Assembly (NCBI GenBank): GCA_035623825.1 | Contig: DASPSR010000062.1 | Span: forward strand, 1 to 64,000 | Reading direction: 5' to 3' | Length of the DNA stretch: 64,000 bases | DNA from: Nitrospirota bacterium | GTDB taxonomy: Bacteria; Nitrospirota; UBA9217 | Part shown: positions 1 to 64,000 of the stretch, piece after piece | Layout of the letters: each line of letters opens with the position of its first letter | How positions within the stretch are numbered: the first letter of the stretch is position 1 | Position numbers and translations under genes: made by a program | The notes under the pieces: generated by a model | What the model saw: only the letters and a program-made list of their open reading frames with translations | Database searches by the model: none | What the model was told of the DNA's origin: nothing

Positions 1-157
1 CGATGCATTGCATAATTTATTGTCAATGGTGCGGGTCGCAAATGACTTTGGACAATGCTGAGTATTACTGCAAAGTAGACACGCACAAGATCATGTACCG
101 TTGTGCCAACTGCAAATCGCAGTGGACAAACGGGTACAAAGGAAGGTAGTGAGACTT

Positions 158-433
158 ATGACGCATATTCTGAGAAAAAACATGATCATCGTTGCAGCAG
201 CACTGAGTGTCCTCATGGTCTGCGGAGGCTGTGCGACCACACAGCCGATACGGCTGGCTGATATCGGTGCGGTGGGATGTCAGGCGGAGATTGAGACCTA
301 TTGCAAGGATGTAACACCGGGGGAAGCACGGATTATGGCCTGCCTGTATGCACACGATGACAAGCTATCGGAGCGGTGCAAGTGCGCGCTCTATGAAGCA
401 TCGTGCCAACTCGAACGGGCAGTACATGAATAG
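158..433 (+). CDS. Secreted cysteine-rich repeat (GLG1/Cys_rich_FGFR-like) protein, single repeat, possibly truncated
   Basis: Signal/lipoprotein-like N-terminus, then CQAEIETYCKDVTPGEARIMACLYAHDDKLSERC; start codon uncertain. Confidence 0.6.
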   Translation: MTHILRKNMIIVAAALSVLMVCGGCATTQPIRLADIGAVGCQAEIETYCKDVTPGEARIMACLYAHDDKLSERCKCALYEASCQLERAVHE

Positions 434-654
434 GGCATCTGACAGTTACATGCGGTAATTCGCAGAAAATTGGAATTGCTCGCCGATCCCCATTATGGCA
501 TATCTTTCTATGGTATATTGATATTACAGCTGTCGATCAATGTCATTAGATTATCGAGAAATGGCATTTACCGTTCTGGTTTTCGGTGAGCAGTAAACCT
601 CGTATTCTCCATAAGATCTGAAACTAAAGACTGTTTTCTAGAGGAGGTATATTC

Positions 655-1095
655 ATGAAAATAGCCGACATTATGACAAAGCAGGTCCATACCATCGGGC
701 CGGACCAGACCCTAAAGGAGTGTGCCGAGATTCTCAGGAAATGCCACGTTAACGGTCTTGTGGTGGTGGACGGAGGAACGGTTACGGGAGTAATTACGAA
801 GGCCGATATTTTCAAGGCCGTTCTGCCGGGCTATTCCGATATTATAGAAGACACGCACTATATGGTGAGCTTCGAGTACATCGAAGATCGGGCGCACAGA
901 TTGTACGACCTGAGGGTGCGGGACCTCATGGGAACGCCTCCAATCACCATAACGGGCGACACGCCCATAGTGAAGGCAGGTTCTCTCATGATCCTGAGAA
1001 GGGTAAAGCAGCTTCCGGTTGTTGACACCGGCAGGCTGTCGGGCATTGTCACCTTGACGGATATCATCAACTACATTACGGATAAGATCAAGTAG
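655..1095 (+). CDS. CBS-domain pair protein
   Basis: Two CBS motifs (IADIMT...GVITKADI; VRDLMG...GIVTLTDI); RBS gaggagg. Confidence 0.9.
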   Translation: MKIADIMTKQVHTIGPDQTLKECAEILRKCHVNGLVVVDGGTVTGVITKADIFKAVLPGYSDIIEDTHYMVSFEYIEDRAHRLYDLRVRDLMGTPPITITGDTPIVKAGSLMILRRVKQLPVVDTGRLSGIVTLTDIINYITDKIK

Positions 1096-1385
1096 ATGAT
1101 GGAAAATTAATCAGACAAGAAGCTCAGAGAAGGGTTATCTCGATTTTATTTCTTTTGATCAATATACTCGGCCTAACAAGCCAGACTGACCTCCTATGAG
1201 AAAGGTGCGGAGAATCAAGCACTGGCATGCCTCCACCAAGTTTGAATACAAGGCGACGTTGGCCGGAGCGGTTATTGACGTGTTATTCCGATTTTCATTA
1301 TAAAAAAAGATCGAAAGGGGGCAAGCCGTTTGGTCAGCAGAGCGGTGACTATAATTTCAAATTGTACAATAGGAGGGAGATTGTT

Positions 1386-1895
1386 ATGAAACAGTTGATT
1401 AAGATTGTTATCTTGCTGGTTGTTGCATTGGGTATCACACCGGCGTTCGCCCAGAACGCGCCGGGTGACAAGTCAGGAGACAACACACAGATCCTGCTCG
1501 AAAAGATCAAAGCGGACAAGAAGTTTATCGTGGCGGCAAACATGGAGCTCACCGAATCCGAGGCTAAAGGTTTCTGGCCGGTGTATGAGGCCTATCAGAA
1601 GGACCTCGAGGAGATCAACAGGCGCACGGCCGCGATGATCAAGTCCTATGCCGATGCGTGGAATACGAATTCAATGGACAATGAAAAAGCGAAGAAGCTG
1701 GCGTCCGACTTCCTCGCGATTTTGGCGGACGAAGTGAAGCTCATGCAGTCCTACGTACCGAAGCTGGGCCAGGTGCTGCCGGCAACCAAGGTCGCACGTT
1801 ATCTGCAGATAGAGTACAAGATCCGAACGATCGTCTGGTCCGATTTGAGCTCCCAAATACCGCTAATGCCGGGGAAATCAGAACAAGAAACTTGA
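1386..1895 (+). CDS. Hypothetical periplasmic helical protein
   Basis: RBS aggaggg before ATG 1386; signal peptide ending AFA; LTESEAKGFWPVYEAY motif. Confidence 0.75.
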   Translation: MKQLIKIVILLVVALGITPAFAQNAPGDKSGDNTQILLEKIKADKKFIVAANMELTESEAKGFWPVYEAYQKDLEEINRRTAAMIKSYADAWNTNSMDNEKAKKLASDFLAILADEVKLMQSYVPKLGQVLPATKVARYLQIEYKIRTIVWSDLSSQIPLMPGKSEQET

Positions 1896-2190
1896 TGTTC
1901 TCGCTTGGGGGGCACAGGGAGTAAACGAAACCTGCGCGTCGGGCTTTGAGAAGGACTTTTTCTACAGACTCGTTACATATTTCATACGGTAACTTCTAAA
2001 ATTAAACTGTCCGTCGATGTTGGTAGATACATACTATATCACCCTTGTCAAAAATCAACCATGAACAAGTTATCGGTTTGACAGTGGCCTTACTTCTGCT
2101 CATGAGGGTGAAAGATATTTCAGGAGGGATAGGTGAGCACCGAGGCTTATTAATCAGGCAACCCTCTACGAGGTTCTCGGAGGGAGGAGG

Positions 2191-2595
2191 ATGGTTTCGG
2201 GGAAAGGTTTTATGAAAAATGTTCTTCTGATAGACGATGATGTCAGTCATCTGGCAGGTCTGGCAGTGGCATTGTGCGAGGCTGGCTATCAGGTCATTCC
2301 AAAGATCGATACAGAATCTGCAGTGGCAGTTCTTAGAGAGAACGTCAAGATTGACTTGATAATCATCGACTATGAAATGACGGGACTCGACGCATTTTCA
2401 TTCCTGACCATGCTAAGAGAATTCATGCCGAAGGTGCCTGTTATCGTGCTTACCGAAAATTGCAATGTGGATATTTATCTCCAAGTCATGAGTCTTGGTG
2501 CGTTCGAATATATGAGCAAACCGGTCAGAGTCGCCGAGTTACGACGAGCCGTTGAGGCTGCACTTCTTGATTATGAGAAGAACGGCTCATCGTGA
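2191..2595 (+). CDS. Stand-alone response regulator receiver protein
   Basis: VLLIDDD, DLIIID (phospho-Asp), VIVLT, YMSKP. Confidence 0.85.
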   Translation: MVSGKGFMKNVLLIDDDVSHLAGLAVALCEAGYQVIPKIDTESAVAVLRENVKIDLIIIDYEMTGLDAFSFLTMLREFMPKVPVIVLTENCNVDIYLQVMSLGAFEYMSKPVRVAELRRAVEAALLDYEKNGSS

Positions 2596-2634
2596 ACATG
2601 GAGCTATTAAGATGGGGATAGGAAAATCGTAGGA

Positions 2635-3310
2635 GTGTTCTCATCAATCCGCCAAAGGATTCTGGGCCGGATAGCCTGGTTGTTCGTTGTTTTACGGAAC
2701 TGTTCGGTGCGGGTTCGCTTCGCAAACAGTGAATCTCTGGATCGCCTCGCTTCAAGCGGGAGTAAAATTATCTGCGCTTTTTTCCATGGGGATATGGTGC
2801 CTCTGCTTCATATTTATCGAAATTCCGGTTTCTTGATCCCCGTGAGCGAAAGTAGGGACGGTGAAATTATGGCTCGACTTTTAAAAAAGCTTCGGTTTCG
2901 ACGTCGTGTGCGGATCGAGCAAGCGCAAAGGCCACAAAGCTCTCCTTGAGCTTATCAGCGGCATGAAAAGGGAAAAAACGTGGCGATTTCCGTTGACGGT
3001 CCGCATGGGCCTTTACACAAAGTGAAGCTTGGTGTCGCTCTTCTTGCCGGGTTATCGAAAAGCTCCTATAATCCCAGTTGCGGTTTCGGCAAAACGGTTT
3101 CAAATATGAAAAAAGAGCTGGGATCGACTCCTGATTCCCGCTCCGTTCGGCGAGGTCATACTGCTATTTGGTGAGCCCATTTACGTGAAGGGTATATCAT
3201 ATGCAGAAATCTACTCCGCCCGAAGTAAGCTTGAGACATATGTGCAGGGGTTGAAGCGTGAAGCACAGATTGCAGTTTTGGGAGAAACCAGTAGCGGTGC
3301 AGTCCCTTGA
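2635..3310 (+). pseudogene. DUF374/lysophospholipid acyltransferase family pseudogene
   Basis: Motifs FFHG, SESRDGE, GSSKRKG, VDGPHGP, SWDRLLIPAPF are spread over different frames; shifts at A-runs near 2885, 2975 and 3060; in-frame TGA at 3107. Confidence 0.8.
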
Positions 3311-3578
3311 GGAGCGGTATCGGTTGCTAGGTCGGTCACGGCAGCAGCACTGACATCTAAAGTCTTGCACTTTAATATAGATCAGACTCTAATGAACCGA
3401 TTCACCATCTCTAAAAAGATTTCCATTAGAGACGCGCTGATAGCGACATTTTCGCTTTGATTTATGCGAAAAGATAGCTGGATTCGGTTCTCGCGTCTTG
3501 TCGCAGTACCGGCCCACAGAGGAGGCAGATGCGTAAAGTGAAGTTGCTGCAACCGCTGCTGGTGAAAGGAGGAAAAAC

Positions 3579-4022
3579 ATGCCGGATATACACGTGAGGG
3601 AAAGCATCACCATAAGCCGTAAGGTCTCTGACATTTACAAGTTCTGGCGTAATCTAGAGAACCTTCCCCGTTTCATCGACTATCTTGATACCGTAGATGA
3701 CCTGGGGAACGGGCATAGCCGCTGGAGCATCAAGACACCGGTGGGGGAGTTGAGATGGGAGTCGGAAATCATCGAGGACAAGGAAAACGAAATCATACGA
3801 TGGCGCTCCATGCCTGGCGCACGCGTGAGAAACAGCGGATTCCTGAGCCTGAAACAGGAGGGAAGCGATGCGACCGAGGCTACTGTGGAACTCCGCTATA
3901 CACCCCCAAGGGAACATAACTCGTTCCTTGAGAACAAAGTGTTTCAAGCCATAGTCTACGTGGAGCTCAAAGACAACCTGAGGAACCTCCAGCGCATAAT
4001 GGAATCGGAGACGTCTGGGTGA
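3579..4022 (+). CDS. SRPBCC/polyketide cyclase family protein
   Basis: ESITI...YKFWRNLENLPRF...SRW...W.SEI; RBS aggagg. Confidence 0.9.
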   Translation: MPDIHVRESITISRKVSDIYKFWRNLENLPRFIDYLDTVDDLGNGHSRWSIKTPVGELRWESEIIEDKENEIIRWRSMPGARVRNSGFLSLKQEGSDATEATVELRYTPPREHNSFLENKVFQAIVYVELKDNLRNLQRIMESETSG

Positions 4023-4458
4023 TTTCTGAAGCATCAAAGAACGGATTGAGCTGTCACTGCTTGACTCAACAGATATAGTCCAGGATACCAGAGAAGCTGT
4101 GGAAAAAGAGATCAGGGAGCTATTCCGGCATTATAACTTTTACTGTATCCTGAGGACGCTCGAACTCGAACGCAAGAATAGAATGAGGAAATGGAAACAT
4201 ATTCGCCGAAATTCCGACTGTGGATTTCAGCACCGTACGGAGAGGAATTTATCGGCCTCATGCACCAGGCATCGACTTGCGCGGTTTCAGACGGAACGCA
4301 GGCAGGAGGATCACTACCCGATCACTTCTGCTTATCTAAGCCGGGTGTTAATAGTACCGCCGTTGCGGAGGATATGACAATTCCCATGGCTAAGATTACA
4401 ACGATAAAAAGAATCCGCCTGCGCGACAGAACATCGCGAGGGGGAAAAGGAGCACAAA

Positions 4459-5961
4459 ATGAAACGAATCCTTCCGTTATCCTTTTATAACCCGCTCACC
4501 CTAGCGGGTTCGGTCATTGCACTGTTCAACCTTGCTTTGATCGTCTTCCTGCTTATTTTCGATCTGCTTTCAAAGCGACCGAGGCCCTATTCGGACCTCG
4601 TCATCCTGCTGATCTTACCAGTGTTCATCCTCATCGGGGTGGCGTTTGTCGTCCTGGGAATCGTCCGGCAACGGAGAAGACAGAGAATTGGAGTCCCCCT
4701 TGAGGAACAACGCCTGCTCGTGCTTGACTTCAATGACCACAAACAGCGCAGGCTCGTAATACTTCTCTCGGCTGGTTTCGTCTTCTTGACCCTGCTGTAT
4801 ACTTTCGGAATGTTCCAAGGCTATGAATTCGTAGAATCTACCTCCTTCTGCTCTCAGACCTGTCATGCCGTCATGGGCCCGCAGTCTCGTGCTCACGCCT
4901 TTTCCCATCATGCGGAGGTTGAGTGTTCAGCGTGCCATGTGGGCTCGGGCACCCAGTATTTTGTCTTATCGAAGTTCAAGGGAACCGCCGAACTTTATGA
5001 ACTCCTGTCGAATAAATTCCCGAGACCTATCCCTGCCCCCGTCAAAGACCTCAGGCCTTCAAAGGATATATGCCAGGGCTGTCACGGTCCCACGTACGCC
5101 TTCGAGGAAAATCTCCGGGGCCGAAAGTACTATCTCTCTGACACTAAGAACACTGAATGGACAATTGGTTTGTTACTTAAGATGGGTGCGGTGAGAGTCC
5201 AGACTGACAAGCCTCCCATGATGCACTGGCACTATGCAGTAGCCAGGCAGATCGAGTATGCAACTGCTGATCCGAAGCGTGAGGCCATTCCGTGGGTACG
5301 CGCGATCGGCTTCGACGGCAAGGCAAGAATTTACAGGGCTGAAGATGGAAATACTGCCGTCAAGGAACCTGCACCAGAGCAGAAGCGTGTTATGGACTGT
5401 ATCGACTGCCACAACAGGGTGGGACACGAATTCTACCCGCCAGACAAGGTAGTGAATGCTCTTTTGAGTTTGAAGTTGATAGACCCCTCGCTCCCGGACA
5501 TTAAGAGTACAGCAGTCCAGGCGCTGGAAGGCAAATACGCTTCAAGGGAAGCGGCCCGATCAGGCATCAAAGATGCCATCATGGAATCCTATAAAAAGAA
5601 GTATCCTGACATTGTCGCCTTGCGGGAGGTCGAGCTTAAGCAGGTTATTGCGAGATTGCAGGATCTCTACGATCGCATCTGTGATCCGTTCATGAAGGTA
5701 AGTTGGAAGAATTACCCGAACCAAAGCGGACACATGTACAGCCTGGGCTGCTTTCGCTGCCACGACGGGAAACATAAAAGCGACGACGGGACTGTTTTGT
5801 CGAAAGACTGTAGCCTGTGTCACCTGCTCATAAAAAGGCAGATGGCGGGGAAGAAAACGCTCGCCGTTCTGACCGAAGAGACATATCCCCATCCCGTCGA
5901 TATCGGCGATTCTTACCGTACTATGAATTGCAGCGATTGTCATGGAGTTTCTTCGCCTTAG
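4459..5961 (+). CDS. Membrane-anchored heptaheme c-type cytochrome, NapC/NirT-related (ImcH-like)
   Basis: Three N-terminal hydrophobic helices; six CxxCH (CSACH, CQGCH, CIDCH, CFRCH, CSLCH, CSDCH) plus CSQTCH. Confidence 0.85.
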   Translation: MKRILPLSFYNPLTLAGSVIALFNLALIVFLLIFDLLSKRPRPYSDLVILLILPVFILIGVAFVVLGIVRQRRRQRIGVPLEEQRLLVLDFNDHKQRRLVILLSAGFVFLTLLYTFGMFQGYEFVESTSFCSQTCHAVMGPQSRAHAFSHHAEVECSACHVGSGTQYFVLSKFKGTAELYELLSNKFPRPIPAPVKDLRPSKDICQGCHGPTYAFEENLRGRKYYLSDTKNTEWTIGLLLKMGAVRVQTDKPPMMHWHYAVARQIEYATADPKREAIPWVRAIGFDGKARIYRAEDGNTAVKEPAPEQKRVMDCIDCHNRVGHEFYPPDKVVNALLSLKLIDPSLPDIKSTAVQALEGKYASREAARSGIKDAIMESYKKKYPDIVALREVELKQVIARLQDLYDRICDPFMKVSWKNYPNQSGHMYSLGCFRCHDGKHKSDDGTVLSKDCSLCHLLIKRQMAGKKTLAVLTEETYPHPVDIGDSYRTMNCSDCHGVSSP

Positions 5962-6423
5962 CGCTGCAAGGAACATGTTCAAGCCGCGCATTGTGGAATG
6001 GTCAAACAATGCTGCAGGCATTGAGGGAGAAAGGCATGACGGATGAGCAGATTACGGCAGCACAAGCCTGCGTTACGTTAGGATCAAAACCGCCATAGAA
6101 TGAGAATGAGGAGCGTGACAAAAAAGCGAAAGAATTCTTATCGCGAAGACGCGAAGAACGCAGAGAACGAAAGAACAAAGATGCTTTGCTGAATTCGTTC
6201 ATGGCTCACAGCATTTCCCGATCTTTGCTCGTTCCCGTTAGCCACTGGACGTGAAGTCGTCACAATGCTGAACGATCTGAGCCAGCATAAAAAAATTAAA
6301 ATGCGCGAGGGAACCTAGGGGTGGCTGAGTGGACATTAATTGTGGTGTAACTCAAGCAATCCTCTTCGTCTTCTGCGGTGAGATGTTGTGAGATTTGATT
6401 CGTTCCCAAGATGGAGAATGTGC

Positions 6424-7716
6424 ATGAAGCGCATCCTGTTCACGGTACTGGCATTTCTGGCATGCACGGTGCCGTTGCTTACCTATGCTGCAGAAGAGGT
6501 CAAAAGCACGCCGCCGAGCGGTGCGCGGTCTGAAAATGTCATCAGCGTTCCATACGGATTCTATAACTCCAGTTTCGGAGCTGCCGTGGCATACGTCTAC
6601 AGCATCGTGGGCTCTCCCGAGCCGCAGTCCACGTTCACGGCCACGGCCATGGCCGGCTCCACAGGCACTGCCATGCTGTTCCTGATAGGTCACGACTTCC
6701 GTATGTTCGGGGTCGAACGGCTGTTCATTGATCCTATCGTGTCGACTGGATATTTTGTCGACTACAATGCTTACATCAACGGCAACCCCGGATTTCCGGG
6801 TCAGCGAGCAGGAAGCAACGAGTCGGACAAGAACAATTTCGTCACCTCGAGCGGTTGGGACAATTATTTTCGCATCACCTTCAAATACCTTCTGCCGATT
6901 GGCAACGGCAAAGACCAGATCGTCAATGCCTATCGGTTGAAAGGTGGGCTGCTGGAATCAGGCGCCAGTGGAGGAACGTCCTGGAACCCGTTGGAGAGCG
7001 GTCGGACTTTCCTAGAGGTGCGACCGTTCTACCGCTCACAGGAGATCAACAGTGACTTTGTCTATGTGGTACAGAGGACCAATGGCCTCGATTTTACCCT
7101 TTATTGGGACAACCGGGATTTTTCTGACAACCCCTCCCAGGGAAATTCCCTGCAGTTGAGGGTGTCTCGCGATTTCGGCTTGGCGAACAGCTCAAATCCC
7201 TGGACAGCTTATATAGCTGAATTTGACAAGTATTTCTCGCTTGGCCCGTCAGACACGTTCCGGCAGCGTGTCCTCGCTTTCGATATCTGGACGGCTTATT
7301 CTCCCTCATGGGAAGTCAAACCTGACGGCACCATTGCCAACCGGCCCCCAACCTATGCCGGCGCTACGCTGGGCGGTTTGTGGAGGATGCGCGGCTTTCC
7401 GGACCAGCGCTTCAGCGACAAAGCCGGCATTTACTACGGAGCGGAATATCGCATGATCCCCGAATGGAACCCATTCAACAACTGGCCCTGGCTTCAACAA
7501 TACATTGGAGTCCGATGGGTTCAGTTGGTTCCCTTTGTTGAAGCTGGACGTGTTGCCCCTTCGTGGAATTTTAACGAACTGAACTCGGCCATGAAATGGG
7601 ACGCTGGTTTCGGGTTCCGGGCCATGTGCAAAGGGCTGGTCGTACGGATCGATTTGGCCGGCTCCAGCGAAGGCGCAAGCGTCGTGATGATGATCAATCA
7701 GCCCTTCCAGTTCTGA
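6424..7716 (+). CDS. Omp85/BamA-TamA family outer-membrane beta-barrel without obvious POTRA domains
   Basis: Signal peptide; LGGLWRMRGF..RF motif; C-terminal QPFQF. Confidence 0.85.
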   Translation: MKRILFTVLAFLACTVPLLTYAAEEVKSTPPSGARSENVISVPYGFYNSSFGAAVAYVYSIVGSPEPQSTFTATAMAGSTGTAMLFLIGHDFRMFGVERLFIDPIVSTGYFVDYNAYINGNPGFPGQRAGSNESDKNNFVTSSGWDNYFRITFKYLLPIGNGKDQIVNAYRLKGGLLESGASGGTSWNPLESGRTFLEVRPFYRSQEINSDFVYVVQRTNGLDFTLYWDNRDFSDNPSQGNSLQLRVSRDFGLANSSNPWTAYIAEFDKYFSLGPSDTFRQRVLAFDIWTAYSPSWEVKPDGTIANRPPTYAGATLGGLWRMRGFPDQRFSDKAGIYYGAEYRMIPEWNPFNNWPWLQQYIGVRWVQLVPFVEAGRVAPSWNFNELNSAMKWDAGFGFRAMCKGLVVRIDLAGSSEGASVVMMINQPFQF

Positions 7717-7848
7717 CAGGAGGTGATGACCATCATATCTTTTCGAAAGGCGACGGCAGATAAAGCGATAGACACTTCAGTTTAATGAGCTATATGATCG
7801 GATAAGTTCAGAATGGTCTTAGGAAGACGGTGGCCGACGCCAACTCAT

Positions 7849-7932
7849 ATGAAAAGCAAGATTATCGTAATCATCGGCGCTAGCGAAGGCGTCGGCCGCT
7901 TTCCGCCAACATTTCTGGTAAATTTTAATTAA
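7849..7932 (+). pseudogene. N-terminal remnant of a short-chain dehydrogenase
   Basis: MKSKIIVIIGASEGVGR matches the SDR GASxGxG start, then runs into AT-rich sequence and stops. Confidence 0.45.
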
Positions 7933-7962
7933 ATCTTTTTCGTTTGTTAGTTCCGGCAGAAA

Positions 7963-8520
7963 ATGTTTCAAGATACAAAGGCGGTCACAGTAGAAGGAAA
8001 TAGTATGCTGATAAAAACACAATTTCCCAGATTATTAGTTATGAGTAGCCTCCTTTTTCTGTCAATAGGATGTGTGTCTGAAGTCTCAGATGAAGAATTT
8101 GAGAGGATAAAATATAGTCCTATTGTAACACTTGATCACATAAGCAAAGAATTACCAATTATGTGCAATAGAGAGGAATATAAAATAATTTTTACAAAAT
8201 CTGGCTGTAGGCCTGATGACATAACCCTTGAACAACTTGCTGATAACGCGATGATTTCTGAAGTTGAGAAAGCTGCTTTTTCTAAATATAGCTTGGAAGT
8301 TGAAGGCATATACAAGAGATTTATCGAATCATTAAAAAATTATGGGACGCCTGAAGATAAAGAATTTGGTTCAGCGCTGGAGAGAATCAACTCGCGAAGA
8401 GAAAAAAACGCGGTTGATCTACTTGATGGTAAAATAACTTGGGGTGATTACAATAAAAATCAAAAAGATATGGAGCAATCTATTAAAGATGCAGTGCGCC
8501 GGATTTATAGTACAAAATAG
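7963..8520 (+). CDS. Hypothetical lipoprotein (AT-rich)
   Basis: 185-aa ORF with lipobox-like LSIGC; visibly lower GC than neighbours. Confidence 0.65.
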   Translation: MFQDTKAVTVEGNSMLIKTQFPRLLVMSSLLFLSIGCVSEVSDEEFERIKYSPIVTLDHISKELPIMCNREEYKIIFTKSGCRPDDITLEQLADNAMISEVEKAAFSKYSLEVEGIYKRFIESLKNYGTPEDKEFGSALERINSRREKNAVDLLDGKITWGDYNKNQKDMEQSIKDAVRRIYSTK

Positions 8521-8963
8521 ATTTTTGAAGAGTCGGAAGAGACTTGTAGGGTACCTTTTAGAGAACAAAAACACGCGATGGATCGCGGTATTGCTGGGGC
8601 CCGCCGGGATTCCCCCAGAAAAAGATCAGCAGGCGTCTATCAAGGTAGTCGATCCGGTGACTGTAGAATAAGCCGGAGAAGAACGGTAAGCGAAAATAGA
8701 ATAAATGGAAAACTGCCACCGCAGGAAAAGCACACAGAAAAGGCGGAAGTTTTGAACAAGAATCTTTTTATTATTTGCGAAAAACAGTAGAGCGCGGGTG
8801 GATTAATGAGCAACCCGGTCAGGACCGACGACTTGAACCGTGTCGTGAAGGTCGTGCTGCAACAGTCCGAGGAGGTGCAATTTTGAAAGACCGGGGGAAA
8901 CAAATGTCAACTCGTTTGCACTTATTGCAATTAGATAAGATTTGAACGGGGAGAACATTAAAG

Positions 8964-9083
8964 ATGACTAATCGAGAAAAAATAGGTGAAAAAATAGATG
9001 AAGCCGTGTCGTGGGTATTGATGATAACAGCATTCATCAGTTTTATGTTTTGGGAGTTATTAAAGTGGGGCCGCCAGTGGTGA
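8964..9083 (+). CDS. Small single-TM peptide (39 aa)
   Basis: ggggag RBS; MTNREKIGEKIDEAVSWVLMITAFISFMFWELLKWGRQW. Confidence 0.35.
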   Translation: MTNREKIGEKIDEAVSWVLMITAFISFMFWELLKWGRQW

Positions 9084-9547
9084 ACATACATCATACAGTC
9101 GATTATGACGCGTATGTCGGATATTTTTAAAAGAGGAAAAAACTCATATTAAGATGTCTGGCTGAGGAAATCATTAAATCAGTTACAATTCTTGTAAACA
9201 TACTTTAACGCTAATACTGTTCAGAGCATGTTAGTGTTGTTCGCTCTTGAATACATCCCGAACTCTTTCACGCGGCTTTTCATCGTGGTCTATATTACCA
9301 TTGTGAAGATGCCACCCTTCATGCCTCTCTATGGATCCCAGCAAAGATAGTTATAAAGTGCCGGTTTGCAAGGTTATTAGAGGATAGGAATCAGGTGAAT
9401 AAATAAAATCCGACTTTTTTATCCATGGCGGGACCTTGGCGGTGGAAAAGTGCACTTTATGGCATTTTAATGCAAATTATGCGTGGTTTTTTGTTAAATT
9501 AACCATAATAATCAGTACATTGCATATAAGATTTAAATGCCACAGTA

Positions 9548-9594
9548 GTTTTGGGTGCGAGTGGTCGGCCGTTCAAATCGGCTCGCCCCGACCA
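9548..9594 (+). repeat. 3' half of tRNA-Pro (att-site copy 1)
   Basis: gttttgggtgcgagtggtcggccgttcaaatcggctcgccccgacca gives anticodon loop, T-arm, acceptor 3' strand and CCA; no D-arm or 5' acceptor upstream. Confidence 0.85.
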
Positions 9595-9598
9595 TTTT

Positions 9599-9631
9599 AA
9601 GCCCATAAACATTAACGTTTATGGGCTTTTT
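9599..9631 (+). terminator. Intrinsic terminator after tRNA-Pro fragment
   Basis: aagcccataaac/gtttatgggctt hairpin plus T-run. Confidence 0.75.
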
Positions 9632-10164
9632 CATTTTTTAGAGGATAACCCATTCTAGTAATGGGGGCGAATCTCGTTATCCAGTGAGACAGGATAGTTA
9701 GAGACACATACTGTTAGGTAACGTCCGTATGTACATATTTTATCGATGTAAAGTTTGAATTTTACATTGACAGCAAGGGGCAATTAGAGAAATATATGAA
9801 CAGGTGAATTCGTAAGAAATCAGATGCCGGTGCCTCTTGCCGATCTTTACAAAGAATACCGGCCATTGGATAATAAGAAGCACGATTGATCTCCTAATGT
9901 CCTTCCTGTCCGTGGGATCGAGCATCGGCATTGCTCACGGTCTTGTGCGGACAATTGACCGGTTAGTTGTATGAATCACGCAGAGAATTTAGCGCCACCG
10001 GCGATGAATTGACACAGGCCTACGATCATCTCAAGAACATACTGGAGGAATTGCTGGTATTGAACGGCAAACAGTGCAGCTGGTTCAACATGAGATCGTA
10101 ACCTTAAAAGGGGCAGAGACGATTAGCCCGCCCATGATTACGAGGTTGTCCGGCGGGAGGTAAT

Positions 10165-12498
10165 ATGAATGTCCGGTTAAAAGAAATGAAAGCACAAAAG
10201 AAAGAATCTATCAGCAATCACCTGTATGAAAGCATCATGGATGGCATCACGTCCGGTGTCTGGGCAGCTGATAAAAACGACAATATCTATTATGCTAACA
10301 AAGCAATGGAGATGATCGCAGGAGTGACGCAGCAGAAGCTTCTCGGGTCGAACGTTTTTGCGACTGACGCAAAAACGGTGACAGAGTTGTTTAGGCCCCA
10401 CTATCTGGAGGCAAAGGAGTCGCTGCGGCCCGTATATTATTCAGAAGTTCCGATAGCCACGCCCGCCGGGAAACAGACTTATCAGTCAGGGTGGCTCATC
10501 CCGATAGTGACCAATGGAAAAATCGACGGCATGATTTGCACGGTCGAGGATATAACAAACGAAAAACAGACGATGAAGGCGCTGAAGGATAGTGAAACCA
10601 AGTACAAACAACTGGTAGAGAACGCCAACAGCATAATCATACGCATGGATAGAGAGGGGACCATTACTTTTATCAACCCGTTCGCGCAAAAATTGTTCGA
10701 ATACCAGGAAAGAGAAATCCTCGGCAGAAATATCGTGGGTACCATCGTACCGGACAGCGGCCGGCAAATGGTAGAGACCATGTTGAGAACAATCGAAGAA
10801 GAGCCAGGTCGGTATGCGAACATAGAATACGAAAATATCCGGTCAAACGGCGAAAAAGTTTGGATTTCATGGGCAAACAAGGCACTCTTTGATGAAGACG
10901 GCAATATAAACGAGATACTCTGTATCGGTCATGATATTACCATCCAGAAACAGCACGAACACCTCTTGCAAGAGTCGAGCCGTGAACTAGAACGACGGGT
11001 CAATCAAGGGACGGTAAAGCTGACAGCGGCGAATGAAGATCTCCAGATGGAAATACTCGAACGCAAATGGATAGAGCAGAGTCTGCGCAAATCCGAAGAG
11101 AAATACCGCCTTGTAGTCGAGTATGCAAATGAAGGCGTCTTGATCACGCAGGACAACTTCTTCCGGTTTGTTAATCCCAAGGCGGCGAAGATATTTGGCT
11201 ACACCAAGGAAGAATTAACCTCAAAGCCATTCACCGATTTCATCCATCCCGACGACCGCGAGATGGTCGTGGAACGCCACCTGAAGAGAATAAAAGGGGT
11301 CAGCATCCCTCATTTCTATTCATGCAGAATCGTGGATAGCGAAGGGAACGTCAAATGGTTGGAGGTTAACTCGGTCCTGATTACTTGGATGGGCAGACCC
11401 GCAACGCTGGCCTTCTTCAACAATATAACTGAGCGTTGGAAGGCCGAAGAGAAGCTACGCCTGACGGAATCTGCCATTCAGCAGTCAGGAGATGCTGTAG
11501 TGATAACAACGGCAAACCCGGGGCGTGCTTCGTCACGCGTCGTTTTCGTCAATGCCGCATTCACAAAGATGACGGGCTATGCGGCCGAAGAGGTGACAGA
11601 AAAGCTCTCACTCCTCCAGGGGCCGCTCTCAGACAGCACGGAGTGGAAAAAAATGGAGGCTGGCACATCGCAGAACAAGGTCTTTTATCTTGAAACAGTT
11701 GCGACCCGGAAGGACGGAACGCAGTTTAATATGGAGTGGCAGATCACGCCCTTGCGGGATGAAAGGGGGAAAGTCACACATTTCGTCTCGGTCCAGCGAG
11801 ACATCACGGAACGGAAGAAGAAGGAAGAGCAGCTGCGGCTCCTTGCATCAGAACTGCTGCTCGCAGAGGAAGGAGAGCGAAGACGTATCGCGATGGACCT
11901 TCATGATAATATCGGACAGATGCTCGCGTTGACGAGGATCAAACTGGGTGTGCTCAGAAACTCGTTATCCGGCGGTACCCCTGGTAATACCGTTGGCGAT
12001 ATTATGGATCTCATTGACCAAGCGATCGTATACACAAAATCGCTGTCTTTCGAACTGAGTCCCCCGCATTTGTATGACCTTGGTATCGAATCGACCATTG
12101 AGTGGCTGGCCGAACAGATGCAGAAGCAGCACTACATACTGTTCTACTGCGAGAAAGATAGCAGCCCCAAGCCGCTGAAGAAGGATGTTAGTATCCTGCT
12201 GTTTCAAACGGTACGGGAACTATTTATGAATATTGTGAAGCATTCTCAGGCGCATCAGGTGAATGTCAGCATCAACCGCGAAGGCGATGCAATCAAGATT
12301 GTGGTTGCAGACGACGGCATCGGTTTCGATGAGACCCAGATAGACACTAATCGGACATTCGGATTCTTCAGCATACGCGAGCGGTTAAAGTACTTTGGCG
12401 GCACGATCACGATCGATACAGGACCCGGCCGGGGCACCCGGGTGACCTTGACGTCACCGCTTGACCAAAATGAAAACAGAAAGGATGCAGGGGCGTGA
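10165..12498 (+). CDS. Soluble multi-PAS sensor histidine kinase (HisKA_3)
   Basis: Four PAS/PAC repeats; EERRRIAMDLHD-type H-box; NIVKH, DDGIGF, GTRV boxes; no TM helix. Confidence 0.92.
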   Translation: MNVRLKEMKAQKKESISNHLYESIMDGITSGVWAADKNDNIYYANKAMEMIAGVTQQKLLGSNVFATDAKTVTELFRPHYLEAKESLRPVYYSEVPIATPAGKQTYQSGWLIPIVTNGKIDGMICTVEDITNEKQTMKALKDSETKYKQLVENANSIIIRMDREGTITFINPFAQKLFEYQEREILGRNIVGTIVPDSGRQMVETMLRTIEEEPGRYANIEYENIRSNGEKVWISWANKALFDEDGNINEILCIGHDITIQKQHEHLLQESSRELERRVNQGTVKLTAANEDLQMEILERKWIEQSLRKSEEKYRLVVEYANEGVLITQDNFFRFVNPKAAKIFGYTKEELTSKPFTDFIHPDDREMVVERHLKRIKGVSIPHFYSCRIVDSEGNVKWLEVNSVLITWMGRPATLAFFNNITERWKAEEKLRLTESAIQQSGDAVVITTANPGRASSRVVFVNAAFTKMTGYAAEEVTEKLSLLQGPLSDSTEWKKMEAGTSQNKVFYLETVATRKDGTQFNMEWQITPLRDERGKVTHFVSVQRDITERKKKEEQLRLLASELLLAEEGERRRIAMDLHDNIGQMLALTRIKLGVLRNSLSGGTPGNTVGDIMDLIDQAIVYTKSLSFELSPPHLYDLGIESTIEWLAEQMQKQHYILFYCEKDSSPKPLKKDVSILLFQTVRELFMNIVKHSQAHQVNVSINREGDAIKIVVADDGIGFDETQIDTNRTFGFFSIRERLKYFGGTITIDTGPGRGTRVTLTSPLDQNENRKDAGA

Positions 12499-13142
12499 AA
12501 ATCAAAGTCCTTCTCGCCGACGATCACATTATGATGCGCGGCGGATTACGCATGGTACTTGAACAGAATACGGAGCTTTCGGTGGTCGGCGAAGCCGAGA
12601 ACGGCAGGGAAACAGTCCGTTTGGCAAAGAAACTTGAACCAGATGTGATTATTATGGATATCGCGATGTCCGACATGAACGGAATAGAAGCAACGCGCAG
12701 GATCCGTGCGGACCACCCAAACATCAAGGTGATTGCGCTCTCCATGCATTCCGACCGCCATTTTGTATCGGAAATGTTGAAGGCAGGGGCAGCAGCATAT
12801 CTCGTCAAACAGTGCGCGCTTGAGGAACTGATCGTCGCTATCAAGGCGGTGATGCAGGGTCAGACCTATCTCAGCCCCTGCATTTCTGGCGTTGTCGTGG
12901 AATATTTCGTACGAGACAAATCAAAAACGGAGGCAACTGCCTTCTCCAAGCTCACGGACCGGGAGCGGGAAGTGCTTCAGCTCATGGCAGAGGGAAAGAC
13001 CTCCAAAGAGATCGCTAGCCAGTTGAACCTCAGTGTCAAGACCATCGAGTCCCATCGCATGAATATCATGGAAAAGCTCAATATTCGTACTGTTGCCGAG
13101 CTGACGAAATATGCGATTCGCGAAGGAATTACCTCGCTCTAG
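12495..13142 (+). CDS. NarL/LuxR-family response regulator
   Basis: Receiver domain plus LTDREREVLQLMAEG...IASQLNLSVKTIESHR HTH; overlaps kinase stop. Confidence 0.95.
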   Translation: MKIKVLLADDHIMMRGGLRMVLEQNTELSVVGEAENGRETVRLAKKLEPDVIIMDIAMSDMNGIEATRRIRADHPNIKVIALSMHSDRHFVSEMLKAGAAAYLVKQCALEELIVAIKAVMQGQTYLSPCISGVVVEYFVRDKSKTEATAFSKLTDREREVLQLMAEGKTSKEIASQLNLSVKTIESHRMNIMEKLNIRTVAELTKYAIREGITSL

Positions 13143-13287
13143 GATCTCAGAACTGCTGCCTTTTGCCGCTTCCGCATGTTAATTTTACTCATGCTTTAGG
13201 ATTCAACCCCGATTTTCCTTCTGAATAATAGTCTCCCCGAGAAGGAAAATAGGCCCTATCGTTATTCAGTAATTGTCCCCCCCAAAA

Positions 13288-13304
13288 ATCAGGGAAACCC
13301 CTAT
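13288..13304 (+). promoter_or_regulatory. Candidate NarL-type operator upstream of methyltransferase operon
   Basis: Imperfect palindrome atcagggaaacccctat; similar atcgggggaaaacctct at 19137-19153. Confidence 0.3.
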
Positions 13305-13426
13305 TCACTTTAGAGTGGCAGAATGCCAATATTAATCATACAAAAAATTGAACTTTGTCAGTCATGGTCGGTCAGACAGCTGTAACTCTGAAATCCTCAC
13401 AGAATGAAAAACGGAAAGGAGATCAT

Positions 13427-14446
13427 ATGACGGAACATTTGACATCGAAGGAGCGGGTCCTCAAATTTCTGAAAGGGGAAAAGGTCGACCGCCCACCCAT
13501 TTTCAGTGGAATGGGGAATGTTGTCAAACCGGTGCTGGATAAATTGGGAATAAACTTTTCGAAGGTGCATCGTGATCCGGAACTGATGGCGAAAGCTGCA
13601 GCAGGCATGTACCGACAATTCGGTTTTGAGTGCGCGGTGGTTCCCTTTGACCTCGGTGTAGAGGCTGAGGCGCTCGGCTCGAGGATGAACTTCTATGATG
13701 AGGTGGAAGGGATTCTATATCCAACGGTAAAGGAAAAAGTTGTGACAAGTGCAGACGACCTCAAGATCCCGCACGATATCAGGAACGCCGGGCGGATCCC
13801 AGTCGTGGTTAAAGCAATCAAGGCACTCAAACGTGAGCTCGGCAACGATGTCGCAATCGGAACATATGTTCTCGGCCCATTCACCCTTGCAGGTCAGATT
13901 AAGGAACTCGATCAACTATTCGAAGAGTCCTTTCTCGAGCCGGAAAAGACCGGAAGGTTGCTGGAAAAACTCTCAAGCTTCATTGTCGAGGTCTTCAAAA
14001 TCTATCAGGAAGCAGGGGCTGACTACTTTACGCTCAGGGAGATGGGAGGGACCTCGGATGTAATGAGTCCGCGAAGTTTCAAGAGCCTGATCAAACCCCA
14101 TCTCACGAAGATTTTGGCAGCGATGCCGAGACCAAACATCCTGCATATCTGCGGCGATACGAACGCCATTATCACTGACATGGCCGAATGCGGCGCGGAT
14201 GCGGTCAGTGTGGATCACAAGAATTGCATGGCAGAGACGCGCCAGAAACTCGGTGCAAAGGCTCTCATTCTCGGAAATTTCGACCCAATCAAGGTTCTCC
14301 ATAAAGGATCAGCAGCGGAAATAGGGCCAGCGGTGCTGAATTCCCTGAAAGGCGGGGCGAGTGCGGTATGGCCAGGTTGTGATATCTGGCCTGAAGTATC
14401 TCGTGAGAATATGGAGGCCCTGGTAAAGGCTTTATCCAAAGTATAG
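13427..14446 (+). CDS. MtaA/CmuA-family (UroD fold) methylcobamide methyltransferase 1
   Basis: DLGVEAEALG, GRIPVV, GPFTLA, Zn ligands LHICG and GCD; RBS aaagga. Confidence 0.88.
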   Translation: MTEHLTSKERVLKFLKGEKVDRPPIFSGMGNVVKPVLDKLGINFSKVHRDPELMAKAAAGMYRQFGFECAVVPFDLGVEAEALGSRMNFYDEVEGILYPTVKEKVVTSADDLKIPHDIRNAGRIPVVVKAIKALKRELGNDVAIGTYVLGPFTLAGQIKELDQLFEESFLEPEKTGRLLEKLSSFIVEVFKIYQEAGADYFTLREMGGTSDVMSPRSFKSLIKPHLTKILAAMPRPNILHICGDTNAIITDMAECGADAVSVDHKNCMAETRQKLGAKALILGNFDPIKVLHKGSAAEIGPAVLNSLKGGASAVWPGCDIWPEVSRENMEALVKALSKV

Positions 14447-14462
14447 GAGTCGTTCCACCAAA

Positions 14463-15080
14463 ATGAAGATCGTACAAATTGCGGGTTACCTTGGCTCGGG
14501 AAAGACGACACTCATTATAGCGCTCAGCAAAAAGCTTGCGGGATTGGGGATGAAGATCGCTATCCTCGTGAACGACGTAGGAGCAGTACCTGTGGATGGT
14601 ACGGTCATGCAGGAGTATGGCCTTACGGTCAAGGACATTGGAGGAGGATGCATCTGCTGTCAAGTGGCAGGAAGCCTTATGAAAACATTGGAGACTCTTG
14701 CTACAACTATAGGACCCGACCTGGTTATTATCGAGCCCACGGGCATTGCGGTCCCTGATGCGATCAGTCAGACTGTGCGTTTGATGGCGCGGAAACTTCC
14801 CGTTGAAATGGGCCACACGATTGTACTTTTCGATACATCGCGGGCGGCGAAGCTCCTCACGTACGACACACTGAAGCGTTTGGTGTCTCTTCAAATCCGT
14901 GACGCAACCATTATCGGGTTAAGTAAATCCGATCTGGTGACCGTGAAGGAGGTTGAAGAGGCATCAAAGTCTGTTCGAGAGATCAATCAGAAGGCGGAAA
15001 TCGTGCGGATCTCGACTGTCACAGGAGAAGGATTGTCCTCCCTTGTCGGTAGGATTCAAGGCGTCCATGCGATGTCATGA
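14463..15080 (+). CDS. CobW/COG0523-type G3E GTPase metallochaperone (short form)
   Basis: GYLGSGKTT, NDVG, GGGCICC, IEPTG, SKSD. Confidence 0.88.
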   Translation: MKIVQIAGYLGSGKTTLIIALSKKLAGLGMKIAILVNDVGAVPVDGTVMQEYGLTVKDIGGGCICCQVAGSLMKTLETLATTIGPDLVIIEPTGIAVPDAISQTVRLMARKLPVEMGHTIVLFDTSRAAKLLTYDTLKRLVSLQIRDATIIGLSKSDLVTVKEVEEASKSVREINQKAEIVRISTVTGEGLSSLVGRIQGVHAMS

Positions 15081-15499
15081 AAATACCAGTTATTTTCCCC
15101 GGGCAGGAAAACCCGGCCCATCAGGACATTCACAGTTACAGCGCGGAACGGTTCTTTTCTTCTGCCGGAGACCTTATGCCTGCTGAACTAAGGACCCTCG
15201 CTGGCGATACCGTCCGTGCAGTAGCGATGGGATGCGAGACTGCCGGTGCCAAGGATGTCAGCCACGTGAAGGCGTACATCGAGTATGCATCGGGGTTTCT
15301 CCATGCCGACACGGTGGGCGGAAGCGGCGGCGTTACAGTCGCGGGCCGCGATGGGAAAAAAGCAAAGCGTTTTCGATTGGTCATTAATGCTGTCATTTAC
15401 GGCCTTCCTGAAGCATCTGTCAGAATGGCCACGGAAGAGGCACTCGAAACGGTCAAGGTTCAGTACGGCCTGATCCAGGAACTGCCTTCCGGGAAATAA
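15077..15499 (+). CDS. Hypothetical protein, probable partner of the CobW-type GTPase
   Basis: Overlaps the GTPase stop; C...GAKDVSHVK motif. Confidence 0.7.
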
Positions 15500-15527
15500 C
15501 ATTAATGTTACTTTAGAGGGAAAGTTT

Positions 15528-16364
15528 ATGGAGACATCGGTATCAATGGCAAGGAATGCTATAGAAAAAAACATCCAGGAATTTAAAGTCACCCAGGAGC
15601 CTTTTTACCTGCCGATTCAGGACGAGGTGGAACTCTTCAAGATAGCGTATAATAATCGGCTGCCGCTGATGTTGAAAGGTCCGACGGGCTGCGGCAAGAC
15701 GCGGTTCCTTTCATACATGGCCTACAAAACGGGTCAACCGCTTATCACTATTGCCTGCCACGAGGACCTTACAGCAAGCGACTTGGTGGGTAGATACCTG
15801 CTTGATGGCGGCACGACGCGCTGGCAGGACGGCCCGCTCACGCTTGCTGTCCGCCATGGCGGAATCTGTTATCTTGATGAAATCGTCGAGGCGCGGAAGG
15901 ACACAACGGTCGTTATCCATCCTCTAACCGACGACCGGCGGATGCTGCCCTTGGAAAAACGGGGACAGATTCTCGAGGCATCGGACACATTCATGCTTGT
16001 CATATCCTACAACCCTGGCTACCAGACTGCTCTCAAGGACTTAAAGCAGAGCACTAAACAGCGCTTCGTCACCCTTGACTTCGATTATCCTCCTGCCAAT
16101 CTTGAGCAAGAGATAATCGTGCATGAGAGCGGTGTAGACCAAAAGACAGCGGCGAATCTCAGGAAAATCGCCGAAAAAATCCGGGGTCTGAAAGACCGCG
16201 GCCTCGACGAAGGGGTGAGCACACGATTATTGATCTATGCGGGCATGCTGGTGACCCAGGGTGTTGAACCGAGGCGCGCCTGCGAGGTTGCAATGATCAA
16301 GCCCATCACCGATGACCTGGAAATGCAGAAGACATTGAAGGAGATCGTTTCTGCGGTCCTATGA
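15528..16364 (+). CDS. CbbQ/NirQ/NorQ-family MoxR AAA+ ATPase
   Basis: EPFY N-terminus, [47 protein letters not shown]. Confidence 0.95.
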
Positions 16365-19066
16365 TCAATCACGACTCACAACAGAAACTAATTGAGAATC
16401 TCTCTGTGTCCATAGCGGAGAGGCTTGGCCTGAACGGGAAGGCTGGCGTGACCCTCGGCGGACTGAATTCTCTGCTTGACGGCGAGACGCATCTTCGCTT
16501 CCTCGCCATGCTGGAATCATTCCTGTCCATTGACAAATCACTCTCGCAATCGCTCCTCACAAATGCTGTAACAACGTTGTCCACCGTAGAAGGGCAGCAG
16601 GCAAGGGCGGCATTCATCTCATTTGCGGCTGCCATGGGCCGCTCCAAATGGAGCGTTGTGGAAGCGCTTTTTCGCACCCTGCCCGGGCTCAAAGGACGGC
16701 CTGACTCGGTCATCATCGATTGGGCCGCATCTGCAAGCAAGCTGGCTGAGAGAGATCAAGATGTTGCCCTCGCGTATTTGAACGCCAGCATCCCGCTGCT
16801 GACGGACCTGCATGACGAAGCATTCGTACGATGGGCGGAGCGCGGCGTGGAGATTACCGCAAAATCGTGGAAGGCCGGCCGTGAATATTTCCGCTCCAGC
16901 GTCGACGTGGTCAAGAAGATCGATGTCTGCGACCTCGACCGTTGGGCTCAGCTAGGCCTCATGCTCATCGAAAAGGCGCCGAGCATCAGAGCCTCCTATT
17001 CACCCCACAGCATGCTTGCTGCAGGTGCTTCTGCCGGCAAGGCGAAAAAAGCGGATCTTGCATTACAGTACTTCCGTTCTGCTCCGCAGATCCTCGGCAG
17101 GCTTACTGTGCAGGACTTGGAGGAGTGGGTTGCGAGGGGGCTGCAAAACGTGGAGGAGCAGGCGGACAAGGGGCAATCCTTTTTTTCACTCCAGACCGGG
17201 TCAAGTCGCACGACCATCAAAAGCCTTATCAAGGGACTGGAGCTCAACGATATCCACACTGTGCTGCGCGATTATGCTGAAGCCCTTGTCGGCGTGAAGC
17301 TCATGCTTCGCTCATCATCGCTCTTTTACAAGAACCTTCCCGGCCTGAGCCAGTTCTTCTCGGTTACTGACGGGATGCGCATCTTCCTGCCCAGCAGGAT
17401 TGAAACGTTCAGCGTTGAAGACATGAACTTTAAGACCTACAAGTGGTGCTTGACCCATGAGATGGCTCACCTCCTCCACGGCACCTTCGAATTGACGCCG
17501 GCTCTGGTTCGTGCCCAACTCGGCACGCTTCCCAATTCTCGTCAGGCATTTCGGATTTTCGAGTTTCTTGAGGATGAGCGCGTTGACCACTTGATGATGA
17601 ACGACTATCCCGGTCTGAAAAAGGACCGCGACCTTATCATGAGTGCGTTTCTATCAAAGAAGCTGGAAACAGGTGTGACCGAGGTCCCCGTGCTGGAACA
17701 ATTGGGTCTACGGGAGATTCTTCCCGTTCCTGCTTCGAGCAGTTCCTCTGTCCTCGCAAACCTTCTTGGACAAGCCCTGGGCAAAGTGCTTAAGCCGGAA
17801 ACGACGGCCCGTGATGTTCTTGCTCTTACGGTCGAACTTGCGCGTTCGCTGGACGAGAACGCCTTCTGCGGGATATCTGACGGCCGGGACGCCGGTAACC
17901 GTCTTTTCTACCGGGGTGTGATTGACTATGACCTTGTAGAGAATGCAAGATCAGGAATGCAGCGGCTCGTGGTCGACCTTGTGGATCGATTTGCGGACCG
18001 GAAGGAGACCGTTGATCCACGACTTGTGGAGACGGCGCTTAACCGAATCGAAGAGGGAGCCATCGTCGACTCGGACGAACTGCTCTGGCAGGTACAGGAT
18101 CCTGACAGGCTCACAGAACTGTATGAGCAGGTCAAAGGCGAGATGGAAGAGATGGAGGCGGAAAAACGATTTCGCCGAAGCGCGTACTATGATGAATGGG
18201 ACGCGAAGATGGACGATTATCGGAAGGATTGGGTCCGCGTACGGGAAATGGACACCCCGGAGAGCTCGACCCAGTTCTACGACCGCGTTGTGGCGGAGCA
18301 ATACGGCCTGGTGAGTACTCTGCGGCGGTACTTCGGGTTGTTACGACCTGACCGGATTCAGCGATTCTTTCGTGAGGAACGAGGGGACGAAATCGACTTC
18401 GACGCCATGATCGAAGCCGTCGTAGAGCGGCACGCCGGCGTCACCCCGTCTGATCGCGTTTATATCAGGCGGGAGAAGAACCTTCGCGACGTGTCTGTTG
18501 CCTTTCTCGCGGACATGAGCTATTCAACGGGCGATGAGCTCCCGTCTGGAAAGAGAATCATTGATGTCGAACGGGAGGGGCTTGTACTGATGGCCGAAGC
18601 CCTGGAAAGCATCGGCGATCGGTGGGCTGTGTACGGTTTCTCCTCGAACTATCGCGACAAGGTCGATTTTTATGTGGTGCGTGATTTTGACGAGACATCA
18701 TTCACACGGTTCCGGCAGAGGTTTGACTTCATCAAACCTATGGCGCAGACGCGGCTCGGCGCAGCTATTCGCCACGCGGCAAGTTTGCTCGGCCGGCAGG
18801 GGTCGCGCATCAGGCTCCTGATCCTCCTATCCGATGGCAGGCCCTATGATGTTGACTACGGAGATGCAGACTACGCGGTGGAGGATACGCGTCGCGCGCT
18901 GTGGGAGATCAGGAAAAAAGGCATCTTCTCATTCTGTATTACCGTGGACAAGAAGAGCCGGGAGTACCTCCCTTACATGTATGGGGAGACTAATTATACG
19001 CTTATCGATAACGTGGAAACGCTACCCCAGCGTCTGCCGCTGATTTATAAAAGATTGACAACGTGA
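16361..19066 (+). CDS. CbbO/NorD-like VWA-domain protein
   Basis: N-terminal helical repeats, [37 protein letters not shown]. Confidence 0.92.
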
Positions 19067-19231
19067 TGATCATGCGTCAATCGTTTTGGAAAACTCGACT
19101 AAACCAGGGCTAAACAAAACTTGTGAGAAGATGCAAATCGGGGGAAAACCTCTCGTTCGGCGTAACGAATGAGGCGGTGCAATCCACGTTTAAACAGTCT
19201 ACCGGCAAAGCCGGTGAAAGGAGGTAAAAAT

Positions 19232-19465
19232 ATGGAATCCTGTTACAAATGCGGTAGAGCGGCTGATTTCATATGTCCTGATTGTGGGACCAAAGCATGC
19301 AAGAGCCACATGGAGCTTCGCTACACCGGTCCGGACCGGGGCTTCAAGTCGCGGTTCATGTGCCCGTCATGCTGGAAGAGCAAACGGGTCAAACTGAACC
19401 AGGATATGGTACGTGCCGATGCGTATAGACCCAAGACATATGTTGCTTTCGGCAGAAGGGAATAG
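19232..19465 (+). CDS. Small zinc-finger protein
   Basis: CxxC-x7-CxxC-x4-CxxH...CxxC; strong RBS aaggagg. Confidence 0.8.
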   Translation: MESCYKCGRAADFICPDCGTKACKSHMELRYTGPDRGFKSRFMCPSCWKSKRVKLNQDMVRADAYRPKTYVAFGRRE

Positions 19466-19467
19466 CG

Positions 19468-20160
19468 ATGACGGCGGTAAGAAAGGCGGTTCACAGGTCA
19501 TCTGTGGAGCATCACGGAGAACAGGGCAGGCTGGCATCCCTCGTTGAGTTTGCACTGGCTAAGGGTGCCTACCGTGCAAAGGCGTTTTCCGCCCGGAAAG
19601 TCGTGATTGACGAACGGGTTCGGCTTAAATGCCAGATTCCCTTATGTCCCCATTATAACACTACACTGACCTGTCCGCCCAACGTACCAACCGTAGACGA
19701 GTTCAGAAGGGCGCTTCAATTGTACAAAAAAGCAGTGCTGGTTCAGACCAGAGCGCCGCTCAGTCTCTCCATGGATGATTTTGACAAGAAGGAAGTGCTC
19801 ACGTTCCTGGATTCCCATGGCACAGCTCCTGTTCCAAACGCGGCCGTAGAGAGCGAAGCCCGCAGGAACCTCGAGGACGTAAAACTCCAGTCAGTCAGGC
19901 TTCACAAGCTGGTAAACGAGGTGGAGTCGGAGGCATTGTCACTGGGTTTTCATTACGCTCTGGGGCTTATTGGCGGTGACTGTATGCTGTGCCCGAAATG
20001 CGCGGGTCCAGGCGCGTCCTGCCGGCGGCCTTTTCAGGCTCGTCCGTCCATGGAGGGTATCGGTATCGATGTGGTCAGAACAAGCAGGAACGCGGGGCTG
20101 TCGTTCGATATCCCGCCCAAGCATGAGGTCGTATGGACTGGGCTCGTTCTTGTGGAGTAG
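19468..20160 (+). CDS. DUF2284 metal-binding protein
   Basis: RVRLKC...CPHY...CPP, GDCMLCPKC...C, ARPSMEGIGIDV. Confidence 0.88.
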   Translation: MTAVRKAVHRSSVEHHGEQGRLASLVEFALAKGAYRAKAFSARKVVIDERVRLKCQIPLCPHYNTTLTCPPNVPTVDEFRRALQLYKKAVLVQTRAPLSLSMDDFDKKEVLTFLDSHGTAPVPNAAVESEARRNLEDVKLQSVRLHKLVNEVESEALSLGFHYALGLIGGDCMLCPKCAGPGASCRRPFQARPSMEGIGIDVVRTSRNAGLSFDIPPKHEVVWTGLVLVE

Positions 20161-20214
20161 TTTCGGCCGACGAACTGCGGCCGATGGTGTCAATTCAAAT
20201 AGGAGGTGGTTTCA

Positions 20215-21276
20215 ATGGCGGATCAGATGACAAGTCTGGAAAGAGTTGCAACAGCCATGCAGTTTAAAGAGGCGGACCGGGTACCCGCCGCACCGCTCGT
20301 ATGCGGCGCGAGCCATCGGTTCTCGGGGCTGACCTATGCGGACTGGTCGCGAGGCACTGACATAGACGCAATGGTCAAAGGACATGTAGATGCCCTCGAT
20401 ATGATCGGGCATGACGGTGTCGTTCTGCTGATCGACCTTTCCGTCGAGGCGCATGCGTTCGGATGCGAGATCAACTTCCCGGAAATGGGGACTGCGCATC
20501 CCAACTATGACAAACCATTTATCGGCAGCCATAAGGAGTACACGAAGGTCAAGCGTATCGATCCCCGCAAGACGCTGCGCACCAAGTCGGTTATTGAGCT
20601 TGCGGCGGGGCTTTCCAAGGAGATTGGCAAGACTCACGCCATCGTCGGCTTTGTCTACGGTTCTATCGGCGTCCTCAGCATGCTGCGCGGACCCGAAGCA
20701 TTTTTTATGGATCTCATGGAGCATCCCAATGAGGTCATGGCAGCTGTCGAAGTGGTAGACGAGGTTCTGATGGATTACACCAAGGCGCAACTTGAAGCAG
20801 GTGTGCATGCCATCTGCTACGATCACCTGTATGGGTCGCAAAGCATCTTGAGCAAACCGTTGTGGGAAAAATTCGAGGGGCAGTCCGTGAAGAAGATTGC
20901 AGATTACGTGCATAAGGCGGGAGCACTCTTTGGATTCCACAACTGCGGCAATGGCATCTACTTCGATATGAGCATGAAATACGGAAAGCCGCATTTCATT
21001 TCTCATGCTTATGTGGCCGACGATGTGGATAGCTGGGAAGAGAACAAGAAAAAATGGGGTAAATCCACGACAACAATTGGCTGGATCCCTCCCGGGCCGG
21101 TGGCAATGCTTGGCACGCCCGAAGAAATCGAGGAGGAGTGCAAGGCCGAGATCGAGATTTATGCAAAAGGCGGTGGGTTTATCCTTGCGACCGGCTGCGA
21201 GTACGGCCCCAATGCTCCGCTCAGGAATGCGAAGCGGATCGTCGAAGCGGCGAAAAAATACGGTGTTTATAAATAA
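20215..21276 (+). CDS. UroD/MtaA-family methylcobamide methyltransferase 2
   Basis: DRVPAAP, DLSVEAHAFG, Zn ligands FHNCG and TGCE, GTPEEI, GGFILATG. Confidence 0.88.
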   Translation: MADQMTSLERVATAMQFKEADRVPAAPLVCGASHRFSGLTYADWSRGTDIDAMVKGHVDALDMIGHDGVVLLIDLSVEAHAFGCEINFPEMGTAHPNYDKPFIGSHKEYTKVKRIDPRKTLRTKSVIELAAGLSKEIGKTHAIVGFVYGSIGVLSMLRGPEAFFMDLMEHPNEVMAAVEVVDEVLMDYTKAQLEAGVHAICYDHLYGSQSILSKPLWEKFEGQSVKKIADYVHKAGALFGFHNCGNGIYFDMSMKYGKPHFISHAYVADDVDSWEENKKKWGKSTTTIGWIPPGPVAMLGTPEEIEEECKAEIEIYAKGGGFILATGCEYGPNAPLRNAKRIVEAAKKYGVYK

Positions 21277-21328
21277 ATAGAGCACCGGGAGGACATTACA
21301 GCTACTAACTCAAGGAGGATAACCCGAT

Positions 21329-22000
21329 ATGGTAACCAAGGAAAAGGAACAGGAACTAATCAAGAGACTTCAAGATGCGGTAATCAACTACCGGGTTGAT
21401 GACGCCAGAAAGACAGCTGAAGAAGCGATCAAGGCAGGTGCTGATGCGTACACGATGACCATGTCCGGATTGGCAGGCGGGATGGAGGTCGTGAGCCAGA
21501 AGTTCGACAGCCATGAATACTTCGTCCCCGAGACATTGCTGTGTGCCAAAGCGCTCTATGCAGCCCTGGATTTGCTGAAGCCGCATATTAAGGCACGGGA
21601 CGAAGGCGCGCGCGGTCAAGTAGTGCTGGGTGTGATGCAAGGTGACGTGCACGACCTCGGGAAAAATCTCATCAAGGCCATTTTCGAATCAGCTGGGTGG
21701 ACCGTGCACGATCTGGGAAGAGATGTTCCGCTCCAGAAGTTCGTGGACGAACAGCTCAAAACCGACTCCGACATCGTTATGCTTTCCGCGATGATGACGA
21801 CTTCGATGGTGGGGATCAAGAAGCTCATTCCGATGATAAAAGAGAAGAACCCGAAGGTAAAGATCATGATCGGAGGAGCGCCAATCACCGAGAAGACCGT
21901 CGAGGAATACGGCGCTGACGTAACGGCTGATAATGCTCCCAATGCCTTGCGCGAAGCAATGAGGATGCTCGAAGCTCTGCGAAAAGGCAGGGCAGCTTAG
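21329..22000 (+). CDS. Corrinoid (B12-binding) methyl-carrier protein, MtaC/MtbC-like
   Basis: Four-helix cap (YFVPE) plus GDVHDLGKN (DxHxxG), SAMMTT, MIGGAP. Confidence 0.93.
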   Translation: MVTKEKEQELIKRLQDAVINYRVDDARKTAEEAIKAGADAYTMTMSGLAGGMEVVSQKFDSHEYFVPETLLCAKALYAALDLLKPHIKARDEGARGQVVLGVMQGDVHDLGKNLIKAIFESAGWTVHDLGRDVPLQKFVDEQLKTDSDIVMLSAMMTTSMVGIKKLIPMIKEKNPKVKIMIGGAPITEKTVEEYGADVTADNAPNALREAMRMLEALRKGRAA

Positions 22001-22111
22001 GCGGCAGTTACAGGGAGCCCTGAACGGACCGAGACTCGAGGCTATTCTGCGCTCCCTGGTTACCGCCGTCCGAAGCTAAATCTACAAACAGCAAGGAGAA
22101 AAATACCTACA

Positions 22112-24055
22112 ATGGAACATACGATCATCTTTCAGCCGTCAGGCCGTCGTGGCCGGGTACCTGAAGGCACCACGATCCTTGATGCTGCCAGAAGGCTAGG
22201 AGTAGGAATTGAGGCGGTCTGCGGTGAGAAGCTTGTCTGTGGAAAGTGCCGGATCAAGATCATGGAGGGACTGTTTCCGAAGGAGGGGATCACGTCCTCT
22301 ATGAAGCACCTGAGCGATCTCGACGAGAAGGAGATCAAGGTGCTTAAGCGGAAGGATTCTGACGAACATATCCGGCTGGCTTGCTCTACGCGCATACACG
22401 GTGATGTGCTGGTATTCGTCCCGGAGGCCAGCCGCACAGGAAAACAAGTCGTCAGCAAGGCGGCCGGCGTCATAAAGGTGAAACTTAAACCGGCCGTCAA
22501 GAAGTACTATGTCGAACTTCCCCCTCCCAAGCTGGACGATCCACTCGGAGATTTAGAGCGGCTTGAAAAGGCTCTTGCTAAACACCATCGATTCAAGCCG
22601 CTCGCTATCGATTACCGGGTTCTTCAAAGCCTTCCCGACGCAGTCCGCAAAGGGGACTGGAAGGTGACCGTTACCATCTGGAACAAAAGCGAGATCATCC
22701 GGATCGAACCGGGCAAGGTGACAACCAACATCGGCCTCGCGGTTGACATCGGAACTACAACGGTTGCCGGATATCTAACCGACCTTAACACAGGCAAGGT
22801 CCTGGTGACCGAATCAATGATGAATCCTCAGGTGCGGTACGGTGAGGACGTTATGTCGCGCATAACCTACTGCATGATGAACGAGCAGACCGGCCTCAAG
22901 GAGTTGCAGGCAACGATTATCGAGGGTTTGAACTCGATAGCGAAGCAGGCGGCCCATAAAGCCGGATTCTCACCCGATGATATCAGCGAGATGACCCTGG
23001 TCGGTAATACTGCCATGCACCACATCCTGCTCGGGATCAATCCGGAGTACATGGGAGTCGCTCCCTTTACACCCGCCCTTCATCGTTCAGTGGATCTCAA
23101 GGCTGAGCGATTCGGAATTGAGATTCTTCCCAGCGGTAACATTCATATCATGCCAATCGAAGCCGGTTTTGTGGGGGCCGACAACGTCGGATGTCTGATT
23201 GCCGATACACCGCACAGGAAGGAAGCCATGACGCTCCTAATCGATATCGGCACGAACGGCGAACTCGTGTTGGGGAATCGCAAGAAGCTCATTTCCTGCT
23301 CGTGCGCTACAGGTCCAGCGCTCGAAGGGGCACAGATCGAATTTGGCATGCGCGCAGCACCTGGAGCAATCGAGCGGGTCAAGATTGATCCGCAGACCTA
23401 CGAACCCACCTACAAGGTGATCGGCAACAACGAGTGGAGCGATGGAGTGAGAAACATGCAAGCCCGGGGCATCTGCGGTTCTGCCATCATCGACGTTATA
23501 GCCGAGATGTTCAAGGCAGGGATTATCATGAAGAACGGTCGGCTCAACGCAGAGATCAAGTCATCCCGCATCAGACAGGGAGCAAAGAATGTGGTCGAGT
23601 ACGTCCTCGCCTGGAAGCACGAGACGGCGATCGACCAAGACGTTGTCGTCAACCAGAAGGACGTTCGGGCCATACAGCTCGCTAAGGGAGCCCTCTATTC
23701 CGGCTGCCTGATCATGATGCGGAAGCTCGGCGTCGACTCGTTCGACCGACTTGCGGTTGCAGGCGCCTTTGGAAGCCACATCGACAAGGTTGCAGCGATG
23801 GCAATCGGGATGTACCCGGACTGTGATTTAAAGAAAGTCGAGTATATCGGCAACGCTGCTGGGGATGGAGCACGGATTGCGCTCTTGAACACTGATAAGC
23901 GAAGGGAAGCAAATCAGATAGCTCGACAGGTGGAATATGTGGAGTTGGCTCTCGAGGAGGATTTTAACGACCGCTTTGGAGAGGCTATGCAGTTTCCTCA
24001 CATGTTCGATAAGTTTCCTCACCTGAAAGGCATTTTGTCCGAGGAGTATGTTTAA
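22112..24055 (+). CDS. ATP-dependent reductive activator of corrinoid enzymes (RACE/RACo; [2Fe-2S]-ASKHA, DUF4445)
   Basis: CGEKLVCGKC...RLAC ferredoxin; DIGTT, DIGTNGE, GPALEG, GICGS, GNAAG. Confidence 0.93.
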   Translation: MEHTIIFQPSGRRGRVPEGTTILDAARRLGVGIEAVCGEKLVCGKCRIKIMEGLFPKEGITSSMKHLSDLDEKEIKVLKRKDSDEHIRLACSTRIHGDVLVFVPEASRTGKQVVSKAAGVIKVKLKPAVKKYYVELPPPKLDDPLGDLERLEKALAKHHRFKPLAIDYRVLQSLPDAVRKGDWKVTVTIWNKSEIIRIEPGKVTTNIGLAVDIGTTTVAGYLTDLNTGKVLVTESMMNPQVRYGEDVMSRITYCMMNEQTGLKELQATIIEGLNSIAKQAAHKAGFSPDDISEMTLVGNTAMHHILLGINPEYMGVAPFTPALHRSVDLKAERFGIEILPSGNIHIMPIEAGFVGADNVGCLIADTPHRKEAMTLLIDIGTNGELVLGNRKKLISCSCATGPALEGAQIEFGMRAAPGAIERVKIDPQTYEPTYKVIGNNEWSDGVRNMQARGICGSAIIDVIAEMFKAGIIMKNGRLNAEIKSSRIRQGAKNVVEYVLAWKHETAIDQDVVVNQKDVRAIQLAKGALYSGCLIMMRKLGVDSFDRLAVAGAFGSHIDKVAAMAIGMYPDCDLKKVEYIGNAAGDGARIALLNTDKRREANQIARQVEYVELALEEDFNDRFGEAMQFPHMFDKFPHLKGILSEEYV

Positions 24056-24106
24056 CGTACTTAACCGGTGGCAAGCGGGATGCCTGCCGCAGAAAGGATG
24101 TGCATA

Positions 24107-24295
24107 ATGAAGGTGAAATATATAGGCGACACAAAGAATGTGCAGACAATAAGCGGAAAACAGGTCTCAATTGCGAGGAACGCTCAGTACGAATGCATGG
24201 AAAAGGAATATCATTCAGCAACGACCGTTCGGGTGTTGCTTCCCGATGGCGAACACGTCAAGATCAAACGTTCGGAACTCCAGAAAGTGGCATAA
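24107..24295 (+). CDS. Small beta-rich hypothetical protein (62 aa)
   Basis: RBS aaagga; same strand and operon spacing. Confidence 0.6.
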   Translation: MKVKYIGDTKNVQTISGKQVSIARNAQYECMEKEYHSATTVRVLLPDGEHVKIKRSELQKVA

Positions 24296-24305
24296 GGGGT
24301 GTTTT

Positions 24306-24506
24306 GTGAGAATCTCCATCGAATACTGCGGTACATGCAACTATCGGCCACAAGCCGCTGCCCTTGCGAATGCCATCGAAGAAGCTGTCGGGGTTAAGCC
24401 AAGATTGGTGCATTCTACCGTAATCGGCACGTAAAAGGTTTTCGTGGATGGAGATACCATTTTCCCCAAACCGAGAGGGGCATTGAGTGTGCTGAGCAAA
24501 AGATAG
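24306..24506 (+). pseudogene. Rdx (SelT/SelW/SelH-like) redox protein, CxxC form, interrupted by TAA
   Basis: RISIEYCGTCNYRPQAAALA...GT*KVFVDGDTIF; family-like sequence continues in frame after TAA at 24432. Confidence 0.75.
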
Positions 24507-24590
24507 CTGCAGACGCCCTTCCGAAACATGTTGACTTTTTCATTTACAGTGGCTTAATATAACGCCACATTTGCTTAAATAACAGCTTCT

Positions 24591-24749
24591 ACAATTAGGT
24601 GAAGGGAATCCCGTGCGAATCGGGAGCGGAGCCGCCGCTGTAATCCCAGCCTTGCAAAAGCAGGGCTAAACACTGTCAAGGAAGAAGCCACTGGCCAAAC
24701 AGCCGGGAAGGCCGACAGTGGGGAAGAGCCAGAAGACCTGCCTAATTGT
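24591..24749 (+). ncRNA. Cobalamin riboswitch upstream of cobT
   Basis: agggaatcccgtgcgaatcggg, gccgctgtaa, gccactgg..ccgggaaggc, B12 box agccagaagacctgcc; P1 acaattagg/cctaattgt. Confidence 0.92.
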
Positions 24750-24805
24750 TCTCGCACAATATCTTCGGAGCTAAGATTCTGTGTGGGTTAATAGTCGACA
24801 TCATT

Positions 24806-24844
24806 AATCCCCAATCTTCTACGAAGGCTGGGGATTTTTTTTTG
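24806..24844 (+). terminator. Riboswitch expression-platform terminator
   Basis: aatcccca..tggggatt hairpin plus long T-run before cobT. Confidence 0.8.
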
Positions 24845-24900
24845 CCAGTGTGAAAGCGACATTCAAAAACGTTAAACCGTTAGAATGGGGAACCGACAAG

Positions 24901-25956
24901 ATGGAGAACATGAAGAACAAAGTTGTGGCTGTTAAAGACTCACTGGCCGGCGAGGCCCAGAGGCACTTGGATAATCTCACCAAGCCACCAGGCAGTCTGG
25001 GCAGACTTGAGGAATTTGCGAAAAGGATCGTAGCAATCACCGGCGAACGGATGCCCGTCCTTGACAAAAAAGTCATCTTCACGTTCGCGGGAGACCACGG
25101 AATCACCGAAGAAGGCGTGTCCGCCTATCCGAAAGAGGTAACTCCGCAAATGGTCTTCAACTTCCTCCGCGGTGGAGCAGGCATCAACGTGCTGGCACGC
25201 CAGGCGGGCGCGGATGTGGTTGTCATCGACATCGGCGTTGATTATGACTTTGCAAATGCTGCAAGCCTTGTATCGCGAAAAGTCGTGCATGGGACCGCGA
25301 ACATGGCGAAAGGCCCGGCCATGACGAGGCAGCAGGCGGAGCAGTGCATACAGGTGGGAATCGATCTTGCCAGAGAGTACGCAAATAAGGGATACCGCAT
25401 TTTCGGCACTGGAGACATGGGCATCGGCAATACGACGCCGTCCAGCGCCATCGCGTCGGTGCTCACGAAAACGCCGGTCGCGGATGTGACCGGCAGGGGC
25501 ACGGGGATAAGCGAACAGTCGCTTCGAAATAAGATAACGGTGATCGAGAAAAGCATCGCCCTGAACCGGCCCGATCCTAAGGACCCTATCGACGTCTTGG
25601 CAAAGGTGGGAGGGGCAGAAATCGGCGGCATTGCCGGACTGATCCTGGGGGCATCCTCCGAACGAGTCCCAGTGGTAGTGGATGGTCTTATTTCGACTGC
25701 GGGCGCAATGATCGCCTACGAGATCGAGCCGAAGACTGCGGACTATATGTTTGCCGGTCATTCCTCGGTCGAGATTGGCCAGAAGGCCATGTTGCGAAGA
25801 ATGGGCCTTGCGCCGATCCTCGATCTTAATTTAAGGCTCGGCGAAGGTACAGGAGCCGCGCTCGCCATGATGATGATCGAGGCTGGCACCAGGATCTACA
25901 GGGAAATGGCAACCTTCGGCGAGGCCGGAGTTTCGGATGAAATAATCAACCAATGA
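24901..25956 (+). CDS. cobT: Nicotinate-nucleotide:benzimidazole phosphoribosyltransferase
   Basis: [38 protein letters not shown]; start may be 24850 or 24910. Confidence 0.95.
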
Positions 25957-26028
25957 CACCTGAGCGGATGAAGCGCCAACAGTTCATCAAATTTGGTCGT
26001 TTTCGTCGAATCGGTACTCGATAATGTT

Positions 26029-27576
26029 ATGAAGCAATTCCTGCCTCATCAGCGCTATGATGCGCAGACTGCCGGTCCGCAGTATCTCGAAGACCTTGCC
26101 ACGGGATATTGGTATTCGGAGGTGCTCTTTACGGCTGTTGAAATGGACCTCTTTTCCTGCCTCGGAGAAGAAGGCGCGACCGTGGAGGAACTCGCCGGCA
26201 AACTTGAAGCAACTTTCGAGGGCGTGAGACGGCTTATCCGGACACTCGTCCACCTGGGGCTTGTAACCGAGGGTGATGGAAAGTGTTTCAATACAAAACT
26301 TTCGAGCACCTATCTGCTGAAGGGGAGGGACCAGTATCAAGGGCATTCCATTCTCTGGCGCAGGCATTTGCGTCCTGGCTGGCAGGCTCTCACGGCATGC
26401 ATCAGAAAAGGCGGAAGGGTGGAGTACCCCGACGACAAACCTTCCGAACGAGTCGAACGCATACGCAAATATATCCTCGCCATGGACGCTGTCGCAAAAG
26501 CAAAGACAGACGAAATTGTTCGTTTTTTCGAGGGGCGTTCTCAAAAGGGCGAAATACTCGATGTGGGGACAGGATCTGGCGCTATTGCAGCCGCCTTTCT
26601 TGAACGTTTTCCCGAAACGAGGGCGACGGTCATGGATCTAGCGGATGTGCTCGAGCAGAGCCGTGAGCTGATGTCCCGAAGTGGCCTTGAAAGGAGAATT
26701 CAGTACTGCCCGGCGAACATCCTCTTGTCCTGGCCGCTCGAGGAACGAGATTTCGAGATCATCATCCTTTCGAACATTCTTCACGCCTATTCCGAGCGCG
26801 AGCTGGATCATATTCTTCGCTCTGCAGCGAATCGTCTGGGGAAGAACGGCATTCTTCTCGTCCATGATTTTTTCTTCGAGCACTGTCCGCAAAAGGCCTC
26901 GCTCTCCGATCTGAACATGTTCATCAACACCTTTAACGGCAGGGTTTTTCAAGCAGCCAACGCCCGTGAACAGCTTTCCCGTCTCGGGCTTCTGTGCTCA
27001 GAGCTCGTGCCGCTTACGAGCGATACTGCCGTTTTCTTCGCATCAAAGGAGAAAGCCGCACTCAATAGCCTTTGTCTTAGACCCGAAGACATATTGGTTT
27101 CCCGCATGCGGGCTTTGGGTTTTGAGGAAGTGTATCCGATAAAGTCAGAAGACATTCATATCTCGGAATGGACAAGCCTCAAGTGCCGCTTCGGGTGCGG
27201 CCACTATGGCAGCCTCCGTTGTCCTCCGAACAGCCCGTCAGCCGGAAAGACCAGAAAGATAGTCAAGGACTACAGGCGTGCGCTCCTCCTCCAGGGAGAA
27301 CCGCCGACACGGGACTTTCAGCTCAGAGTGCTGAAAGCCGAGATCGAGGCACTCAAGAGCGGTTTTCATAAGGCTCTTTCCTTTTGGGCCGGCCCGTGTT
27401 CACTGTGTGAATCCTGCAACACGGAGAAATGCAGAAACACGGCGTGGGCGAGGCCTTCCATGGAAGGTGCGGGCATCGACGTGTACGAAACCGTACGGAG
27501 CGCTGGTGCATCTCTCAGAACCTTGAACAGTAAAGATGAGTTCGTGAAATACTTCGCGTTAATCCTTCTGGAGTGA
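26029..27576 (+). CDS. bzaC: SAM O-methyltransferase fused to C-terminal DUF2284 (BzaC-like)
   Basis: Dimerisation domain plus LDVGTGSG, SNILH; C-terminal KCRFGC..CPP..GPCSLC..ARPSMEG; follows cobT. Confidence 0.8.
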   Translation: MKQFLPHQRYDAQTAGPQYLEDLATGYWYSEVLFTAVEMDLFSCLGEEGATVEELAGKLEATFEGVRRLIRTLVHLGLVTEGDGKCFNTKLSSTYLLKGRDQYQGHSILWRRHLRPGWQALTACIRKGGRVEYPDDKPSERVERIRKYILAMDAVAKAKTDEIVRFFEGRSQKGEILDVGTGSGAIAAAFLERFPETRATVMDLADVLEQSRELMSRSGLERRIQYCPANILLSWPLEERDFEIIILSNILHAYSERELDHILRSAANRLGKNGILLVHDFFFEHCPQKASLSDLNMFINTFNGRVFQAANAREQLSRLGLLCSELVPLTSDTAVFFASKEKAALNSLCLRPEDILVSRMRALGFEEVYPIKSEDIHISEWTSLKCRFGCGHYGSLRCPPNSPSAGKTRKIVKDYRRALLLQGEPPTRDFQLRVLKAEIEALKSGFHKALSFWAGPCSLCESCNTEKCRNTAWARPSMEGAGIDVYETVRSAGASLRTLNSKDEFVKYFALILLE

Positions 27577-27580
27577 AGTT

Positions 27581-28912
27581 ATGCGGGTCCTGTTCATTCA
27601 GTCCCCTTCCGTTGAAGGATCGTCGGCAGAGAAAGTATATCCTCTCGGGATTGTGATCCTGGCCGGACTGCTTCGGGATCGCGGCGATGCCGTCGAGCTT
27701 GTCGACACGAACATCGAACCTGACCCTTTCGGGGCGATTAAGAACAAGATCCTTGATTTCAAACCGGACGTCGTTGGGATTTCACTCCGGAACATAGATC
27801 CGCTCGGAAATAAAACGAGTTCTCTGGTTCCGCCGTTCCTCGTGATCGCCCGGCTTGTAAGGGCGGTCGCGCCGGAAGCATGGATCATCGCCGGCGGTAC
27901 GGCATTTTCCCTTTTCCCGGCACGGTTGATGCTGGAGGCGCCTGAAATTGACTACGGCCTGATCGGAGAAGCGGAAGCTTCCCTGCCGATCCTCTTGGAT
28001 TCCCTCGAGAACCCCACGAGAGTTCCCGGACTCTGCTGGCGCGCCCGGGACCGGATAACGATCGAAGCGCCGCCAGCATGTTTCAATGTGGCAGAGTACG
28101 CGCCGCCCGCGAGGGACGTGCTTGACCCGACTCGGTATGCAGGAATAAACGCCTACGTTCCCGCTGTGGGCATTGAGTTAAAGCGGGGCTGTCCTTTTCA
28201 CTGCGCCTACTGCGTCTACCCTGCGCTCCAGGGGCGGAAGCTTCGTATGAGGACGCCGCAGGAAGTCGTTGACGAGATGGAGACGCTCCAAAAGGAATAT
28301 GGCATCGATCGTTTTCATTTCACGGATCCGGTCGTAAATTATCCTGAAGACCCAATTCAGATCGTCTGCCGTGAAATACTACGAAGGAAGTTGAAGGTGA
28401 GGTGGGACGGCTTCATGAGAGAGGATCATTTTAGCGAAAAGCAGGCGACACTCTTCGAGCGGGCAGGCTGCGAATGCTTTTCCTTTTCTCCAGACGGCCT
28501 CTGTCAAGAGTCCCTGGATGTTCTTGACAAGCGGCTCACGGAAGGAGACATTCTGAAAGCCGTAAAGGCCGCGGCAAAAACCGAGGTTATGAGCGTTTAC
28601 CACTTCTTGGTCAATGTCCCGGGCGAAACCGATGAAACCTCTGCCAAGGGAGTTCGCATGCTCGAGCGGATCTACGATTTTCATGGGAACAAAAAGAATC
28701 TCGGAACCATCGTGCTGAACAATGTCAGGATTCTGCCGGGCACGGGCATCGAGCGGTTGGCCAGGGTGCGCGGAGTCATCGGGCCCGATACGGACCTGCT
28801 TTATCCCACCTACTACAATCCTAGACCGTTCGATACCTTCCGGTATCGTCTCGAAGCACTTCATCTTACCCGGAACGTGTTCATGTGGCAGAATGTGGAG
28901 GAATCTTTATGA
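27581..28912 (+). CDS. bzaD: B12-binding radical SAM methyltransferase (BzaD-like)
   Basis: N-terminal B12-binding domain; KRGCPFHCAYC; position after bzaC. Confidence 0.72.
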   Translation: MRVLFIQSPSVEGSSAEKVYPLGIVILAGLLRDRGDAVELVDTNIEPDPFGAIKNKILDFKPDVVGISLRNIDPLGNKTSSLVPPFLVIARLVRAVAPEAWIIAGGTAFSLFPARLMLEAPEIDYGLIGEAEASLPILLDSLENPTRVPGLCWRARDRITIEAPPACFNVAEYAPPARDVLDPTRYAGINAYVPAVGIELKRGCPFHCAYCVYPALQGRKLRMRTPQEVVDEMETLQKEYGIDRFHFTDPVVNYPEDPIQIVCREILRRKLKVRWDGFMREDHFSEKQATLFERAGCECFSFSPDGLCQESLDVLDKRLTEGDILKAVKAAAKTEVMSVYHFLVNVPGETDETSAKGVRMLERIYDFHGNKKNLGTIVLNNVRILPGTGIERLARVRGVIGPDTDLLYPTYYNPRPFDTFRYRLEALHLTRNVFMWQNVEESL

Positions 28913-30435
28913 AGATCCTGCTCTTGGAGCATCCACGAAGCATCGCTCCCGAACGATGCAACGATATCGCGAACACTCCGCTTTCCTCGTGCCTTCTGAG
29001 CGGTTATGCCGCGGGTATGCTCAAAGATAAGGGTCATCATGTCGAGATCGTTGAAGGGTATCTGGACGGACTTACGTACGAAGCCATCGCGGAACGGGTC
29101 ATCGCCATGAAGCCGGATATCCTGGGTGTCCACCTTGTTTACCACTGGCGGAACGATCACGCACTATTTGATTTCCTCGCAAGGATGAAAAAAAATGGGC
29201 ATGCGTCGTCAGTGACCGCTTACGGTTTCTACGCGACGCTATCTTATAGGAACATTCTAAAAGACCATGAAGCGGTTGATACGGTCATCGTCGGCGAGCC
29301 GGAGCTGCCGTTTGCCGGACTCGCGGAAGCTGCAGCTCTTAAAAACTACACTCCCGTCATCCCCGGCCTGGCGCTTCGAGACGGCACGGGCAGTATTAAA
29401 CTCATGACCCCAGATCCTGTTGTTGACCTCGACAGCCTCCCCGTTCCCGTCCGGACCGAAGCACTTGCCAGGATTTCAGAGGTGAATCTGCTTGGCAGCC
29501 GCGGGTGCTACGGGAAGTGTACGTTCTGCTACATCAATTCGTTTTTCGAATCCGGGACGCCCTGGCGCGGACGGAGCCCCGAGAACATCGTTAAGGAAAT
29601 CGACGCTATCATCGCCGGAAGCGGAGCACGGGATTTCTATTTTACAGATCCCAACTTTTTCGGCCCAGGCCAGATGGGTCAGGACCGAGCGGTGCGGCTT
29701 GCCGCACTTCTCAAGCCCAGAAAGATCCGGTTCGGCATCGAGGGACGGGTCAACGATATCCGGGATGAAACCATTGCCCTTCTGGCGGACGCCGGGCTGT
29801 GCCATATCCTGATCGGGCTCGAAAGCGGCAAAGACGAATCTCTCAGGCGGATGAACAAGATGACGACCGTAGAGCAGAACGAGAACGCACTTCGCATTCT
29901 GCGCAAAAACGGGATTGAGCCGAATGTTGGATTTATCATGTTCGAACCCGATTCTTCCCTGTCAGACCTGCGCGTTAATTTTGCGTTCTTGAAGAGAAAC
30001 GACCTGCTCAAGCGGCTTTCGGTTACCGCGAACGTTCTGTACCACCACCAGATCGTGCTCGAGGGAACAAAAGCATATCATGACCTGAAAAGAGAAAACC
30101 GGCTCGTCCTTGAACGGTCTTCGTCGTACGAGGGAACCGCTTATTTTCAAAACCCGGAAGTTGCGAGCCTGGCCGATATCATGAGGCAGACGACGAACTT
30201 TCTCTTTAGCCGAATGGACGGCATCTGGAGCGGAAAGGCGGTCGGGCCGCCCCGCATGGAGGAGGCATATGCCCAGGTCAACGAGCTGCTCGTCGAGACC
30301 TTCGAGGACTGCCTTGCCTCGCTCGAGCTCGGAATGCGACTCGACCGGGAGCTGATAGCATCGGTTGTTGGCATTGTGGAGAAAAAGATCAACCAACTTC
30401 TGAGGGAAGTCCCTCTGGGGCTCGGTTGTCAATAA
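28909..30435 (+). CDS. bzaE: B12-binding radical SAM protein (BzaE-like)
   Basis: SRGCYGKCTFC, DPNFFG, GLESG; ATGA overlap with previous gene. Confidence 0.72.
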   Translation: MKILLLEHPRSIAPERCNDIANTPLSSCLLSGYAAGMLKDKGHHVEIVEGYLDGLTYEAIAERVIAMKPDILGVHLVYHWRNDHALFDFLARMKKNGHASSVTAYGFYATLSYRNILKDHEAVDTVIVGEPELPFAGLAEAAALKNYTPVIPGLALRDGTGSIKLMTPDPVVDLDSLPVPVRTEALARISEVNLLGSRGCYGKCTFCYINSFFESGTPWRGRSPENIVKEIDAIIAGSGARDFYFTDPNFFGPGQMGQDRAVRLAALLKPRKIRFGIEGRVNDIRDETIALLADAGLCHILIGLESGKDESLRRMNKMTTVEQNENALRILRKNGIEPNVGFIMFEPDSSLSDLRVNFAFLKRNDLLKRLSVTANVLYHHQIVLEGTKAYHDLKRENRLVLERSSSYEGTAYFQNPEVASLADIMRQTTNFLFSRMDGIWSGKAVGPPRMEEAYAQVNELLVETFEDCLASLELGMRLDRELIASVVGIVEKKINQLLREVPLGLGCQ

Positions 30436-30451
30436 GATACGGCTTTATCGA

Positions 30452-30678
30452 GAATGAGAAAGCGGAAAGAGGTGTGATTCCTCTGCTGTCGCGCAACTGT
30501 GATGGAAACGAAAGCCAAGAGAGCCACGGGGCTGACTTAAAACAGCTTGAATGTTCGAAGCGTTTGATGCGTTTGAGTTCTGTAATGTCGCAAAGTGCAA
30601 ACGCTGAAACGTTCGAAACGTTTTAGTCTTCCGGAAGGCCGGCGAGTAGGGTGTCCTAAGCCAGGAGACGTCTCATTC
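30452..30678 (+). ncRNA. Second cobalamin riboswitch, with a long inserted hairpin
   Basis: cggaaagaggtgtgattcctc, gcaactgtga, gccac...ggaaggc, aagccaggagac; P1 gaatgaga/tctcattc. Confidence 0.8.
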
Positions 30679-30812
30679 AATTCCGCGTGGAAGGAGATTA
30701 TATGACATGGAGATTGTTACAGATGCTGTCGATGGATTGACCGCCAGGGACACGGTAACCTGATTGTCGAGTGGCTGTTCAAACACAAAATCAAATTAAA
30801 AGGAGTCATTCC

Positions 30813-32123
30813 ATGACAACGCAAATAGAGAACGCCCGCAAAGGGCTTGTTACCGATCAGATGAAGGCTGTTGCAGCAGCAGAGAACGTGTCGATCGATT
30901 ACATCAAGACCACGATTGCGGAAGGGAAAATCGTGATCCCCTGGAACACGGTCAAGCGTCCCAAGGCCGTCGGCATCGGGAAGGGTCTCTGGACCAAGGT
31001 CAATGCCTCGATCGGAACATCGTCGGACATAATCGATTACGCCGGGGAAGTGCGGAAGGCAAAAACAGCCGTGGCAGCAGGCGCCGACACGCTCATGGAG
31101 CTTTCCGTGGGCGGCGATCTCGACCGGGTGCGGCGAGACGTGGTCGATGCGGTCGATATTCCCGTCGGCAATGTCCCTTTATACCAGGCTTTCTGCGAGG
31201 CAGGCAGGAAGTACGGCAATCCGAACAAACTGGACGAAGAAATGCTTTTCGACCTGATCGAGCGGCAGTGCGCTGACGGAATCGCGTTCATGGCCATCCA
31301 CTGCGGCATCAATCTCTACACCATCGAGCGGCTGAGAAAGCAGGGCTACCGGTACGGGGGGCTGGTGAGCAAGGGCGGCGTCAGCATGGTCGCCTGGATG
31401 ATCGCGAACAACAGGGAAAATCCGCTCTATGAAAAATTCGACCGTGTGGTCTCGATCCTGAGAAAATACGACGTAGTCCTTTCACTCGGCAACGGCCTTC
31501 GCGCAGGCGCGATCCACGATTCGTCCGATCGTGCGCAGATCCAGGAGCTGATCATTAATTGCGAACTTGCCGAAATAGGGAGGGACATGGGCTGTCAGAT
31601 GCTGGTCGAAGGGCCCGGACACGTGCCGCTCGACGAGGTTGAGGGAAATATCCAGCTTCAGAAACGGATGAGCGGCGGGGCTCCATATTACATGCTAGGT
31701 CCCATCTCCACCGACGTCGCCCCCGGATTCGATCATATTACAGCCGCTATCGGAGCGGCCCAATCCAGCCGCTTTGGAGCTGATCTCATCTGCTACATCA
31801 CTCCTGCAGAACACTTGGCACTCCCGAATGAGGATGATGTCCGAATAGGAGTGCAGGCAGCCAAGATCGCCGCATACATCGGGGACATGAACAAATACCC
31901 CGAGAAGGGAAGAGCTCGCGACATGGAAATGAGCAAGGCGCGAAGGGACCTCCTGTGGGAAAAGCAATTCCAGCTTGCGCTCTACCCCGAGGAGGCACGT
32001 GCGATCCGAAAGAGCCGCATGCCGGAGGAGGAAGATTCCTGCACCATGTGTGGGAGCTTCTGCGCCGCCAAAGGCGCGGGCAAACTTTTTGCCGAGGACT
32101 TGAAACAGAGCGTGAAGCTGTAA
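30813..32123 (+). CDS. bzaF: ThiC-family 5-hydroxybenzimidazole synthase (BzaF)
   Basis: KVNASIGTS, EGPGH, YITPAEHL, CTMCGSFC; B12 (not TPP) riboswitch upstream and linkage to cobT-bzaCDE. Confidence 0.85.
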   Translation: MTTQIENARKGLVTDQMKAVAAAENVSIDYIKTTIAEGKIVIPWNTVKRPKAVGIGKGLWTKVNASIGTSSDIIDYAGEVRKAKTAVAAGADTLMELSVGGDLDRVRRDVVDAVDIPVGNVPLYQAFCEAGRKYGNPNKLDEEMLFDLIERQCADGIAFMAIHCGINLYTIERLRKQGYRYGGLVSKGGVSMVAWMIANNRENPLYEKFDRVVSILRKYDVVLSLGNGLRAGAIHDSSDRAQIQELIINCELAEIGRDMGCQMLVEGPGHVPLDEVEGNIQLQKRMSGGAPYYMLGPISTDVAPGFDHITAAIGAAQSSRFGADLICYITPAEHLALPNEDDVRIGVQAAKIAAYIGDMNKYPEKGRARDMEMSKARRDLLWEKQFQLALYPEEARAIRKSRMPEEEDSCTMCGSFCAAKGAGKLFAEDLKQSVKL

Positions 32124-32142
32124 CATCCGGTTCAAAACCATT

Positions 32143-32212
32143 TTTCACGCAAAGGTGCAAAAACCCGGGACGTCACCGTGTTCTTAGCGCCTTTTGCGTG
32201 AAATGTTTTTTT
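32143..32212 (+). terminator. Long hairpin/terminator after bzaF
   Basis: tttcacgcaaagg...ccttttgcgtgaaa followed by T-run. Confidence 0.6.
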
Positions 32213-32334
32213 AGGGAATACGGGTCGCTTCTATCAAAGCAAAATTAAGGGCGCAAAAATAAAAGCAAGATGTGAATAATCAGTAAAAAGTATGCTTGGT
32301 TTTTATATTTAAAATCAGATATTTAATTATCGTC

Positions 32335-32386
32335 CACTCGTTTGGAGTGCGAGTGGTCGGCTGTCCAAATCGGCTCGCCACGACCA
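32335..32386 (+). repeat. Degenerate 3' half of tRNA-Pro (att-site copy 2)
   Basis: cactcgtttggagtgcgagtggtcggctgtccaaatcggctcgccacgacca; 42/47 identity to 9548-9594; T-loop mutated; hairpin terminator follows at 32393-32426. Confidence 0.8.
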
Positions 32387-32560
32387 TTTTTTAATCCATA
32401 ACGCATCATGCGTTATGGATTTTTTTATCTCTCTTGCGACTGCTGCATATGGCGGAGAGGGTCTCCCGGCAATCGTCACGTTCTTCCAGCATGATTGACA
32501 GCAGTGCCGCAATTATGTTATAAGACCGCACGGTAAGCTTTTGCCTTTTCTCGAGATATC

Positions 32561-33337
32561 ATGATACTCGTTACCAATGATGACGGGGTATTTTCACCCG
32601 GGATCCAGATCCTCGCCAAAAGACTGCGCGAGCTCGACAGCGTCGTTATCGTCGCGCCCGACCGCGAGCGCAGTGCGGTAGGACACTCCATGACCCTCCA
32701 CAGGCCGCTTCTGATCGAAGAGATCAAGGAATCGGTCTACAGCGTCAACGGCACCCCTACGGACTGCGTGAACATAGCGGTAAAAGGCCTCCTGAAGGAG
32801 ACGCCGCGGCTGGTGGTTTCAGGGATCAACAAGGGGCCGAACCTCGGCGACGATATCACGTATTCCGGCACGGTGGCGGGAGCGATAGAGGCTCGACTGC
32901 TCGGTGTGCCTTCCATCGCCGTTTCCCTCGCAGCACGGAACGATTTCCGTTTCGCCGAGGCAGCGGAAGTAGCTGCCCGCGCCGCCACCATGATATTCGA
33001 ACACGGCCTGATCGAGGGGACCCTCCTGAACATCAATGTCCCGAACCTCCCCATCCGGCAGATTCGCGGGACGGCCATCACCCGTCTGGGCAAACGCATC
33101 TACCACCAGATGACCGTTGAGCGAGTAGATCCAAGAGGCAAGCGGTATTACTGGATCGGCGGAGGAGAGCCTGACTGGGAACGGGAGCCGGGCACTGACT
33201 TCGATGCCATCGGCCGTGATATGGTCTCCATCACACCCCTCCACCTCGACCTCACGGATTATTCCTCCTTCGAGAAAATAAAAGCCATGGAAAGGATGGC
33301 GTACGCGGAGACGACCGTACGCAGGAGCGGTGATTGA
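32561..33337 (+). CDS. surE: 5'/3'-nucleotidase SurE
   Basis: ILVTNDDG, GTPTDC, SGINKGPNLG..ITYSGTV. Confidence 0.96.
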   Translation: MILVTNDDGVFSPGIQILAKRLRELDSVVIVAPDRERSAVGHSMTLHRPLLIEEIKESVYSVNGTPTDCVNIAVKGLLKETPRLVVSGINKGPNLGDDITYSGTVAGAIEARLLGVPSIAVSLAARNDFRFAEAAEVAARAATMIFEHGLIEGTLLNINVPNLPIRQIRGTAITRLGKRIYHQMTVERVDPRGKRYYWIGGGEPDWEREPGTDFDAIGRDMVSITPLHLDLTDYSSFEKIKAMERMAYAETTVRRSGD

Positions 33338-33978
33338 TCAATTACGAGAGCGAACGTAAGCGCATGGTGGACGAGCAGATCGTAGCCCGCGGCGTCAAGG
33401 ACCAGCGGGTGCTCGCGGCCTTGCGCAAGGTCCCGCGTCACGAGTTTCTGCCCGAGGCCATTCGCGACATGGCGTACGGCGACCATGCGCTTCCTCTCGG
33501 CGAAGGGCAGACCATCTCCCAGCCGTATATGGTTGCGGTCATGACCGAGCTCCTCAATCTCAAAGGCACGGAACGGGTCCTTGAGATCGGAACCGGCTCC
33601 GGTTACCAGTCTGCGGTGCTCGCTGAGCTGTGTGAAAAGGTCTATACGGTGGAGCGGATCAAGACGATCGCGGAAAAGGCCAGGACCACGCTGAACCGGC
33701 TCGGATATACAAGGGTGGCGATCAAGATCTATGACGGTACCTATGGGTGGAAGGAGATGGCCCCCTTCGATGCGATTATGGTCACGGCGGGCGCACCCGA
33801 TATACCGATGCCGCTCGTGGAACAGCTCCGCGATGACGGCCGGATGGTGATCCCGGTGGGAGAGAGGTATGGTCAGCTGCTCGTGAAGGCGGTCAAGACC
33901 GCAAAGGGAATGGTCATGGAGAAGAGCATTCCATGCATGTTTGTACCGCTCATCGGCAATCACGGATGGGACGAATAG
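33334..33978 (+). CDS. pcm: Protein-L-isoaspartate O-methyltransferase
   Basis: GQTISQPY, LEIGTGSGYQ, FVPL; surE-pcm synteny. Confidence 0.96.
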   Translation: MINYESERKRMVDEQIVARGVKDQRVLAALRKVPRHEFLPEAIRDMAYGDHALPLGEGQTISQPYMVAVMTELLNLKGTERVLEIGTGSGYQSAVLAELCEKVYTVERIKTIAEKARTTLNRLGYTRVAIKIYDGTYGWKEMAPFDAIMVTAGAPDIPMPLVEQLRDDGRMVIPVGERYGQLLVKAVKTAKGMVMEKSIPCMFVPLIGNHGWDE

Positions 33979-33986
33979 ACCTTGTC

Positions 33987-34583
33987 CTATCCCCCGTCTC
34001 GCTTTACGATCTCTTCGGTCCCCATTAACTGATACAGGAATGAGAGAGCCAGTCCTGTGACAGACCCCAGCAGGGCCCCCGCAAGAACATCAGACGGATA
34101 ATGAACCCCCAGATATATTCTTGAAAAGGATATGAGCGACGCGAGCAGCAGAGGATAGAGGCGCCATATGACCGCGATAAATTCCCTCGTCCGGTAAAAG
34201 AGGGGCAGCGCAACGGCGAAAGAACTCACCGCGTGACCGGATGGCATGGAGTACGAGTCCGGACACAAAACGATGAGCCGGAGTCCTTCGATTGCCTGGC
34301 ATGGCCTTACCCGAGCGAATGTCTGTTTTATCCAGTAGTCGGCCAGCTCGGCAAAGAGTAAAGCGCAACAGGAAATCACAAGGGCCGAGACCGCCGCTGC
34401 CAGGAACGTTTTCCCCTTATCGTTCCGAAGGTTCACTCCCTTCAGGAACATGGCGAGCACAAAGGGGATGACCAGGAGGTACCCGCGCTGGGAGAGAGCA
34501 GGCATCAGGATATCGAAAAAGGAATTCGCGGTACCGTGATTGACGAGGAGCAGGAGGTCAATGTCCAGGGATTGAACATTCAT
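33987..34583 (-). CDS. PAP2-family membrane phosphatase
   Basis: K...RVRP, SMPSGH, SRIYLGVHYPSDV. Confidence 0.92.
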   Translation of the reverse strand: MNVQSLDIDLLLLVNHGTANSFFDILMPALSQRGYLLVIPFVLAMFLKGVNLRNDKGKTFLAAAVSALVISCCALLFAELADYWIKQTFARVRPCQAIEGLRLIVLCPDSYSMPSGHAVSSFAVALPLFYRTREFIAVIWRLYPLLLASLISFSRIYLGVHYPSDVLAGALLGSVTGLALSFLYQLMGTEEIVKRDGG

Positions 34584-34647
34584 AGGCAGTCACGTCTGAA
34601 GACGACCGTGGTGAGCGATCTCTTAAGTTGCGGGCCGGATATTGCCG

Positions 34648-34986
34648 CTACCCGCTTCTCACGCAGCACTTAATGACGTTTGTGTCGCTCACTTCGATGA
34701 GCCCTTTCTCCACGATTGAGGTCACGTCCGGCAGGACATCGTTGACCATCTCTTCCGAGTCGACAACTTCTATCTTGACCGGAAGCGTGGTCGAGAGTTC
34801 GAGTATTTTAGCAGTATGGAATACGCCATCGCTTCCATAGCCTGCAATGCCCCGAAACACGCTGACGCCGGCTATCTTCCTTTTGTAAAAGACGTCCATC
34901 AGGACCTCATAGACCGGCTTGCCGTGGAATTTGTCCGCCTCGTCGATATAGATGGTAAGCTTTTTAGCTGGCCCGCTTTTGACCAT
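34648..34986 (-). CDS. DUF190 (PII-like) protein
   Basis: AGVSVFRGIAGYG, LPVKIEVVD; downstream of crcB. Confidence 0.9.
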   Translation of the reverse strand: MVKSGPAKKLTIYIDEADKFHGKPVYEVLMDVFYKRKIAGVSVFRGIAGYGSDGVFHTAKILELSTTLPVKIEVVDSEEMVNDVLPDVTSIVEKGLIEVSDTNVIKCCVRSG

Positions 34987-35180
34987 AATAGCTCCTTAAT
35001 ATGTAACGATAGACTGCAGGTCAGAGAAACAAGGAGGAAGGACCAAATTTCAAGATCCGAAGGCCAATCTCGTTCACGTGATCTCATGCCGACTTGGCTA
35101 ATGCAAGTGGGCCTCGTTTTTGACCTGGACTTGATTCTGGAGCTCGTATCCCTGGCTCTCCGTTACCCTCCGTGTTGGAA

Positions 35181-35552
35181 TCATACGATCTTCGCAATGA
35201 CCTCGCCGAGCTTTAAGGCAATGAAGCCAACAAGCACGCTCAAGAAAACGTTTAACCCTGCGTACAGCCACTCACCGTCGTTCAGGAGGGCGCCGGTCTC
35301 GTACTCAAAGGTGGAAAACGTCGTATAGGCGCCGAGAAAGCCCACGACCAGGAGCAGCCGCCACTGCGGGTTTTCCGTGAACCGCTCAGCCATCAAGGTC
35401 ATGAGCAGACCGATGAGAAAACTGCCGCTGACGTTGATGATAAAAGTGCCGAGGGGAAAGCTCCTGCCCCATCGCTGACCGATCCAGACAGCCAAAACAT
35501 AGCGGCTGATTGCGCCGACAAAGCCGCCGACGCCGATAATCAGATAATTCAT
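35181..35552 (-). CDS. crcB: Fluoride efflux channel CrcB/Fluc
   Basis: GGFVGAISRY, FPLGTF.INVSGSF, GFLGAYTTFSTF. Confidence 0.95.
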   Translation of the reverse strand: MNYLIIGVGGFVGAISRYVLAVWIGQRWGRSFPLGTFIINVSGSFLIGLLMTLMAERFTENPQWRLLLVVGFLGAYTTFSTFEYETGALLNDGEWLYAGLNVFLSVLVGFIALKLGEVIAKIV

Positions 35553-35893
35553 CGTTCCGATAACCTCGCGGATACGTTGCCAGATGCCGACCCACATGAA
35601 CAAGCCGGAGGCGATTATAGCTGCGATGTGCTGATAAGTCAATGTCCCGGATCCTTGAGAACACATTTTAGCCATATCCACCGGGGACACTATAGAGAGT
35701 TCCCGTAAGGGCTCAACCAGCGGGTTATATATAGCAAACAAGAGGCTAAAGAGCAAATAGAAAATCAACGCCTTGTATCCGGGACAGGGTTGCTAGAGGG
35801 TGTCCGGGTATGACGCATATCATAGAAATAATCTGTTATAAAGGAGTAAAAAGGTGTATAATTGAACTGGAATCATCAGAAAAGGAGACAATC

Positions 35894-36118
35894 ATGAAAG
35901 AAAAAGTCGAAGAGGCTATCAAAAAGGTACGTCCGGCGCTCCAGAGGGACGGCGGTGATATCGAGCTTGTGAGTGTCGATGAGAGCGGCGTTGTGAAGGT
36001 GCGGCTGAAAGGAGCCTGCGGTTCCTGCCCCATGTCTACGATGACGCTCAAGATGGGTGTTGAGAAGTTTCTGAAGCAGGAAATTCCGGCTGTGAAAGAA
36101 GTGGTTCAGGTAGCTTGA
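35894..36118 (+). CDS. NifU/NfuA C-terminal domain Fe-S carrier
   Basis: [23 protein letters not shown]. Confidence 0.92.
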
Positions 36119-36347
36119 GCCGGCCAACTTGTATTTGAGAAACAAAAGGCTTTTCCCTGCAATCCGAACGCAATATCTTTCCGGCAAATGGGGGAGAGAA
36201 TTGAAGAAATGACCATTCTCTCCCCCATCCTGTACCAAACAGCAAACGAAGAATGCATTGACCATCCCGAGGCGCAGAAAACAGCCCTGACCGTTTCGTT
36301 TTGGAACAGAAAGGGCAATATAGCGCAGCTTGAAAACAAAATATTGC

Positions 36348-36376
36348 TTGACACATCTCTCGCGTTCTGCTATAAA
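36348..36376 (+). promoter_or_regulatory. Sigma70 promoter of rnf operon
   Basis: TTGACA-N17-TATAAA with extended -10 TG. Confidence 0.7.
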
Positions 36377-36444
36377 TTTTGCGGCTTTTTAGACATTCTC
36401 AAGTTGTCATTTCATTGTTGAAACATAACGGCAGGTGAAATAGA

Positions 36445-37779
36445 ATGGAAGCCACGACAATCAAGGCGCATGACACGTTCAGCGGGGGTGTGCATCCCGC
36501 CGGTAACAAGCAGCTTACAGCTCACAAGCCAACCGTCGCCGCAGCAATCCCCAAAAGAGCAGTCATCCCACTCAGCCAGCACATAGGAGCCCCCACCAAA
36601 CCACTCGTTGTCATCGGCCAGGAAGTGAAAAAGGGAGAGAAGGTAGGCGAGACCACCGGTTTTGTGTCCGCTCCTGTTCATGCCTCGATCTCCGGCAAAG
36701 TGGTCGCCATCGGCAGCTTCCCCCATACCCTCGGCGTAGACATGCCGTCGGTCGTGATCGAAAACGACGGGAAGGACGAGTGGATCGCCGGGCTGAAAGA
36801 AAATCCGGATTTCAGCCTTCTCAGCCCCGATGAGCTCAAAAAGCTTGTACAGGAAGCTGGCATCGTTGGCATGGGAGGGGCGACGTTCCCCACGCATGTG
36901 AAGCTCTCTCCTCCCAAGGAGAAGCCTATTGATGTCGTCATTCTGAACGGTGCCGAATGTGAGCCCTACCTGACGTCCGATCACCGGCTTATGCTTGAAA
37001 AGCCGAAGGAGATCGTTGAAGGCCTCAGGATCCTCATGAGGATCCTGAACGTCAGCAAAGGCTACATAGGCATTGAAGCCAACAAACCCGACGCGATCGA
37101 AACCATGACCAAAGCAGTCGCGGGCTCGCCGGAAATCAAGGTATGGCCCGTCAAGGTAAAGTATCCTCAGGGCGCCGAAAAGATGCTCATTAAGGCCATC
37201 ACAAACAGGACGGTTCCGGCGGGCGGTCTGCCCATGGATGTTGGCGTTGTCGTGCAGAACGTGGGCACTGCCGATGCCATCTATGACGCTGTTCGCCACG
37301 GCAAACCGCTCATTGAACGGTATGTTACCGTGACCGGCAGGGGGGTGAAGGACCCCAAGAACTTCCTCGTGCGGATCGGGACCCCGTTCTCTCAGCTCAT
37401 CGAGGAGGCAGGAGGCCTTACCGATACTGCGGCCAAGGTCATCGCCGGGGGGCCCATGATGGGCATGAGCCAGTATACCCTCGACGTTCCTGTGATCAAG
37501 GGAACCTCGGGCATTCTGGTTCTCCCGAAGTCCGAGGTCAGCACAAAATCATACGGCCCCTGCATCCGCTGCGCCCGGTGCATCGACGCATGCCCCATGA
37601 AGCTCCAGCCCTCTTTGATCGGTATTTATATTGAGAAGGGGCATTACGCAGACGCAAAAGATTATAATTTGATGGACTGCTTCGAGTGCGGTTCCTGCAC
37701 CTTCGTCTGTCCGGCGAACCGGCCGATGGTCCAGTGGGTGAAGAAGGCCAAGAAGGAACTGGCAAAGAAGAAGAATTAA
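36445..37779 (+). CDS. rnfC: Rnf complex subunit C
   Basis: GGVHP, QHIGAP, GMGGATFP, NGAECEPYL, two CxxCxxCxxxCP. Confidence 0.96.
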   Translation: MEATTIKAHDTFSGGVHPAGNKQLTAHKPTVAAAIPKRAVIPLSQHIGAPTKPLVVIGQEVKKGEKVGETTGFVSAPVHASISGKVVAIGSFPHTLGVDMPSVVIENDGKDEWIAGLKENPDFSLLSPDELKKLVQEAGIVGMGGATFPTHVKLSPPKEKPIDVVILNGAECEPYLTSDHRLMLEKPKEIVEGLRILMRILNVSKGYIGIEANKPDAIETMTKAVAGSPEIKVWPVKVKYPQGAEKMLIKAITNRTVPAGGLPMDVGVVVQNVGTADAIYDAVRHGKPLIERYVTVTGRGVKDPKNFLVRIGTPFSQLIEEAGGLTDTAAKVIAGGPMMGMSQYTLDVPVIKGTSGILVLPKSEVSTKSYGPCIRCARCIDACPMKLQPSLIGIYIEKGHYADAKDYNLMDCFECGSCTFVCPANRPMVQWVKKAKKELAKKKN

Positions 37780-37904
37780 GTGACGCAGTCATCGGATTCC
37801 GCCTCAACCCCGAATATCCAGGATTTTCTGATTATCGGCATTCCGAAGTGCAACATCATTCGGGATGAAGATACCAGGGAACTTATCAAATAGGAGTTTA
37901 CGCG

Positions 37905-38942
37905 ATGGATGCAGCAGTGACCCCAAAGGAACCACAGAAAAGCCAGCCCCAGCTGATCGTTTCCATCGGGCCTCACATGCGGGCTGAGGAGGACACGGCC
38001 AAGATCATGTGGACCGTGAGCGGGGCACTCCTTCCCGCGACGCTCATGTCCGTGTATTATTTCGGCTTGCCGGCGATCATGGTCATACTCGTCTGTCTTG
38101 CAACGTCCCTCCTGGCGGAAGCAGGCATGCAACGGTTGCTGAAGAAGCCCATTACCCTTTCAGACGGGAGCGCGTTCCTGACAGGCCTGCTGCTTGCCTT
38201 GAACCTTCCCGCAAATACTCCGCTCTACATCCCGTTCATCGCATCCATCGTGGCCATCATCATCGCGAAGCAACTTTTCGGCGGCCTCGGCTACAATATC
38301 TTCAACCCCGCGCTTGTCGGACGAGCCTTCGTCCTGATCAGCTTTGCCAAGACCATGACCACCTTTATTGCTCCAGCCAAGACCTTCATGGCCATAGACG
38401 CCAAGACCACCGCTACTCCATTGGTCGTTCTCAAAGAAGAAGGGATGTCGAAGCTCCTTGAGATCTACCACACGAAAGCTGCCCTGTACCAGGATCTCTT
38501 CCTCGGAAACCGGGCCGGGTCTCTCGGAGAAACCTCGGTGATCGCGATCCTGCTTGGCGCTGCGTTTCTGCTCATGAAGCGGTATATCACCTGGCACATA
38601 CCCATTCCCTTTATCGCCACGGTCGGCGTTCTTACCTGGATCTTCGGCGGCAAGGAAGGTCTTATGACCGGTGATCCAATCCTGCACATGATGTCCGGAG
38701 GCCTGATCCTCGGAGCGTTCTTCATGGCAACCGACTATGTGACCGGTCCGTCGATCCGAAGCGCCCAGGTGGTTTTCGGCATATGCTGCGGGATCCTCAC
38801 GACGCTCATACGCCTTAAAGGCGGCTACCCCGAGGGCGTGATGTTCGCCATCCTTCTCATGAACTGCTTTGCGCCCCTCCTTGACCGAGGCATGAGGAGC
38901 CCTGTCTTCGGCAAGGTCGAGGCCAAGGGGGTGAAGAAATGA
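37905..38942 (+). CDS. rnfD: Rnf complex subunit D
   Basis: KQLFGGLGYNIFNPA, DAKTTATPL, GSLGETS, FFMATD. Confidence 0.96.
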   Translation: MDAAVTPKEPQKSQPQLIVSIGPHMRAEEDTAKIMWTVSGALLPATLMSVYYFGLPAIMVILVCLATSLLAEAGMQRLLKKPITLSDGSAFLTGLLLALNLPANTPLYIPFIASIVAIIIAKQLFGGLGYNIFNPALVGRAFVLISFAKTMTTFIAPAKTFMAIDAKTTATPLVVLKEEGMSKLLEIYHTKAALYQDLFLGNRAGSLGETSVIAILLGAAFLLMKRYITWHIPIPFIATVGVLTWIFGGKEGLMTGDPILHMMSGGLILGAFFMATDYVTGPSIRSAQVVFGICCGILTTLIRLKGGYPEGVMFAILLMNCFAPLLDRGMRSPVFGKVEAKGVKK

Positions 38943-39529
38943 AGGACATAATCAAGATAACCATGCCTCTTGTCCTGATTTTCGTCGCCGCCGGTGTTAT
39001 CATGGCAGTGACCTACAAGTATACCTACCCCGTCCGGTTTCAGGCGGAGAAACAGGAGAAGGAAGAGGCCCTGAAGGAGATGGCGCCTGCCGCGACCGAT
39101 CCCATAAAGCCGGCAGGCACGTGGACCGTCAACAACAAACCCTACGAGTACTATCAGGCGACCGCCGGCGGACATCCGGTAGCCTACATCGCGAGCACTG
39201 CAGGCAAGGGGTATTCGAGCTTCATTCAGATGCTCGTGTCTCTGACCCCCGATATGAAGATCAGCGAAGTCAAGGTCCTCGATATGAATGAGACCCCGGG
39301 CCTCGGGGACCAGGTCCTGGAAAAGAGTTTTCTCGACCAGTTTAAGGGCAAAGGTCTTTCACAGATCGTCCTGATCAAGGGTGAGACCAAGGAAAACATC
39401 CAGGCAATATCCGGTGCCACCTATTCGAGCCGCGGCGTTACAAACGGCGTCAAAGACGCCGTTCAGACGCTCGTTGAAAAGTACGGCGCAGGCGTCAGAG
39501 CTGCTGTCGCACAGGGGGTGACGAAGTGA
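38939..39529 (+). CDS. rnfG: Rnf complex subunit G
   Basis: ETPGLG, ISGATYSS FMN site. Confidence 0.94.
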   Translation: MKDIIKITMPLVLIFVAAGVIMAVTYKYTYPVRFQAEKQEKEEALKEMAPAATDPIKPAGTWTVNNKPYEYYQATAGGHPVAYIASTAGKGYSSFIQMLVSLTPDMKISEVKVLDMNETPGLGDQVLEKSFLDQFKGKGLSQIVLIKGETKENIQAISGATYSSRGVTNGVKDAVQTLVEKYGAGVRAAVAQGVTK

Positions 39530-40158
39530 GCAATGAATTAAGCTTGGGGAAACTTTTTAAAAACGGCATTTTTGGCGAGAATCCGGTGTTCAGGCTCGCG
39601 CTTTCCCTTTGCCCGGCCGTGGCCGTCACGAGCGGCGTGAAAAACGGGTTTCTCATGGGTGTCGCTGTGCTGTTCGTCATGACCATGACGAACGTGACGG
39701 TTTCCCTCTTGAGGAACTTCATCAATCCCAAAATCCGCATTCCTGCCTACGTGTTTATCACCGCGACCTGGGTCACGGTGATCGATCAGGTGATGTCCGC
39801 TTACCAAAGGGCGGTGTACAAAGAAATGGGCCTCTATATCATGCTCATCGTCGCCTTCGCCATCATCCTGTCGCGCGCTGAGATGTTCGCAAGCAAGAAC
39901 AAGCTCTTGCCGTCGTTCGTCGACGGGGTAGGGATGGGAGTGGGGTTTCTCCTTGCCTTAGTGATGCTCGGTATATTCAGGGAGTTTCTGGGCAAGGGGT
40001 CGCTCTGGAACGTTCACATCCTGCCCGCTAAACCTCTGCTCATCATGATCATGCCGACGGGCGGTTTTTTCGCCATGGGCCTCATGATGGGCTGGCTCAA
40101 CTGGATCGACCGCAAGTTCTTCGGCGGCACGGGGGGTGGCGGAGGGGGGCATCATTAA
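39526..40158 (+). CDS. rnfE: Rnf complex subunit E
   Basis: ENPVF..LSLCP..AVT, IRIP, REFLG. Confidence 0.93.
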   Translation: MSNELSLGKLFKNGIFGENPVFRLALSLCPAVAVTSGVKNGFLMGVAVLFVMTMTNVTVSLLRNFINPKIRIPAYVFITATWVTVIDQVMSAYQRAVYKEMGLYIMLIVAFAIILSRAEMFASKNKLLPSFVDGVGMGVGFLLALVMLGIFREFLGKGSLWNVHILPAKPLLIMIMPTGGFFAMGLMMGWLNWIDRKFFGGTGGGGGGHH

Positions 40159-40243
40159 ACGATCAAATCCTGATTTCGAATTTCAAGGTTCCCATTATGC
40201 CCGGCTTCGATAACGGATTTCAGGATTTTTCCCGGAGGATATC

Positions 40244-40828
40244 ATGTGGCAGCACGTCCTGACAATATTCATCGCTTCGGCACTCATTAACAATTTCGTA
40301 TTCTCCCGCTACCTCGGTCTCTGCATCTTCTTCGGCGTAACGAAAAGGATGGAGACGGCGATAGGCATGAGCTTTACGTTCACCGCCGTCATGCTTGTCG
40401 AGGCGGTCCTCAACTGGGCCATCTACAACTATGTCATGACCCCCTATCACCTGGGATTCCTGAAGATCGTGATCTTCATAGGAACGGTCGCCGCTTTCGT
40501 CCAGGCGGCGGACACCATCATGAAGAAGGTCGCTCCGGCACTGTACTATAAGCTCGGCATTTACCTCGCTTTGATTGTTACGAACTGCATAATCCTAGCT
40601 GTCCCTCTCATCAACGCGGATGAAAATTACACTCTGTTCGAAAGCATGGGGCTGGCAGTGGGATCCGGTCTCGGTTTCAGCCTGGCACTCACGATCATGG
40701 CGAGCATTCGGGAAAAACTCGAGCTGGCCGATGTGCCCAAGTCGTTCCGGGGGTTGCCGATATCCTTCGTCCTGACCGGGCTGATCGCCCTGGCATTTCT
40801 GGGGTTCTCGGGGATGATCACGCTGTAG
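40244..40828 (+). CDS. rnfA: Rnf complex subunit A
   Basis: NNFVFSRYLGLC, LGIYLALIVTNC, MASIRE. Confidence 0.94.
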   Translation: MWQHVLTIFIASALINNFVFSRYLGLCIFFGVTKRMETAIGMSFTFTAVMLVEAVLNWAIYNYVMTPYHLGFLKIVIFIGTVAAFVQAADTIMKKVAPALYYKLGIYLALIVTNCIILAVPLINADENYTLFESMGLAVGSGLGFSLALTIMASIREKLELADVPKSFRGLPISFVLTGLIALAFLGFSGMITL

Positions 40829-40907
40829 AAATAAACTCCGCCACAAAGTAACCGGGTCAGGGAGCCGATGCCCGGTATCCTAGTGGCGAAAATGAAGGTA
40901 AAGACAA

Positions 40908-42071
40908 ATGTATGAACAAATGACAAACCTTCTCATTCAAATTTTCTCCCAGGCGCTGCACCTGGTCGCGAACAGGCTGGTCCCGCTTGTCGAGGCCGGC
41001 GCACCGGTAGAGGCGAGCGGAAATGTCCCCACGTCCACCGTGTATACGACGCTTATTGTGCTGGGCGCGCTGGGCATCGTTTTTGGCGTGGCTCTTGCCC
41101 TCGTCGCCGCGCGTTTCGTCGTAAAAATGGACCCGAAGGTTGAGCAGGTGCGCGAGGCGCTCCCCGGCGCAAACTGCGGTGCCTGCGGCTTCGCGGGCTG
41201 CATGGGATATGCCGAGGCAGTCGTTGGGAACCCGGACGTAGCGGTCAGTCTGTGCGCACCGGGCAAATCTGCCGTTGCGGAAAAGATTGCCGTGATCACC
41301 GGTAAGAGAGCGGAAAAAATGGAGCCGAAGATCGCCCGGGTTTTCTGCCAGGGCGGGACAAGTCTCAGCCAGAAGAAGTTCATTTACACGGGAGTCCAGG
41401 ACTGTACGGCTGCGGTACTCGCTGCCGGCGGCGACAAGTCCTGCGAGTACGGTTGTCTGGGGTATGCTACCTGCATGAGGGCTTGTCCTTTTGATGCGAT
41501 TACGATGAGCGCGGACAATCTGCCGATCATCAGTCCCGAGAAGTGCACGGCATGCGGAAAGTGCGTGGCCGCCTGTCCCAAGCAGGTCATCGAGCTTGCA
41601 CAGTCTTCCAAGGCCGTGGTGATCAGCTGCCACAGCAGGGACAAGGGTGTGGATACCAAAAAGAAGTGCCAGGTAGGCTGCATCGCCTGCGGCATATGCG
41701 TCAGGACCTGCCCGGTGGATGCCATAAGGATCGATAACAATCTCGCGAGGATCGACCACGCCAAGTGCATCGTCTGCGGGCTGTGTGTAAGGAAGTGCCC
41801 GACGAGCGCAATCTTCGATTACATACCCGAACGGACCAGGGCATACATCGATCCGGCGAAATGCGACGGCCTGGATGTGTGCGCGAAGGTCTGCCCCGTC
41901 AATGCGATCTCGGGCGACCTCCGAAAAGTGCATGTCGTCAACCAGCAGAAGTGCATCGGGTGCGGGATGTGCGCGCCCCGGTGCCCCAAGAAGGCCATTA
42001 CGATGGTGGAAGCTCCACCTGCGTTTGCGGCCGAGGAGAAGACAAAGGCTGAGGAGCCCGTCGCCGTCTAA
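40908..42071 (+). CDS. rnfB: Rnf complex subunit B (polyferredoxin)
   Basis: LPGANCGACGFAGC plus multiple CxxCxxCxxxCP; start uncertain. Confidence 0.93.
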   Translation: MYEQMTNLLIQIFSQALHLVANRLVPLVEAGAPVEASGNVPTSTVYTTLIVLGALGIVFGVALALVAARFVVKMDPKVEQVREALPGANCGACGFAGCMGYAEAVVGNPDVAVSLCAPGKSAVAEKIAVITGKRAEKMEPKIARVFCQGGTSLSQKKFIYTGVQDCTAAVLAAGGDKSCEYGCLGYATCMRACPFDAITMSADNLPIISPEKCTACGKCVAACPKQVIELAQSSKAVVISCHSRDKGVDTKKKCQVGCIACGICVRTCPVDAIRIDNNLARIDHAKCIVCGLCVRKCPTSAIFDYIPERTRAYIDPAKCDGLDVCAKVCPVNAISGDLRKVHVVNQQKCIGCGMCAPRCPKKAITMVEAPPAFAAEEKTKAEEPVAV

Positions 42072-42239
42072 CGCGACCACGAACAATCATTTTCTGAGAG
42101 AAGGGGATGCGAAAAAACGCTTCCCCTTTTTACTTTCCGAATGCACGAAATGCGTGCTCCCATTTTTTGCTTGACAAAATTCCGTGCTTAGGCTAAAAAC
42201 AAATTCGTCCTTGCTCGGTCATAATTGCGGAGGTGGCTC

Positions 42240-42629
42240 ATGAACCCTGATGATATAAAATACCATCGAGAACATGCCTGGGTGCGGGTCGAGGGAAAGC
42301 GTGCGACAATCGGGATCACCGACTACGCGCAGCAGCAGATGGGCGATATCGTTTATGTCGACCTGCCCGAGGCTGATACAGAGATCGATGCCGACTCCGA
42401 GCTCTCCGAAATAGAGTCCACGAAGGCGACCTCGCCGGTCGTCAGCCCCGTTTCGGGTACGGTGGTGGAAGTGAACGAGGACCTGGCCGATTCTCCTGAG
42501 ATCATAAATGAAGACCCGTACGGAAATGGATGGCTTGTGGTGCTCGAAATGAACGATTCCTCCGAATTAAACGACCTTATGAGCAAGGCAGAATACGAAA
42601 AGTTTTTGAAAGAAGAAGAGGGGAAATAG
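42240..42629 (+). CDS. gcvH: Glycine cleavage H / lipoyl carrier protein
   Basis: HAW, GITDYAQ, IESTKA lipoyl Lys, INEDPYGNGW. Confidence 0.93.
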   Translation: MNPDDIKYHREHAWVRVEGKRATIGITDYAQQQMGDIVYVDLPEADTEIDADSELSEIESTKATSPVVSPVSGTVVEVNEDLADSPEIINEDPYGNGWLVVLEMNDSSELNDLMSKAEYEKFLKEEEGK

Positions 42630-42729
42630 GGAACGGTCCCGGAAACGATGGGATCAGCAGCATGAGAACTTGTTAAAGGGGGAGAGTATATACTCTCCCT
42701 TTTTTTTCACAAGAAACGAGGAGTTCGAT

Positions 42730-44142
42730 ATGTCTGTCAAACTGACGATCATAGGTGCTGGTCCCGGCGGTTATGTGGCGGCGATCAGTGCAGCACAGAA
42801 GGGCGCACAAGTGACGGTGATCGAGGATGCGGAGGTCGGAGGCGTCTGCCTGAACTGGGGCTGTATACCCACAAAGACGCTTATCGCTTCAGCTTCAGCT
42901 CTTGAGCTCGTACGAAATGCCGCTGAATTCGGCGTTCTGCTGTCCGGTGAGGTCGGTTACAGCCTGGCAAAGATACGAGAACGAAAGGACAAGGTCGTTG
43001 GAACCCAGGTAAGAGGGGTCAAGGGGCTGTTCAAGAGCTGGGGAGTTGCCCTGATAGAGGGCCGGGGTTCATTACTGTCACCTGACGTGGTACGGGTCGT
43101 CCAAAAGGACGGCACCACCATGGACGTTAAATCGGACAAAATCATCATTGCCACGGGATCAAGGCCCGCGGCGATGCCGGGCTTGCCATTTGACGGGGAA
43201 AGCGTCATCACGAGTGACGACGCTGTTCGACTCGCCAGTATTCCCGGGAGCCTCCTTATCGTCGGCGCGGGCGTGATCGGCTCGGAATTCGCCTTCATCT
43301 ACCGGTCATTCGGGGCGGATGTCACGATGGTCGAGATGCTGCCGCATGCCGTGTCCACGGAGGACGAAGAGATATCCGAGATACTCGAGAGGGAATTGAA
43401 AAAGGCGAGGATCAAGCTCATCACAAGCGTCAAAGTCGAGAATGTGGAAAAAGGCGGCGATGGGATGATGGTTGCGAAGCTCTCGAACGGCCAGGAAGTC
43501 AAAACGGAGCGGATCCTCGTGTGCATCGGCCGCAGCATGAATTCCGAGGATATCGGGCTGGAAGCTGTCGGCGTGAACACGGGGAAGCGCGGGAATATCA
43601 TCGTGAACGAAAGGATGGAGACGAACGTTCCCGGCGTCTACGCTGTCGGCGATGTGACCGGGAACATCCTGCTCGCCCATGTGGCATCACGCCAGGGGCT
43701 GGTCGCCGCGCAGAATTCGTTGGGCGGGAGCGTTCGCATGGATTATTCCACCGTCCCGTCAGGTATCTTCACGGTGCCTGAGATCGGGAGCGTCGGCCTC
43801 CGTGAAAAACAGGCGGTTGAGAAGGGCATCAAGTACCGGGTAGGCAGGTTCCAGTTCCGGGGCCTCGGCAAAGCACATACCACGGGGGAGCTCGCCGGCA
43901 TGGTAAAGGTGATCGCGGAGGAGGAGACCGACAAGGTGCTCGGCGTTCATATCTGCGGAGCTCATGCGACCGAACTCATCCATGAGGGTGTGCTGGCAAT
44001 GACGATGGGAGCTACGGCAAAAGACCTCGGGCAGATGATCCATGCCCATCCCACGCTGTCAGAAGCGATAATGGAGGCAGCGGAGGACGTTCATGGGATG
44101 TCTGTTCATCAGCCAAAAAAAAGCAAAGAACGATCATCTTGA
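42730..44142 (+). CDS. lpdA: Dihydrolipoyl dehydrogenase
   Basis: GAGPGGY, GGVCLNWGCIPTK, HAHPTLSE. Confidence 0.95.
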   Translation: MSVKLTIIGAGPGGYVAAISAAQKGAQVTVIEDAEVGGVCLNWGCIPTKTLIASASALELVRNAAEFGVLLSGEVGYSLAKIRERKDKVVGTQVRGVKGLFKSWGVALIEGRGSLLSPDVVRVVQKDGTTMDVKSDKIIIATGSRPAAMPGLPFDGESVITSDDAVRLASIPGSLLIVGAGVIGSEFAFIYRSFGADVTMVEMLPHAVSTEDEEISEILERELKKARIKLITSVKVENVEKGGDGMMVAKLSNGQEVKTERILVCIGRSMNSEDIGLEAVGVNTGKRGNIIVNERMETNVPGVYAVGDVTGNILLAHVASRQGLVAAQNSLGGSVRMDYSTVPSGIFTVPEIGSVGLREKQAVEKGIKYRVGRFQFRGLGKAHTTGELAGMVKVIAEEETDKVLGVHICGAHATELIHEGVLAMTMGATAKDLGQMIHAHPTLSEAIMEAAEDVHGMSVHQPKKSKERSS

Positions 44143-44303
44143 TCATGGAGACCAAGGGACGGCCGGGGAAAGAATCGCGCTGCTTCTCGATGAATCAGAT
44201 GATTAACGTTTCTTTACGGAGGGGAAACCATTTCTCCGAAGACCTCCCGCGTGACATTTTACTGTTGCAATTCTGATCCCTCTCTGGATATAATTACGCG
44301 CAC

Positions 44304-44804
44304 ATGAACAAAAGACTAGTTGCATATTGCCTGTTGTTTGCAATCGGCATTTCGATCTATTCCAACGAATGCGCGGCCGGTACTTCCGGAAAGCCGCTCC
44401 CCCCGCTACGGATCAGAATAGCGCCCGTCCAGCAGGACATCATTCAGGCTCAGATAAAGCCGGGAGACATCATTGATTTCAATGTATCAGCCACGTCCTC
44501 CATCGACGTTCGGCAGATGCGCATTGAAGTGGAGCTTACCGGAGGAGCAAAGCTCGTTTCAGGCGATACGTCATGGAGCGGGCCAGCCGGAAAGAACGAA
44601 GAGAAGACCATTGTCCTGACCGTCCGCGCTCCTAAGAGCGGGCTAGGAAGGATCAAAGCCCGGGCGATCATATCCCCTTCAGATGGCACACGATTCTCTG
44701 CTGCAGCGCACTATGGCCTGGGCAAGGAAGTCAAATCGAAACCGGAGCAGGAACATCCCGTGAAGAAAGACAGCAAGGGCCGGGATATCATAGAGTATCG
44801 ATAG
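44304..44804 (+). CDS. Secreted hypothetical beta-sandwich protein
   Basis: Signal peptide; 10 bp upstream of peptidase gene. Confidence 0.7.
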   Translation: MNKRLVAYCLLFAIGISIYSNECAAGTSGKPLPPLRIRIAPVQQDIIQAQIKPGDIIDFNVSATSSIDVRQMRIEVELTGGAKLVSGDTSWSGPAGKNEEKTIVLTVRAPKSGLGRIKARAIISPSDGTRFSAAAHYGLGKEVKSKPEQEHPVKKDSKGRDIIEYR

Positions 44805-44814
44805 CGTACGCCAA

Positions 44815-46755
44815 ATGACGCAAAAAAAGAACCTTCACACGTTCGTTCTCTTCAGTCTCCTCCTAACGGCATCGATTCTTTTCAGTTGCAGCGGCGGCAG
44901 CAGCGAGTCTCCGCCGCCGGTCATCCCCCTTGCGCCGATGGCTGTCAGCGCGGTTGCGGGTGATGCGGCCGTGACCTTAGGCTGGAGCGCCGCCGGTTCT
45001 GCCACCGCATACAATGTTTACAGGTCGGTTGCCCCGGGAGGCTCGAGGACGAAAATAGCATCAGGCGTATCTTCAACGTCGTATCGCGATACGGGCCTTA
45101 ACAACGGAACGCCGTACTACTATGTCGTGACAGCGGTGAGCGCAGCAGGAGAAAGCGCCCTTTCGATCGAGGTTTCAGCGACGCCGGACGCGGTGTCCAA
45201 CCCCATCACGATCAGCGGGAAGGTGCAATATCAGGACAAAGAATACGGCTTGAACGGGTTTACAGGCAATCAGCCCCTCAAGGGGGTGCGATATGCCAGC
45301 ATAGAGATCGTGGATGCGCTCGGCTCCACGGTAACCGCGACAACGCAGACAGACGCAAACGGTTTATACAGTATTTCGACGACTACGACGTCAACGAGCG
45401 TGTACGTCAGGGTCAAGGCGGAAGCGACCCTGTCCGGCAGCACTCCTCAGATAGCTGTCAAGAGCCTTTCCGGATCCATTTACGCTGTCGGAAGCGACGA
45501 TTTCATCCCTCTGGGCCCGGCGAATGTAAATATGTCCGTTCCGACGGCATCTATCGGCGGCGCATTTAATATACTGGATGTCTTTACGAATGGATTCCAG
45601 TTCGTGTATAGCCTGGCGAAATCCTATCCACCCCCCCTGTCCGGATTCTGGCAGCCGGGAAACACAAACGGAACTTATTATTGCCCGGCTTGCCCGCAAG
45701 GAGAGGGGATTTTCATATTGAACGACACGTCAACGGGAGACACGGATGAGTATGACGATGACGTGCTCTACCACGAGTTCGGCCACTTCATGGCGGCCCA
45801 TTTTTCTCAAGATGATTCTCCAGGGGGGTCGCACGACATCACGGATAACGACCTTGATATGCGACTTGCCTGGAGCGAGGGATGGGGCGATTCAATGCCG
45901 GGAAACATAAAGATGTGGCTCAACGCCAACGCACCACAGCTCTTGTCCTCTGCGGCGAACGTCCCTCTCACCGTATACGTTGATACCGTCGGAAACAACG
46001 CCGGAGTCGCGATCGACATGGATAGTCCCGATGGAACGTATGGGGGCTCTTATTATTATGCATGTGGTGAGGTGGCCATTGCGAAGATACTGCTGGATAT
46101 AAATAAAACTTTCGGGATGCAGGATGTATGGGCTGTCATTACGAATTTTCAAGCAAATCATCCCACGCCAGCAAACCTTGAATTGTTCTGGGACCAGTGG
46201 CACTCATTACTTGTTACATCTGCATTGTCAATAGACTCAATTTTCCTAGATAGGCTCGTGCAATATACGCTAGATAATTATGAGCCTGACAATACTTGGC
46301 AATCCGCAAGCGTGTATGCTTTCGGCCAACCGCAAGAGCACACTTTGTACACGTCGCCCGGCGCTAGTGACATTGATTATATCGCCTTTAATGGGCAGAA
46401 GGGTAATCAGTATACAATCACAACAACCAACCTGCTGAACGGCGCGGATACCGTTATCACTTTGCTGAATTCCGATGGAACAACGACGACGTCTGGAACT
46501 ACGCCCCCAAATCCAAATGACAACGCGAACGGAACTATCTATGCAGGCACGACCGTCCCAAGTTCAGTCTATCGCGGGACGCTGTGCGACGCCTACGGGA
46601 TATGTCACGACAACGGGTTTGACATCCTCGGTTCAAGGCTGACATTTACGGCCGCATCAACCGGCACTTACTACGTAAGAGTCCAGTCATCGTCCGCAAG
46701 GCCTGTATCGGCGGGCAGGTACGGAACCTACACTCTCACAATAACCACCCCGTAG
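44815..46755 (+). CDS. Lipoprotein with FN3 domain, HExxH zinc metallopeptidase and C-terminal PPC-like domain
   Basis: Lipobox LFSC; YYYVVTAV FN3; YHEFGHF...AWSEGWG; DNYEPDN, GTYYVRV. Confidence 0.8.
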   Translation: MTQKKNLHTFVLFSLLLTASILFSCSGGSSESPPPVIPLAPMAVSAVAGDAAVTLGWSAAGSATAYNVYRSVAPGGSRTKIASGVSSTSYRDTGLNNGTPYYYVVTAVSAAGESALSIEVSATPDAVSNPITISGKVQYQDKEYGLNGFTGNQPLKGVRYASIEIVDALGSTVTATTQTDANGLYSISTTTTSTSVYVRVKAEATLSGSTPQIAVKSLSGSIYAVGSDDFIPLGPANVNMSVPTASIGGAFNILDVFTNGFQFVYSLAKSYPPPLSGFWQPGNTNGTYYCPACPQGEGIFILNDTSTGDTDEYDDDVLYHEFGHFMAAHFSQDDSPGGSHDITDNDLDMRLAWSEGWGDSMPGNIKMWLNANAPQLLSSAANVPLTVYVDTVGNNAGVAIDMDSPDGTYGGSYYYACGEVAIAKILLDINKTFGMQDVWAVITNFQANHPTPANLELFWDQWHSLLVTSALSIDSIFLDRLVQYTLDNYEPDNTWQSASVYAFGQPQEHTLYTSPGASDIDYIAFNGQKGNQYTITTTNLLNGADTVITLLNSDGTTTTSGTTPPNPNDNANGTIYAGTTVPSSVYRGTLCDAYGICHDNGFDILGSRLTFTAASTGTYYVRVQSSSARPVSAGRYGTYTLTITTP

Positions 46756-46988
46756 TCATGAGTTTAAGTCAAGCCCATTACTCTTCCTGCTAAGCTCTTT
46801 CAGTCATCAGCATTTATGATAGTGATTTGCTATCAAGGAGGGCGCGATCTGTTAATGGAATGTTCATGGAGCCTGTAAGCTTACTGTCTCGGGGATGTGC
46901 CTACGCTGTCCTCTTGGCGGCATGCTCGGGGATCTGCGGAAAACATCTTTGTGACATGATATCAGGCGGATCCTGTGCTTCTCTCCTT

Positions 46989-47762
46989 TTATTTGCTCTT
47001 TGCCTCCTGCCACAGCTTTTCCATCTCATCGAGCGTCATTTCGCTCAAAGGCTTGCCCAGGTCGGCGGCATTCTCTTCGATGTACCTGAAGCGGCGGATG
47101 AACTTGCTGATGGTTTTCCGGAGGGCATCCTCGGGATTTATGCCGAGAAAGCGCGAGATGTTGACGAGCATGAAGAAGACGTCCCCAAGCTCTTCCTCGA
47201 TGCTTGAGGCGTCTTGCTTTTTGAGCGACTCCTTGAACTCCGCAATCTCTTCATCGAGCTTGGGCAGGGCCTCATCGATCCTGCTCCAGTCGAACCCCAC
47301 GCGCGCTGCCCGTTCCTGAAGGCTGTGGGCACGAAGGAGCGAGGGGAGGTGCCGGGGCACGCCCTCGAGGATGGATTTTCGCTGCTCGTATCCTTTTTCT
47401 CCCTTTTTGATCTCTTCCCAATTGGCGATTACTTCCTTGTCCGTCGAGACCCGTACGTCCCCGAACACGTGCGGATGGCGCCGGATCATCTTTTCCAGAT
47501 TGGCATCGATCACATCCCTGATCGTGAACTGCCCGTTTTCTTCCGCGATCCTGGCGTGAAATACGATCTGGAACAAGAGGTCCCCAAGCTCTTCCTTCAC
47601 CTTTTGCGGGTCGCCTTCGTCAAGGGCGTCAATCACCTCGTAGCATTCCTCTATCAGGAAGGGCTTGAGCGACTCCGGGGTCTGCTTGTGGTCCCAGGGG
47701 CATCCATCGGGCCCGCGCAACCGTGCCATGAGCTCAACGAGTTTTGTAAAATTGTCGGCCAC
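46989..47762 (-). CDS. mazG: Nucleoside triphosphate pyrophosphohydrolase MazG
   Basis: LRGPDGCPWD, EELGDLL, RRHPHVF, GFDW. Confidence 0.96.
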   Translation of the reverse strand: MADNFTKLVELMARLRGPDGCPWDHKQTPESLKPFLIEECYEVIDALDEGDPQKVKEELGDLLFQIVFHARIAEENGQFTIRDVIDANLEKMIRRHPHVFGDVRVSTDKEVIANWEEIKKGEKGYEQRKSILEGVPRHLPSLLRAHSLQERAARVGFDWSRIDEALPKLDEEIAEFKESLKKQDASSIEEELGDVFFMLVNISRFLGINPEDALRKTISKFIRRFRYIEENAADLGKPLSEMTLDEMEKLWQEAKSK

Positions 47763-47919
47763 CGCCGTCCTCCTACATTATTCCCCTCTGGTTACCTTAC
47801 AGAAAGAACACCCTGTTTGCAAGCTTTTTTCTTGAAAGGCATGTATTGTTGTGGTAATTTAATAATATAACTTATTGAACAATAAGCCCTTAACCCGTTG
47901 CTTCTGAAAGGAGTCCATC

Positions 47920-48339
47920 ATGCACAAGAGACTGGCATCCATCGCTTTCATGGCATCAGTATTTATATTCCTCAGTGCCATGGGAGGCAAAGGCGGGGGG
48001 TTCGAGAAAGCACCTCGGGTTGATAAAAATTTCATGGTTGTGGTGATGGATGTTACCGGCAACAAGATTGAAGGCGAAAAGTTCAGCTGGGAAGGGAGGA
48101 TCCACTTCGCAGGATACATGGGCATGGCACAGGTCAACTTGCCGTTCGAACGGGTGAAAGAGCTGACGGTTGGAGAAAAAAAGGACCGGAGGGTGAGGGT
48201 CACCGCGCACCTGAGGGACGGGGGCGAAGCTGTTTTTGATGTCGACTCCGATGCCCGCGTGTTCGGCGAGTCCAGTTTTGGAAGCTTCATGCTCACGATG
48301 GACGAGATAAAATCCATCAGTTTCAAAGGCGTCAAATAA
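47920..48339 (+). CDS. Hypothetical exported protein
   Basis: RBS aaggag; hydrophobic N-terminus. Confidence 0.7.
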   Translation: MHKRLASIAFMASVFIFLSAMGGKGGGFEKAPRVDKNFMVVVMDVTGNKIEGEKFSWEGRIHFAGYMGMAQVNLPFERVKELTVGEKKDRRVRVTAHLRDGGEAVFDVDSDARVFGESSFGSFMLTMDEIKSISFKGVK

Positions 48340-48418
48340 GTGAACCGCAAAGACAACGGGATGCAGCGACCGCGGGATATATGAGGGCCTCTTTTCTGCG
48401 TCTCTGTGTCTCCATGGT

Positions 48419-51043
48419 TTGCCATTACCCGTTGGTCTTCTTATCGTGAACATCTTGGATCATACACTGACCTCCAGACATTCCTGCACCATCAAAGCGC
48501 TGCTCGACGAAGAAGACGCTCGTATCCGGGAAAGACACTTTGCCGGCGCAGGCGGCAATGAGGTAGTGCAACTGCGTACGAGCCTCATCGACCGCACGCT
48601 TCGCGAGGCATATTCCCGCCTGGCGGCCGAGTCCCCCATGCCAGCGCTCCTCGCCATCGGGGGCTATGGAAGGGGTGAACTGAACCCGCATTCGGATATC
48701 GACATCATGTTCCTCTGCCGCGATGAGAAGGACAGAAAGCGTTCGCCCGAGCTGCTCTATCAGCTCTGGGACGCAGGCCTGGACATCGGTTACAGCGTGC
48801 GGAGTATCGATGAATGCGTATCGCTGGCGCGCCGGGATACCAAGATACGAACGTCCCTGATCGAATCCCGCCTCATCGCGGGGGACCACTCCCTCTACGC
48901 ATCGTTCCTCAGGTCCATGCACAGCGAGGTCTTTTACTGGAAGGCCGCCGCTTTTATCACTGAAAAAATAGCGGAAAGGAACGCGACGCGCCGGAAGTAC
49001 GGGGGCTCTGTTTATCTGCGGGAGCCGAACATAAAGGAGGGGGCAGGGGGGCTCAGGGATTTTCACACGTCACTGTGGATCTCCTTCGTGCACTTCCGCG
49101 TTGCTTCACTCGCCGATCTTGTTTCTGCCGGTGTTATTACTGAAGGGCAGTACGCGGTTTTTTTACGGTCCCGCAATTTCCTCTGGCGCGTGAGAAACGA
49201 GATCCATTACCTCTCCGGCCGCAAGAACGACCATCTTACCTTCGACCTGCAGGAACGGGTGGCAAAAGACTTCCGCTATCGCGATTCGGCGCATCTCCTC
49301 GCCGTTGAGCGGTTCATGAAGACGTATTTTCTTTTTGCGAGAAATGTCCTCGATTTTTCGAATATCGTGTCCGATGCCGTGCTTCGAAAGCCCGCGCGGC
49401 GGTGGTACACGCGGACCCTGAAGCTCGGTTCATTCTCTCTCATCGGCAGGACCCTCGTTCCCGCCGCGGAAGGGGTCTGCCGCGAAGATCCTGCACAGAT
49501 CATGGCGGCATTCGCGATCGCGCAATCGCGCCATGCCGCGTTCTCGGACAAGCTCAAAGCCCTGGTTCGAGGATGCAGGATGGGCGACGAAGTGAGAACG
49601 TCGCCGGCTGCGGCATCGGCGTTCATCTCCGTGTTGGACAATCCCGACAACCTTTTCGAGACCCTCACGCTCATGAAGGACCTGGGCACTCTCGGGAGGT
49701 ATTTGCCGGAGTTCCGCTCCATTCAAGCGCTTGCCAAGCACGATTACTATCATATGTACACCGTGGACGAGCACAGCCTGATCGCGATCCGCAACCTCCA
49801 GAGCCTGTGGGCTGGCCTCTTTCCCGGACTGGCCACGCTGTTCGATGCGTTCAAAGCACTGAAAAAGCGCTGGGTCCTGATCCTCGCCGTTCTGCTTCAC
49901 GATTTGGGAAAGGCGTACCGATCCGGGCATGAGTACAAAGGTGTAGGGCTTGCGGAGGCGATACTTGTACGGCTCGGTATAGCCGATGAAGACCGGGAAC
50001 GGGTGCTCTTCTTGATCAGGAATCATCTGCTCATGTCGAGCATTTCCCAGCGCCGCGAACTTACCGATCAGAAGGTGATTGCCGATTTTTCCCGGCGTGT
50101 ACGCGACCGGGAGACCCTTGCCATGCTATACCTGCTCACCTATGCCGATATATCGGCAGTGAATCCCACGGCGTGGACACAGTGGAAGGCGGCGCTTCTC
50201 CAAGATCTCTACATTCGGACGCTCAATTATCTTGACCGGAGCGTCCAGATCGTCGAAGAGGAGCATGCAAGGCTGATCGCAGCATCCGTCAAGATCAAAA
50301 AGAATGCCGCGGGCCGGTTCTCCGACATGGACATCGACACCTTCCTTGTCGCCATGCCCGAGCAGTACATTCTCCAGACCCCGGTCCACAAGGTGATCGA
50401 GCACATGAAGATGATGCATCGTCTTCCTGACGAGAAGCTTGTGATCCAATATCGTCATAATACGGAGAGAGGGTACACGGAACTCACGGTCTGCGCATAC
50501 GACGCCTACGGAATGTTCTACCGGACAGCCGGCACAATCGCTTCCAAAAACCTCAACATACTTCGTGCACAAGTCTATACCTCGAAAAGCGGCGTGATGA
50601 TCGACATGTTCCAGATAACCGATCCCGAGGGGAAGCTCTATCCCTATGACGACGCATGGGAAAGCGTACGGTCGGAACTTCGCACCGCGCTCACGAGCGC
50701 GTATAAACCGCCGGAGCCCCGCTCCTCGTACGTTTCCTCTCGTCCCTTGCCCGGGGCCATTACGCCGACCGTAGATTATGACAACGACACGTCGAATTCC
50801 TTCACTATTATCGATATCAGCGCGCGGGACCGGGTCGGTATTCTGTACCAGATAACCAAAACACTCTATGATCTCAATCTCGACATCGGTTCGGCAAAGA
50901 TCGTGACCGAGGGTGCAAGAGCCATGGATTCGTTCTATGTTACGGATTTGCTGCGCAAGAAGATCACTGACGGGGTTAGGCTCGAACGGATCAAAGATGC
51001 GCTGCTCAAGGTGCTGGAGACAAACGCGGACAGTCAGCATTAG
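48419..51043 (+). CDS. glnD: [Protein-PII] uridylyltransferase
   Basis: AIGGYGRGEL.PHSDID, NIKEGAGGLRD, YTVDEH, LLHDLGK, two ACT domains; start uncertain. Confidence 0.95.
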   Translation: MPLPVGLLIVNILDHTLTSRHSCTIKALLDEEDARIRERHFAGAGGNEVVQLRTSLIDRTLREAYSRLAAESPMPALLAIGGYGRGELNPHSDIDIMFLCRDEKDRKRSPELLYQLWDAGLDIGYSVRSIDECVSLARRDTKIRTSLIESRLIAGDHSLYASFLRSMHSEVFYWKAAAFITEKIAERNATRRKYGGSVYLREPNIKEGAGGLRDFHTSLWISFVHFRVASLADLVSAGVITEGQYAVFLRSRNFLWRVRNEIHYLSGRKNDHLTFDLQERVAKDFRYRDSAHLLAVERFMKTYFLFARNVLDFSNIVSDAVLRKPARRWYTRTLKLGSFSLIGRTLVPAAEGVCREDPAQIMAAFAIAQSRHAAFSDKLKALVRGCRMGDEVRTSPAAASAFISVLDNPDNLFETLTLMKDLGTLGRYLPEFRSIQALAKHDYYHMYTVDEHSLIAIRNLQSLWAGLFPGLATLFDAFKALKKRWVLILAVLLHDLGKAYRSGHEYKGVGLAEAILVRLGIADEDRERVLFLIRNHLLMSSISQRRELTDQKVIADFSRRVRDRETLAMLYLLTYADISAVNPTAWTQWKAALLQDLYIRTLNYLDRSVQIVEEEHARLIAASVKIKKNAAGRFSDMDIDTFLVAMPEQYILQTPVHKVIEHMKMMHRLPDEKLVIQYRHNTERGYTELTVCAYDAYGMFYRTAGTIASKNLNILRAQVYTSKSGVMIDMFQITDPEGKLYPYDDAWESVRSELRTALTSAYKPPEPRSSYVSSRPLPGAITPTVDYDNDTSNSFTIIDISARDRVGILYQITKTLYDLNLDIGSAKIVTEGARAMDSFYVTDLLRKKITDGVRLERIKDALLKVLETNADSQH

Positions 51044-51054
51044 GATCTTTTTTC

Positions 51055-54000
51055 ATGAAAAAAATACTCTTCATTCTTTCGATTTTTTCCGTGGTCCTTC
51101 TCGGGGCACTGGAATTGTACGTTCAAAGCGATGCGTTTGCCGTCAGAATAAGGCCGTATGTGATCGGGCCCCTGCAGGATGTATTGGGTCCCCAAGCGCA
51201 GATTGGCTGGATCCGGGCCAACTTCATCCCCATGTATCTTGAGGTGCGGGATATATCAGTTCCTGATGCGCGCGGGGAGCAGGCGGTTGCCGTCCGTAAG
51301 ATAAAAGTGCATATAGACCCGCTGCCCCTGCTTCTCAAGAAGGTCAAGCTGCCGGCAATCGACATCATTGAGCCACGCATACAGGCTGAACGCTCACGGG
51401 AAGGAGAGGTAAATGTTCTGACGCTGATCGACCACATTCGGTCGAACATCGCTCGCATGCAGACGGAAGGCCCGTCGCGATTTGAGATGGTCTTACGTAC
51501 CATCAGGATCAGTCAGGCCCGGATTTCATTCACCGACCTGAACTCGTCCGCACAATTGTCGGTCTCCGATGTCAATATAATCGCCAGGATCAACATTGTC
51601 GGCGAGAGCGCAAAGGTCGCGTTCAACAACTCCGCTGTCCGGCTCATCACGCCCGCTTATCCCGAGGTGTCTGGCAGAGTCCGGGCCGCGCTGGTGTACG
51701 ACCGTGGAAGCCTCCACGTTGACTCGTTCGAACTCTCGACGGCGGATGCCGCGATCACGGCTTCAGGCTCCGCCGGACCGTTCCCTAACGCGAAGCTGGA
51801 CATGAAGCTCAGGGTCAGATCCGGTCCCCAGACCATAGGAAAATTCGCAAATTTCATGAAGCCGCTTCGTAGACAGAAACAGCCGGAGCCCCGCATAGAT
51901 GCATCGGCGACCATACGAGGGAAACTGTCTGATCCCGAAATTAGCGGGACCTGCAGATTCAGCGCCATTCCGTTCCGCGATCTTCTGCTCCAGAACGCGT
52001 CATTTTCGTTTGACTATCGGAACAAAAACATGGCAATCTCCGGTGCGAACTGGAAAATCTCGCGGGGAGACAAAACCGTTCTGATTGAAAGCATCAACGC
52101 GACTATGGGGTATGGGAACCAAGGATTGAACATCAGTCATTTCGATATCCACGCGGGGGACCTCGTGGTGCAGCTCACGGGGAGGGCAGACACCTCAAGG
52201 GGTTTTGATGCCGTGCTTAACGCCAAATCGTCGGGTAAAAATAAGACACTCTCCTTTCTGACTGCTTTGCCGCTGGAGGGAGAGGTAGGGATTACCGGGA
52301 ATCTGACAGGGCCGTTCACCGATCCTCTGTTTGACGGAACGTTCACTGCCGGCCCGGTGACCATCCGGGGCGTTACGATCACCAGCGTTGAAGGCAGACT
52401 CCAATACCGTAAGAAAAAGGTCAGCCTCGCCTCCGCGGATATCCATCAGCAGACTTCCCGCTATCTGTTCGACGGAAGCGTTGATCTGACCGGGAAGGAG
52501 CCTGTTTATGACGCGCGACTCAAAGTCTTGCGTTCAGACGTCGTAAGCATTGTTGCGATGTTCTCCGGGCCCTTGCCGCTCCATATGAACATCACCGGTG
52601 AGCTCTCTTTTAATGGCACGGTGCACGAATATACGGGAAGCGGCCGTCTCGCGCTTGACGCTGGAAGCGCCTATGGAGAGTCGTTCAAGAAGGGGACCAT
52701 ATCAGCCTCCCTCGTGACGAACAAGATTTCCTTCCCCCAGGTCTTTTTGCAAAAAGGGAGCGGCACAGTAAAAGCATCCGGCTGGATCGGTTTTGATGGC
52801 ACATATGCCGCGAACCTCGAAAGCCAGAATGTCAGGCTTTCCGAGATCGATCATATGGCATCCCTGCCGATAGATGGTCAATTCGACCTCACTGTCAGTT
52901 CGTCGGGAAGCTTTGCTCACCCCCGGGTTATGGCATCGATGGAGATTGACCACCTGTTGTATCGTCAGACGGACATAGGCAAGGTGACGACGGGAGCACA
53001 GATCAGCAATGGTGTCCTCCTGTTCACGTCGTGGTTTGCCGGAGACCGGGCAGGCGTAACCGGCCGTTTGGCCCTTCGGCAGCCATATGCGTGGAGCGCT
53101 GAAGCAAAAATTCACTCAGACGATATCGATCCTTTCCTCGTTGCGGGAAACAAAGAATACTCAGGACGGCTCAAAGTGATCGCAGAAGGCCGCATGTCCG
53201 TGCACGGAACCGGCAGCAGCATGTCTGAGATGTATGGCACGGCGTCGTTCGAGCATCTCGGCCTTGTGGTCGGTGACTATCGTATCGACAACGAAGCGCC
53301 GGCCAGTTTTGCTTTTAATGGAGGGGTTCTGGACATCAAATCCCTCGATTTCAGCGGCCCCGGGACGAAGATCTCCATCACCGGCGGCGCCGAGCTTATG
53401 AAGGACATGGATTTTAAATTTACGGGAACTGCGAACCTCTCCCTCCTCAGACTGCTGTTCCGTGAAGTGGAATACGTTAACGGCACCGCAGAGGTGAAGT
53501 TGACGGTACAGGATGAGTGGAAGAACCCCGACGTGATTGGTAGTCTGCTTCTCAAGAACGGAGACATCAAGATCAAGGATGTCCCTCAGAGGTTCTCCTC
53601 GCTGAACGGCAAGATCAACTTCTCTAAAGACCGCATTGTGGCTGATTCTCTGTCCGGCTCGATGGGAGGGGGGACTTTTCATATATCGGGCTATGCGGAA
53701 CTGACGTCATTTGCGCTTCAAAATTTTTCAGTGAAGGCTTCGTTCGAGAACGTTACGGTCCATTATCCTGAAGGGCTCACATCCACATTGTCGGGGGCCC
53801 TCAATTACGACGGCGATGCCGCAACGCAGTCCCTTACCGGCGATGTGGCTATCAAGCACGCCCTCTATGACCAGAGGGCGGATTGGAAAAGCATGCTCGT
53901 GCCTATCGGCAAAGGACTGTCCCAGAAGAAGAAAGCGGATATCGGTTGGATCGGCGAGACGCAGATCAATATCCGGTTTCACGGCAAGGACACCATCATG

Positions 54001-54687
54001 CTGCAGAACAACCTCGCCAAAATGCCGCTCGACGTGGATATGTTCCTGCGGGGCACGGTGAACCAGCCGCAGCTGCTTGGCAGGGTCGAGGCCAGGAAAG
54101 GGACTGTGTATTTCCGCCAGAACGATTTTAAGATTGTCCATGCGTCCGCGGACTTCGTCGACCCAAACCGATTGAACCCCATCCTCGATATTCAGGCCGA
54201 GATCGTGGTGCGGCAGTACCGTGTGACGCTTGCGGTCACCGGAACGGCAGACCGGGCCGTTGTCGTGCTCCTATCCGACCCGTCGCTTCCCGATCAGGAT
54301 ATCGTAGCTCTTCTGGCACTCGGGAAGACCAGTACCGAGATCAAGGGCAGGGAGAACGAAGTGGGCATGAGCGAGGCCTACTACTTTGCGACCGGACAGC
54401 TCCAGGACGTCGTCGAGAGCCGGGCGAAGACTCTGACGGGCCTCGACAGATTCCAGGTGGATCCCTATGTGAACAAGGGCGACGTAACGGTGCCGCGCGT
54501 GACAGTCGGCAAGGAGATCGTTCAGGAGAAGGTCTATGCCACTTATTCATCAAATGTAGGCGCCACCACGCCGGAACAGATCTTCAGGATAGAGTATATT
54601 CTGAACAAGCATTACGCTTTGTCAGCTGAGCGGAATGAACTGGGCGACACCGGCGTGGACATCAAGTATCGGTTCGAGTTCAAATGA
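51055..54687 (+). CDS. tamB: Translocation/assembly module TamB family protein
   Basis: N-terminal anchor, long beta-taco, C-terminal DUF490-like NPILDI..LSDP.L...DI.ALL..G, YRFEFK. Confidence 0.85.
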   Translation: MKKILFILSIFSVVLLGALELYVQSDAFAVRIRPYVIGPLQDVLGPQAQIGWIRANFIPMYLEVRDISVPDARGEQAVAVRKIKVHIDPLPLLLKKVKLPAIDIIEPRIQAERSREGEVNVLTLIDHIRSNIARMQTEGPSRFEMVLRTIRISQARISFTDLNSSAQLSVSDVNIIARINIVGESAKVAFNNSAVRLITPAYPEVSGRVRAALVYDRGSLHVDSFELSTADAAITASGSAGPFPNAKLDMKLRVRSGPQTIGKFANFMKPLRRQKQPEPRIDASATIRGKLSDPEISGTCRFSAIPFRDLLLQNASFSFDYRNKNMAISGANWKISRGDKTVLIESINATMGYGNQGLNISHFDIHAGDLVVQLTGRADTSRGFDAVLNAKSSGKNKTLSFLTALPLEGEVGITGNLTGPFTDPLFDGTFTAGPVTIRGVTITSVEGRLQYRKKKVSLASADIHQQTSRYLFDGSVDLTGKEPVYDARLKVLRSDVVSIVAMFSGPLPLHMNITGELSFNGTVHEYTGSGRLALDAGSAYGESFKKGTISASLVTNKISFPQVFLQKGSGTVKASGWIGFDGTYAANLESQNVRLSEIDHMASLPIDGQFDLTVSSSGSFAHPRVMASMEIDHLLYRQTDIGKVTTGAQISNGVLLFTSWFAGDRAGVTGRLALRQPYAWSAEAKIHSDDIDPFLVAGNKEYSGRLKVIAEGRMSVHGTGSSMSEMYGTASFEHLGLVVGDYRIDNEAPASFAFNGGVLDIKSLDFSGPGTKISITGGAELMKDMDFKFTGTANLSLLRLLFREVEYVNGTAEVKLTVQDEWKNPDVIGSLLLKNGDIKIKDVPQRFSSLNGKINFSKDRIVADSLSGSMGGGTFHISGYAELTSFALQNFSVKASFENVTVHYPEGLTSTLSGALNYDGDAATQSLTGDVAIKHALYDQRADWKSMLVPIGKGLSQKKKADIGWIGETQINIRFHGKDTIMLQNNLAKMPLDVDMFLRGTVNQPQLLGRVEARKGTVYFRQNDFKIVHASADFVDPNRLNPILDIQAEIVVRQYRVTLAVTGTADRAVVVLLSDPSLPDQDIVALLALGKTSTEIKGRENEVGMSEAYYFATGQLQDVVESRAKTLTGLDRFQVDPYVNKGDVTVPRVTVGKEIVQEKVYATYSSNVGATTPEQIFRIEYILNKHYALSAERNELGDTGVDIKYRFEFK

Positions 54688-54743
54688 AATACGGAGAAGG
54701 TGCGCAGGCTGTGTGAATTTCTCTTTTTAAACTTCGAATCTCC

Positions 54744-57431
54744 CTAGTGCGCCTCGTCCCAGTTCTTTCCCACCCCCATGTCAACCTTGATGGGCACCGC
54801 AAGATCGAGCACACCCTCCATTTCCTCCCTGACCAGCTTTCTCATCCGGTCGATTTCGCTGTCAGCCACTTCAAATACCAGCTCATCATGAACCTGGAGG
54901 ATCATCTTTGAATGCAGGCGCTCCATCCGAAGCCGCCGGTGGATGTGTATCATCGCAAGCTTGATCAGGTCGGCGGCGGTTCCTTGAATCGGCGTGTTGA
55001 CCGCCGTTCGCTCGCCGAAATTCCGTACCGATGCCGTGGATGATGAGAGCTCAGGTATGAAACGGCGCCTTCCGAGGAGCGTGGTCACGTATCCATCCGC
55101 CTTTGCATCCTGGATGGTCCTGTCGAGAAACTCCCGCACTTTGGGGTACCGGGCAAAGTAGCTGTCGATGTAACGCTTGGCCTCGATGCTTGATACGCCG
55201 ATGTTCTGCGCCAGGCCGAAAGCAGAGATTCCGTAGATAATGCCGAAGTTCACTGCCTTTGCCTTGCGTCGCATCTCGGGCGTGATCTCTTCCGGCGGCA
55301 AGCCGAAGATCTCCGATGCCGTGCGTGTGTGGATGTCCTGGTCCTCCTGAAAGGTCTGGATCAGAACGGGGTCCAGGCTCATGTGCGCGAGCACCCTGAG
55401 TTCTATCTGCGAATAATCGGCCGAGAGGATGCTCGCTCCCTGCTCGGCGATGAACGCTCGCCTGATCTCCCGTCCGAGGTCGGTCCGGATGGGGATGTTC
55501 TGAAGGTTGGGCTCACTGCTCGAAAGCCTGCCGGTGGTCGCCACGGTCTGGTTCAAGGACGTGTGAAGCCGTCCGGTCTTTGGGTTGATCATGGCCGGCA
55601 AGGCATCGATATACGTTGATTTCAGCTTAGAGAGCGTTCGGTACTTGAGTATTTCGGCGGGCAGCGCATGGACGTGAGCAAGCTCTTCAAGCACATCGAC
55701 GTCCGTGGAAAATCCCGTTTTCGTCTTTTTTATCGGCGTGAGTACGAGCTTCCCGAAAAGAATGTCCGCCAGCTGCTTGGGCGAATTGATGTTGAACTCA
55801 GTGCCGGCGAGCTCATAGATGGTCCTGGTGATTTTCGCGGTTTCTTTTTCGAGCTTTTTCGACATGTGCCTCAAAAACTCGGCATCGATCTTTACTCCGA
55901 TGCGTTCCATGTCAGCGAGGACTTCCATGAGCGGCATCTCCAGTTCCCGAAACAGCTTCTCGAGATTCTGCTCCCTGAGCCGGGGTTCCAGCAGCTGCTT
56001 GAGCTGTAGTGAAATATCGGCGTCTTCCCCAGAGTATCGTGTCGCGGTCTGCAGGTCTACCTCCTGAAATCCGATCTGCTTCTTGCCCGTGCCCGTGACT
56101 TCCTTGTACGTGATGGTTTTGTAGTTCAGGAATTCCAGGGCAATCGCATCGAGGCTGTGAGATGACCTGCCGGGATTGAGCAGATAGGAGGCGATCATCG
56201 TGTCGAACGATATCCCCGAGACCGCTATTCCGTAATGGCCCAGCACGAGCACGTCGTACTTGATATTCTGGCCGACTTTCTTGATGGACGGATTTTCCAG
56301 GACCGGTTTGAGAGCTCCCAGCGCATGTTCACGGTCGATCTGTTTCGGCGTGCCGGGATACACGTGCCCAAGCGGGAGATAGTATGCTTCGAAAGGCTGG
56401 ATGGAAAAGGACATCCCGACCAGTTCCGCCTGCATGGGGTCGAACGATGTTGTTTCGGTGTCAAAACAGAATTCATCAGCCGATGATAAAATGCTGACCA
56501 GGTGCTGAAATTCAGGTTCCGCAAGAACGGTGTGATATCGCGCTTTTTTTTCCGGCTCCTGAGTGACGTATTTGAGCAAGGAAGTGAGCTCGAGTTCCCG
56601 CAGGATGGAGAGCAGCGCCGTGTTGTCCGGCTCTTTCGTCTTGAGAGCATCGTAATCGACGGTGAGGGGGACATCGGCATGGAGCTGGGCAAGCTCCCGG
56701 CTGAATCTCGCCCGGTCTGCAGACTCGATGAGCGACTGCCTGAGCTTGGGTTTGGCGATTTCATGAGAATGCGAAAGCAGATTTTCTATCGTGCCATACT
56801 GTCGTATGAGCGTTTGCGCTGTTTTCTCCCCGATACCATCGACCCCGGGAATGTTGTCCGACGAGTCGCCCATAAGCCCCATGATCTCTACCATCCGGTC
56901 CGGCAAAACGCCGTAACGCTCTTCCACGTCCTTCGGTTCATAAATCTTGTCTTTGAGCGTATCATAGACCTTGATATTCGGTCCTACGAGCTGAAGGATG
57001 TCTTTATCCCCCGTGATGATCGTGACGTCAAGACCATCAGCCTCGGCTTTCCGGGCAAGGGTTGCGATGACATCGTCGGCTTCCTGCCCTTCCTGGATGA
57101 AGACAGGTATGCGGAACGCCGCCACCAGCTTGTGTATATAAGGTATTTGCGGAACCAGGTCCCTGGGCATCGGAGGACGGTGAGCTTTGTATTCCTTGAA
57201 CTCGAGGTGCCTGCGCGTCGGCCCTTTGGGGTCGAAGGCAATCGCAATCATATCCGGCGATCTCTCTTTGATAACCTTGAGGAACATGTTCGCGAAGCCG
57301 AAAACGGCGTTTGTCGGCAGGCCGTAGGAAGTGGACAGGTTCTTTATTGCATAAAAGGCGCGGTAAATGTACGAGTTGCCGTCTATGATATAAAAAGATG
57401 GCTTTTGTCCTGTCGATTGGTCAGTTGTCAT
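54744..57431 (-). CDS. polA: DNA polymerase I
   Basis: IDGNSYIYRAFYA, DTETT, TGRLSSSEPNLQNIP, DYSQIELR, QVHDELV. Confidence 0.98.
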   Translation of the reverse strand: MTTDQSTGQKPSFYIIDGNSYIYRAFYAIKNLSTSYGLPTNAVFGFANMFLKVIKERSPDMIAIAFDPKGPTRRHLEFKEYKAHRPPMPRDLVPQIPYIHKLVAAFRIPVFIQEGQEADDVIATLARKAEADGLDVTIITGDKDILQLVGPNIKVYDTLKDKIYEPKDVEERYGVLPDRMVEIMGLMGDSSDNIPGVDGIGEKTAQTLIRQYGTIENLLSHSHEIAKPKLRQSLIESADRARFSRELAQLHADVPLTVDYDALKTKEPDNTALLSILRELELTSLLKYVTQEPEKKARYHTVLAEPEFQHLVSILSSADEFCFDTETTSFDPMQAELVGMSFSIQPFEAYYLPLGHVYPGTPKQIDREHALGALKPVLENPSIKKVGQNIKYDVLVLGHYGIAVSGISFDTMIASYLLNPGRSSHSLDAIALEFLNYKTITYKEVTGTGKKQIGFQEVDLQTATRYSGEDADISLQLKQLLEPRLREQNLEKLFRELEMPLMEVLADMERIGVKIDAEFLRHMSKKLEKETAKITRTIYELAGTEFNINSPKQLADILFGKLVLTPIKKTKTGFSTDVDVLEELAHVHALPAEILKYRTLSKLKSTYIDALPAMINPKTGRLHTSLNQTVATTGRLSSSEPNLQNIPIRTDLGREIRRAFIAEQGASILSADYSQIELRVLAHMSLDPVLIQTFQEDQDIHTRTASEIFGLPPEEITPEMRRKAKAVNFGIIYGISAFGLAQNIGVSSIEAKRYIDSYFARYPKVREFLDRTIQDAKADGYVTTLLGRRRFIPELSSSTASVRNFGERTAVNTPIQGTAADLIKLAMIHIHRRLRMERLHSKMILQVHDELVFEVADSEIDRMRKLVREEMEGVLDLAVPIKVDMGVGKNWDEAH

Positions 57432-57757
57432 GATTTTGAAGTATAACCTAATTTTTCATGAAAAACAATCTGATACGCATGATCATCGAATCATACCGGT
57501 ACGGTTGTGGTTTCAGTCTCCACTGGCCGCGCCTCACAAAACTGAATGAGCATCCCCATCCCCGGGCATCGCCTTTCTTGCCAGAAGGCCGACGGACAAC
57601 GGATCATTTTATGAGCGCGGAGTCGTAACGGATATCACGAGATGGCCTCTCCCTTCGGACAGGGGAGGCCAAGGAAATTTCTCTCGTTGAGAAAAAAAGC
57701 AAGAACTGGTGTGCCAACACACGGTGTAGAGAATCAATTATTATTATAAAGATTTTC

Positions 57758-57787
57758 TTGACAGCAAGCGCAGGAATGATGTATAAA
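57758..57787 (+). promoter_or_regulatory. Sigma70 promoter of tRNA-Thr
   Basis: TTGACA-N18-TATAAA ending 33 bp before the tRNA. Confidence 0.6.
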
Positions 57788-57820
57788 AAACCGTCCTATA
57801 GCCCATCTATCGAGTGTTCC

Positions 57821-57895
57821 GCCGGCGTAGCTCAGTGGTAGAGCAGCTGATTCGTAATCAGCAGGTCGTCCGTTCAACCCGGATCGCCGGCTCCA
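57821..57895 (+). tRNA. tRNA-Thr(CGT)
   Basis: Complete cloverleaf; anticodon arm gctga-ttCGTaa-tcagc; encoded CCA. Confidence 0.96.
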
Positions 57896-58639
57896 TTTTT
57901 TCAAACATTTCTGCAAGTTGTCCGGTCTCATTTCTTCCTCTTACTCCGCAAAATACAGTATTTTAGCCCCGATCTAAGATCAAAATGCACCCACTATTTT
58001 TACTCTCTGTTGAAGTCTAAGAAGGTTAATTGTTTTATCCAGACGCTCGCCCGAGATGTCCCATTGAATCACTGGTCATCAGGAAGAGGGTCGTATCCTT
58101 GGGTTCGTAGAAATCCTCAGTCAACAATATCAAACTGAACTCTTTGAGTTGCCACATGTCTAAACAATCAACAGTACATCAACAATGTCGTGCGCGCAGC
58201 AATCGAAAAGAATGTGCATTTCTAGAGTAATGTTGAAGTTTACGGTTATTGAAACTGTAATTGTGCCATCATGAAAGTGATGGCTGGTACACTTTTTTGG
58301 ATCTTCAACTTTCACTTTGAAATAATTAGTGTGAACTAAAGTCCAATTTGCTCCCTTCATAACATTTTTCCCCCAGGTCATTTTTGCGAATATCTTGCAC
58401 ATCTGTACGTTGAAATTATGAAACTATGTACTCAAAGTTACTAATTCGGAAAACTTTACAGTTTTCTCTAATACTTAATTATTGTGACAACTCACAAGCA
58501 AATAGAAATATGATGTTTTTAAAAAATAAATACCAAAGACAGCTTATCTATTGGATCGAAAAATATTACACAATTATTTTATTCACGCATTGATCATTTA
58601 TAGTCTTTAATAATTAGCGGATTAATAATAGTTTTTTTG

Positions 58640-58655
58640 TGGTATAAAAAATGCT
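58640..58655 (+). promoter_or_regulatory. Candidate sigma54 promoter
   Basis: TGGTATAAAAAATGCT has -24 GG/-12 GC spacing; upstream of HAF gene. Confidence 0.45.
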
Positions 58656-58897
58656 TTATTATTTTCGGATTGATGTGTTCTGAATATCGGCCGAGAAAGG
58701 CAAGTGAAGATCGATAGTAAGAATACCGTCAATCGGCAGACTGCGACTGGCTTTCAACGGTCATAGCATTTTCATCGTGCACCGTCTGGCAATGGAGGCC
58801 CGGCAACTGTGATCGTATGTAAAGGTGGGATGCGTATAGAGTCGAGGGTTAATAGCTAGTAATGAACGATTAAATCTTATTCAGGAGGTGAACCATC

Positions 58898-60766
58898 ATG
58901 AAGAAGCTTGTTACGAGCAATAAAGTGAATGTACTGGTAATGATACTGCTTATGCTGTCAATATTCTTATTCGCCTCCGCTGCGTCTGCCCAGCCATCTT
59001 ACATCGTGATCGACCTCGGCACTCTTGGAGGCACCTATAGCTATGCCGCAGGCATCAACGACTCCGGCCAGGTTGTGGGGTTGTCGTCTCTTACCGGCGA
59101 TACGGCCAACCACGCCTTCCTGTACAGTGGCGGCACCATGACCGATCTCGGCACCTTAAGCGGCAGCAGCGGCAGCTCGAGCAGTGCCGCAGGCATCAAC
59201 GACTCCGGCCAGGTTGTGGGGTCGTCGACTATTACCGGCGAAGATACGGTCAACCACGCCTTCCTGTACAGTGGCGGCATCATGGCCGATCTCGGCACCT
59301 TGGGCGGCACCTATAGCAATGCCGCCGGCATCAACGACTCGGGCCAGGTTGCGGGGGAGTCGCATACTACCGGCGATACGGCCTATCACGCCTTCCTGTA
59401 CAGTGGCGGCATCATGGCCGATCTCGGCACCCTTGGCGGCACCAACAGTACGGCGTACGGCATCAACGACTCGGGCCAGGTTGTGGGGCAGTCGAATCTT
59501 ACCGGCGATGCGGTCTACCATGCCTTCATGTACAGTGGCGGGACGATGATAGACCTCGGCACTCTTGGAGGCACCTATAGCTATGCCTTGGGCATCAACG
59601 ACTCGGGCCAGGTTGTGGGGCAGTCGTTTCTTGCCGGCGATACCGCCTATCACGCATTCCTGTACAGTGGCGGCACGATGACAGACCTCGGCACCCTTGG
59701 CGGCAACTATAGCTTTGCCAACGGCATCAACGGCTCAAGCCAGGTTGTGGGGGTGGCGTACACTACCAGTGATACAGCCCAGCACGCCTTCCTGTACAGT
59801 GGCGGCACGATGTTTGCCCTCGATAACCTGATTCCTTCATCTTCTGGGTGGACTCTTAGTGACGCAACTGGAATAAATGACAATGGTCAAATTGTCGGCT
59901 TTGGGAGAATCAATGGTGCTACTCATGCATTTCTTCTGACTCCCGGGGCAGCGGCGCCCGTGACGACGGGCACGAATGTCGCAGTTGACCTTGGCCCACA
60001 AGTAGACCTCACCTTCAGCAGCGTTTCCTCAAGCGGAACCGCAACGGCCGTCCTGATCTTGCCGGGAAGTGTGCCCCCGCCTCCAACGAATTTCGCGATC
60101 CTGGGCGGCACATCATATGACATCACGACGGATGCGACCTTCAGTGGCAATGTTGAGGTCTGCATCAGCTATGACCCGACCAAGATCACCGTTCCCGAGC
60201 AGCAGCTGCGGCTCTACCATTATAGTGGTGGCGCCTGGACAGATATTACACTATTGCCGGTCGACACAGTTGACAAGAAGGTCTGCGGTTTGACAAGTTC
60301 GTTCTCCATCTTCGCAGTGGCTGAACCTATATACACCCCGGAGGTCCTTTCGATCCGCTATGCCGCTGTACAGTTCTTGAACAAACAGGACACCACGGGC
60401 AGTGTGCTGCTCTGGGCTGACTTTAAAGTGCCCATGCCCGCAGCCACCGACGTGATCACAGGCACTTTTGACAGTGTCACCCTGTTCTCCGCACCCTTCT
60501 CAACGTTCAAGCGTGTGTTGCCGAACGTATACTGGGATGTGAAGAATGGCTATGACATTACGATCGACTTTAAACTTGGCCAGATCATCGTGATCACACC
60601 CAAGATCGCACTTACTGGACTTGACAACTCTAACGGTGTCGATGTGCAGTTCACTATAAATGGCAGTAATGGGATGGAAATCGGATTCCAGAACATCACG
60701 ATGAAGCCAGAGCCTGGGAACCGGCTGGTGTACCGCCGAAACGACATATTCGGTAACCCGCTGTAG
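58898..60766 (+). CDS. Secreted HAF-repeat beta-propeller protein with C-terminal beta domains
   Basis: Signal peptide; seven GINDSGQVVG...HAF repeats; RBS aggagg. Confidence 0.9.
   Translation: MKKLVTSNKVNVLVMILLMLSIFLFASAASAQPSYIVIDLGTLGGTYSYAAGINDSGQVVGLSSLTGDTANHAFLYSGGTMTDLGTLSGSSGSSSSAAGINDSGQVVGSSTITGEDTVNHAFLYSGGIMADLGTLGGTYSNAAGINDSGQVAGESHTTGDTAYHAFLYSGGIMADLGTLGGTNSTAYGINDSGQVVGQSNLTGDAVYHAFMYSGGTMIDLGTLGGTYSYALGINDSGQVVGQSFLAGDTAYHAFLYSGGTMTDLGTLGGNYSFANGINGSSQVVGVAYTTSDTAQHAFLYSGGTMFALDNLIPSSSGWTLSDATGINDNGQIVGFGRINGATHAFLLTPGAAAPVTTGTNVAVDLGPQVDLTFSSVSSSGTATAVLILPGSVPPPPTNFAILGGTSYDITTDATFSGNVEVCISYDPTKITVPEQQLRLYHYSGGAWTDITLLPVDTVDKKVCGLTSSFSIFAVAEPIYTPEVLSIRYAAVQFLNKQDTTGSVLLWADFKVPMPAATDVITGTFDSVTLFSAPFSTFKRVLPNVYWDVKNGYDITIDFKLGQIIVITPKIALTGLDNSNGVDVQFTINGSNGMEIGFQNITMKPEPGNRLVYRRNDIFGNPL
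59010..59810 (+). repeat. Intragenic tandem repeats (~132 bp x 6) encoding HAF blades
   Basis: Recurring ggcatcaacgactc(c/g)ggccaggttg and cctgtacagtggcggc. Confidence 0.88.
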
Positions 60767-60917
60767 AAAGAATATGGCCAATTATGGAAGGAAGGGACAG
60801 TCCGTGAGGGTAAACGTTGCCGGGAAACGGATCGTAGTGGTATCGTCGATGATGAATCTATCGGCATCGGCCATTCTAACGGTGTGGATGTGAGGATCTC
60901 GTGAGAAAGGAGGACAT

Positions 60918-61595
60918 ATGAGAAAGATAGCTGCGGTATCAACAATCGGTATCTGCCTTACCGTTTTAATCATTGCAGGATTACCACGATCAGGTGAGGC
61001 GGCAACAATTTACGGCTGCGTAGAGCGCCTGACTGGATTTGTTAGAATAGTTAGCGGTCCCGGTCAATGTAGAGCGTTGGAAACCCCCATATCGTGGGAT
61101 TCAGTAGGGTCTCAGGGTCCAGTGGGGCCTGCAGGCCCAGCAGGGCCAGAGGGTCCACAGGGGCCACAGGGTACTCAGGGCCCGACAGGGGCCACCGGAG
61201 CAACAGGGCCTCAGGGAACACAAGGGCCAGCCGGTGTCGCCAACGGGATATCCACGGCAGTCCATGGCGTAATCGATAAAGACGGGACTATTATTGAAAG
61301 TGTAGGCAACAATTTCACTGTCGTGCACAGTAGTGATACAGGGATCTATGAGATAAATTGGGATACGACGGTGCCTTTCCCCTTTGTTGTCCTCCCCAGT
61401 TGCACTGTCACCCCGTACTCGGTGGGCATCACGGCTGTTTCATGTTCAGCAGGTGTGGGCGGTCTTGGACTCGCGGTCCAGTGCAGCCAACCCTCCAGCG
61501 TCACCATCACCGACGCTACTGGCCTGACACAAGTAGTCGATGGAAACAACTTGATCGGCAGCGACACACGTTTCGCGTTCATCTGTGTACTGTGA
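60918..61595 (+). CDS. Secreted collagen-like protein (15 Gly-X-Y triplets)
   Basis: Signal peptide, IYGCVERLTGFVRIV..C..ETPISW, GSQGPVGPA...GPAGVA. Confidence 0.85.
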   Translation: MRKIAAVSTIGICLTVLIIAGLPRSGEAATIYGCVERLTGFVRIVSGPGQCRALETPISWDSVGSQGPVGPAGPAGPEGPQGPQGTQGPTGATGATGPQGTQGPAGVANGISTAVHGVIDKDGTIIESVGNNFTVVHSSDTGIYEINWDTTVPFPFVVLPSCTVTPYSVGITAVSCSAGVGGLGLAVQCSQPSSVTITDATGLTQVVDGNNLIGSDTRFAFICVL

Positions 61596-61798
61596 CAAAT
61601 CCGGCTCTGTTTTCCGGGCAATGGTTCAAAGAGGCGGTTCCTCTTGCCCAACTCACTCACCGCCGCACATAGGTTCCAAGCAAGGGGGAGCCGGAAGGCT
61701 CCTCCTCCTTTTGCTCACTTGATAGGAATGAGAATCTCTGGTAATAGCAAAATTTATTGCTGGCCCGATGTGTTTCGCAGAAGGAGAAAGGAAGACAT

Positions 61799-62293
61799 AT
61801 GAAAAAGATGGCTATGATATCAACAATTGGTCTTTGCCTCGCGGTTTTAATCATTGCAGGATTTCCACTGGTAGGTGATGCAGCAACAATTTATGGCTGC
61901 CAAGAGCGACTTACTGGATTTGTCAGAATAGTGAGCAGTCCTAGTCAATGCAACCGATTTGAAACTCCAATCTCATGGGATTCAGTAGGACCTCAGGGTC
62001 CGGCAGGGCCTCCGGGACCGGCTGGAGTCGCAAATGGCATTACCACCGGAGTACACGGAGTAGTAAATTATGACGGCACGGTCTTTGAGGGAGTTGGATT
62101 TAGCTCATCTTTCGCATCCGGCGTCTATTATATCACCTTCGACCAGGCATTCTCCTATCCAGGCCCCCATTGCGTTGTAACGCCGTTCCAGTCGCCACCC
62201 ACGACAATGTGCGCCATATTCGGATACGGCCCGACCACCCTTTATGTCAATTGTACTGCACAAGTATCATTCTTTTTCATATGCGTGCAGTGA
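61799..62293 (+). CDS. Secreted collagen-like paralog (5 Gly-X-Y triplets)
   Basis: N-terminus highly similar to 60918 gene; divergent C-terminal domain. Confidence 0.85.
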   Translation: MKKMAMISTIGLCLAVLIIAGFPLVGDAATIYGCQERLTGFVRIVSSPSQCNRFETPISWDSVGPQGPAGPPGPAGVANGITTGVHGVVNYDGTVFEGVGFSSSFASGVYYITFDQAFSYPGPHCVVTPFQSPPTTMCAIFGYGPTTLYVNCTAQVSFFFICVQ

Positions 62294-62723
62294 CTACTAG
62301 GAGTCGGCCGCGCACGGGAGACGCGACCTTCTTACCCAACTTACCCACCGCAGCACATACGACCCAGGCAAGGGGGAGCCGGAAGACTTCCCCTGCTCTT
62401 TATCACAAAGCCAGACGCACGTACAACGGATTGCTAAATGGTCTTTGTTGATACTCCGGGCGCTTCAGGGCTGAAGTAATATCCCAATAAATCAAATCCC
62501 TTTTCTATTCGCCTAATATATGTTCAAGCTACAACCAGTATTTGATGATAGTTTCGTCTGTCTGCAATTGCAGAATCGTAGGTGCAACAGTTGCTGATAC
62601 GAATGCTATTTAATAACAATTTTCTGGAGAAATATTGATTGTTGCCAAGATTTGAAATTCGTGACTTTCAGGAAATAATTTTTATTGTACCAGATTAAAA
62701 TAGCAAAATTGCTTCAACATGTA

Positions 62724-62781
62724 ATTCGTAATCAGCAGGTCGTCCGTTCAACCCGGATCGCCGGCTCCATTTTTTCAAACA
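62724..62781 (+). repeat. attR: duplicated 3' part of tRNA-Thr
   Basis: attcgtaatcagcaggtcgtccgttcaacccggatcgccggctccattttttcaaaca identical to 57850-57907. Confidence 0.93.
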
Positions 62782-63258
62782 CATAGCTTTTTTCCCCACA
62801 TCACAAATCATTTTAAAATAACCACCCAATGACCACTTTCCTAACCATCCTTTTCTTGTTGTAGGCCCCCAAATTGTAGCGCTGTGAGTTACATACAGGC
62901 ATTGTCGGCTTCTAAGATTTTTCTTTTTCTTGTAACTGATACTGGTTGTCATTTCGAATGTTTATACGACAGAGGAGGTAACCAATCTTATGTGAGGAAA
63001 ATAAGAACTATCGATTGAAGTAAACGATGCGAACTCCCATCCTGTAATGCAAAGCAGTTGCGTCATTTCTTAAAAGCTTATTTCATCCCGTAATTGATAC
63101 TGATAAGTATCTTATCTCTTATTGCATTATCATTCAGACTAATCGATATTCCCCTTGCTCCTTTCGTTAAAATATAGTACGCTCGTTTCATTAATAGAAC
63201 GGTGGGTGATCGCAGGCTCCTGGAAAAACACCATAACTTGTTTTTGGGGGGTAAATAA

Positions 63259-63879
63259 ATGGAGACGCTCACAAAAAAAACAGCGATGATTCGCCAATTT
63301 CATCTGTCCGACTGGTTCACCCTTGCAAACGCTGTGTGTGGCACTGGCGCCCTCTTCTCTTCAATGACGTACCTTACCACGGGTGATGTCCTACACATTT
63401 ATTTGAGCTGCAGTCTGATAGTTGCCGCTTTAGCATTTGACATACTTGATGGCCGTATCGCTCGGTGGCGCCAAAAAACGTCTGCGATGGGCCGCGAGCT
63501 TGATTCTCTTGCCGATGTCATTTCCTTCGGTGTTGCACCAGCAATGCTCGCATATGTTTGCGGCATGCAGGGCCTCTACGACCGCATCATTTTATCCTAT
63601 TTTGTCGCTTGCGGAGTATCCCGGCTAGCCCGTTACAATGTAACAGCCGAGGCACTGTCCGAGGGCGGAGATAAAGTGCGGTACTTCGAAGGCACACCAA
63701 TACCAAGTTCCCTCTTACTAGTCTTCCTTATCTGGATAGCAGCTTCAAACGGTGCTTTGCGCGAACGGCTTTGGCTGGGTGAAGTCAAGCTCCTTGGCTT
63801 TCGGCTCCATCCGTTCACCCTTCTATTTGCACTTTCTGGATCATTAATGATCAGTAGATTGCGTATTCCAAAGCTATGA
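63259..63879 (+). CDS. pssA: CDP-diacylglycerol--serine O-phosphatidyltransferase
   Basis: DILDGRIAR...GRELDSLADVISFGVAPA, SRLARYN, FEGTPIP. Confidence 0.88.
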   Translation: METLTKKTAMIRQFHLSDWFTLANAVCGTGALFSSMTYLTTGDVLHIYLSCSLIVAALAFDILDGRIARWRQKTSAMGRELDSLADVISFGVAPAMLAYVCGMQGLYDRIILSYFVACGVSRLARYNVTAEALSEGGDKVRYFEGTPIPSSLLLVFLIWIAASNGALRERLWLGEVKLLGFRLHPFTLLFALSGSLMISRLRIPKL

Positions 63880-64000
63880 AAAATATCGGGCTCAAATTAG
63901 CATCAAGTCCACAAACTAAAGAGCGGGCACAATAAAATCTTAATAATGGATACATAGCCTGATCCAATTAAGCAAGGACGACGCGTGTTGCGCTGGATCT

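Follow-up and report, generated by a model that had tools for sequence, protein, structure and literature searches.

The closest described relatives of the gene cluster considered here are the mlp gene clusters, or MGCs (Kountz and Balskus, preprint PMC10418091). In the available sections of that paper, they are described as combining two MtaA-like methyltransferases with a His-Cys-Cys signature, a corrinoid protein and a RACE, and they are noted precisely for their lack of a folate methylase. A role in methyl-sulfur or methyl-selenium metabolism has been proposed for them, His-Cys-Cys being the mark of S-methyltransferases within the superfamily and these residues being metal ligands (PMC10418091). 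The Mlp2 protein of Clostridium ljungdahlii methylates selenide in vitro and, 4.3-fold more slowly, sulfide. Type 1 MGCs encode one Mlp2-clade and one Mlp3-clade protein, and 87% of their carriers use selenium. As told in the same sections, the Sdm genes for dimethylselenide demethylation in Methanococcus voltae also comprise a corrinoid protein and Mlp2-type methyltransferases (PMC10418091).

The window, that is the whole stretch of 64,000 nucleotides analysed here, comes from a Nitrospirota bacterium whose DNA was obtained from peat. Its ORFs were searched with Pfam and NCBIfam profiles, and the genes of interest are as follows.

10165..12498, + strand: cytoplasmic sensor histidine kinase, HK (Pfam: several PAS, HisKA_3, HATPase_c)
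12495..13142, + strand: LuxR/NarL-type response regulator, RR (Pfam Response_reg and GerE)
13427..14446, + strand: MT1, MtaA-like URO-D methyltransferase (PF01208, E 1.6e-70; H-x-C...C metal motif)
14463..15080, + strand: CobW/COG0523-type GTPase, G-domain only (PF02492, E 2.6e-33; GCICC motif)
15077..15499, + strand: 140-aa partner protein (no family match in Pfam; H63 and K65 invariant)
15528..16364, + strand: CbbQ/NorQ-type MoxR AAA+ ATPase (Pfam AAA_5 and CbbQ_C)
16361..19066, + strand: 901-aa NorD/CbbO-like adaptor (helical-repeat N-terminal ~600 residues, C-terminal VWA domain by Pfam, D-x-S-x-S intact)
19232..19465, + strand: 77-aa zinc-ribbon protein with 8 Cys (sequence read directly)
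19468..20160, + strand: DUF2284 protein (PF10050, E 3.6e-43; start codon uncertain)
20206..21276, + strand: MT2, divergent URO-D methyltransferase of Mlp type (PF01208, E 6.9e-51; likely ATG start at 20215)
21329..22000, + strand: corrinoid protein, CP (Pfam/NCBIfam: B12-binding_2 cap and B12-binding domain, D-V-H-D-L-G motif)
22112..24055, + strand: RACE/RamA-type reductive activator (four Pfam domains: 2Fe-2S, linker, middle, ASKHA)
24107..24295, + strand: 62-aa conserved protein, fold unassigned (tblastn conservation)
24306..24506, + strand: Rdx/SelW-like CxxC gene, degraded (in-frame TAA at 24432-24434; not part of the core)

All twelve genes from MT1 to Rdx lie on the + strand and overlap or are separated by short gaps. 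The co-directional, tightly packed set listed in the first-pass annotation was recovered gene by gene at the positions given there, including the observation that about half of it consists of chaperone or remodelling proteins, here a six-gene insert made of CobW, the 140-aa protein, CbbQ, the VWA protein, the zinc ribbon and DUF2284. The list required amendment at both ends: the Rdx gene is present but is a pseudogene rather than an intact gene, and the conserved unit also takes in the histidine kinase and the response regulator upstream (10165-13142). The order HK-RR-MT1-CobW-140aa-CbbQ-VWA-Znf-DUF2284-MT2-CP-RACE is identical in 9/9 distinct genome loci of other Nitrospirota (L003 and L033-L040, with L002, which is the same contig as L036, counted once), at protein identities of 34 to 91%, and is found from HK to RACE in metagenome contig L144 as well. 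The combination singled out earlier for a synteny comparison is thus kept in other genomes. Its distribution within Nitrospirota is patchy, with the cluster present in 9 of 400 other genomes and in none of three genomes of the same genus.

The core genes encode the parts expected of corrinoid methyl transfer. MT1, whose start was placed at the ATG used by its orthologues, aligns over its full length with the solved MtaA structure (PDB 4ay7, E 4e-48), LHICG and PGC falling on the MtaA metal motif, and passes the cut-off of the NCBIfam subfamily PRK06252 (254 bits, cut-off 244). MT2 matches the same structure at E 1.5e-14; its H245, C247 and C331 are conserved in 15/15 aligned sequences, and C33 is likewise invariant. 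Both were tried as MtaA or MtbA equivalogs and rejected, MT1 reaching 220.7 bits against a cut-off of 400 for MtaA_Meth and 174 against 600 for MtbA, and MT2 93.5 and 84.2 bits, respectively. The CP gene follows MT2 after 52 bases and the RACE gene follows CP after 111; RACE scores 510 bits with an AcsV-like NCBIfam model, under its 800-bit cut-off. The presence of URO-D, B12-binding and RACE domains (Pfam, NCBIfam) bears out the description of the locus as a cobamide-dependent methyl-transfer module, and the remark that the cluster has no pterin-type methyltransferase also stands, since Pfam and NCBIfam searches found none in it. No tetrahydrofolate methylase homologue occurs among window ORFs of at least 150 aa, on a contig that extends only 13.4 kb upstream of the cluster. 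Elsewhere in the genome, PF00809 matches are confined to contigs C41 and C22, and an MtrH-like gene to contig C33, where the order is MTHFR-UROD-MtrH-UROD-CP-ferredoxin-RACE and a paralogue 52% identical to MT1 is encoded.

These properties place the locus close to the mlp clusters. As in the available MGC definition (PMC10418091), MT1, MT2, CP and RACE are all present, every gene from 13427 to 24055 lies on the + strand with no divergent gene between, and no THF methylase is found within 20 kb, of which only 13.4 kb exist upstream. The definition also includes a 2-kb spacing rule, and here the locus departs from it: the end of MT1 (14446) and the start of MT2 (20206) are 5.76 kb and six genes apart. 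The His-Cys-Cys residues of type 1 MGCs are found in MT1 as H-I-C with a later P-G-C and in MT2 as H245, C247 and C331. As to selenium use, the genome encodes a SelD with one in-frame TGA, while SelA and SelB were not found in this assembly, which is 89.65% complete. The cluster therefore shares with those described by Kountz and Balskus at least two MtaA-like UroD proteins with His-Cys-Cys, a monomeric CP, a RACE, co-directional genes and the absence of a folate methylase nearby, and its carriers, like theirs, are anaerobes. The C. ljungdahlii UroD-family protein P0412, which may be Mlp1, Mlp2, Mlp3 or a further paralogue, is 46% identical to MT2 (E 7e-122); it shares a family clade with MT2 and nests among simple "type A" clusters in a tree built without reference Mlp, Sdm, Mts and Mec sequences.

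In view of the match between its core and the MGCs (PMC10418091), calling the whole system undescribed, as had been done at first, was too strong. What appears new is the six-gene accessory insert, whose pairing with corrinoid methyl transfer was not found described. It parts the two methyltransferases, unlike in the mlp clusters, and the available text of PMC10418091 contains none of the words CobW, VWA, Willebrand, DUF2284, GTPase or Nitrospir, and mentions neither CobW nor AAA+/VWA nor DUF2284 partners. The phylum also differs, being Nitrospirota here, a name absent from that text, its phylum figure aside.

Sdm, likened here by description only, likewise has a CP and Mlp2-type methyltransferases proposed to demethylate a selenium compound, but its host is an archaeon, and the sections of PMC10418091 available report no accessory kit for it. 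The methylcobamide:coenzyme M methyltransferases MtaA, MtbA and MtsA of methanogens resemble MT1 in its full-length alignment and in a metal motif that is in register; the equivalog cut-offs are however not reached, and the host here is bacterial. Folate-dependent demethylases, such as O-demethylases and the Cdm system (PMC13222342), also pair a UroD-fold MT I with a corrinoid protein and an activating enzyme, but they have a pterin-binding MT II, of which none is encoded here. The chloromethane MT I CdmB, according to the accessible part of the same source, neither needs nor binds zinc and lacks a metal site (PMC13222342), whereas both enzymes of the present cluster keep His-Cys-Cys. Among the substrates put forward at first, the methyl-sulfide type fits the His-x-Cys...Cys retained in both methyltransferases, and methyl halides become less likely given the zinc-free CdmB.

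The accessory kit begins with a split GTPase. The CobW gene product matches only residues 7-184 of YjiA, and the start of the 140-aa gene overlaps its stop. The structure model of the 140-aa protein (pLDDT 89) has YjiA as its best three Foldseek matches, and a VIA-align comparison with YjiA is weak (Z 5.3-5.4, rank 41-44). It is the fusion proteins that carry the argument: in 7/7 homologues of 342-367 aa, a cobW G-domain precedes a domain of the 140-aa type. Judged from these alignments and the model, the 140-aa protein is a separate C-terminal domain of the CobW-type GTPase. The two genes together then provide both parts of a COG0523 protein, the CxCC G-domain (here GCICC) and a C-terminal domain, the latter from the next gene. 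COG0523 GTPases such as CobW, YjiA and ZigA share the GCxCC G-domain, the match to YjiA and the presence of a C-terminal domain; in the present case this domain has its own gene and Pfam CobW_C is blind to it, whereas fused forms occur elsewhere.

The next two genes, which overlap by 4 bases, encode a pair of the NorQ/NorD type, with an AAA_5 plus CbbQ_C ATPase beside a protein bearing a C-terminal VWA domain with D-x-S-x-S. The ATPase is close to CbbQ (PDB 5c3c, E 1.7e-114) and to NorQ (E 1.6e-100). Its partner matches NorD over residues 596-899 (E 2.9e-48), its VWA domain is 32-36% identical to NorD of NorQD complexes, and all 12 sequences compared keep D718, S720, S722 and D825; the VWA part of its structure model is poor (pLDDT under 50), and a Foldseek comparison of the N-terminal ~600 residues with solved structures gave only generic helical repeats. 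The resemblance to NorQ/NorD and CbbQ/CbbO thus covers a near-identical ATPase architecture and a NorD-like VWA partner with an intact MIDAS motif. The difference lies in the proposed client, which here would be a corrinoid methyltransferase; the annotated ORFs of the window include neither a nitric oxide reductase nor a Rubisco. The genes do not fit a CobNST class I cobaltochelatase, with a CobS score of 19.7 bits (cut-off 558.55) and no CobN subunit encoded in the cluster. Two small cysteine-rich proteins complete the kit. The zinc ribbon has orthologues 65-72% identical in 9/9 loci and is confined to the arrangement seen here, not being detected in the type B or C loci introduced below. In DUF2284, seven cysteines are invariant in 14 aligned sequences (C-x4-C-x8-C and C-x2-C-x2-C-x6-C).

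In metagenomes, an MT2-type gene accompanied by CobW, CbbQ, VWA and DUF2284 recurs in three gene orders, named types B, C and D, type D being the arrangement of the present cluster; partner counts are given for loci whose flanks both span 5 kb or more. An MT2-type gene adjoins the kit in every case, a corrinoid protein in some cases only, and genes for cobalt or cobamide supply are frequent neighbours. In type B, MT2 occurs with all four partners in 3/3 records, which represent two distinct contigs (L128, and L129 = L130); among these full-flank loci, a corrinoid protein is present in one of the two distinct contigs and RACE in none. Within 10 kb, types B and C have a single URO-D gene and lack RACE, and for this reason their MT2 may work differently, or with partners encoded elsewhere. 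Type A loci carry CbbQ, VWA or DUF2284 in 0/19 cases and a CobW gene in 10/19. One of them, the operon of a relative (L086), lies among Cys/Met genes behind two SAM riboswitches, whereas control here falls to a PAS kinase/LuxR pair. In the MT2 tree, the three kit-bearing lineages form the deep branches. As for the neighbours, type B has CbiM/CbiQ/CbiO transporter genes upstream of the unit and co-directional with it, type C sits within cbiG-cbiJ-cbiX-cbiC, and type D is frequently found next to cobT, btuFCD, cobC or bza genes. In the window, riboswitch-cobT-bzaC-bzaD-bzaE follows directly downstream of the cluster, the BzaC having a fused DUF2284 domain (Pfam), and cobamide supply genes are also downstream in L033, L036, L038 and L039; these operons stand apart as units, with riboswitches of their own. 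Such company fits the handling of cobalt or cobamide equally as well as the loading of a zinc site.

From gene content, motifs, conservation and co-occurrence, we infer a substrate class, a direction of transfer, a metal and a client for the system. On balance, we favour the reading that the cluster is an Mlp-type corrinoid methyl-transfer system for soft-atom (S or Se) substrates with a built-in metal-centre assembly machine, a joint judgement that extends to MT1 through the 62-aa gene forming one operon under the dedicated cytoplasmic PAS-kinase/LuxR pair. The methyl donor of MT2 would be a small methyl-S or methyl-Se compound able to cross the membrane and activated by the His-Cys-Cys metal site of the enzyme, and MT2 would pass the methyl group to the Co(I) of the corrinoid protein. 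MT1 would then hand it to an acceptor such as homocysteine, sulfide or some other thiol, with RACE and ATP returning the cobalt to Co(I) after oxidative inactivation. The six genes between MT1 and MT2 would serve as a maturation or repair kit for MT2; a metal-centre assembly machine for this protein is the likeliest reading of the kit, because it tracks MT2-type genes across types B, C and D. The split COG0523 GTPase (CxCC G-domain and separate C-domain) would deliver the metal, maybe Zn or Co. The NorQ-like AAA+ ring would act via the NorD-like VWA adaptor and its MIDAS site, and by analogy with NorQD on the FeB of nitric oxide reductase, the pair may open MT2 for metal insertion or exchange. 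DUF2284, with its seven Cys, and the zinc ribbon may be helper metal or redox proteins. A bolder form of this proposal, which we consider rather improbable, is that the MT2 centre cannot form spontaneously, perhaps since a non-corrin cobalt or another kinetically trapped ion occupies His-Cys-Cys. GTPase, motor and DUF2284 would then be the first ATP/GTP-driven methyltransferase assembly line known, and the type B and C units without RACE would be autonomous S- or Se-methyl enzymes.

The neighbouring cobalt and cobamide genes invite a different view, which we hold to be unlikely: the kit would load or exchange the cobamide on the corrinoid protein, with the GTPase gating cofactor transfer in the manner of MeaB and methylmalonyl-CoA mutase, the AAA+/VWA pair opening the B12-binding domain, and DUF2284 handling the cofactor or its lower ligand. 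The supply genes downstream in the window and in L033, L036, L038 and L039, the DUF2284 fused to BzaC, the position of type C inside a cbi operon and a weak match of the CobW gene to MeaB (Pfam, E 4.6e-4) all speak for it. Yet the GTPase retains the CxCC metal motif of COG0523 proteins, the downstream operons are separate, with their own riboswitches, and CP occurs in only one of the two distinct full-flank type B contigs, whereas MT2 is in all. Still more doubtful is the catabolic form of the earlier reading, a demethylase for energy acting on dimethyl sulfide, methanethiol or methoxylated compounds, whose methyl groups would reach folate via the MtrH-like enzyme encoded elsewhere in the genome. 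Contig C33 with its MT1 paralogue would provide the outlet, methylated compounds are plentiful in peat, from which the DNA originates, and a dedicated sensor-regulator pair would suit such a role; but the C33 system is complete on its own, the thiol-type metal sites of both methyltransferases suit a thiol acceptor, operons under Met/SAM regulation contain relatives of MT2, and the patchy spread (9/400 other Nitrospirota, 0/3 of the same genus) suits an accessory trait better than core catabolism.

The CobW and DUF2284 genes resemble selenoprotein families in NCBIfam, with matches to CobW_rel_Se (E 2e-33) and to ArsM_DUF2284_UU and MbdU (E 1e-14 to 1e-16), all under the cut-offs. A system that methylates a toxic chalcogenide or metal(loid) to make it volatile, for example selenide, tellurite, arsenite or mercury, would suit these matches, the kit then handling the toxic element and not a cofactor metal. 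The selenide methylation by C. ljungdahlii Mlp2 in vitro (PMC10418091), the in-frame TGA of SelD and the Rdx/SelW-like gene that ends some clusters agree with this, but it seems very improbable: the cluster has no folate- or SAM-linked enzyme that could supply the corrinoid protein with methyl groups, no efflux or resistance genes occur, Rdx is a pseudogene in this genome and most related loci lack it, and all the proteins here contain Cys and not Sec. We give scarcely any credence to a chelatase-like or corrin-repair machine made of MT2, CobW, CbbQ and VWA, in which CobW would donate cobalt, the AAA+/VWA pair would be a CobS/CobT-like motor, and the UroD-fold protein would be the tetrapyrrole-binding subunit. 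The UroD fold does bind tetrapyrroles, and the type B CbiM and CbiQ/CbiO genes lie upstream and co-directional, with type C in a cbi operon; preprints on CobSTN reportedly present the same motor logic. Against these stand the CbbQ/NorQ-like ATPase (E 1e-114 and 1e-100) with its low CobS score, the lack of a CobN-like gene in any cluster seen and of a CobN-sized gene in this one, and an MT2 that retains the metal motif of methyltransferases and shares 46% identity with a protein whose family has demonstrated methyl-transfer activity.

MoxR-type AAA+/VWA pairs are widespread, and few clients are named in the published accounts drawn upon here, namely Rubisco, nitric oxide reductase and class I chelatases. 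CO dehydrogenase is a further client. If the favoured reading of a metal-centre assembly machine for MT2 is true, corrinoid methyltransferases would be a new and experimentally tractable client class for these chaperones, and the question would arise of how thiolate-rich metal sites get filled in sulfidic cells. Little is known of the enzymes that process methanethiol, dimethyl sulfide and methylated selenium in non-methanogenic anaerobes, for which mlp clusters are the current candidates. The present variant extends these clusters to sulfate-reducer-like Nitrospirota and, if protein names are a guide, also to Nitrospinota and Desulfobacterota from peat and sediments. Two cultured species, Thermincola ferriacetica and Desulfofundulus thermosubterraneus, have MT2 relatives that belong with the kit-bearing types as judged solely from their position in the tree, and if this placement holds, the idea can be tested at the bench.

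The histidine kinase, in which no hydrophobic segment of transmembrane strength was found, stays upstream of the cluster in related loci, where the response regulator is 63-81% identical; a hydrophobicity check of the cluster proteins found no transporter or transmembrane segment encoded in it. Eight related loci extend beyond RACE, and a tblastn match to the 62-aa protein occurs in seven of them, L040 being the exception; family and Atlas searches gave no lead to its role. Of the genome loci, L033 and L039 alone have the Rdx gene next to the cluster. Here, its in-frame TAA is followed by a tail that has diverged from intact orthologues, and the same TAA recurs in contigs of three other runs.

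Twelve close-packed ORFs occupy 13427-24506 on the plus strand. The first-pass annotation had described them as a co-directional cluster, and the ORF map together with Pfam and NCBIfam searches bears this out. The CobW and 140-aa genes overlap by 4 bases, as do the CbbQ and VWA genes, and the remaining intergenic gaps measure 2-165 bases. Comparison with orthologues shifted three starts inward, those of MT1 (13427), the zinc ribbon (19232, 77 aa), and the last small protein (24107, 62 aa).

Genes of the cluster, in order, and the regulators upstream of it (position, strand, product)
10165-13142, upstream of MT1: PAS histidine kinase and LuxR-type response regulator (HK-RR)
start 13427, +: MT1, URO-D family methyltransferase (Pfam, E 1.6e-70)
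gene 2, +: CobW-type G-domain (Pfam, E 2.6e-33)
gene 3, +: 140-aa protein, no family in Pfam or NCBIfam
gene 4, +: CbbQ, AAA_5 and CbbQ_C (Pfam, NCBIfam)
16361-19066, +: 901-aa VWA protein, VWA domain at the C-terminal end
start 19232, +: short protein with 8 cysteines (zinc ribbon, Znf, 77 aa)
gene 7, +: DUF2284 (E 3.6e-43)
gene 8, +: MT2, URO-D family methyltransferase (E 6.9e-51)
gene 9, +: corrinoid protein (CP), B12-binding_2 and B12-binding
gene 10, +: reductive activator of corrinoid enzymes (RACE), four domains
start 24107, +: 62-aa small protein, no Pfam or NCBIfam match and no useful Atlas lead
24306-24506, +: Rdx/SelW-like CxxC ORF, degraded

Two points of the earlier description need adjustment. 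The Rdx ORF is present but is not an intact gene: it carries an in-frame TAA at 24432-24434, found also in contigs from three other peat runs, and its tail differs from the intact copies in L033, L039, L002, and contig C10. The conserved unit is also wider than the twelve genes and takes in the HK-RR pair at 10165-13142. A selenoprotein reading of the cluster genes was rejected, as none needs an in-frame TGA and the Rdx break is a TAA. No cluster protein has a hydrophobic stretch of transmembrane strength, and a promoter and terminator scan found sites no more frequently than in shuffled sequences. The DNA of the window occurs in peat metagenome runs, with no RNA run among those listed.

The gene order is strongly conserved. 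A scan of one genome per species yielded two loci. In 400 other genomes of the phylum the VWA protein has eight orthologues over its full length (51-73% identity) and a ninth that is partial, the next best matches having at most 36% identity or covering the VWA end only. The tblastn maps place HK-RR-MT1-CobW-140aa-CbbQ-VWA-Znf-DUF2284-MT2-CP-RACE in this order in all nine distinct loci (L002 and L036 are one contig, counted once). The 62-aa gene follows RACE in 7 of the 8 loci that reach past RACE, L040 being without it. The VWA protein has no match in three genomes of the same genus (completeness 86, 99, and 77). Within a collection of 5.8 billion proteins it has 112 further clusters at 44-74% identity, followed by a sharp drop, the named sources being Nitrospirota, Nitrospinota, and one Desulfobacterales MAG. 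Many other genomes of the phylum (families f9 and f17; L013-L032 and L041-L043) have open frames of about 1000 aa whose final 300 residues are 42-50% identical to the VWA end, adjoined in L041 and L043 by a CbbQ gene with about 60% identity.

The two methyltransferases differ in their relationships. MT1 passes the NCBIfam subfamily model for methylcobalamin:CoM methyltransferases (254 versus 244 bits), falls below the NCBIfam MtaA and MtbA equivalog cut-offs, and aligns end to end with the solved MtaA (4ay7; E 4e-48), with LHICG and PGC in register. MT2 is farther from MtaA (E 1.5e-14) and is 46% identical (E 7e-122) to a UroD-family protein of Clostridium ljungdahlii, to which MT1 is only 24% identical. 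The corrinoid protein carries D-V-H-D-L-G, the base-off/His-on motif. H245, C247, and C331 of MT2, as well as C33, are kept in all 15 aligned family members. According to the preprint of Kountz & Balskus (PMC10418091), S-methyltransferases of the superfamily have a zinc sphere of His-Cys-Cys, the cysteines being replaced in O-demethylases. A methyl halide substrate, suggested in the first-pass annotation, was set aside because CdmB, the characterised MT I for chloromethane, has no metal site (PMC13222342).

Between MT1 and MT2 lies a block of accessory genes, hereafter the kit, in which the CobW G-domain and the 140-aa protein are a split COG0523 GTPase. The G-domain carries GCICC, and its match to E. 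coli YjiA is limited to residues 7-184. The model of the 140-aa protein is confident (pLDDT 89) and its best three Foldseek matches are all YjiA (E 3e-4 to 7e-4); VIA-align places the match on the YjiA C-terminal domain (residues 216-318), at a Z of only 5.3-5.4, with many alpha/beta folds scoring equally. Stronger evidence than this fold match comes from fusion proteins. A profile search with the 140-aa family against 1.84 billion representatives gave 208 matches at E <= 0.001, and all seven of those with 342-367 aa consist of a cobW G-domain followed by a 140-aa-type domain, the same junction being found in two fragments. P0267, a 400-aa one-component regulator, joins a similar domain to PAS and LuxR modules, a fusion hinting that the 140-aa-type domain may bind a ligand or metal; PAS and LuxR (GerE) modules are also found at L128 3794-5206.

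Two other kit proteins, CbbQ and the VWA protein, resemble the NorQ/NorD pair. CbbQ is very close to the solved CbbQ (E 1.7e-114) and NorQ (E 1.6e-100). The VWA protein matches NorD over its final 300 residues (E 2.9e-48), and the top six Foldseek matches of its model are NorD at 32-36% identity. D718, S720, S722, and D825 of the VWA protein are invariant in 12 sequences, and its first 600 or so residues are modelled as helical repeats with only generic Foldseek matches. An H-E-M-A-H string lies in this helical part, at residues 366-370; a metalloprotease role was dropped because H366 is its sole invariant residue across the 12 sequences. The seven invariant cysteines of DUF2284 fall into two groups, and a profile search found no solved relative (best E 0.12).

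A metagenome scan with the MT2-family alignment gave 80 loci, which tblastn maps and Pfam scans sorted into four arrangements: 57 of type A (35 of them short contigs labelled from incomplete flanks), 11 of type B, 2 of type C, and 10 of type D, that of the window. Type A is a simple Mlp-like form, CP followed by an MT2-like gene, often with CobW and DUF1638, more URO-D genes, and RACE. In the 19 type A loci with at least 5 kb on both flanks, CP is found in 19, at least two URO-D genes in 14, DUF1638 in 13, RACE in 12, and CobW in 10, and CbbQ, VWA, and DUF2284 in none. SAM riboswitches at 3673-3783 and 5240-5351 of the type A locus L086 control an Mlp-like operon among Cys/Met genes, with an NMT1-type ABC transporter, two Cys/Met PLP enzymes, and a cysteine synthase-like gene. 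Type B runs from PAS/LuxR regulators through CbiM and CbiQ/CbiO transporter genes, a CobW G-domain, and a 140-aa-like gene to a second CobW, an MT2-like gene, CbbQ, a 767-aa VWA protein, and one or two DUF2284 genes. Its two distinct full-flank contigs (L129 and L130 are identical) have a corrinoid protein in one case and neither RACE nor a second URO-D gene in either. Type C lies after cbiG, a tetrapyrrole methylase gene, cbiJ, cbiX, and cbiC, in the order DUF1638, DUF2284, CbbQ, 984-aa VWA protein, DUF2284, MT2-like, full-length CobW, and CP. A riboswitch scan of eight type B and C loci gave no match.

In a quick maximum-likelihood tree of 88 MT2-family rows and 6 outgroups, with SH-aLRT values as the measure of support, the MT2 family forms one clade (100) with three lineages: type B (92), type D (100), and type C with type A (98). 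Placed by protein sequence rather than gene neighbourhood, proteins from C. ljungdahlii, C. kluyveri, Acetobacterium tundrae, Rhodoblastus, and Heliobacterium group with type A (12-97 locally), those from a Desulfomonile-labelled MAG (97) and a Syntrophobacteraceae MAG (57) with type B, and those from Thermincola ferriacetica (100) and Desulfofundulus thermosubterraneus (96) with type C. Four alignment columns split kit-bearing from kit-free MT2s, namely D273 (Gly in type A), M159Q, K281A, and E311D; we treat them only as leads to a candidate contact site. Of 33 kit-associated MT2s, 32 have Asp at residue 273 (window about 21022-21024), where 50 of the 55 kit-free type A proteins have Gly.

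The closest published relatives are the mlp gene clusters. As defined in the Kountz & Balskus preprint (PMC10418091), these comprise two or more MtaA-like proteins together with a corrinoid protein and RACE; the genes for them are co-directional and at most 2 kb apart, and no folate methylase is encoded within 20 kb. The window cluster agrees with three of these four formal criteria and departs from the spacing rule because of a 5.76-kb insert. The same text ties mlp clusters to methyl-selenium and methyl-sulfur metabolism on the grounds of their His-Cys-Cys sites, of sulfur and selenium genes nearby, of the dimethylselenide genes of M. voltae, and of an assay showing methylation of selenide and, at a lower rate, of sulfide by C. 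ljungdahlii Mlp2. Its main text does not use the words CobW, VWA, Willebrand, DUF2284, GTPase, or Nitrospir. Literature searches found nothing combining CobW and CbbQ with a corrinoid methyltransferase, only a selenoproteome review table for DUF2284 with corrinoid, and nothing relevant among the papers listed for NorD/NorQ with a corrinoid protein and methyltransferase; the SAO paper of Haft & Gwadz is without CobW, DUF2284, corrinoid, MtaA, or SelW.

Three gene orders have in common MT2, a GTPase of the CobW type, CbbQ, the VWA protein, and DUF2284, but not MT1, the corrinoid protein, or RACE, and the kit therefore most likely serves MT2. Its nearest mechanistic precedent would be NorQD, which according to abstracts installs the non-heme iron in nitric oxide reductase. 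The GTPase would deliver metal to the His-Cys-Cys site, and the AAA+/VWA pair would open MT2 for metal insertion or exchange. Zinc is the default metal for the enzyme family of MT2, and the type B transporter genes and the cobalt/cobamide neighbourhoods leave room for cobalt. The methyl group would pass from a small methyl-S or methyl-Se donor to the corrinoid protein and on to a thiol acceptor.

The cobamide neighbourhoods would equally fit a kit that loads the cobamide cofactor onto the corrinoid protein, which we hold to be unlikely given that a type B contig has the kit without any corrinoid protein. The genome also encodes a folate-linked second system on contig C33 (L054 4875-14993), MTHFR-UROD-MtrH-UROD-CP-ferredoxin-RACE, in which one URO-D is 52% identical to MT1 and which a full-length CobW and a sigma-54 two-component pair adjoin. 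A catabolic demethylase feeding its MtrH-like enzyme is quite unlikely, as the thiol-type metal sites, the Met-regulated relatives, and the patchy distribution all speak against it. That the cluster methylates a metal(loid) is improbable in view of the lack of a methyl donor enzyme among its genes, and a chelatase-like action of the kit and MT2 is very improbable, since there is no CobN subunit and the ATPase is not CobS-like by NCBIfam.

Downstream of the cluster, a cobalamin riboswitch at 24580-24759 opens a separate unit, cobT-bzaC-bzaD-bzaE. In the anaerobic lower-ligand operon at 24580-32123, cobT is accompanied by a gene for a BzaC-like O-methyltransferase with a fused DUF2284 domain, by BzaD (649 bits), and by another B12-radical-SAM gene. 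At 30418-30689 there is another cobalamin riboswitch, ahead of a gene of the ThiC family whose score passes the ThiC cut-offs but not that of BzaB. Other type D loci also have cobamide supply genes with their own riboswitches downstream, as follows, and none has a riboswitch before MT1.

Cobamide supply genes downstream of other type D loci
L033: cobT-btuF-btuC
L038: btuFCD and a CobC-like phosphatase
L039: bzaC

Elsewhere in the genome, SelD (contig C48 65582-66493, L056) contains a single in-frame TGA, which makes selenocysteine decoding by the organism probable; searches of the assembly, which is 89.65% complete, did not find SelA or SelB. A side module of an HCP/prismane-family protein, Rdx, URO-D, DUF1638, and a SAM-methyltransferase is present on contig C10 (L055 1277-8826), in L040 (14664-18247), and in L002 (1349-3073), and sometimes adjoins the type D cluster. 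The window also holds a complete Rnf complex operon, rnfCDGEAB, at 36445-42071.

Follow-up and report, generated by a model that had tools for sequence, protein, structure and literature searches.

A CbbQ/CbbO-like MoxR–VWA gene pair within a corrinoid methyltransferase cassette: a candidate new client for the chaperone family

MoxR–VWA pairs are very common, but known clients are few, among them Rubisco, cNOR and the chelatases for cobalt and magnesium. As far as is known, a reductive activase is all that corrinoid methyltransferase systems need. In a Nitrospirota bacterium, the two kinds of system are found together: within the window (the whole stretch of 64,000 nucleotides that was analysed), a MoxR–VWA pair is encoded in the middle of a corrinoid methyltransferase gene cluster. 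The question is what such a pair acts on there, and how. The genes of the pair are as follows.

15528–16364, + strand: P0001, a CbbQ/NorQ-type MoxR AAA+ ATPase of 278 aa, with AAA_5 and CbbQ_C domains
16361–19066, + strand: P0002, a NorD/CbbO-type VWA adaptor protein of 901 aa, with Pfam VWA at residues 713–878
18116–19066, + strand: end of the linker and VWA domain of P0002 (residues 586–901), with the MIDAS element DMSYS at 18512–18526

P0001 exceeds the Pfam cut-offs for AAA_5 (E 4.5e-35) and CbbQ_C (E 2.5e-32), and among solved structures its relatives are CbbQ (5c3c, E 1.7e-114) and NorQ (9qh4, E 1.6e-100). Its translation contains intact Walker A (GPTGCGKT) and Walker B (ICYLDE) motifs. 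The VWA match of P0002 reaches 27 bits (cut-off 23.8); its MIDAS elements are DMSYS (residues 718–722), T797 and D825, and D718, S720, S722, T797 and D825 are invariant in an alignment of 16 sequences of the P0002 family. Positions 586–889 of the family profile match residues 343–643 of NorD (9qhd_G, E 2.5e-60), and P0002, like the NorD and CbbO references, keeps the C-terminal motif seen to contact NorQ in the published structure. The P0002 gene lies directly downstream of the P0001 gene and overlaps it as ATGA (ATG at 16361–16363, TGA at 16362–16364). Judged by these sequence features, P0001 and P0002 are a MoxR–VWA pair of the CbbQO/NorQD type. The other genes of the cluster, and the regulatory genes that precede it, are listed below.

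10165–12498, + strand: PAS histidine kinase (Pfam PAS, HisKA_3 and HATPase_c)
12495–13142, + strand: LuxR-type response regulator (Pfam Response_reg and GerE)
13355–14446, + strand: MT_A, an MtaA-like methyltransferase of the URO-D family (MT2-like; URO-D E 1.6e-70)
14463–15080, + strand: short GTPase of the CobW/G3E type, metal motif GCICC (Pfam cobW E 2.6e-33)
15077–15499, + strand: o140, a small protein whose gene has a 4-base overlap with the CobW gene
19169–19465, + strand: o98, a small Cys-rich, zinc-ribbon-like protein (Pfam zinc-ribbon and B-box matches, all sub-threshold)
19468–20160, + strand: DUF2284 protein (PF10050 E 3.6e-43)
20206–21276, + strand: MT_B, a divergent methyltransferase of the URO-D family (URO-D E 6.9e-51)
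21329–22000, + strand: corrinoid protein (Pfam B12-binding and B12-binding_2)
22112–24055, + strand: RACo-type reductive activator of corrinoid proteins (Fer2, RACo_linker, Raco_middle and RACo_C_ter)

The cluster, with its two methyltransferases, its B12-binding protein and its RACo-type activase, makes up a corrinoid methyltransferase system, and immediately after it comes an operon for the lower ligand of cobamide (bza). The pair is flanked by the two URO-D genes, so that the first-pass annotation was right to place it between two methyltransferase genes, just as its reading of intact Walker A/B and MIDAS motifs and of ATGA coupling is borne out by the translations, the alignment and the coordinates given above. 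MT_A scores 254 bits against NCBIfam PRK06252 (cut-off 244), and its best solved relative is MtaA (4ay7, E 4e-48). As MT_A is matched by Pfam only from residue 30 onwards, its translation probably starts 3' of the TTG at 13355. An HxC...C motif is present in the MT_A translation, and the family profile of MT_B also aligns with 4ay7, with the HxC and C columns retained; in both proteins these columns correspond to LHICG and PGCG of MtaA, where these residues bind zinc. The short CobW protein scores 115.7 bits against NCBIfam CobW_rel_Se, under the cut-off of 180, and the corrinoid protein scores 188 bits against TIGR02370, under the cut-off of 215.3. For o140, no Pfam or NCBIfam match was found and an Atlas search returned unnamed clusters only; G57, A58, H63 and K65 are its conserved residues. 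A scan of the region for promoters and terminators gave no signal above that of shuffled sequences, and of ten sequencing runs found, none was listed as holding RNA. The kinase and response regulator (10165–13142) probably regulate the cassette, and a homologous pair lies directly 5' of it in 15 of 31 related loci.

Those 31 genome loci, from Nitrospirota, Nitrospinota, Desulfobacterota and one MAG labelled Rokuibacteriota, make up what we term type A. All of them encode a relative of the 901-residue P0002 (48–85% identity), and all keep it inside the methyltransferase cassette; such an arrangement, recurring in 31/31 related loci, is not due to chance. The order MT_A–CobW–o140–CbbQ–VWA–o98–DUF2284–MT_B–corrinoid protein–RACo is kept wherever the contig reaches. 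Counting for each gene only the loci whose contig reaches it, we found MT_A in 26/26, CobW in 27/27, o140 in 27/27, o98 in 30/30, DUF2284 in 29/29, MT_B in 25/25, the corrinoid protein in 25/25 and RACo in 22/22. One locus (L033), in which several genes appear to be fragmented, was not treated as a natural knockout. The distribution of type A is patchy and extends over at least three phyla; within the phylum to which the window belongs, 5 of 301 genomes have the cassette, and three genomes of the same genus are without it. It follows that the cassette travels and is maintained as a unit. It is very probable, from this conserved gene neighbourhood, that the pair serves the methyl-transfer cassette, and its fixed place in a B12-dependent methyl-transfer cluster points to an undescribed client for the chaperone family.

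Before such a client is considered, the established ones must be dealt with. The first-pass annotation had reported no cbbL/M, norCB or glycyl-radical gene, and indeed a Pfam scan of 41 ORFs in the window found no Rubisco, heme-copper oxidase or glycyl-radical enzyme, the last being the enzyme type encoded with the BssE/BssF-type pair of benzylsuccinate synthase. It had also proposed a tree of homologs with their neighbourhoods, and had named as contrary evidence closest homologs lying beside Rubisco or nor genes. That is not what was found: the 31 type A loci are all methyltransferase cassettes without a neighbouring Rubisco or nor gene; the pairs linked to nor fall into a clade of their own (support 100/100), and a second group of pairs also lies beside a URO-D gene. 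Rubisco and NOR were accordingly rejected as clients on the lack of adjacency in any locus. P0001 is 61% identical to Rubisco-linked CbbQ and 54–57% identical to nor-linked NorQ, and the C-terminal part of the VWA protein P0002 is 36% identical to the Rubisco-linked reference and 32–37% identical to the nor-linked ones. A CobST-like chelatase was rejected as well; P0001 matches CobS weakly (E 4.9e-05; 19.7 bits, where the cut-off is 558).

The client might alternatively be encoded elsewhere in the genome, with the position of the pair in the cassette being incidental. Candidate genes exist. Contig C67 encodes a Rubisco-like protein, and on contig C40 a 463-residue COX1-like ORF follows a cytochrome c gene; other contigs carry subunit I of an aa3-type and of a cbb3-type oxidase. 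However, the Rubisco-like protein falls below every carboxylase cut-off, and indeed below all NCBIfam cut-offs, its best match being the MtnW-type enolase (224.9 bits against 409). P0001 is, moreover, the sole CbbQ_C match in the genome and is set in an operon-like block with 4-base overlaps, and its kind is embedded in the cassette in 31/31 loci across phyla. We therefore consider a client elsewhere to be extremely improbable.

A second arrangement, termed type B, helps to narrow the choice within the cassette. It is represented by 80 metagenome loci, which were retrieved with a URO-D protein query, so that the presence of the URO-D gene in them is by construction. The order is CobW–o140–CobW(Sec)–URO-D–CbbQ–VWA–DUF2284, and the URO-D protein, which is 47–50% identical to MT_B, belongs to a sister clade of MT_B. 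The gene is preceded by CobW in 58/63 loci and by o140 in 45/46, and followed by CbbQ in 45/47, VWA in 34/37 and DUF2284 in 23/26; no o98 homolog was detected in any of the 80 loci. The GGGCICC motif of CobW and the DUF2284 cysteines C55, C60, C69, C172, C175, C178 and C185 are conserved across both cassette types. In the second CobW of type B, a TGA codon occupies the position of the GGGCICC motif in 36/36 cases; one CobW-type GTPase of this sister cassette is thus a selenoprotein. An ArsM-type selenoprotein gene is present in four type B loci (L052 and 3/80), and a MIP channel gene in two (L052 and 1/80). The N-domains of the VWA proteins of the two types are homologous (hhalign 99.5%, E 2.8e-22). 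The trees of the VWA C-terminus and of CbbQ do not place types A and B as sisters, and we base no claim of a single origin on them; either two independent origins of the link to URO-D or insufficient resolution of the trees could account for this. The more distant URO-D genes (39–42% identical) adjoin a corrinoid protein gene in 6/7 loci, and none of these seven has CbbQ, VWA or CobW, the four long loci having been covered for as much as 10 kb to either side.

The corrinoid protein has to be weighed as the client at this point. The pair might load or exchange cobamide, or rescue a dead-end state, beside RACo. The corrinoid protein and RACo occur in every type A locus that reaches them, the bza operon directly follows in the window, and more distant CbbQ–VWA pairs are found beside RACo, with no methyltransferase nearby, in 6 of 20 Desulfobacterota loci, where they are arranged divergently with RACo and a Lin0512-family gene. 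A corrinoid protein gene is found in 8 of the 80 type B loci too, but the other 72 are without one, none of the 80 has RACo and only one has MT_A, it being noted that many of these contigs are short. The conserved CobW GTPases, with their Cys or Sec metal motifs, also suit a metal ion better than a cobamide. A corrinoid-protein client therefore seems unlikely. RACo (or RamA) is an ATP-dependent helper that is likewise encoded with corrinoid methyltransferase systems and, according to PMC8630106, is the one ‘activase’ attributed to such systems to date, although it belongs to an unrelated family (ASKHA with a 2Fe–2S domain). Type A has RACo in addition to the pair, and the pair is therefore not a RACo substitute.

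An MT_B-type gene is common to both cassette types, unlike the genes for the corrinoid protein and MT_A, and for this reason MT_B is the most likely client among the cassette proteins; on this comparison of gene content, we put the chance that an MT_B-type methyltransferase is the client at about even. Of the two candidates that the first-pass annotation had offered, a methyltransferase or the corrinoid protein, the former is thus retained and narrowed to MT_B, and the latter loses ground, together with MT_A. Among the actions that it had listed, metal loading is favoured over cobamide exchange, because CobW-type GTPases are common to both cassettes. That the act of the pair is metal insertion is nevertheless a tentative proposal.

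Precedents for a metal-loading machine come from two sides. NorQD has been described as a metal-insertion chaperone for Fe(B) of cNOR (PMC13036017; PMC9976466). The C-terminal 300 residues of P0002 align with solved NorD, including the MIDAS and the C-terminal motif; in contrast to NorQD, however, P0001 and P0002 fall outside the clade of nor-linked pairs and have no adjacent norCB genes. The second precedent is cobaltochelatase, in which CobW is a G3E GTPase that feeds AAA+/VWA-driven metal insertion. CobW with CobNST resembles the cassette, also in its relation to B12, in that a GTPase of the CobW type is combined with an AAA+/VWA motor, but the cassette is without a CobN-like gene and its proposed target is a metal site in a protein rather than a tetrapyrrole.

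By analogy with NorQD, the machine would consist of an AAA+ hexamer of P0001 and one VWA adaptor, P0002. The adaptor would use its family-specific N-domain together with its MIDAS site to grip MT_B, and ATP hydrolysis by the ring would open MT_B. The adjacent CobW-type G3E GTPase could then bring the metal for the MtaA-type His/Cys/Cys site, with o140 and the Cys-rich DUF2284 protein perhaps acting as additional helpers. We know of no MtaA-type zinc site that requires a chaperone, which counts against metal loading. The best explanation overall would be a MoxR–VWA remodelling machine dedicated to the corrinoid methyl-transfer operon with MT_B as its client, a reading to which we give roughly equal odds of being right or wrong.

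The N-terminal part of P0002 bears on two further alternatives. Its features are as follows.

16361–17233, + strand: predicted N-terminal alpha-helical solenoid of P0002, residues 1–291 (model m7038b92f1e1a, mean pLDDT 84.3)
17216–17860, + strand: predicted zincin-like module of P0002, residues 286–500 (model m12d3138e3a31, pLDDT 84.2, pTM 0.83)
17456–17470, + strand: HExxH of P0002, residues 366–370, in helix 353–372 of the predicted model

The model of the whole N-domain matches only helical repeats, designed or natural (Z 7–12). For the module model, zincins dominate the VIA-wide list of fold matches, but with Z of just 5–6.7; Foldseek against the PDB gave no match at E ≤ 0.001 for either N-domain model, and the module has no match in Pfam and none to a peptidase family. 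HExxH is kept in 27/27 full-length type A orthologs of P0002 and is followed by the helix EFLEDERVD (residues 401–409). H366, E367, H370, E404, D405, E406 and R407 are invariant among the orthologs, the acidic residues E404, D405 and E406 lying on the next long helix after HExxH. The metal-loading model assigns no function to the invariant HExxH of type A. By profile alignment, the type B VWA protein has H-Q-x-x-L in place of HExxH; the Rubisco-linked CbbO reference has HAAAH ... FEDAR, which mirrors HExxH ... LEDER of type A and is without the Glu of HExxH, and the HxxxH and LEDxR motifs are absent from all three NorD references. The N-domain of CbbO-like adaptors was described as being without discernible homology (PMC4660213); on the strength of the predicted models, a zincin-like module would now be recognisable in it.

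These features could mean that the module is an active metallopeptidase, by which one of the cassette proteins is cleaved as it matures. Other metalloenzymes are known to be finished by proteolysis, and the invariant HExxH, the acidic helix that follows it and the predominance of zincins among the fold matches are all consistent with this. The low Z scores, the lack of significant Foldseek matches and of a peptidase Pfam match argue against it; and because the motif is degenerate in type B and in Rubisco-linked CbbO, proteolysis is not the function that these proteins share. We regard a peptidase as very unlikely; the HExxH site may only bind a metal.

The same motif pair brings the system closer to CbbQO. 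Both are two-gene units in which an AAA_5 and CbbQ_C protein is followed by a VWA/MIDAS protein, and HxxxH ... (L/F)EDxR is common to the N-domains of P0002 and Rubisco-linked CbbO. The differences are that P0002 is some 150 residues longer than the reference CbbO, that it has an intact HExxH Glu, and that no Rubisco gene adjoins any of the 31 type A loci. The pair might then be an activase in the style of that for Rubisco, one which opens an inhibited or mis-ligated methyltransferase, or a methyltransferase–corrinoid complex, and frees a product or inhibitor with no metal insertion. CbbQO itself works through its MIDAS on a surface carboxylate (PMC4660213). P0001 also groups with one Rubisco-linked CbbQ reference at 94/86; that grouping, however, is with a single long branch and is not strongly supported. 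Activation of this kind would give no account of the conserved CobW GTPases, DUF2284 and o140, and we think it quite unlikely.

The metal-loading reading with MT_B as the client can be taken further. The pair might be one station in a dedicated assembly line for an unusual active site, found in one distinct clade of corrinoid methyltransferases of the URO-D type; the other stations of this line would be the one or two CobW-type GTPases, the seven-cysteine DUF2284 protein and o140. This extension is distinctly doubtful. If it were true, the enzymes would carry a metal centre that does not self-assemble, or would handle metal(loid) or chalcogen substrates, an option for which the ArsM-type selenoprotein and MIP channel genes of type B loci are hints. 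What would then be implied is a new chemistry of corrinoid-dependent methyl transfer that has a maturation pathway to itself.

A literature search, with subscription journals and supplements outside its scope, found no paper linking CbbQ/NorD/MoxR–VWA pairs with corrinoid methyltransferases or MtaA. Searching for DUF2284 with corrinoid gave nothing relevant beyond a table in a selenoprotein review, and MoxR and VWA with corrinoid gave only a cobaltochelatase preprint. The strict linkage of a CbbQ/CbbO-like pair and CobW to one URO-D clade provides a concrete and testable candidate for a new client, and it gives a context to DUF2284, o140 and the ‘CobW-related selenoprotein’, all of them orphan families. 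It suggests that, in anaerobes, some B12-dependent methyl-transfer enzymes need maturation driven by both ATP and GTP.

The CbbQ-VWA pair belongs to a tightly packed cassette of ten genes, listed below, in which the CobW and o140 genes and the two genes of the pair overlap by four bases and the remaining gaps measure 2-111 bases.

Genes of the cassette in the window, in their order
13355-14446: MT_A, URO-D/MtaA-like methyltransferase
14463-15080: short CobW-type GTPase, GCICC motif
15077-15499: o140, small protein of no known family
15528-16364, + strand: P0001, CbbQ-type ATPase, 278 aa; Pfam AAA_5 and CbbQ_C
16361-19066, + strand: P0002, VWA protein, 901 aa; Pfam VWA at residues 713-878
19169-19465: o98, small Cys-rich protein
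19468-20160: DUF2284 protein
20206-21276: MT_B, divergent URO-D methyltransferase
21329-22000: corrinoid protein
22112-24055: RACo-type reductive activase

The first-pass annotation described an ATPase and a VWA protein with intact motifs, translationally coupled and encoded between two methyltransferase genes, and this description holds. The translation of P0001 contains Walker A (GPTGCGKT) and Walker B (ICYLDE) motifs, and that of P0002 the MIDAS elements DMSYS (718-722), T797 and D825, which do not vary in a 16-sequence family alignment; the TGA of the P0001 gene shares bases with the ATG of the P0002 gene, and MT_A and MT_B lie on either side. The solved structures nearest to P0001 are those of CbbQ (5c3c, E 1.7e-114; 6l1q) and NorQ (9qh4, 9qhd), and the only solved structure matched by the family profile of P0002 is NorD, over the last 300 residues (E 2.5e-60). 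Both methyltransferases keep the HxC...C columns when aligned with MtaA (4ay7), in which these residues are zinc ligands. The TTG start of MT_A (window 13355-13444) is probably placed too far upstream, since the Pfam match covers the protein only from residue 30, which is also about where the alignment with related loci sets in.

A protein search with P0002 gave 115 proteins, of which 113 show 44-100% identity, the full-length or nearly full-length ones among them measuring about 900 aa; in the other two the match is limited to the C-terminal third. Genomes were also scanned, one for each species; of 126 pattern matches 32 were confirmed, and these represent 31 distinct loci in Nitrospirota/Thermodesulfovibrionales, Nitrospinota, Desulfobacterota and one Rokuibacteriota-labelled MAG. 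When the window proteins were mapped on these loci, which together with the window form type A, the ten genes occurred in unchanged order wherever the contig reaches. Distribution is patchy: the N-domain of the VWA protein was found in five of 301 sampled genomes of the window's phylum, its own genome included, and in none of three genomes of the same genus (77-99% complete).

Upstream of the cassette are genes for a PAS histidine kinase and a LuxR-type regulator, and such a kinase-regulator pair precedes it in 15 of the 31 type A loci. Directly downstream (24850-32123) is a complete-looking operon for the anaerobic benzimidazole lower ligand of cobamides, with CobT, an O-methyltransferase-DUF2284 fusion, BzaD (649 bits), a second B12-binding radical SAM protein and a ThiC-like protein; lower-ligand genes also follow the cassette in L010, L011, L017, L025 and L033. 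Between the two, a small ORF (24171-24434) matches positions 1-28 of the 70 in a SelT/SelW/SelH (seleno)protein model, and because the match is partial the ORF may read through a TGA; many related loci have homologous pieces close to the cassette.

Among homologs of MT_B, one group, of at least 61% identity, is the cassette, and the next lies near 50%. A member of the latter, P0189, found matches in nine of 201 Desulfobacterota genomes. One locus, L052 (G172:C53:36500-56499), has the order CobW, o140-like, second CobW, URO-D, CbbQ, VWA, DUF2284, with a CbbQ 66% identical to P0001 and a VWA protein of 768 aa. Its surroundings include a full-length CobW, a MIP channel, a PAS-LuxR regulator, a thioredoxin, a CooS-type CO dehydrogenase and an ArsM-type selenoprotein, of which the N-part is present (model positions 1-202, 348 bits). 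Of 453 pattern matches in a metagenome scan with the sister-group alignment, 301 were confirmed, and the best 80 of these were counted as type B; because the URO-D gene was the means of retrieval, each of these loci necessarily has one.

Occurrence of cassette genes in type A (present/reachable, that is, where the contig extends to the expected place) and type B (best 80 of 301 confirmed loci; position relative to URO-D)
MT_A: A 26/26; B 1/80, any position
CobW: A 27/27; B 58/63, just 5'
o140: A 27/27; B 45/46, 5'
CbbQ: A 27/27; B 45/47, 3', contigs with at least 1.3 kb downstream
VWA: B 34/37, 3'
o98: A 30/30
DUF2284: A 29/29; B 23/26, 3'
MT_B: A 25/25
Corrinoid protein: A 25/25; B 8/80, any position
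RACo: A 22/22; B 0/80, any position
ArsM-like: B 3/80, any position
MIP: B 1/80, any position

The type B URO-D gene is thus nearly always followed by the pair and DUF2284 and preceded by the helpers CobW and o140; CbbQ is absent from L171 and L178, where contig room suffices. The second CobW, which in L052 (8871-9461) has an in-frame stop at its metal motif, shows one at GG*xGC in each of the 33 loci parsed among L108-L187, and every one of the 36 occurrences of the motif in the 80 loci and L052 uses TGA as the codon. It is consistent with the NCBIfam 'CobW-related selenoprotein', a family that the in-frame TGA places in the type B cassette.

Common to types A and B are CobW, o140, the MT_B-type URO-D, CbbQ, VWA and DUF2284. 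Conserved across both are GGGCICC in CobW, G57, A58, H63 and K65 in o140, and seven cysteines in DUF2284 (CX4CX8C and CX2CX2CX6C), a pattern that suggests binding of iron-sulfur or another metal; the VWA N-domains are homologous (hhalign probability 99.5%, E 2.8e-22, 355 columns). In seven other fetched URO-D loci, 39-42% identical to MT_B, CbbQ, VWA and CobW are all absent from the DNA covered, which extends to 10 kb at most on either side in the four long loci, and a corrinoid protein adjoins the URO-D gene in six. R38, H201, W284 and T329 are among the residues kept in the chaperone-linked URO-D clades and replaced in the seven chaperone-less relatives. As the URO-D methyltransferase is the sole enzyme of the shared core, the others being chaperone-type, metal-binding or of no known function, gene content makes the MT_B-type methyltransferase the likeliest candidate client of the pair, and the loading of a metal site its likeliest act. 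The original proposal of a methyltransferase or the corrinoid protein as client is therefore supported by comparative genomics and narrowed to the MT_B-type methyltransferase.

A mechanism can be modelled on those published for NorQD and CbbQO, as described in PMC13036017, PMC9976466 and PMC4660213. By analogy, one VWA adaptor would insert a finger into the CbbQ hexamer, and its C-terminal motif, which is conserved in P0002, would touch the ring; the client would be gripped at two points, the N-domain and the MIDAS, and ATP hydrolysis would twist the linker and open it. The client would be apo-MT_B, with metal supplied by the CobW-type GTPase.

The N-domain (residues 1-590) has no Pfam match. 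Its model (pLDDT 84.3) has an alpha-solenoid at 1-291, followed by short strands, an HExxH helix (366-370) and a long helix with EFLEDERVD (401-409); all 27 full-length type A orthologs carry HExxH, a count that leaves out L018, L025 and L034 (truncated) and L033 (fragmented). For residues 286-500, modelled separately (pLDDT 84.2, pTM 0.83), Foldseek gave nothing significant; the VIA-wide list is rich in zincins, all at Z 5-6.7, among them 3cmn, ZMPSTE24, BlaR1, Ste24, BepA, HtpX, Wss1, SprT-like proteins and the minigluzincins jannalysin, selecase and abylysin. Searching with a profile of the module gave 802 representative proteins at E <= 0.001, of which 224 reach E <= 1e-10. Among the top 149, 120 have the second motif, 28 with HExxH and 52 with HxxxH, and 101 have DxSxS within the last 350 residues. 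The Rubisco-linked CbbO reference has HAAAH ... FEDAR in place of the HExxH and LEDER of type A, and the three NorD references have neither an HxxxH-type nor the second motif; type B has H-Q-x-x-L at the HExxH site. From this series of motifs, intact in type A, altered in CbbO and type B and absent in NorD, the zincin-like module appears to be an ancient component of CbbO-like adaptors, decayed outside type A.

The window's own genome (3.24 Mb, 67 contigs, 89.65% complete) contains one CbbQ_C gene, that of P0001. Elsewhere it encodes a Rubisco-like protein, which falls under every carboxylase cut-off, and subunit I of aa3-type and cbb3-type oxidases. On contig C40 (L005, G000:C40:86606-90871), about 4 kb from the cbb3 genes, a 242-aa cytochrome c gene precedes, and overlaps by four bases, a 463-aa COX1-family ORF, which matches no NCBIfam model at 1e-10 and is possibly a divergent NOR-like enzyme. 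None of these genes is near the pair.

More distant pairs were sought with the type B VWA protein, which matched 89 of 401 Desulfobacterota genomes, in its C-terminal part only; 20 loci were fetched. In six (L090, L092, L093, L095, L097, L098), a RACo 48-54% identical to that of the window and a Lin0512-family gene are divergent from CbbQ and a 900-aa VWA gene; flanks are unrelated, and the arrangement resembles a four-gene unit. Other pairs adjoin SNF2 helicases or adenylate cyclase-AAA_16-TPR genes; in L094 and L096 the neighbours are a zinc-ribbon/adenylate cyclase/AAA_16/TPR protein of 1140-1170 aa and a small ORF of no family. For yet others no partner is evident, and in the DNA scanned at the 20 loci no Rubisco or nor gene is beside a pair. 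From these varied neighbours, CbbQ-type pairs without textbook clients are common; what is distinctive here is the strict, recurring linkage of the pair to corrinoid methyl-transfer genes.

References were taken from annotated plasmids: one cbbL-cbbS-CbbQ-VWA locus (L189) and three nor loci (L190-L192; cytochrome c, norB-like, CbbQ-type, VWA). On an actinobacterial plasmid (L188, NZ_CP064358.1), three separate genes encode a CbbQ 65% identical to P0001, a hypothetical protein of 362 aa and a VWA protein of 548 aa, adjoining thiolase and AMP-binding genes; the adaptor seems to be split here.

Identity to the window pair (ATPase to P0001; VWA C-terminus to P0002)
Type A: 72-85%; 66-80%
Type B: 57-66%; 38-46%
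RACo-linked pairs: 61-62%; 41-43%
Rubisco-linked reference: 61%; 36%
nor-linked references: 54-57%; 32-37%

Maximum-likelihood trees were built from 49 rows: the window, 12 type A loci out of 31, 14 type B loci out of 81, and the remaining groups. Both recover type A, type B and the nor-linked pairs as three fully supported clades, and neither recovers A and B as sisters. In the VWA tree the attachment of type A to RACo-linked and other pairs is weak (85/77); in the CbbQ tree type A groups with the single Rubisco-linked reference (94/86), which is one long branch. In the full-text literature covered, which includes few subscription journals, no paper connects CbbQ/NorQ-type pairs to corrinoid methyltransferases, RACo or DUF2284. 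The chaperone family of the pair is already known; its methyltransferase-linked variant is new.
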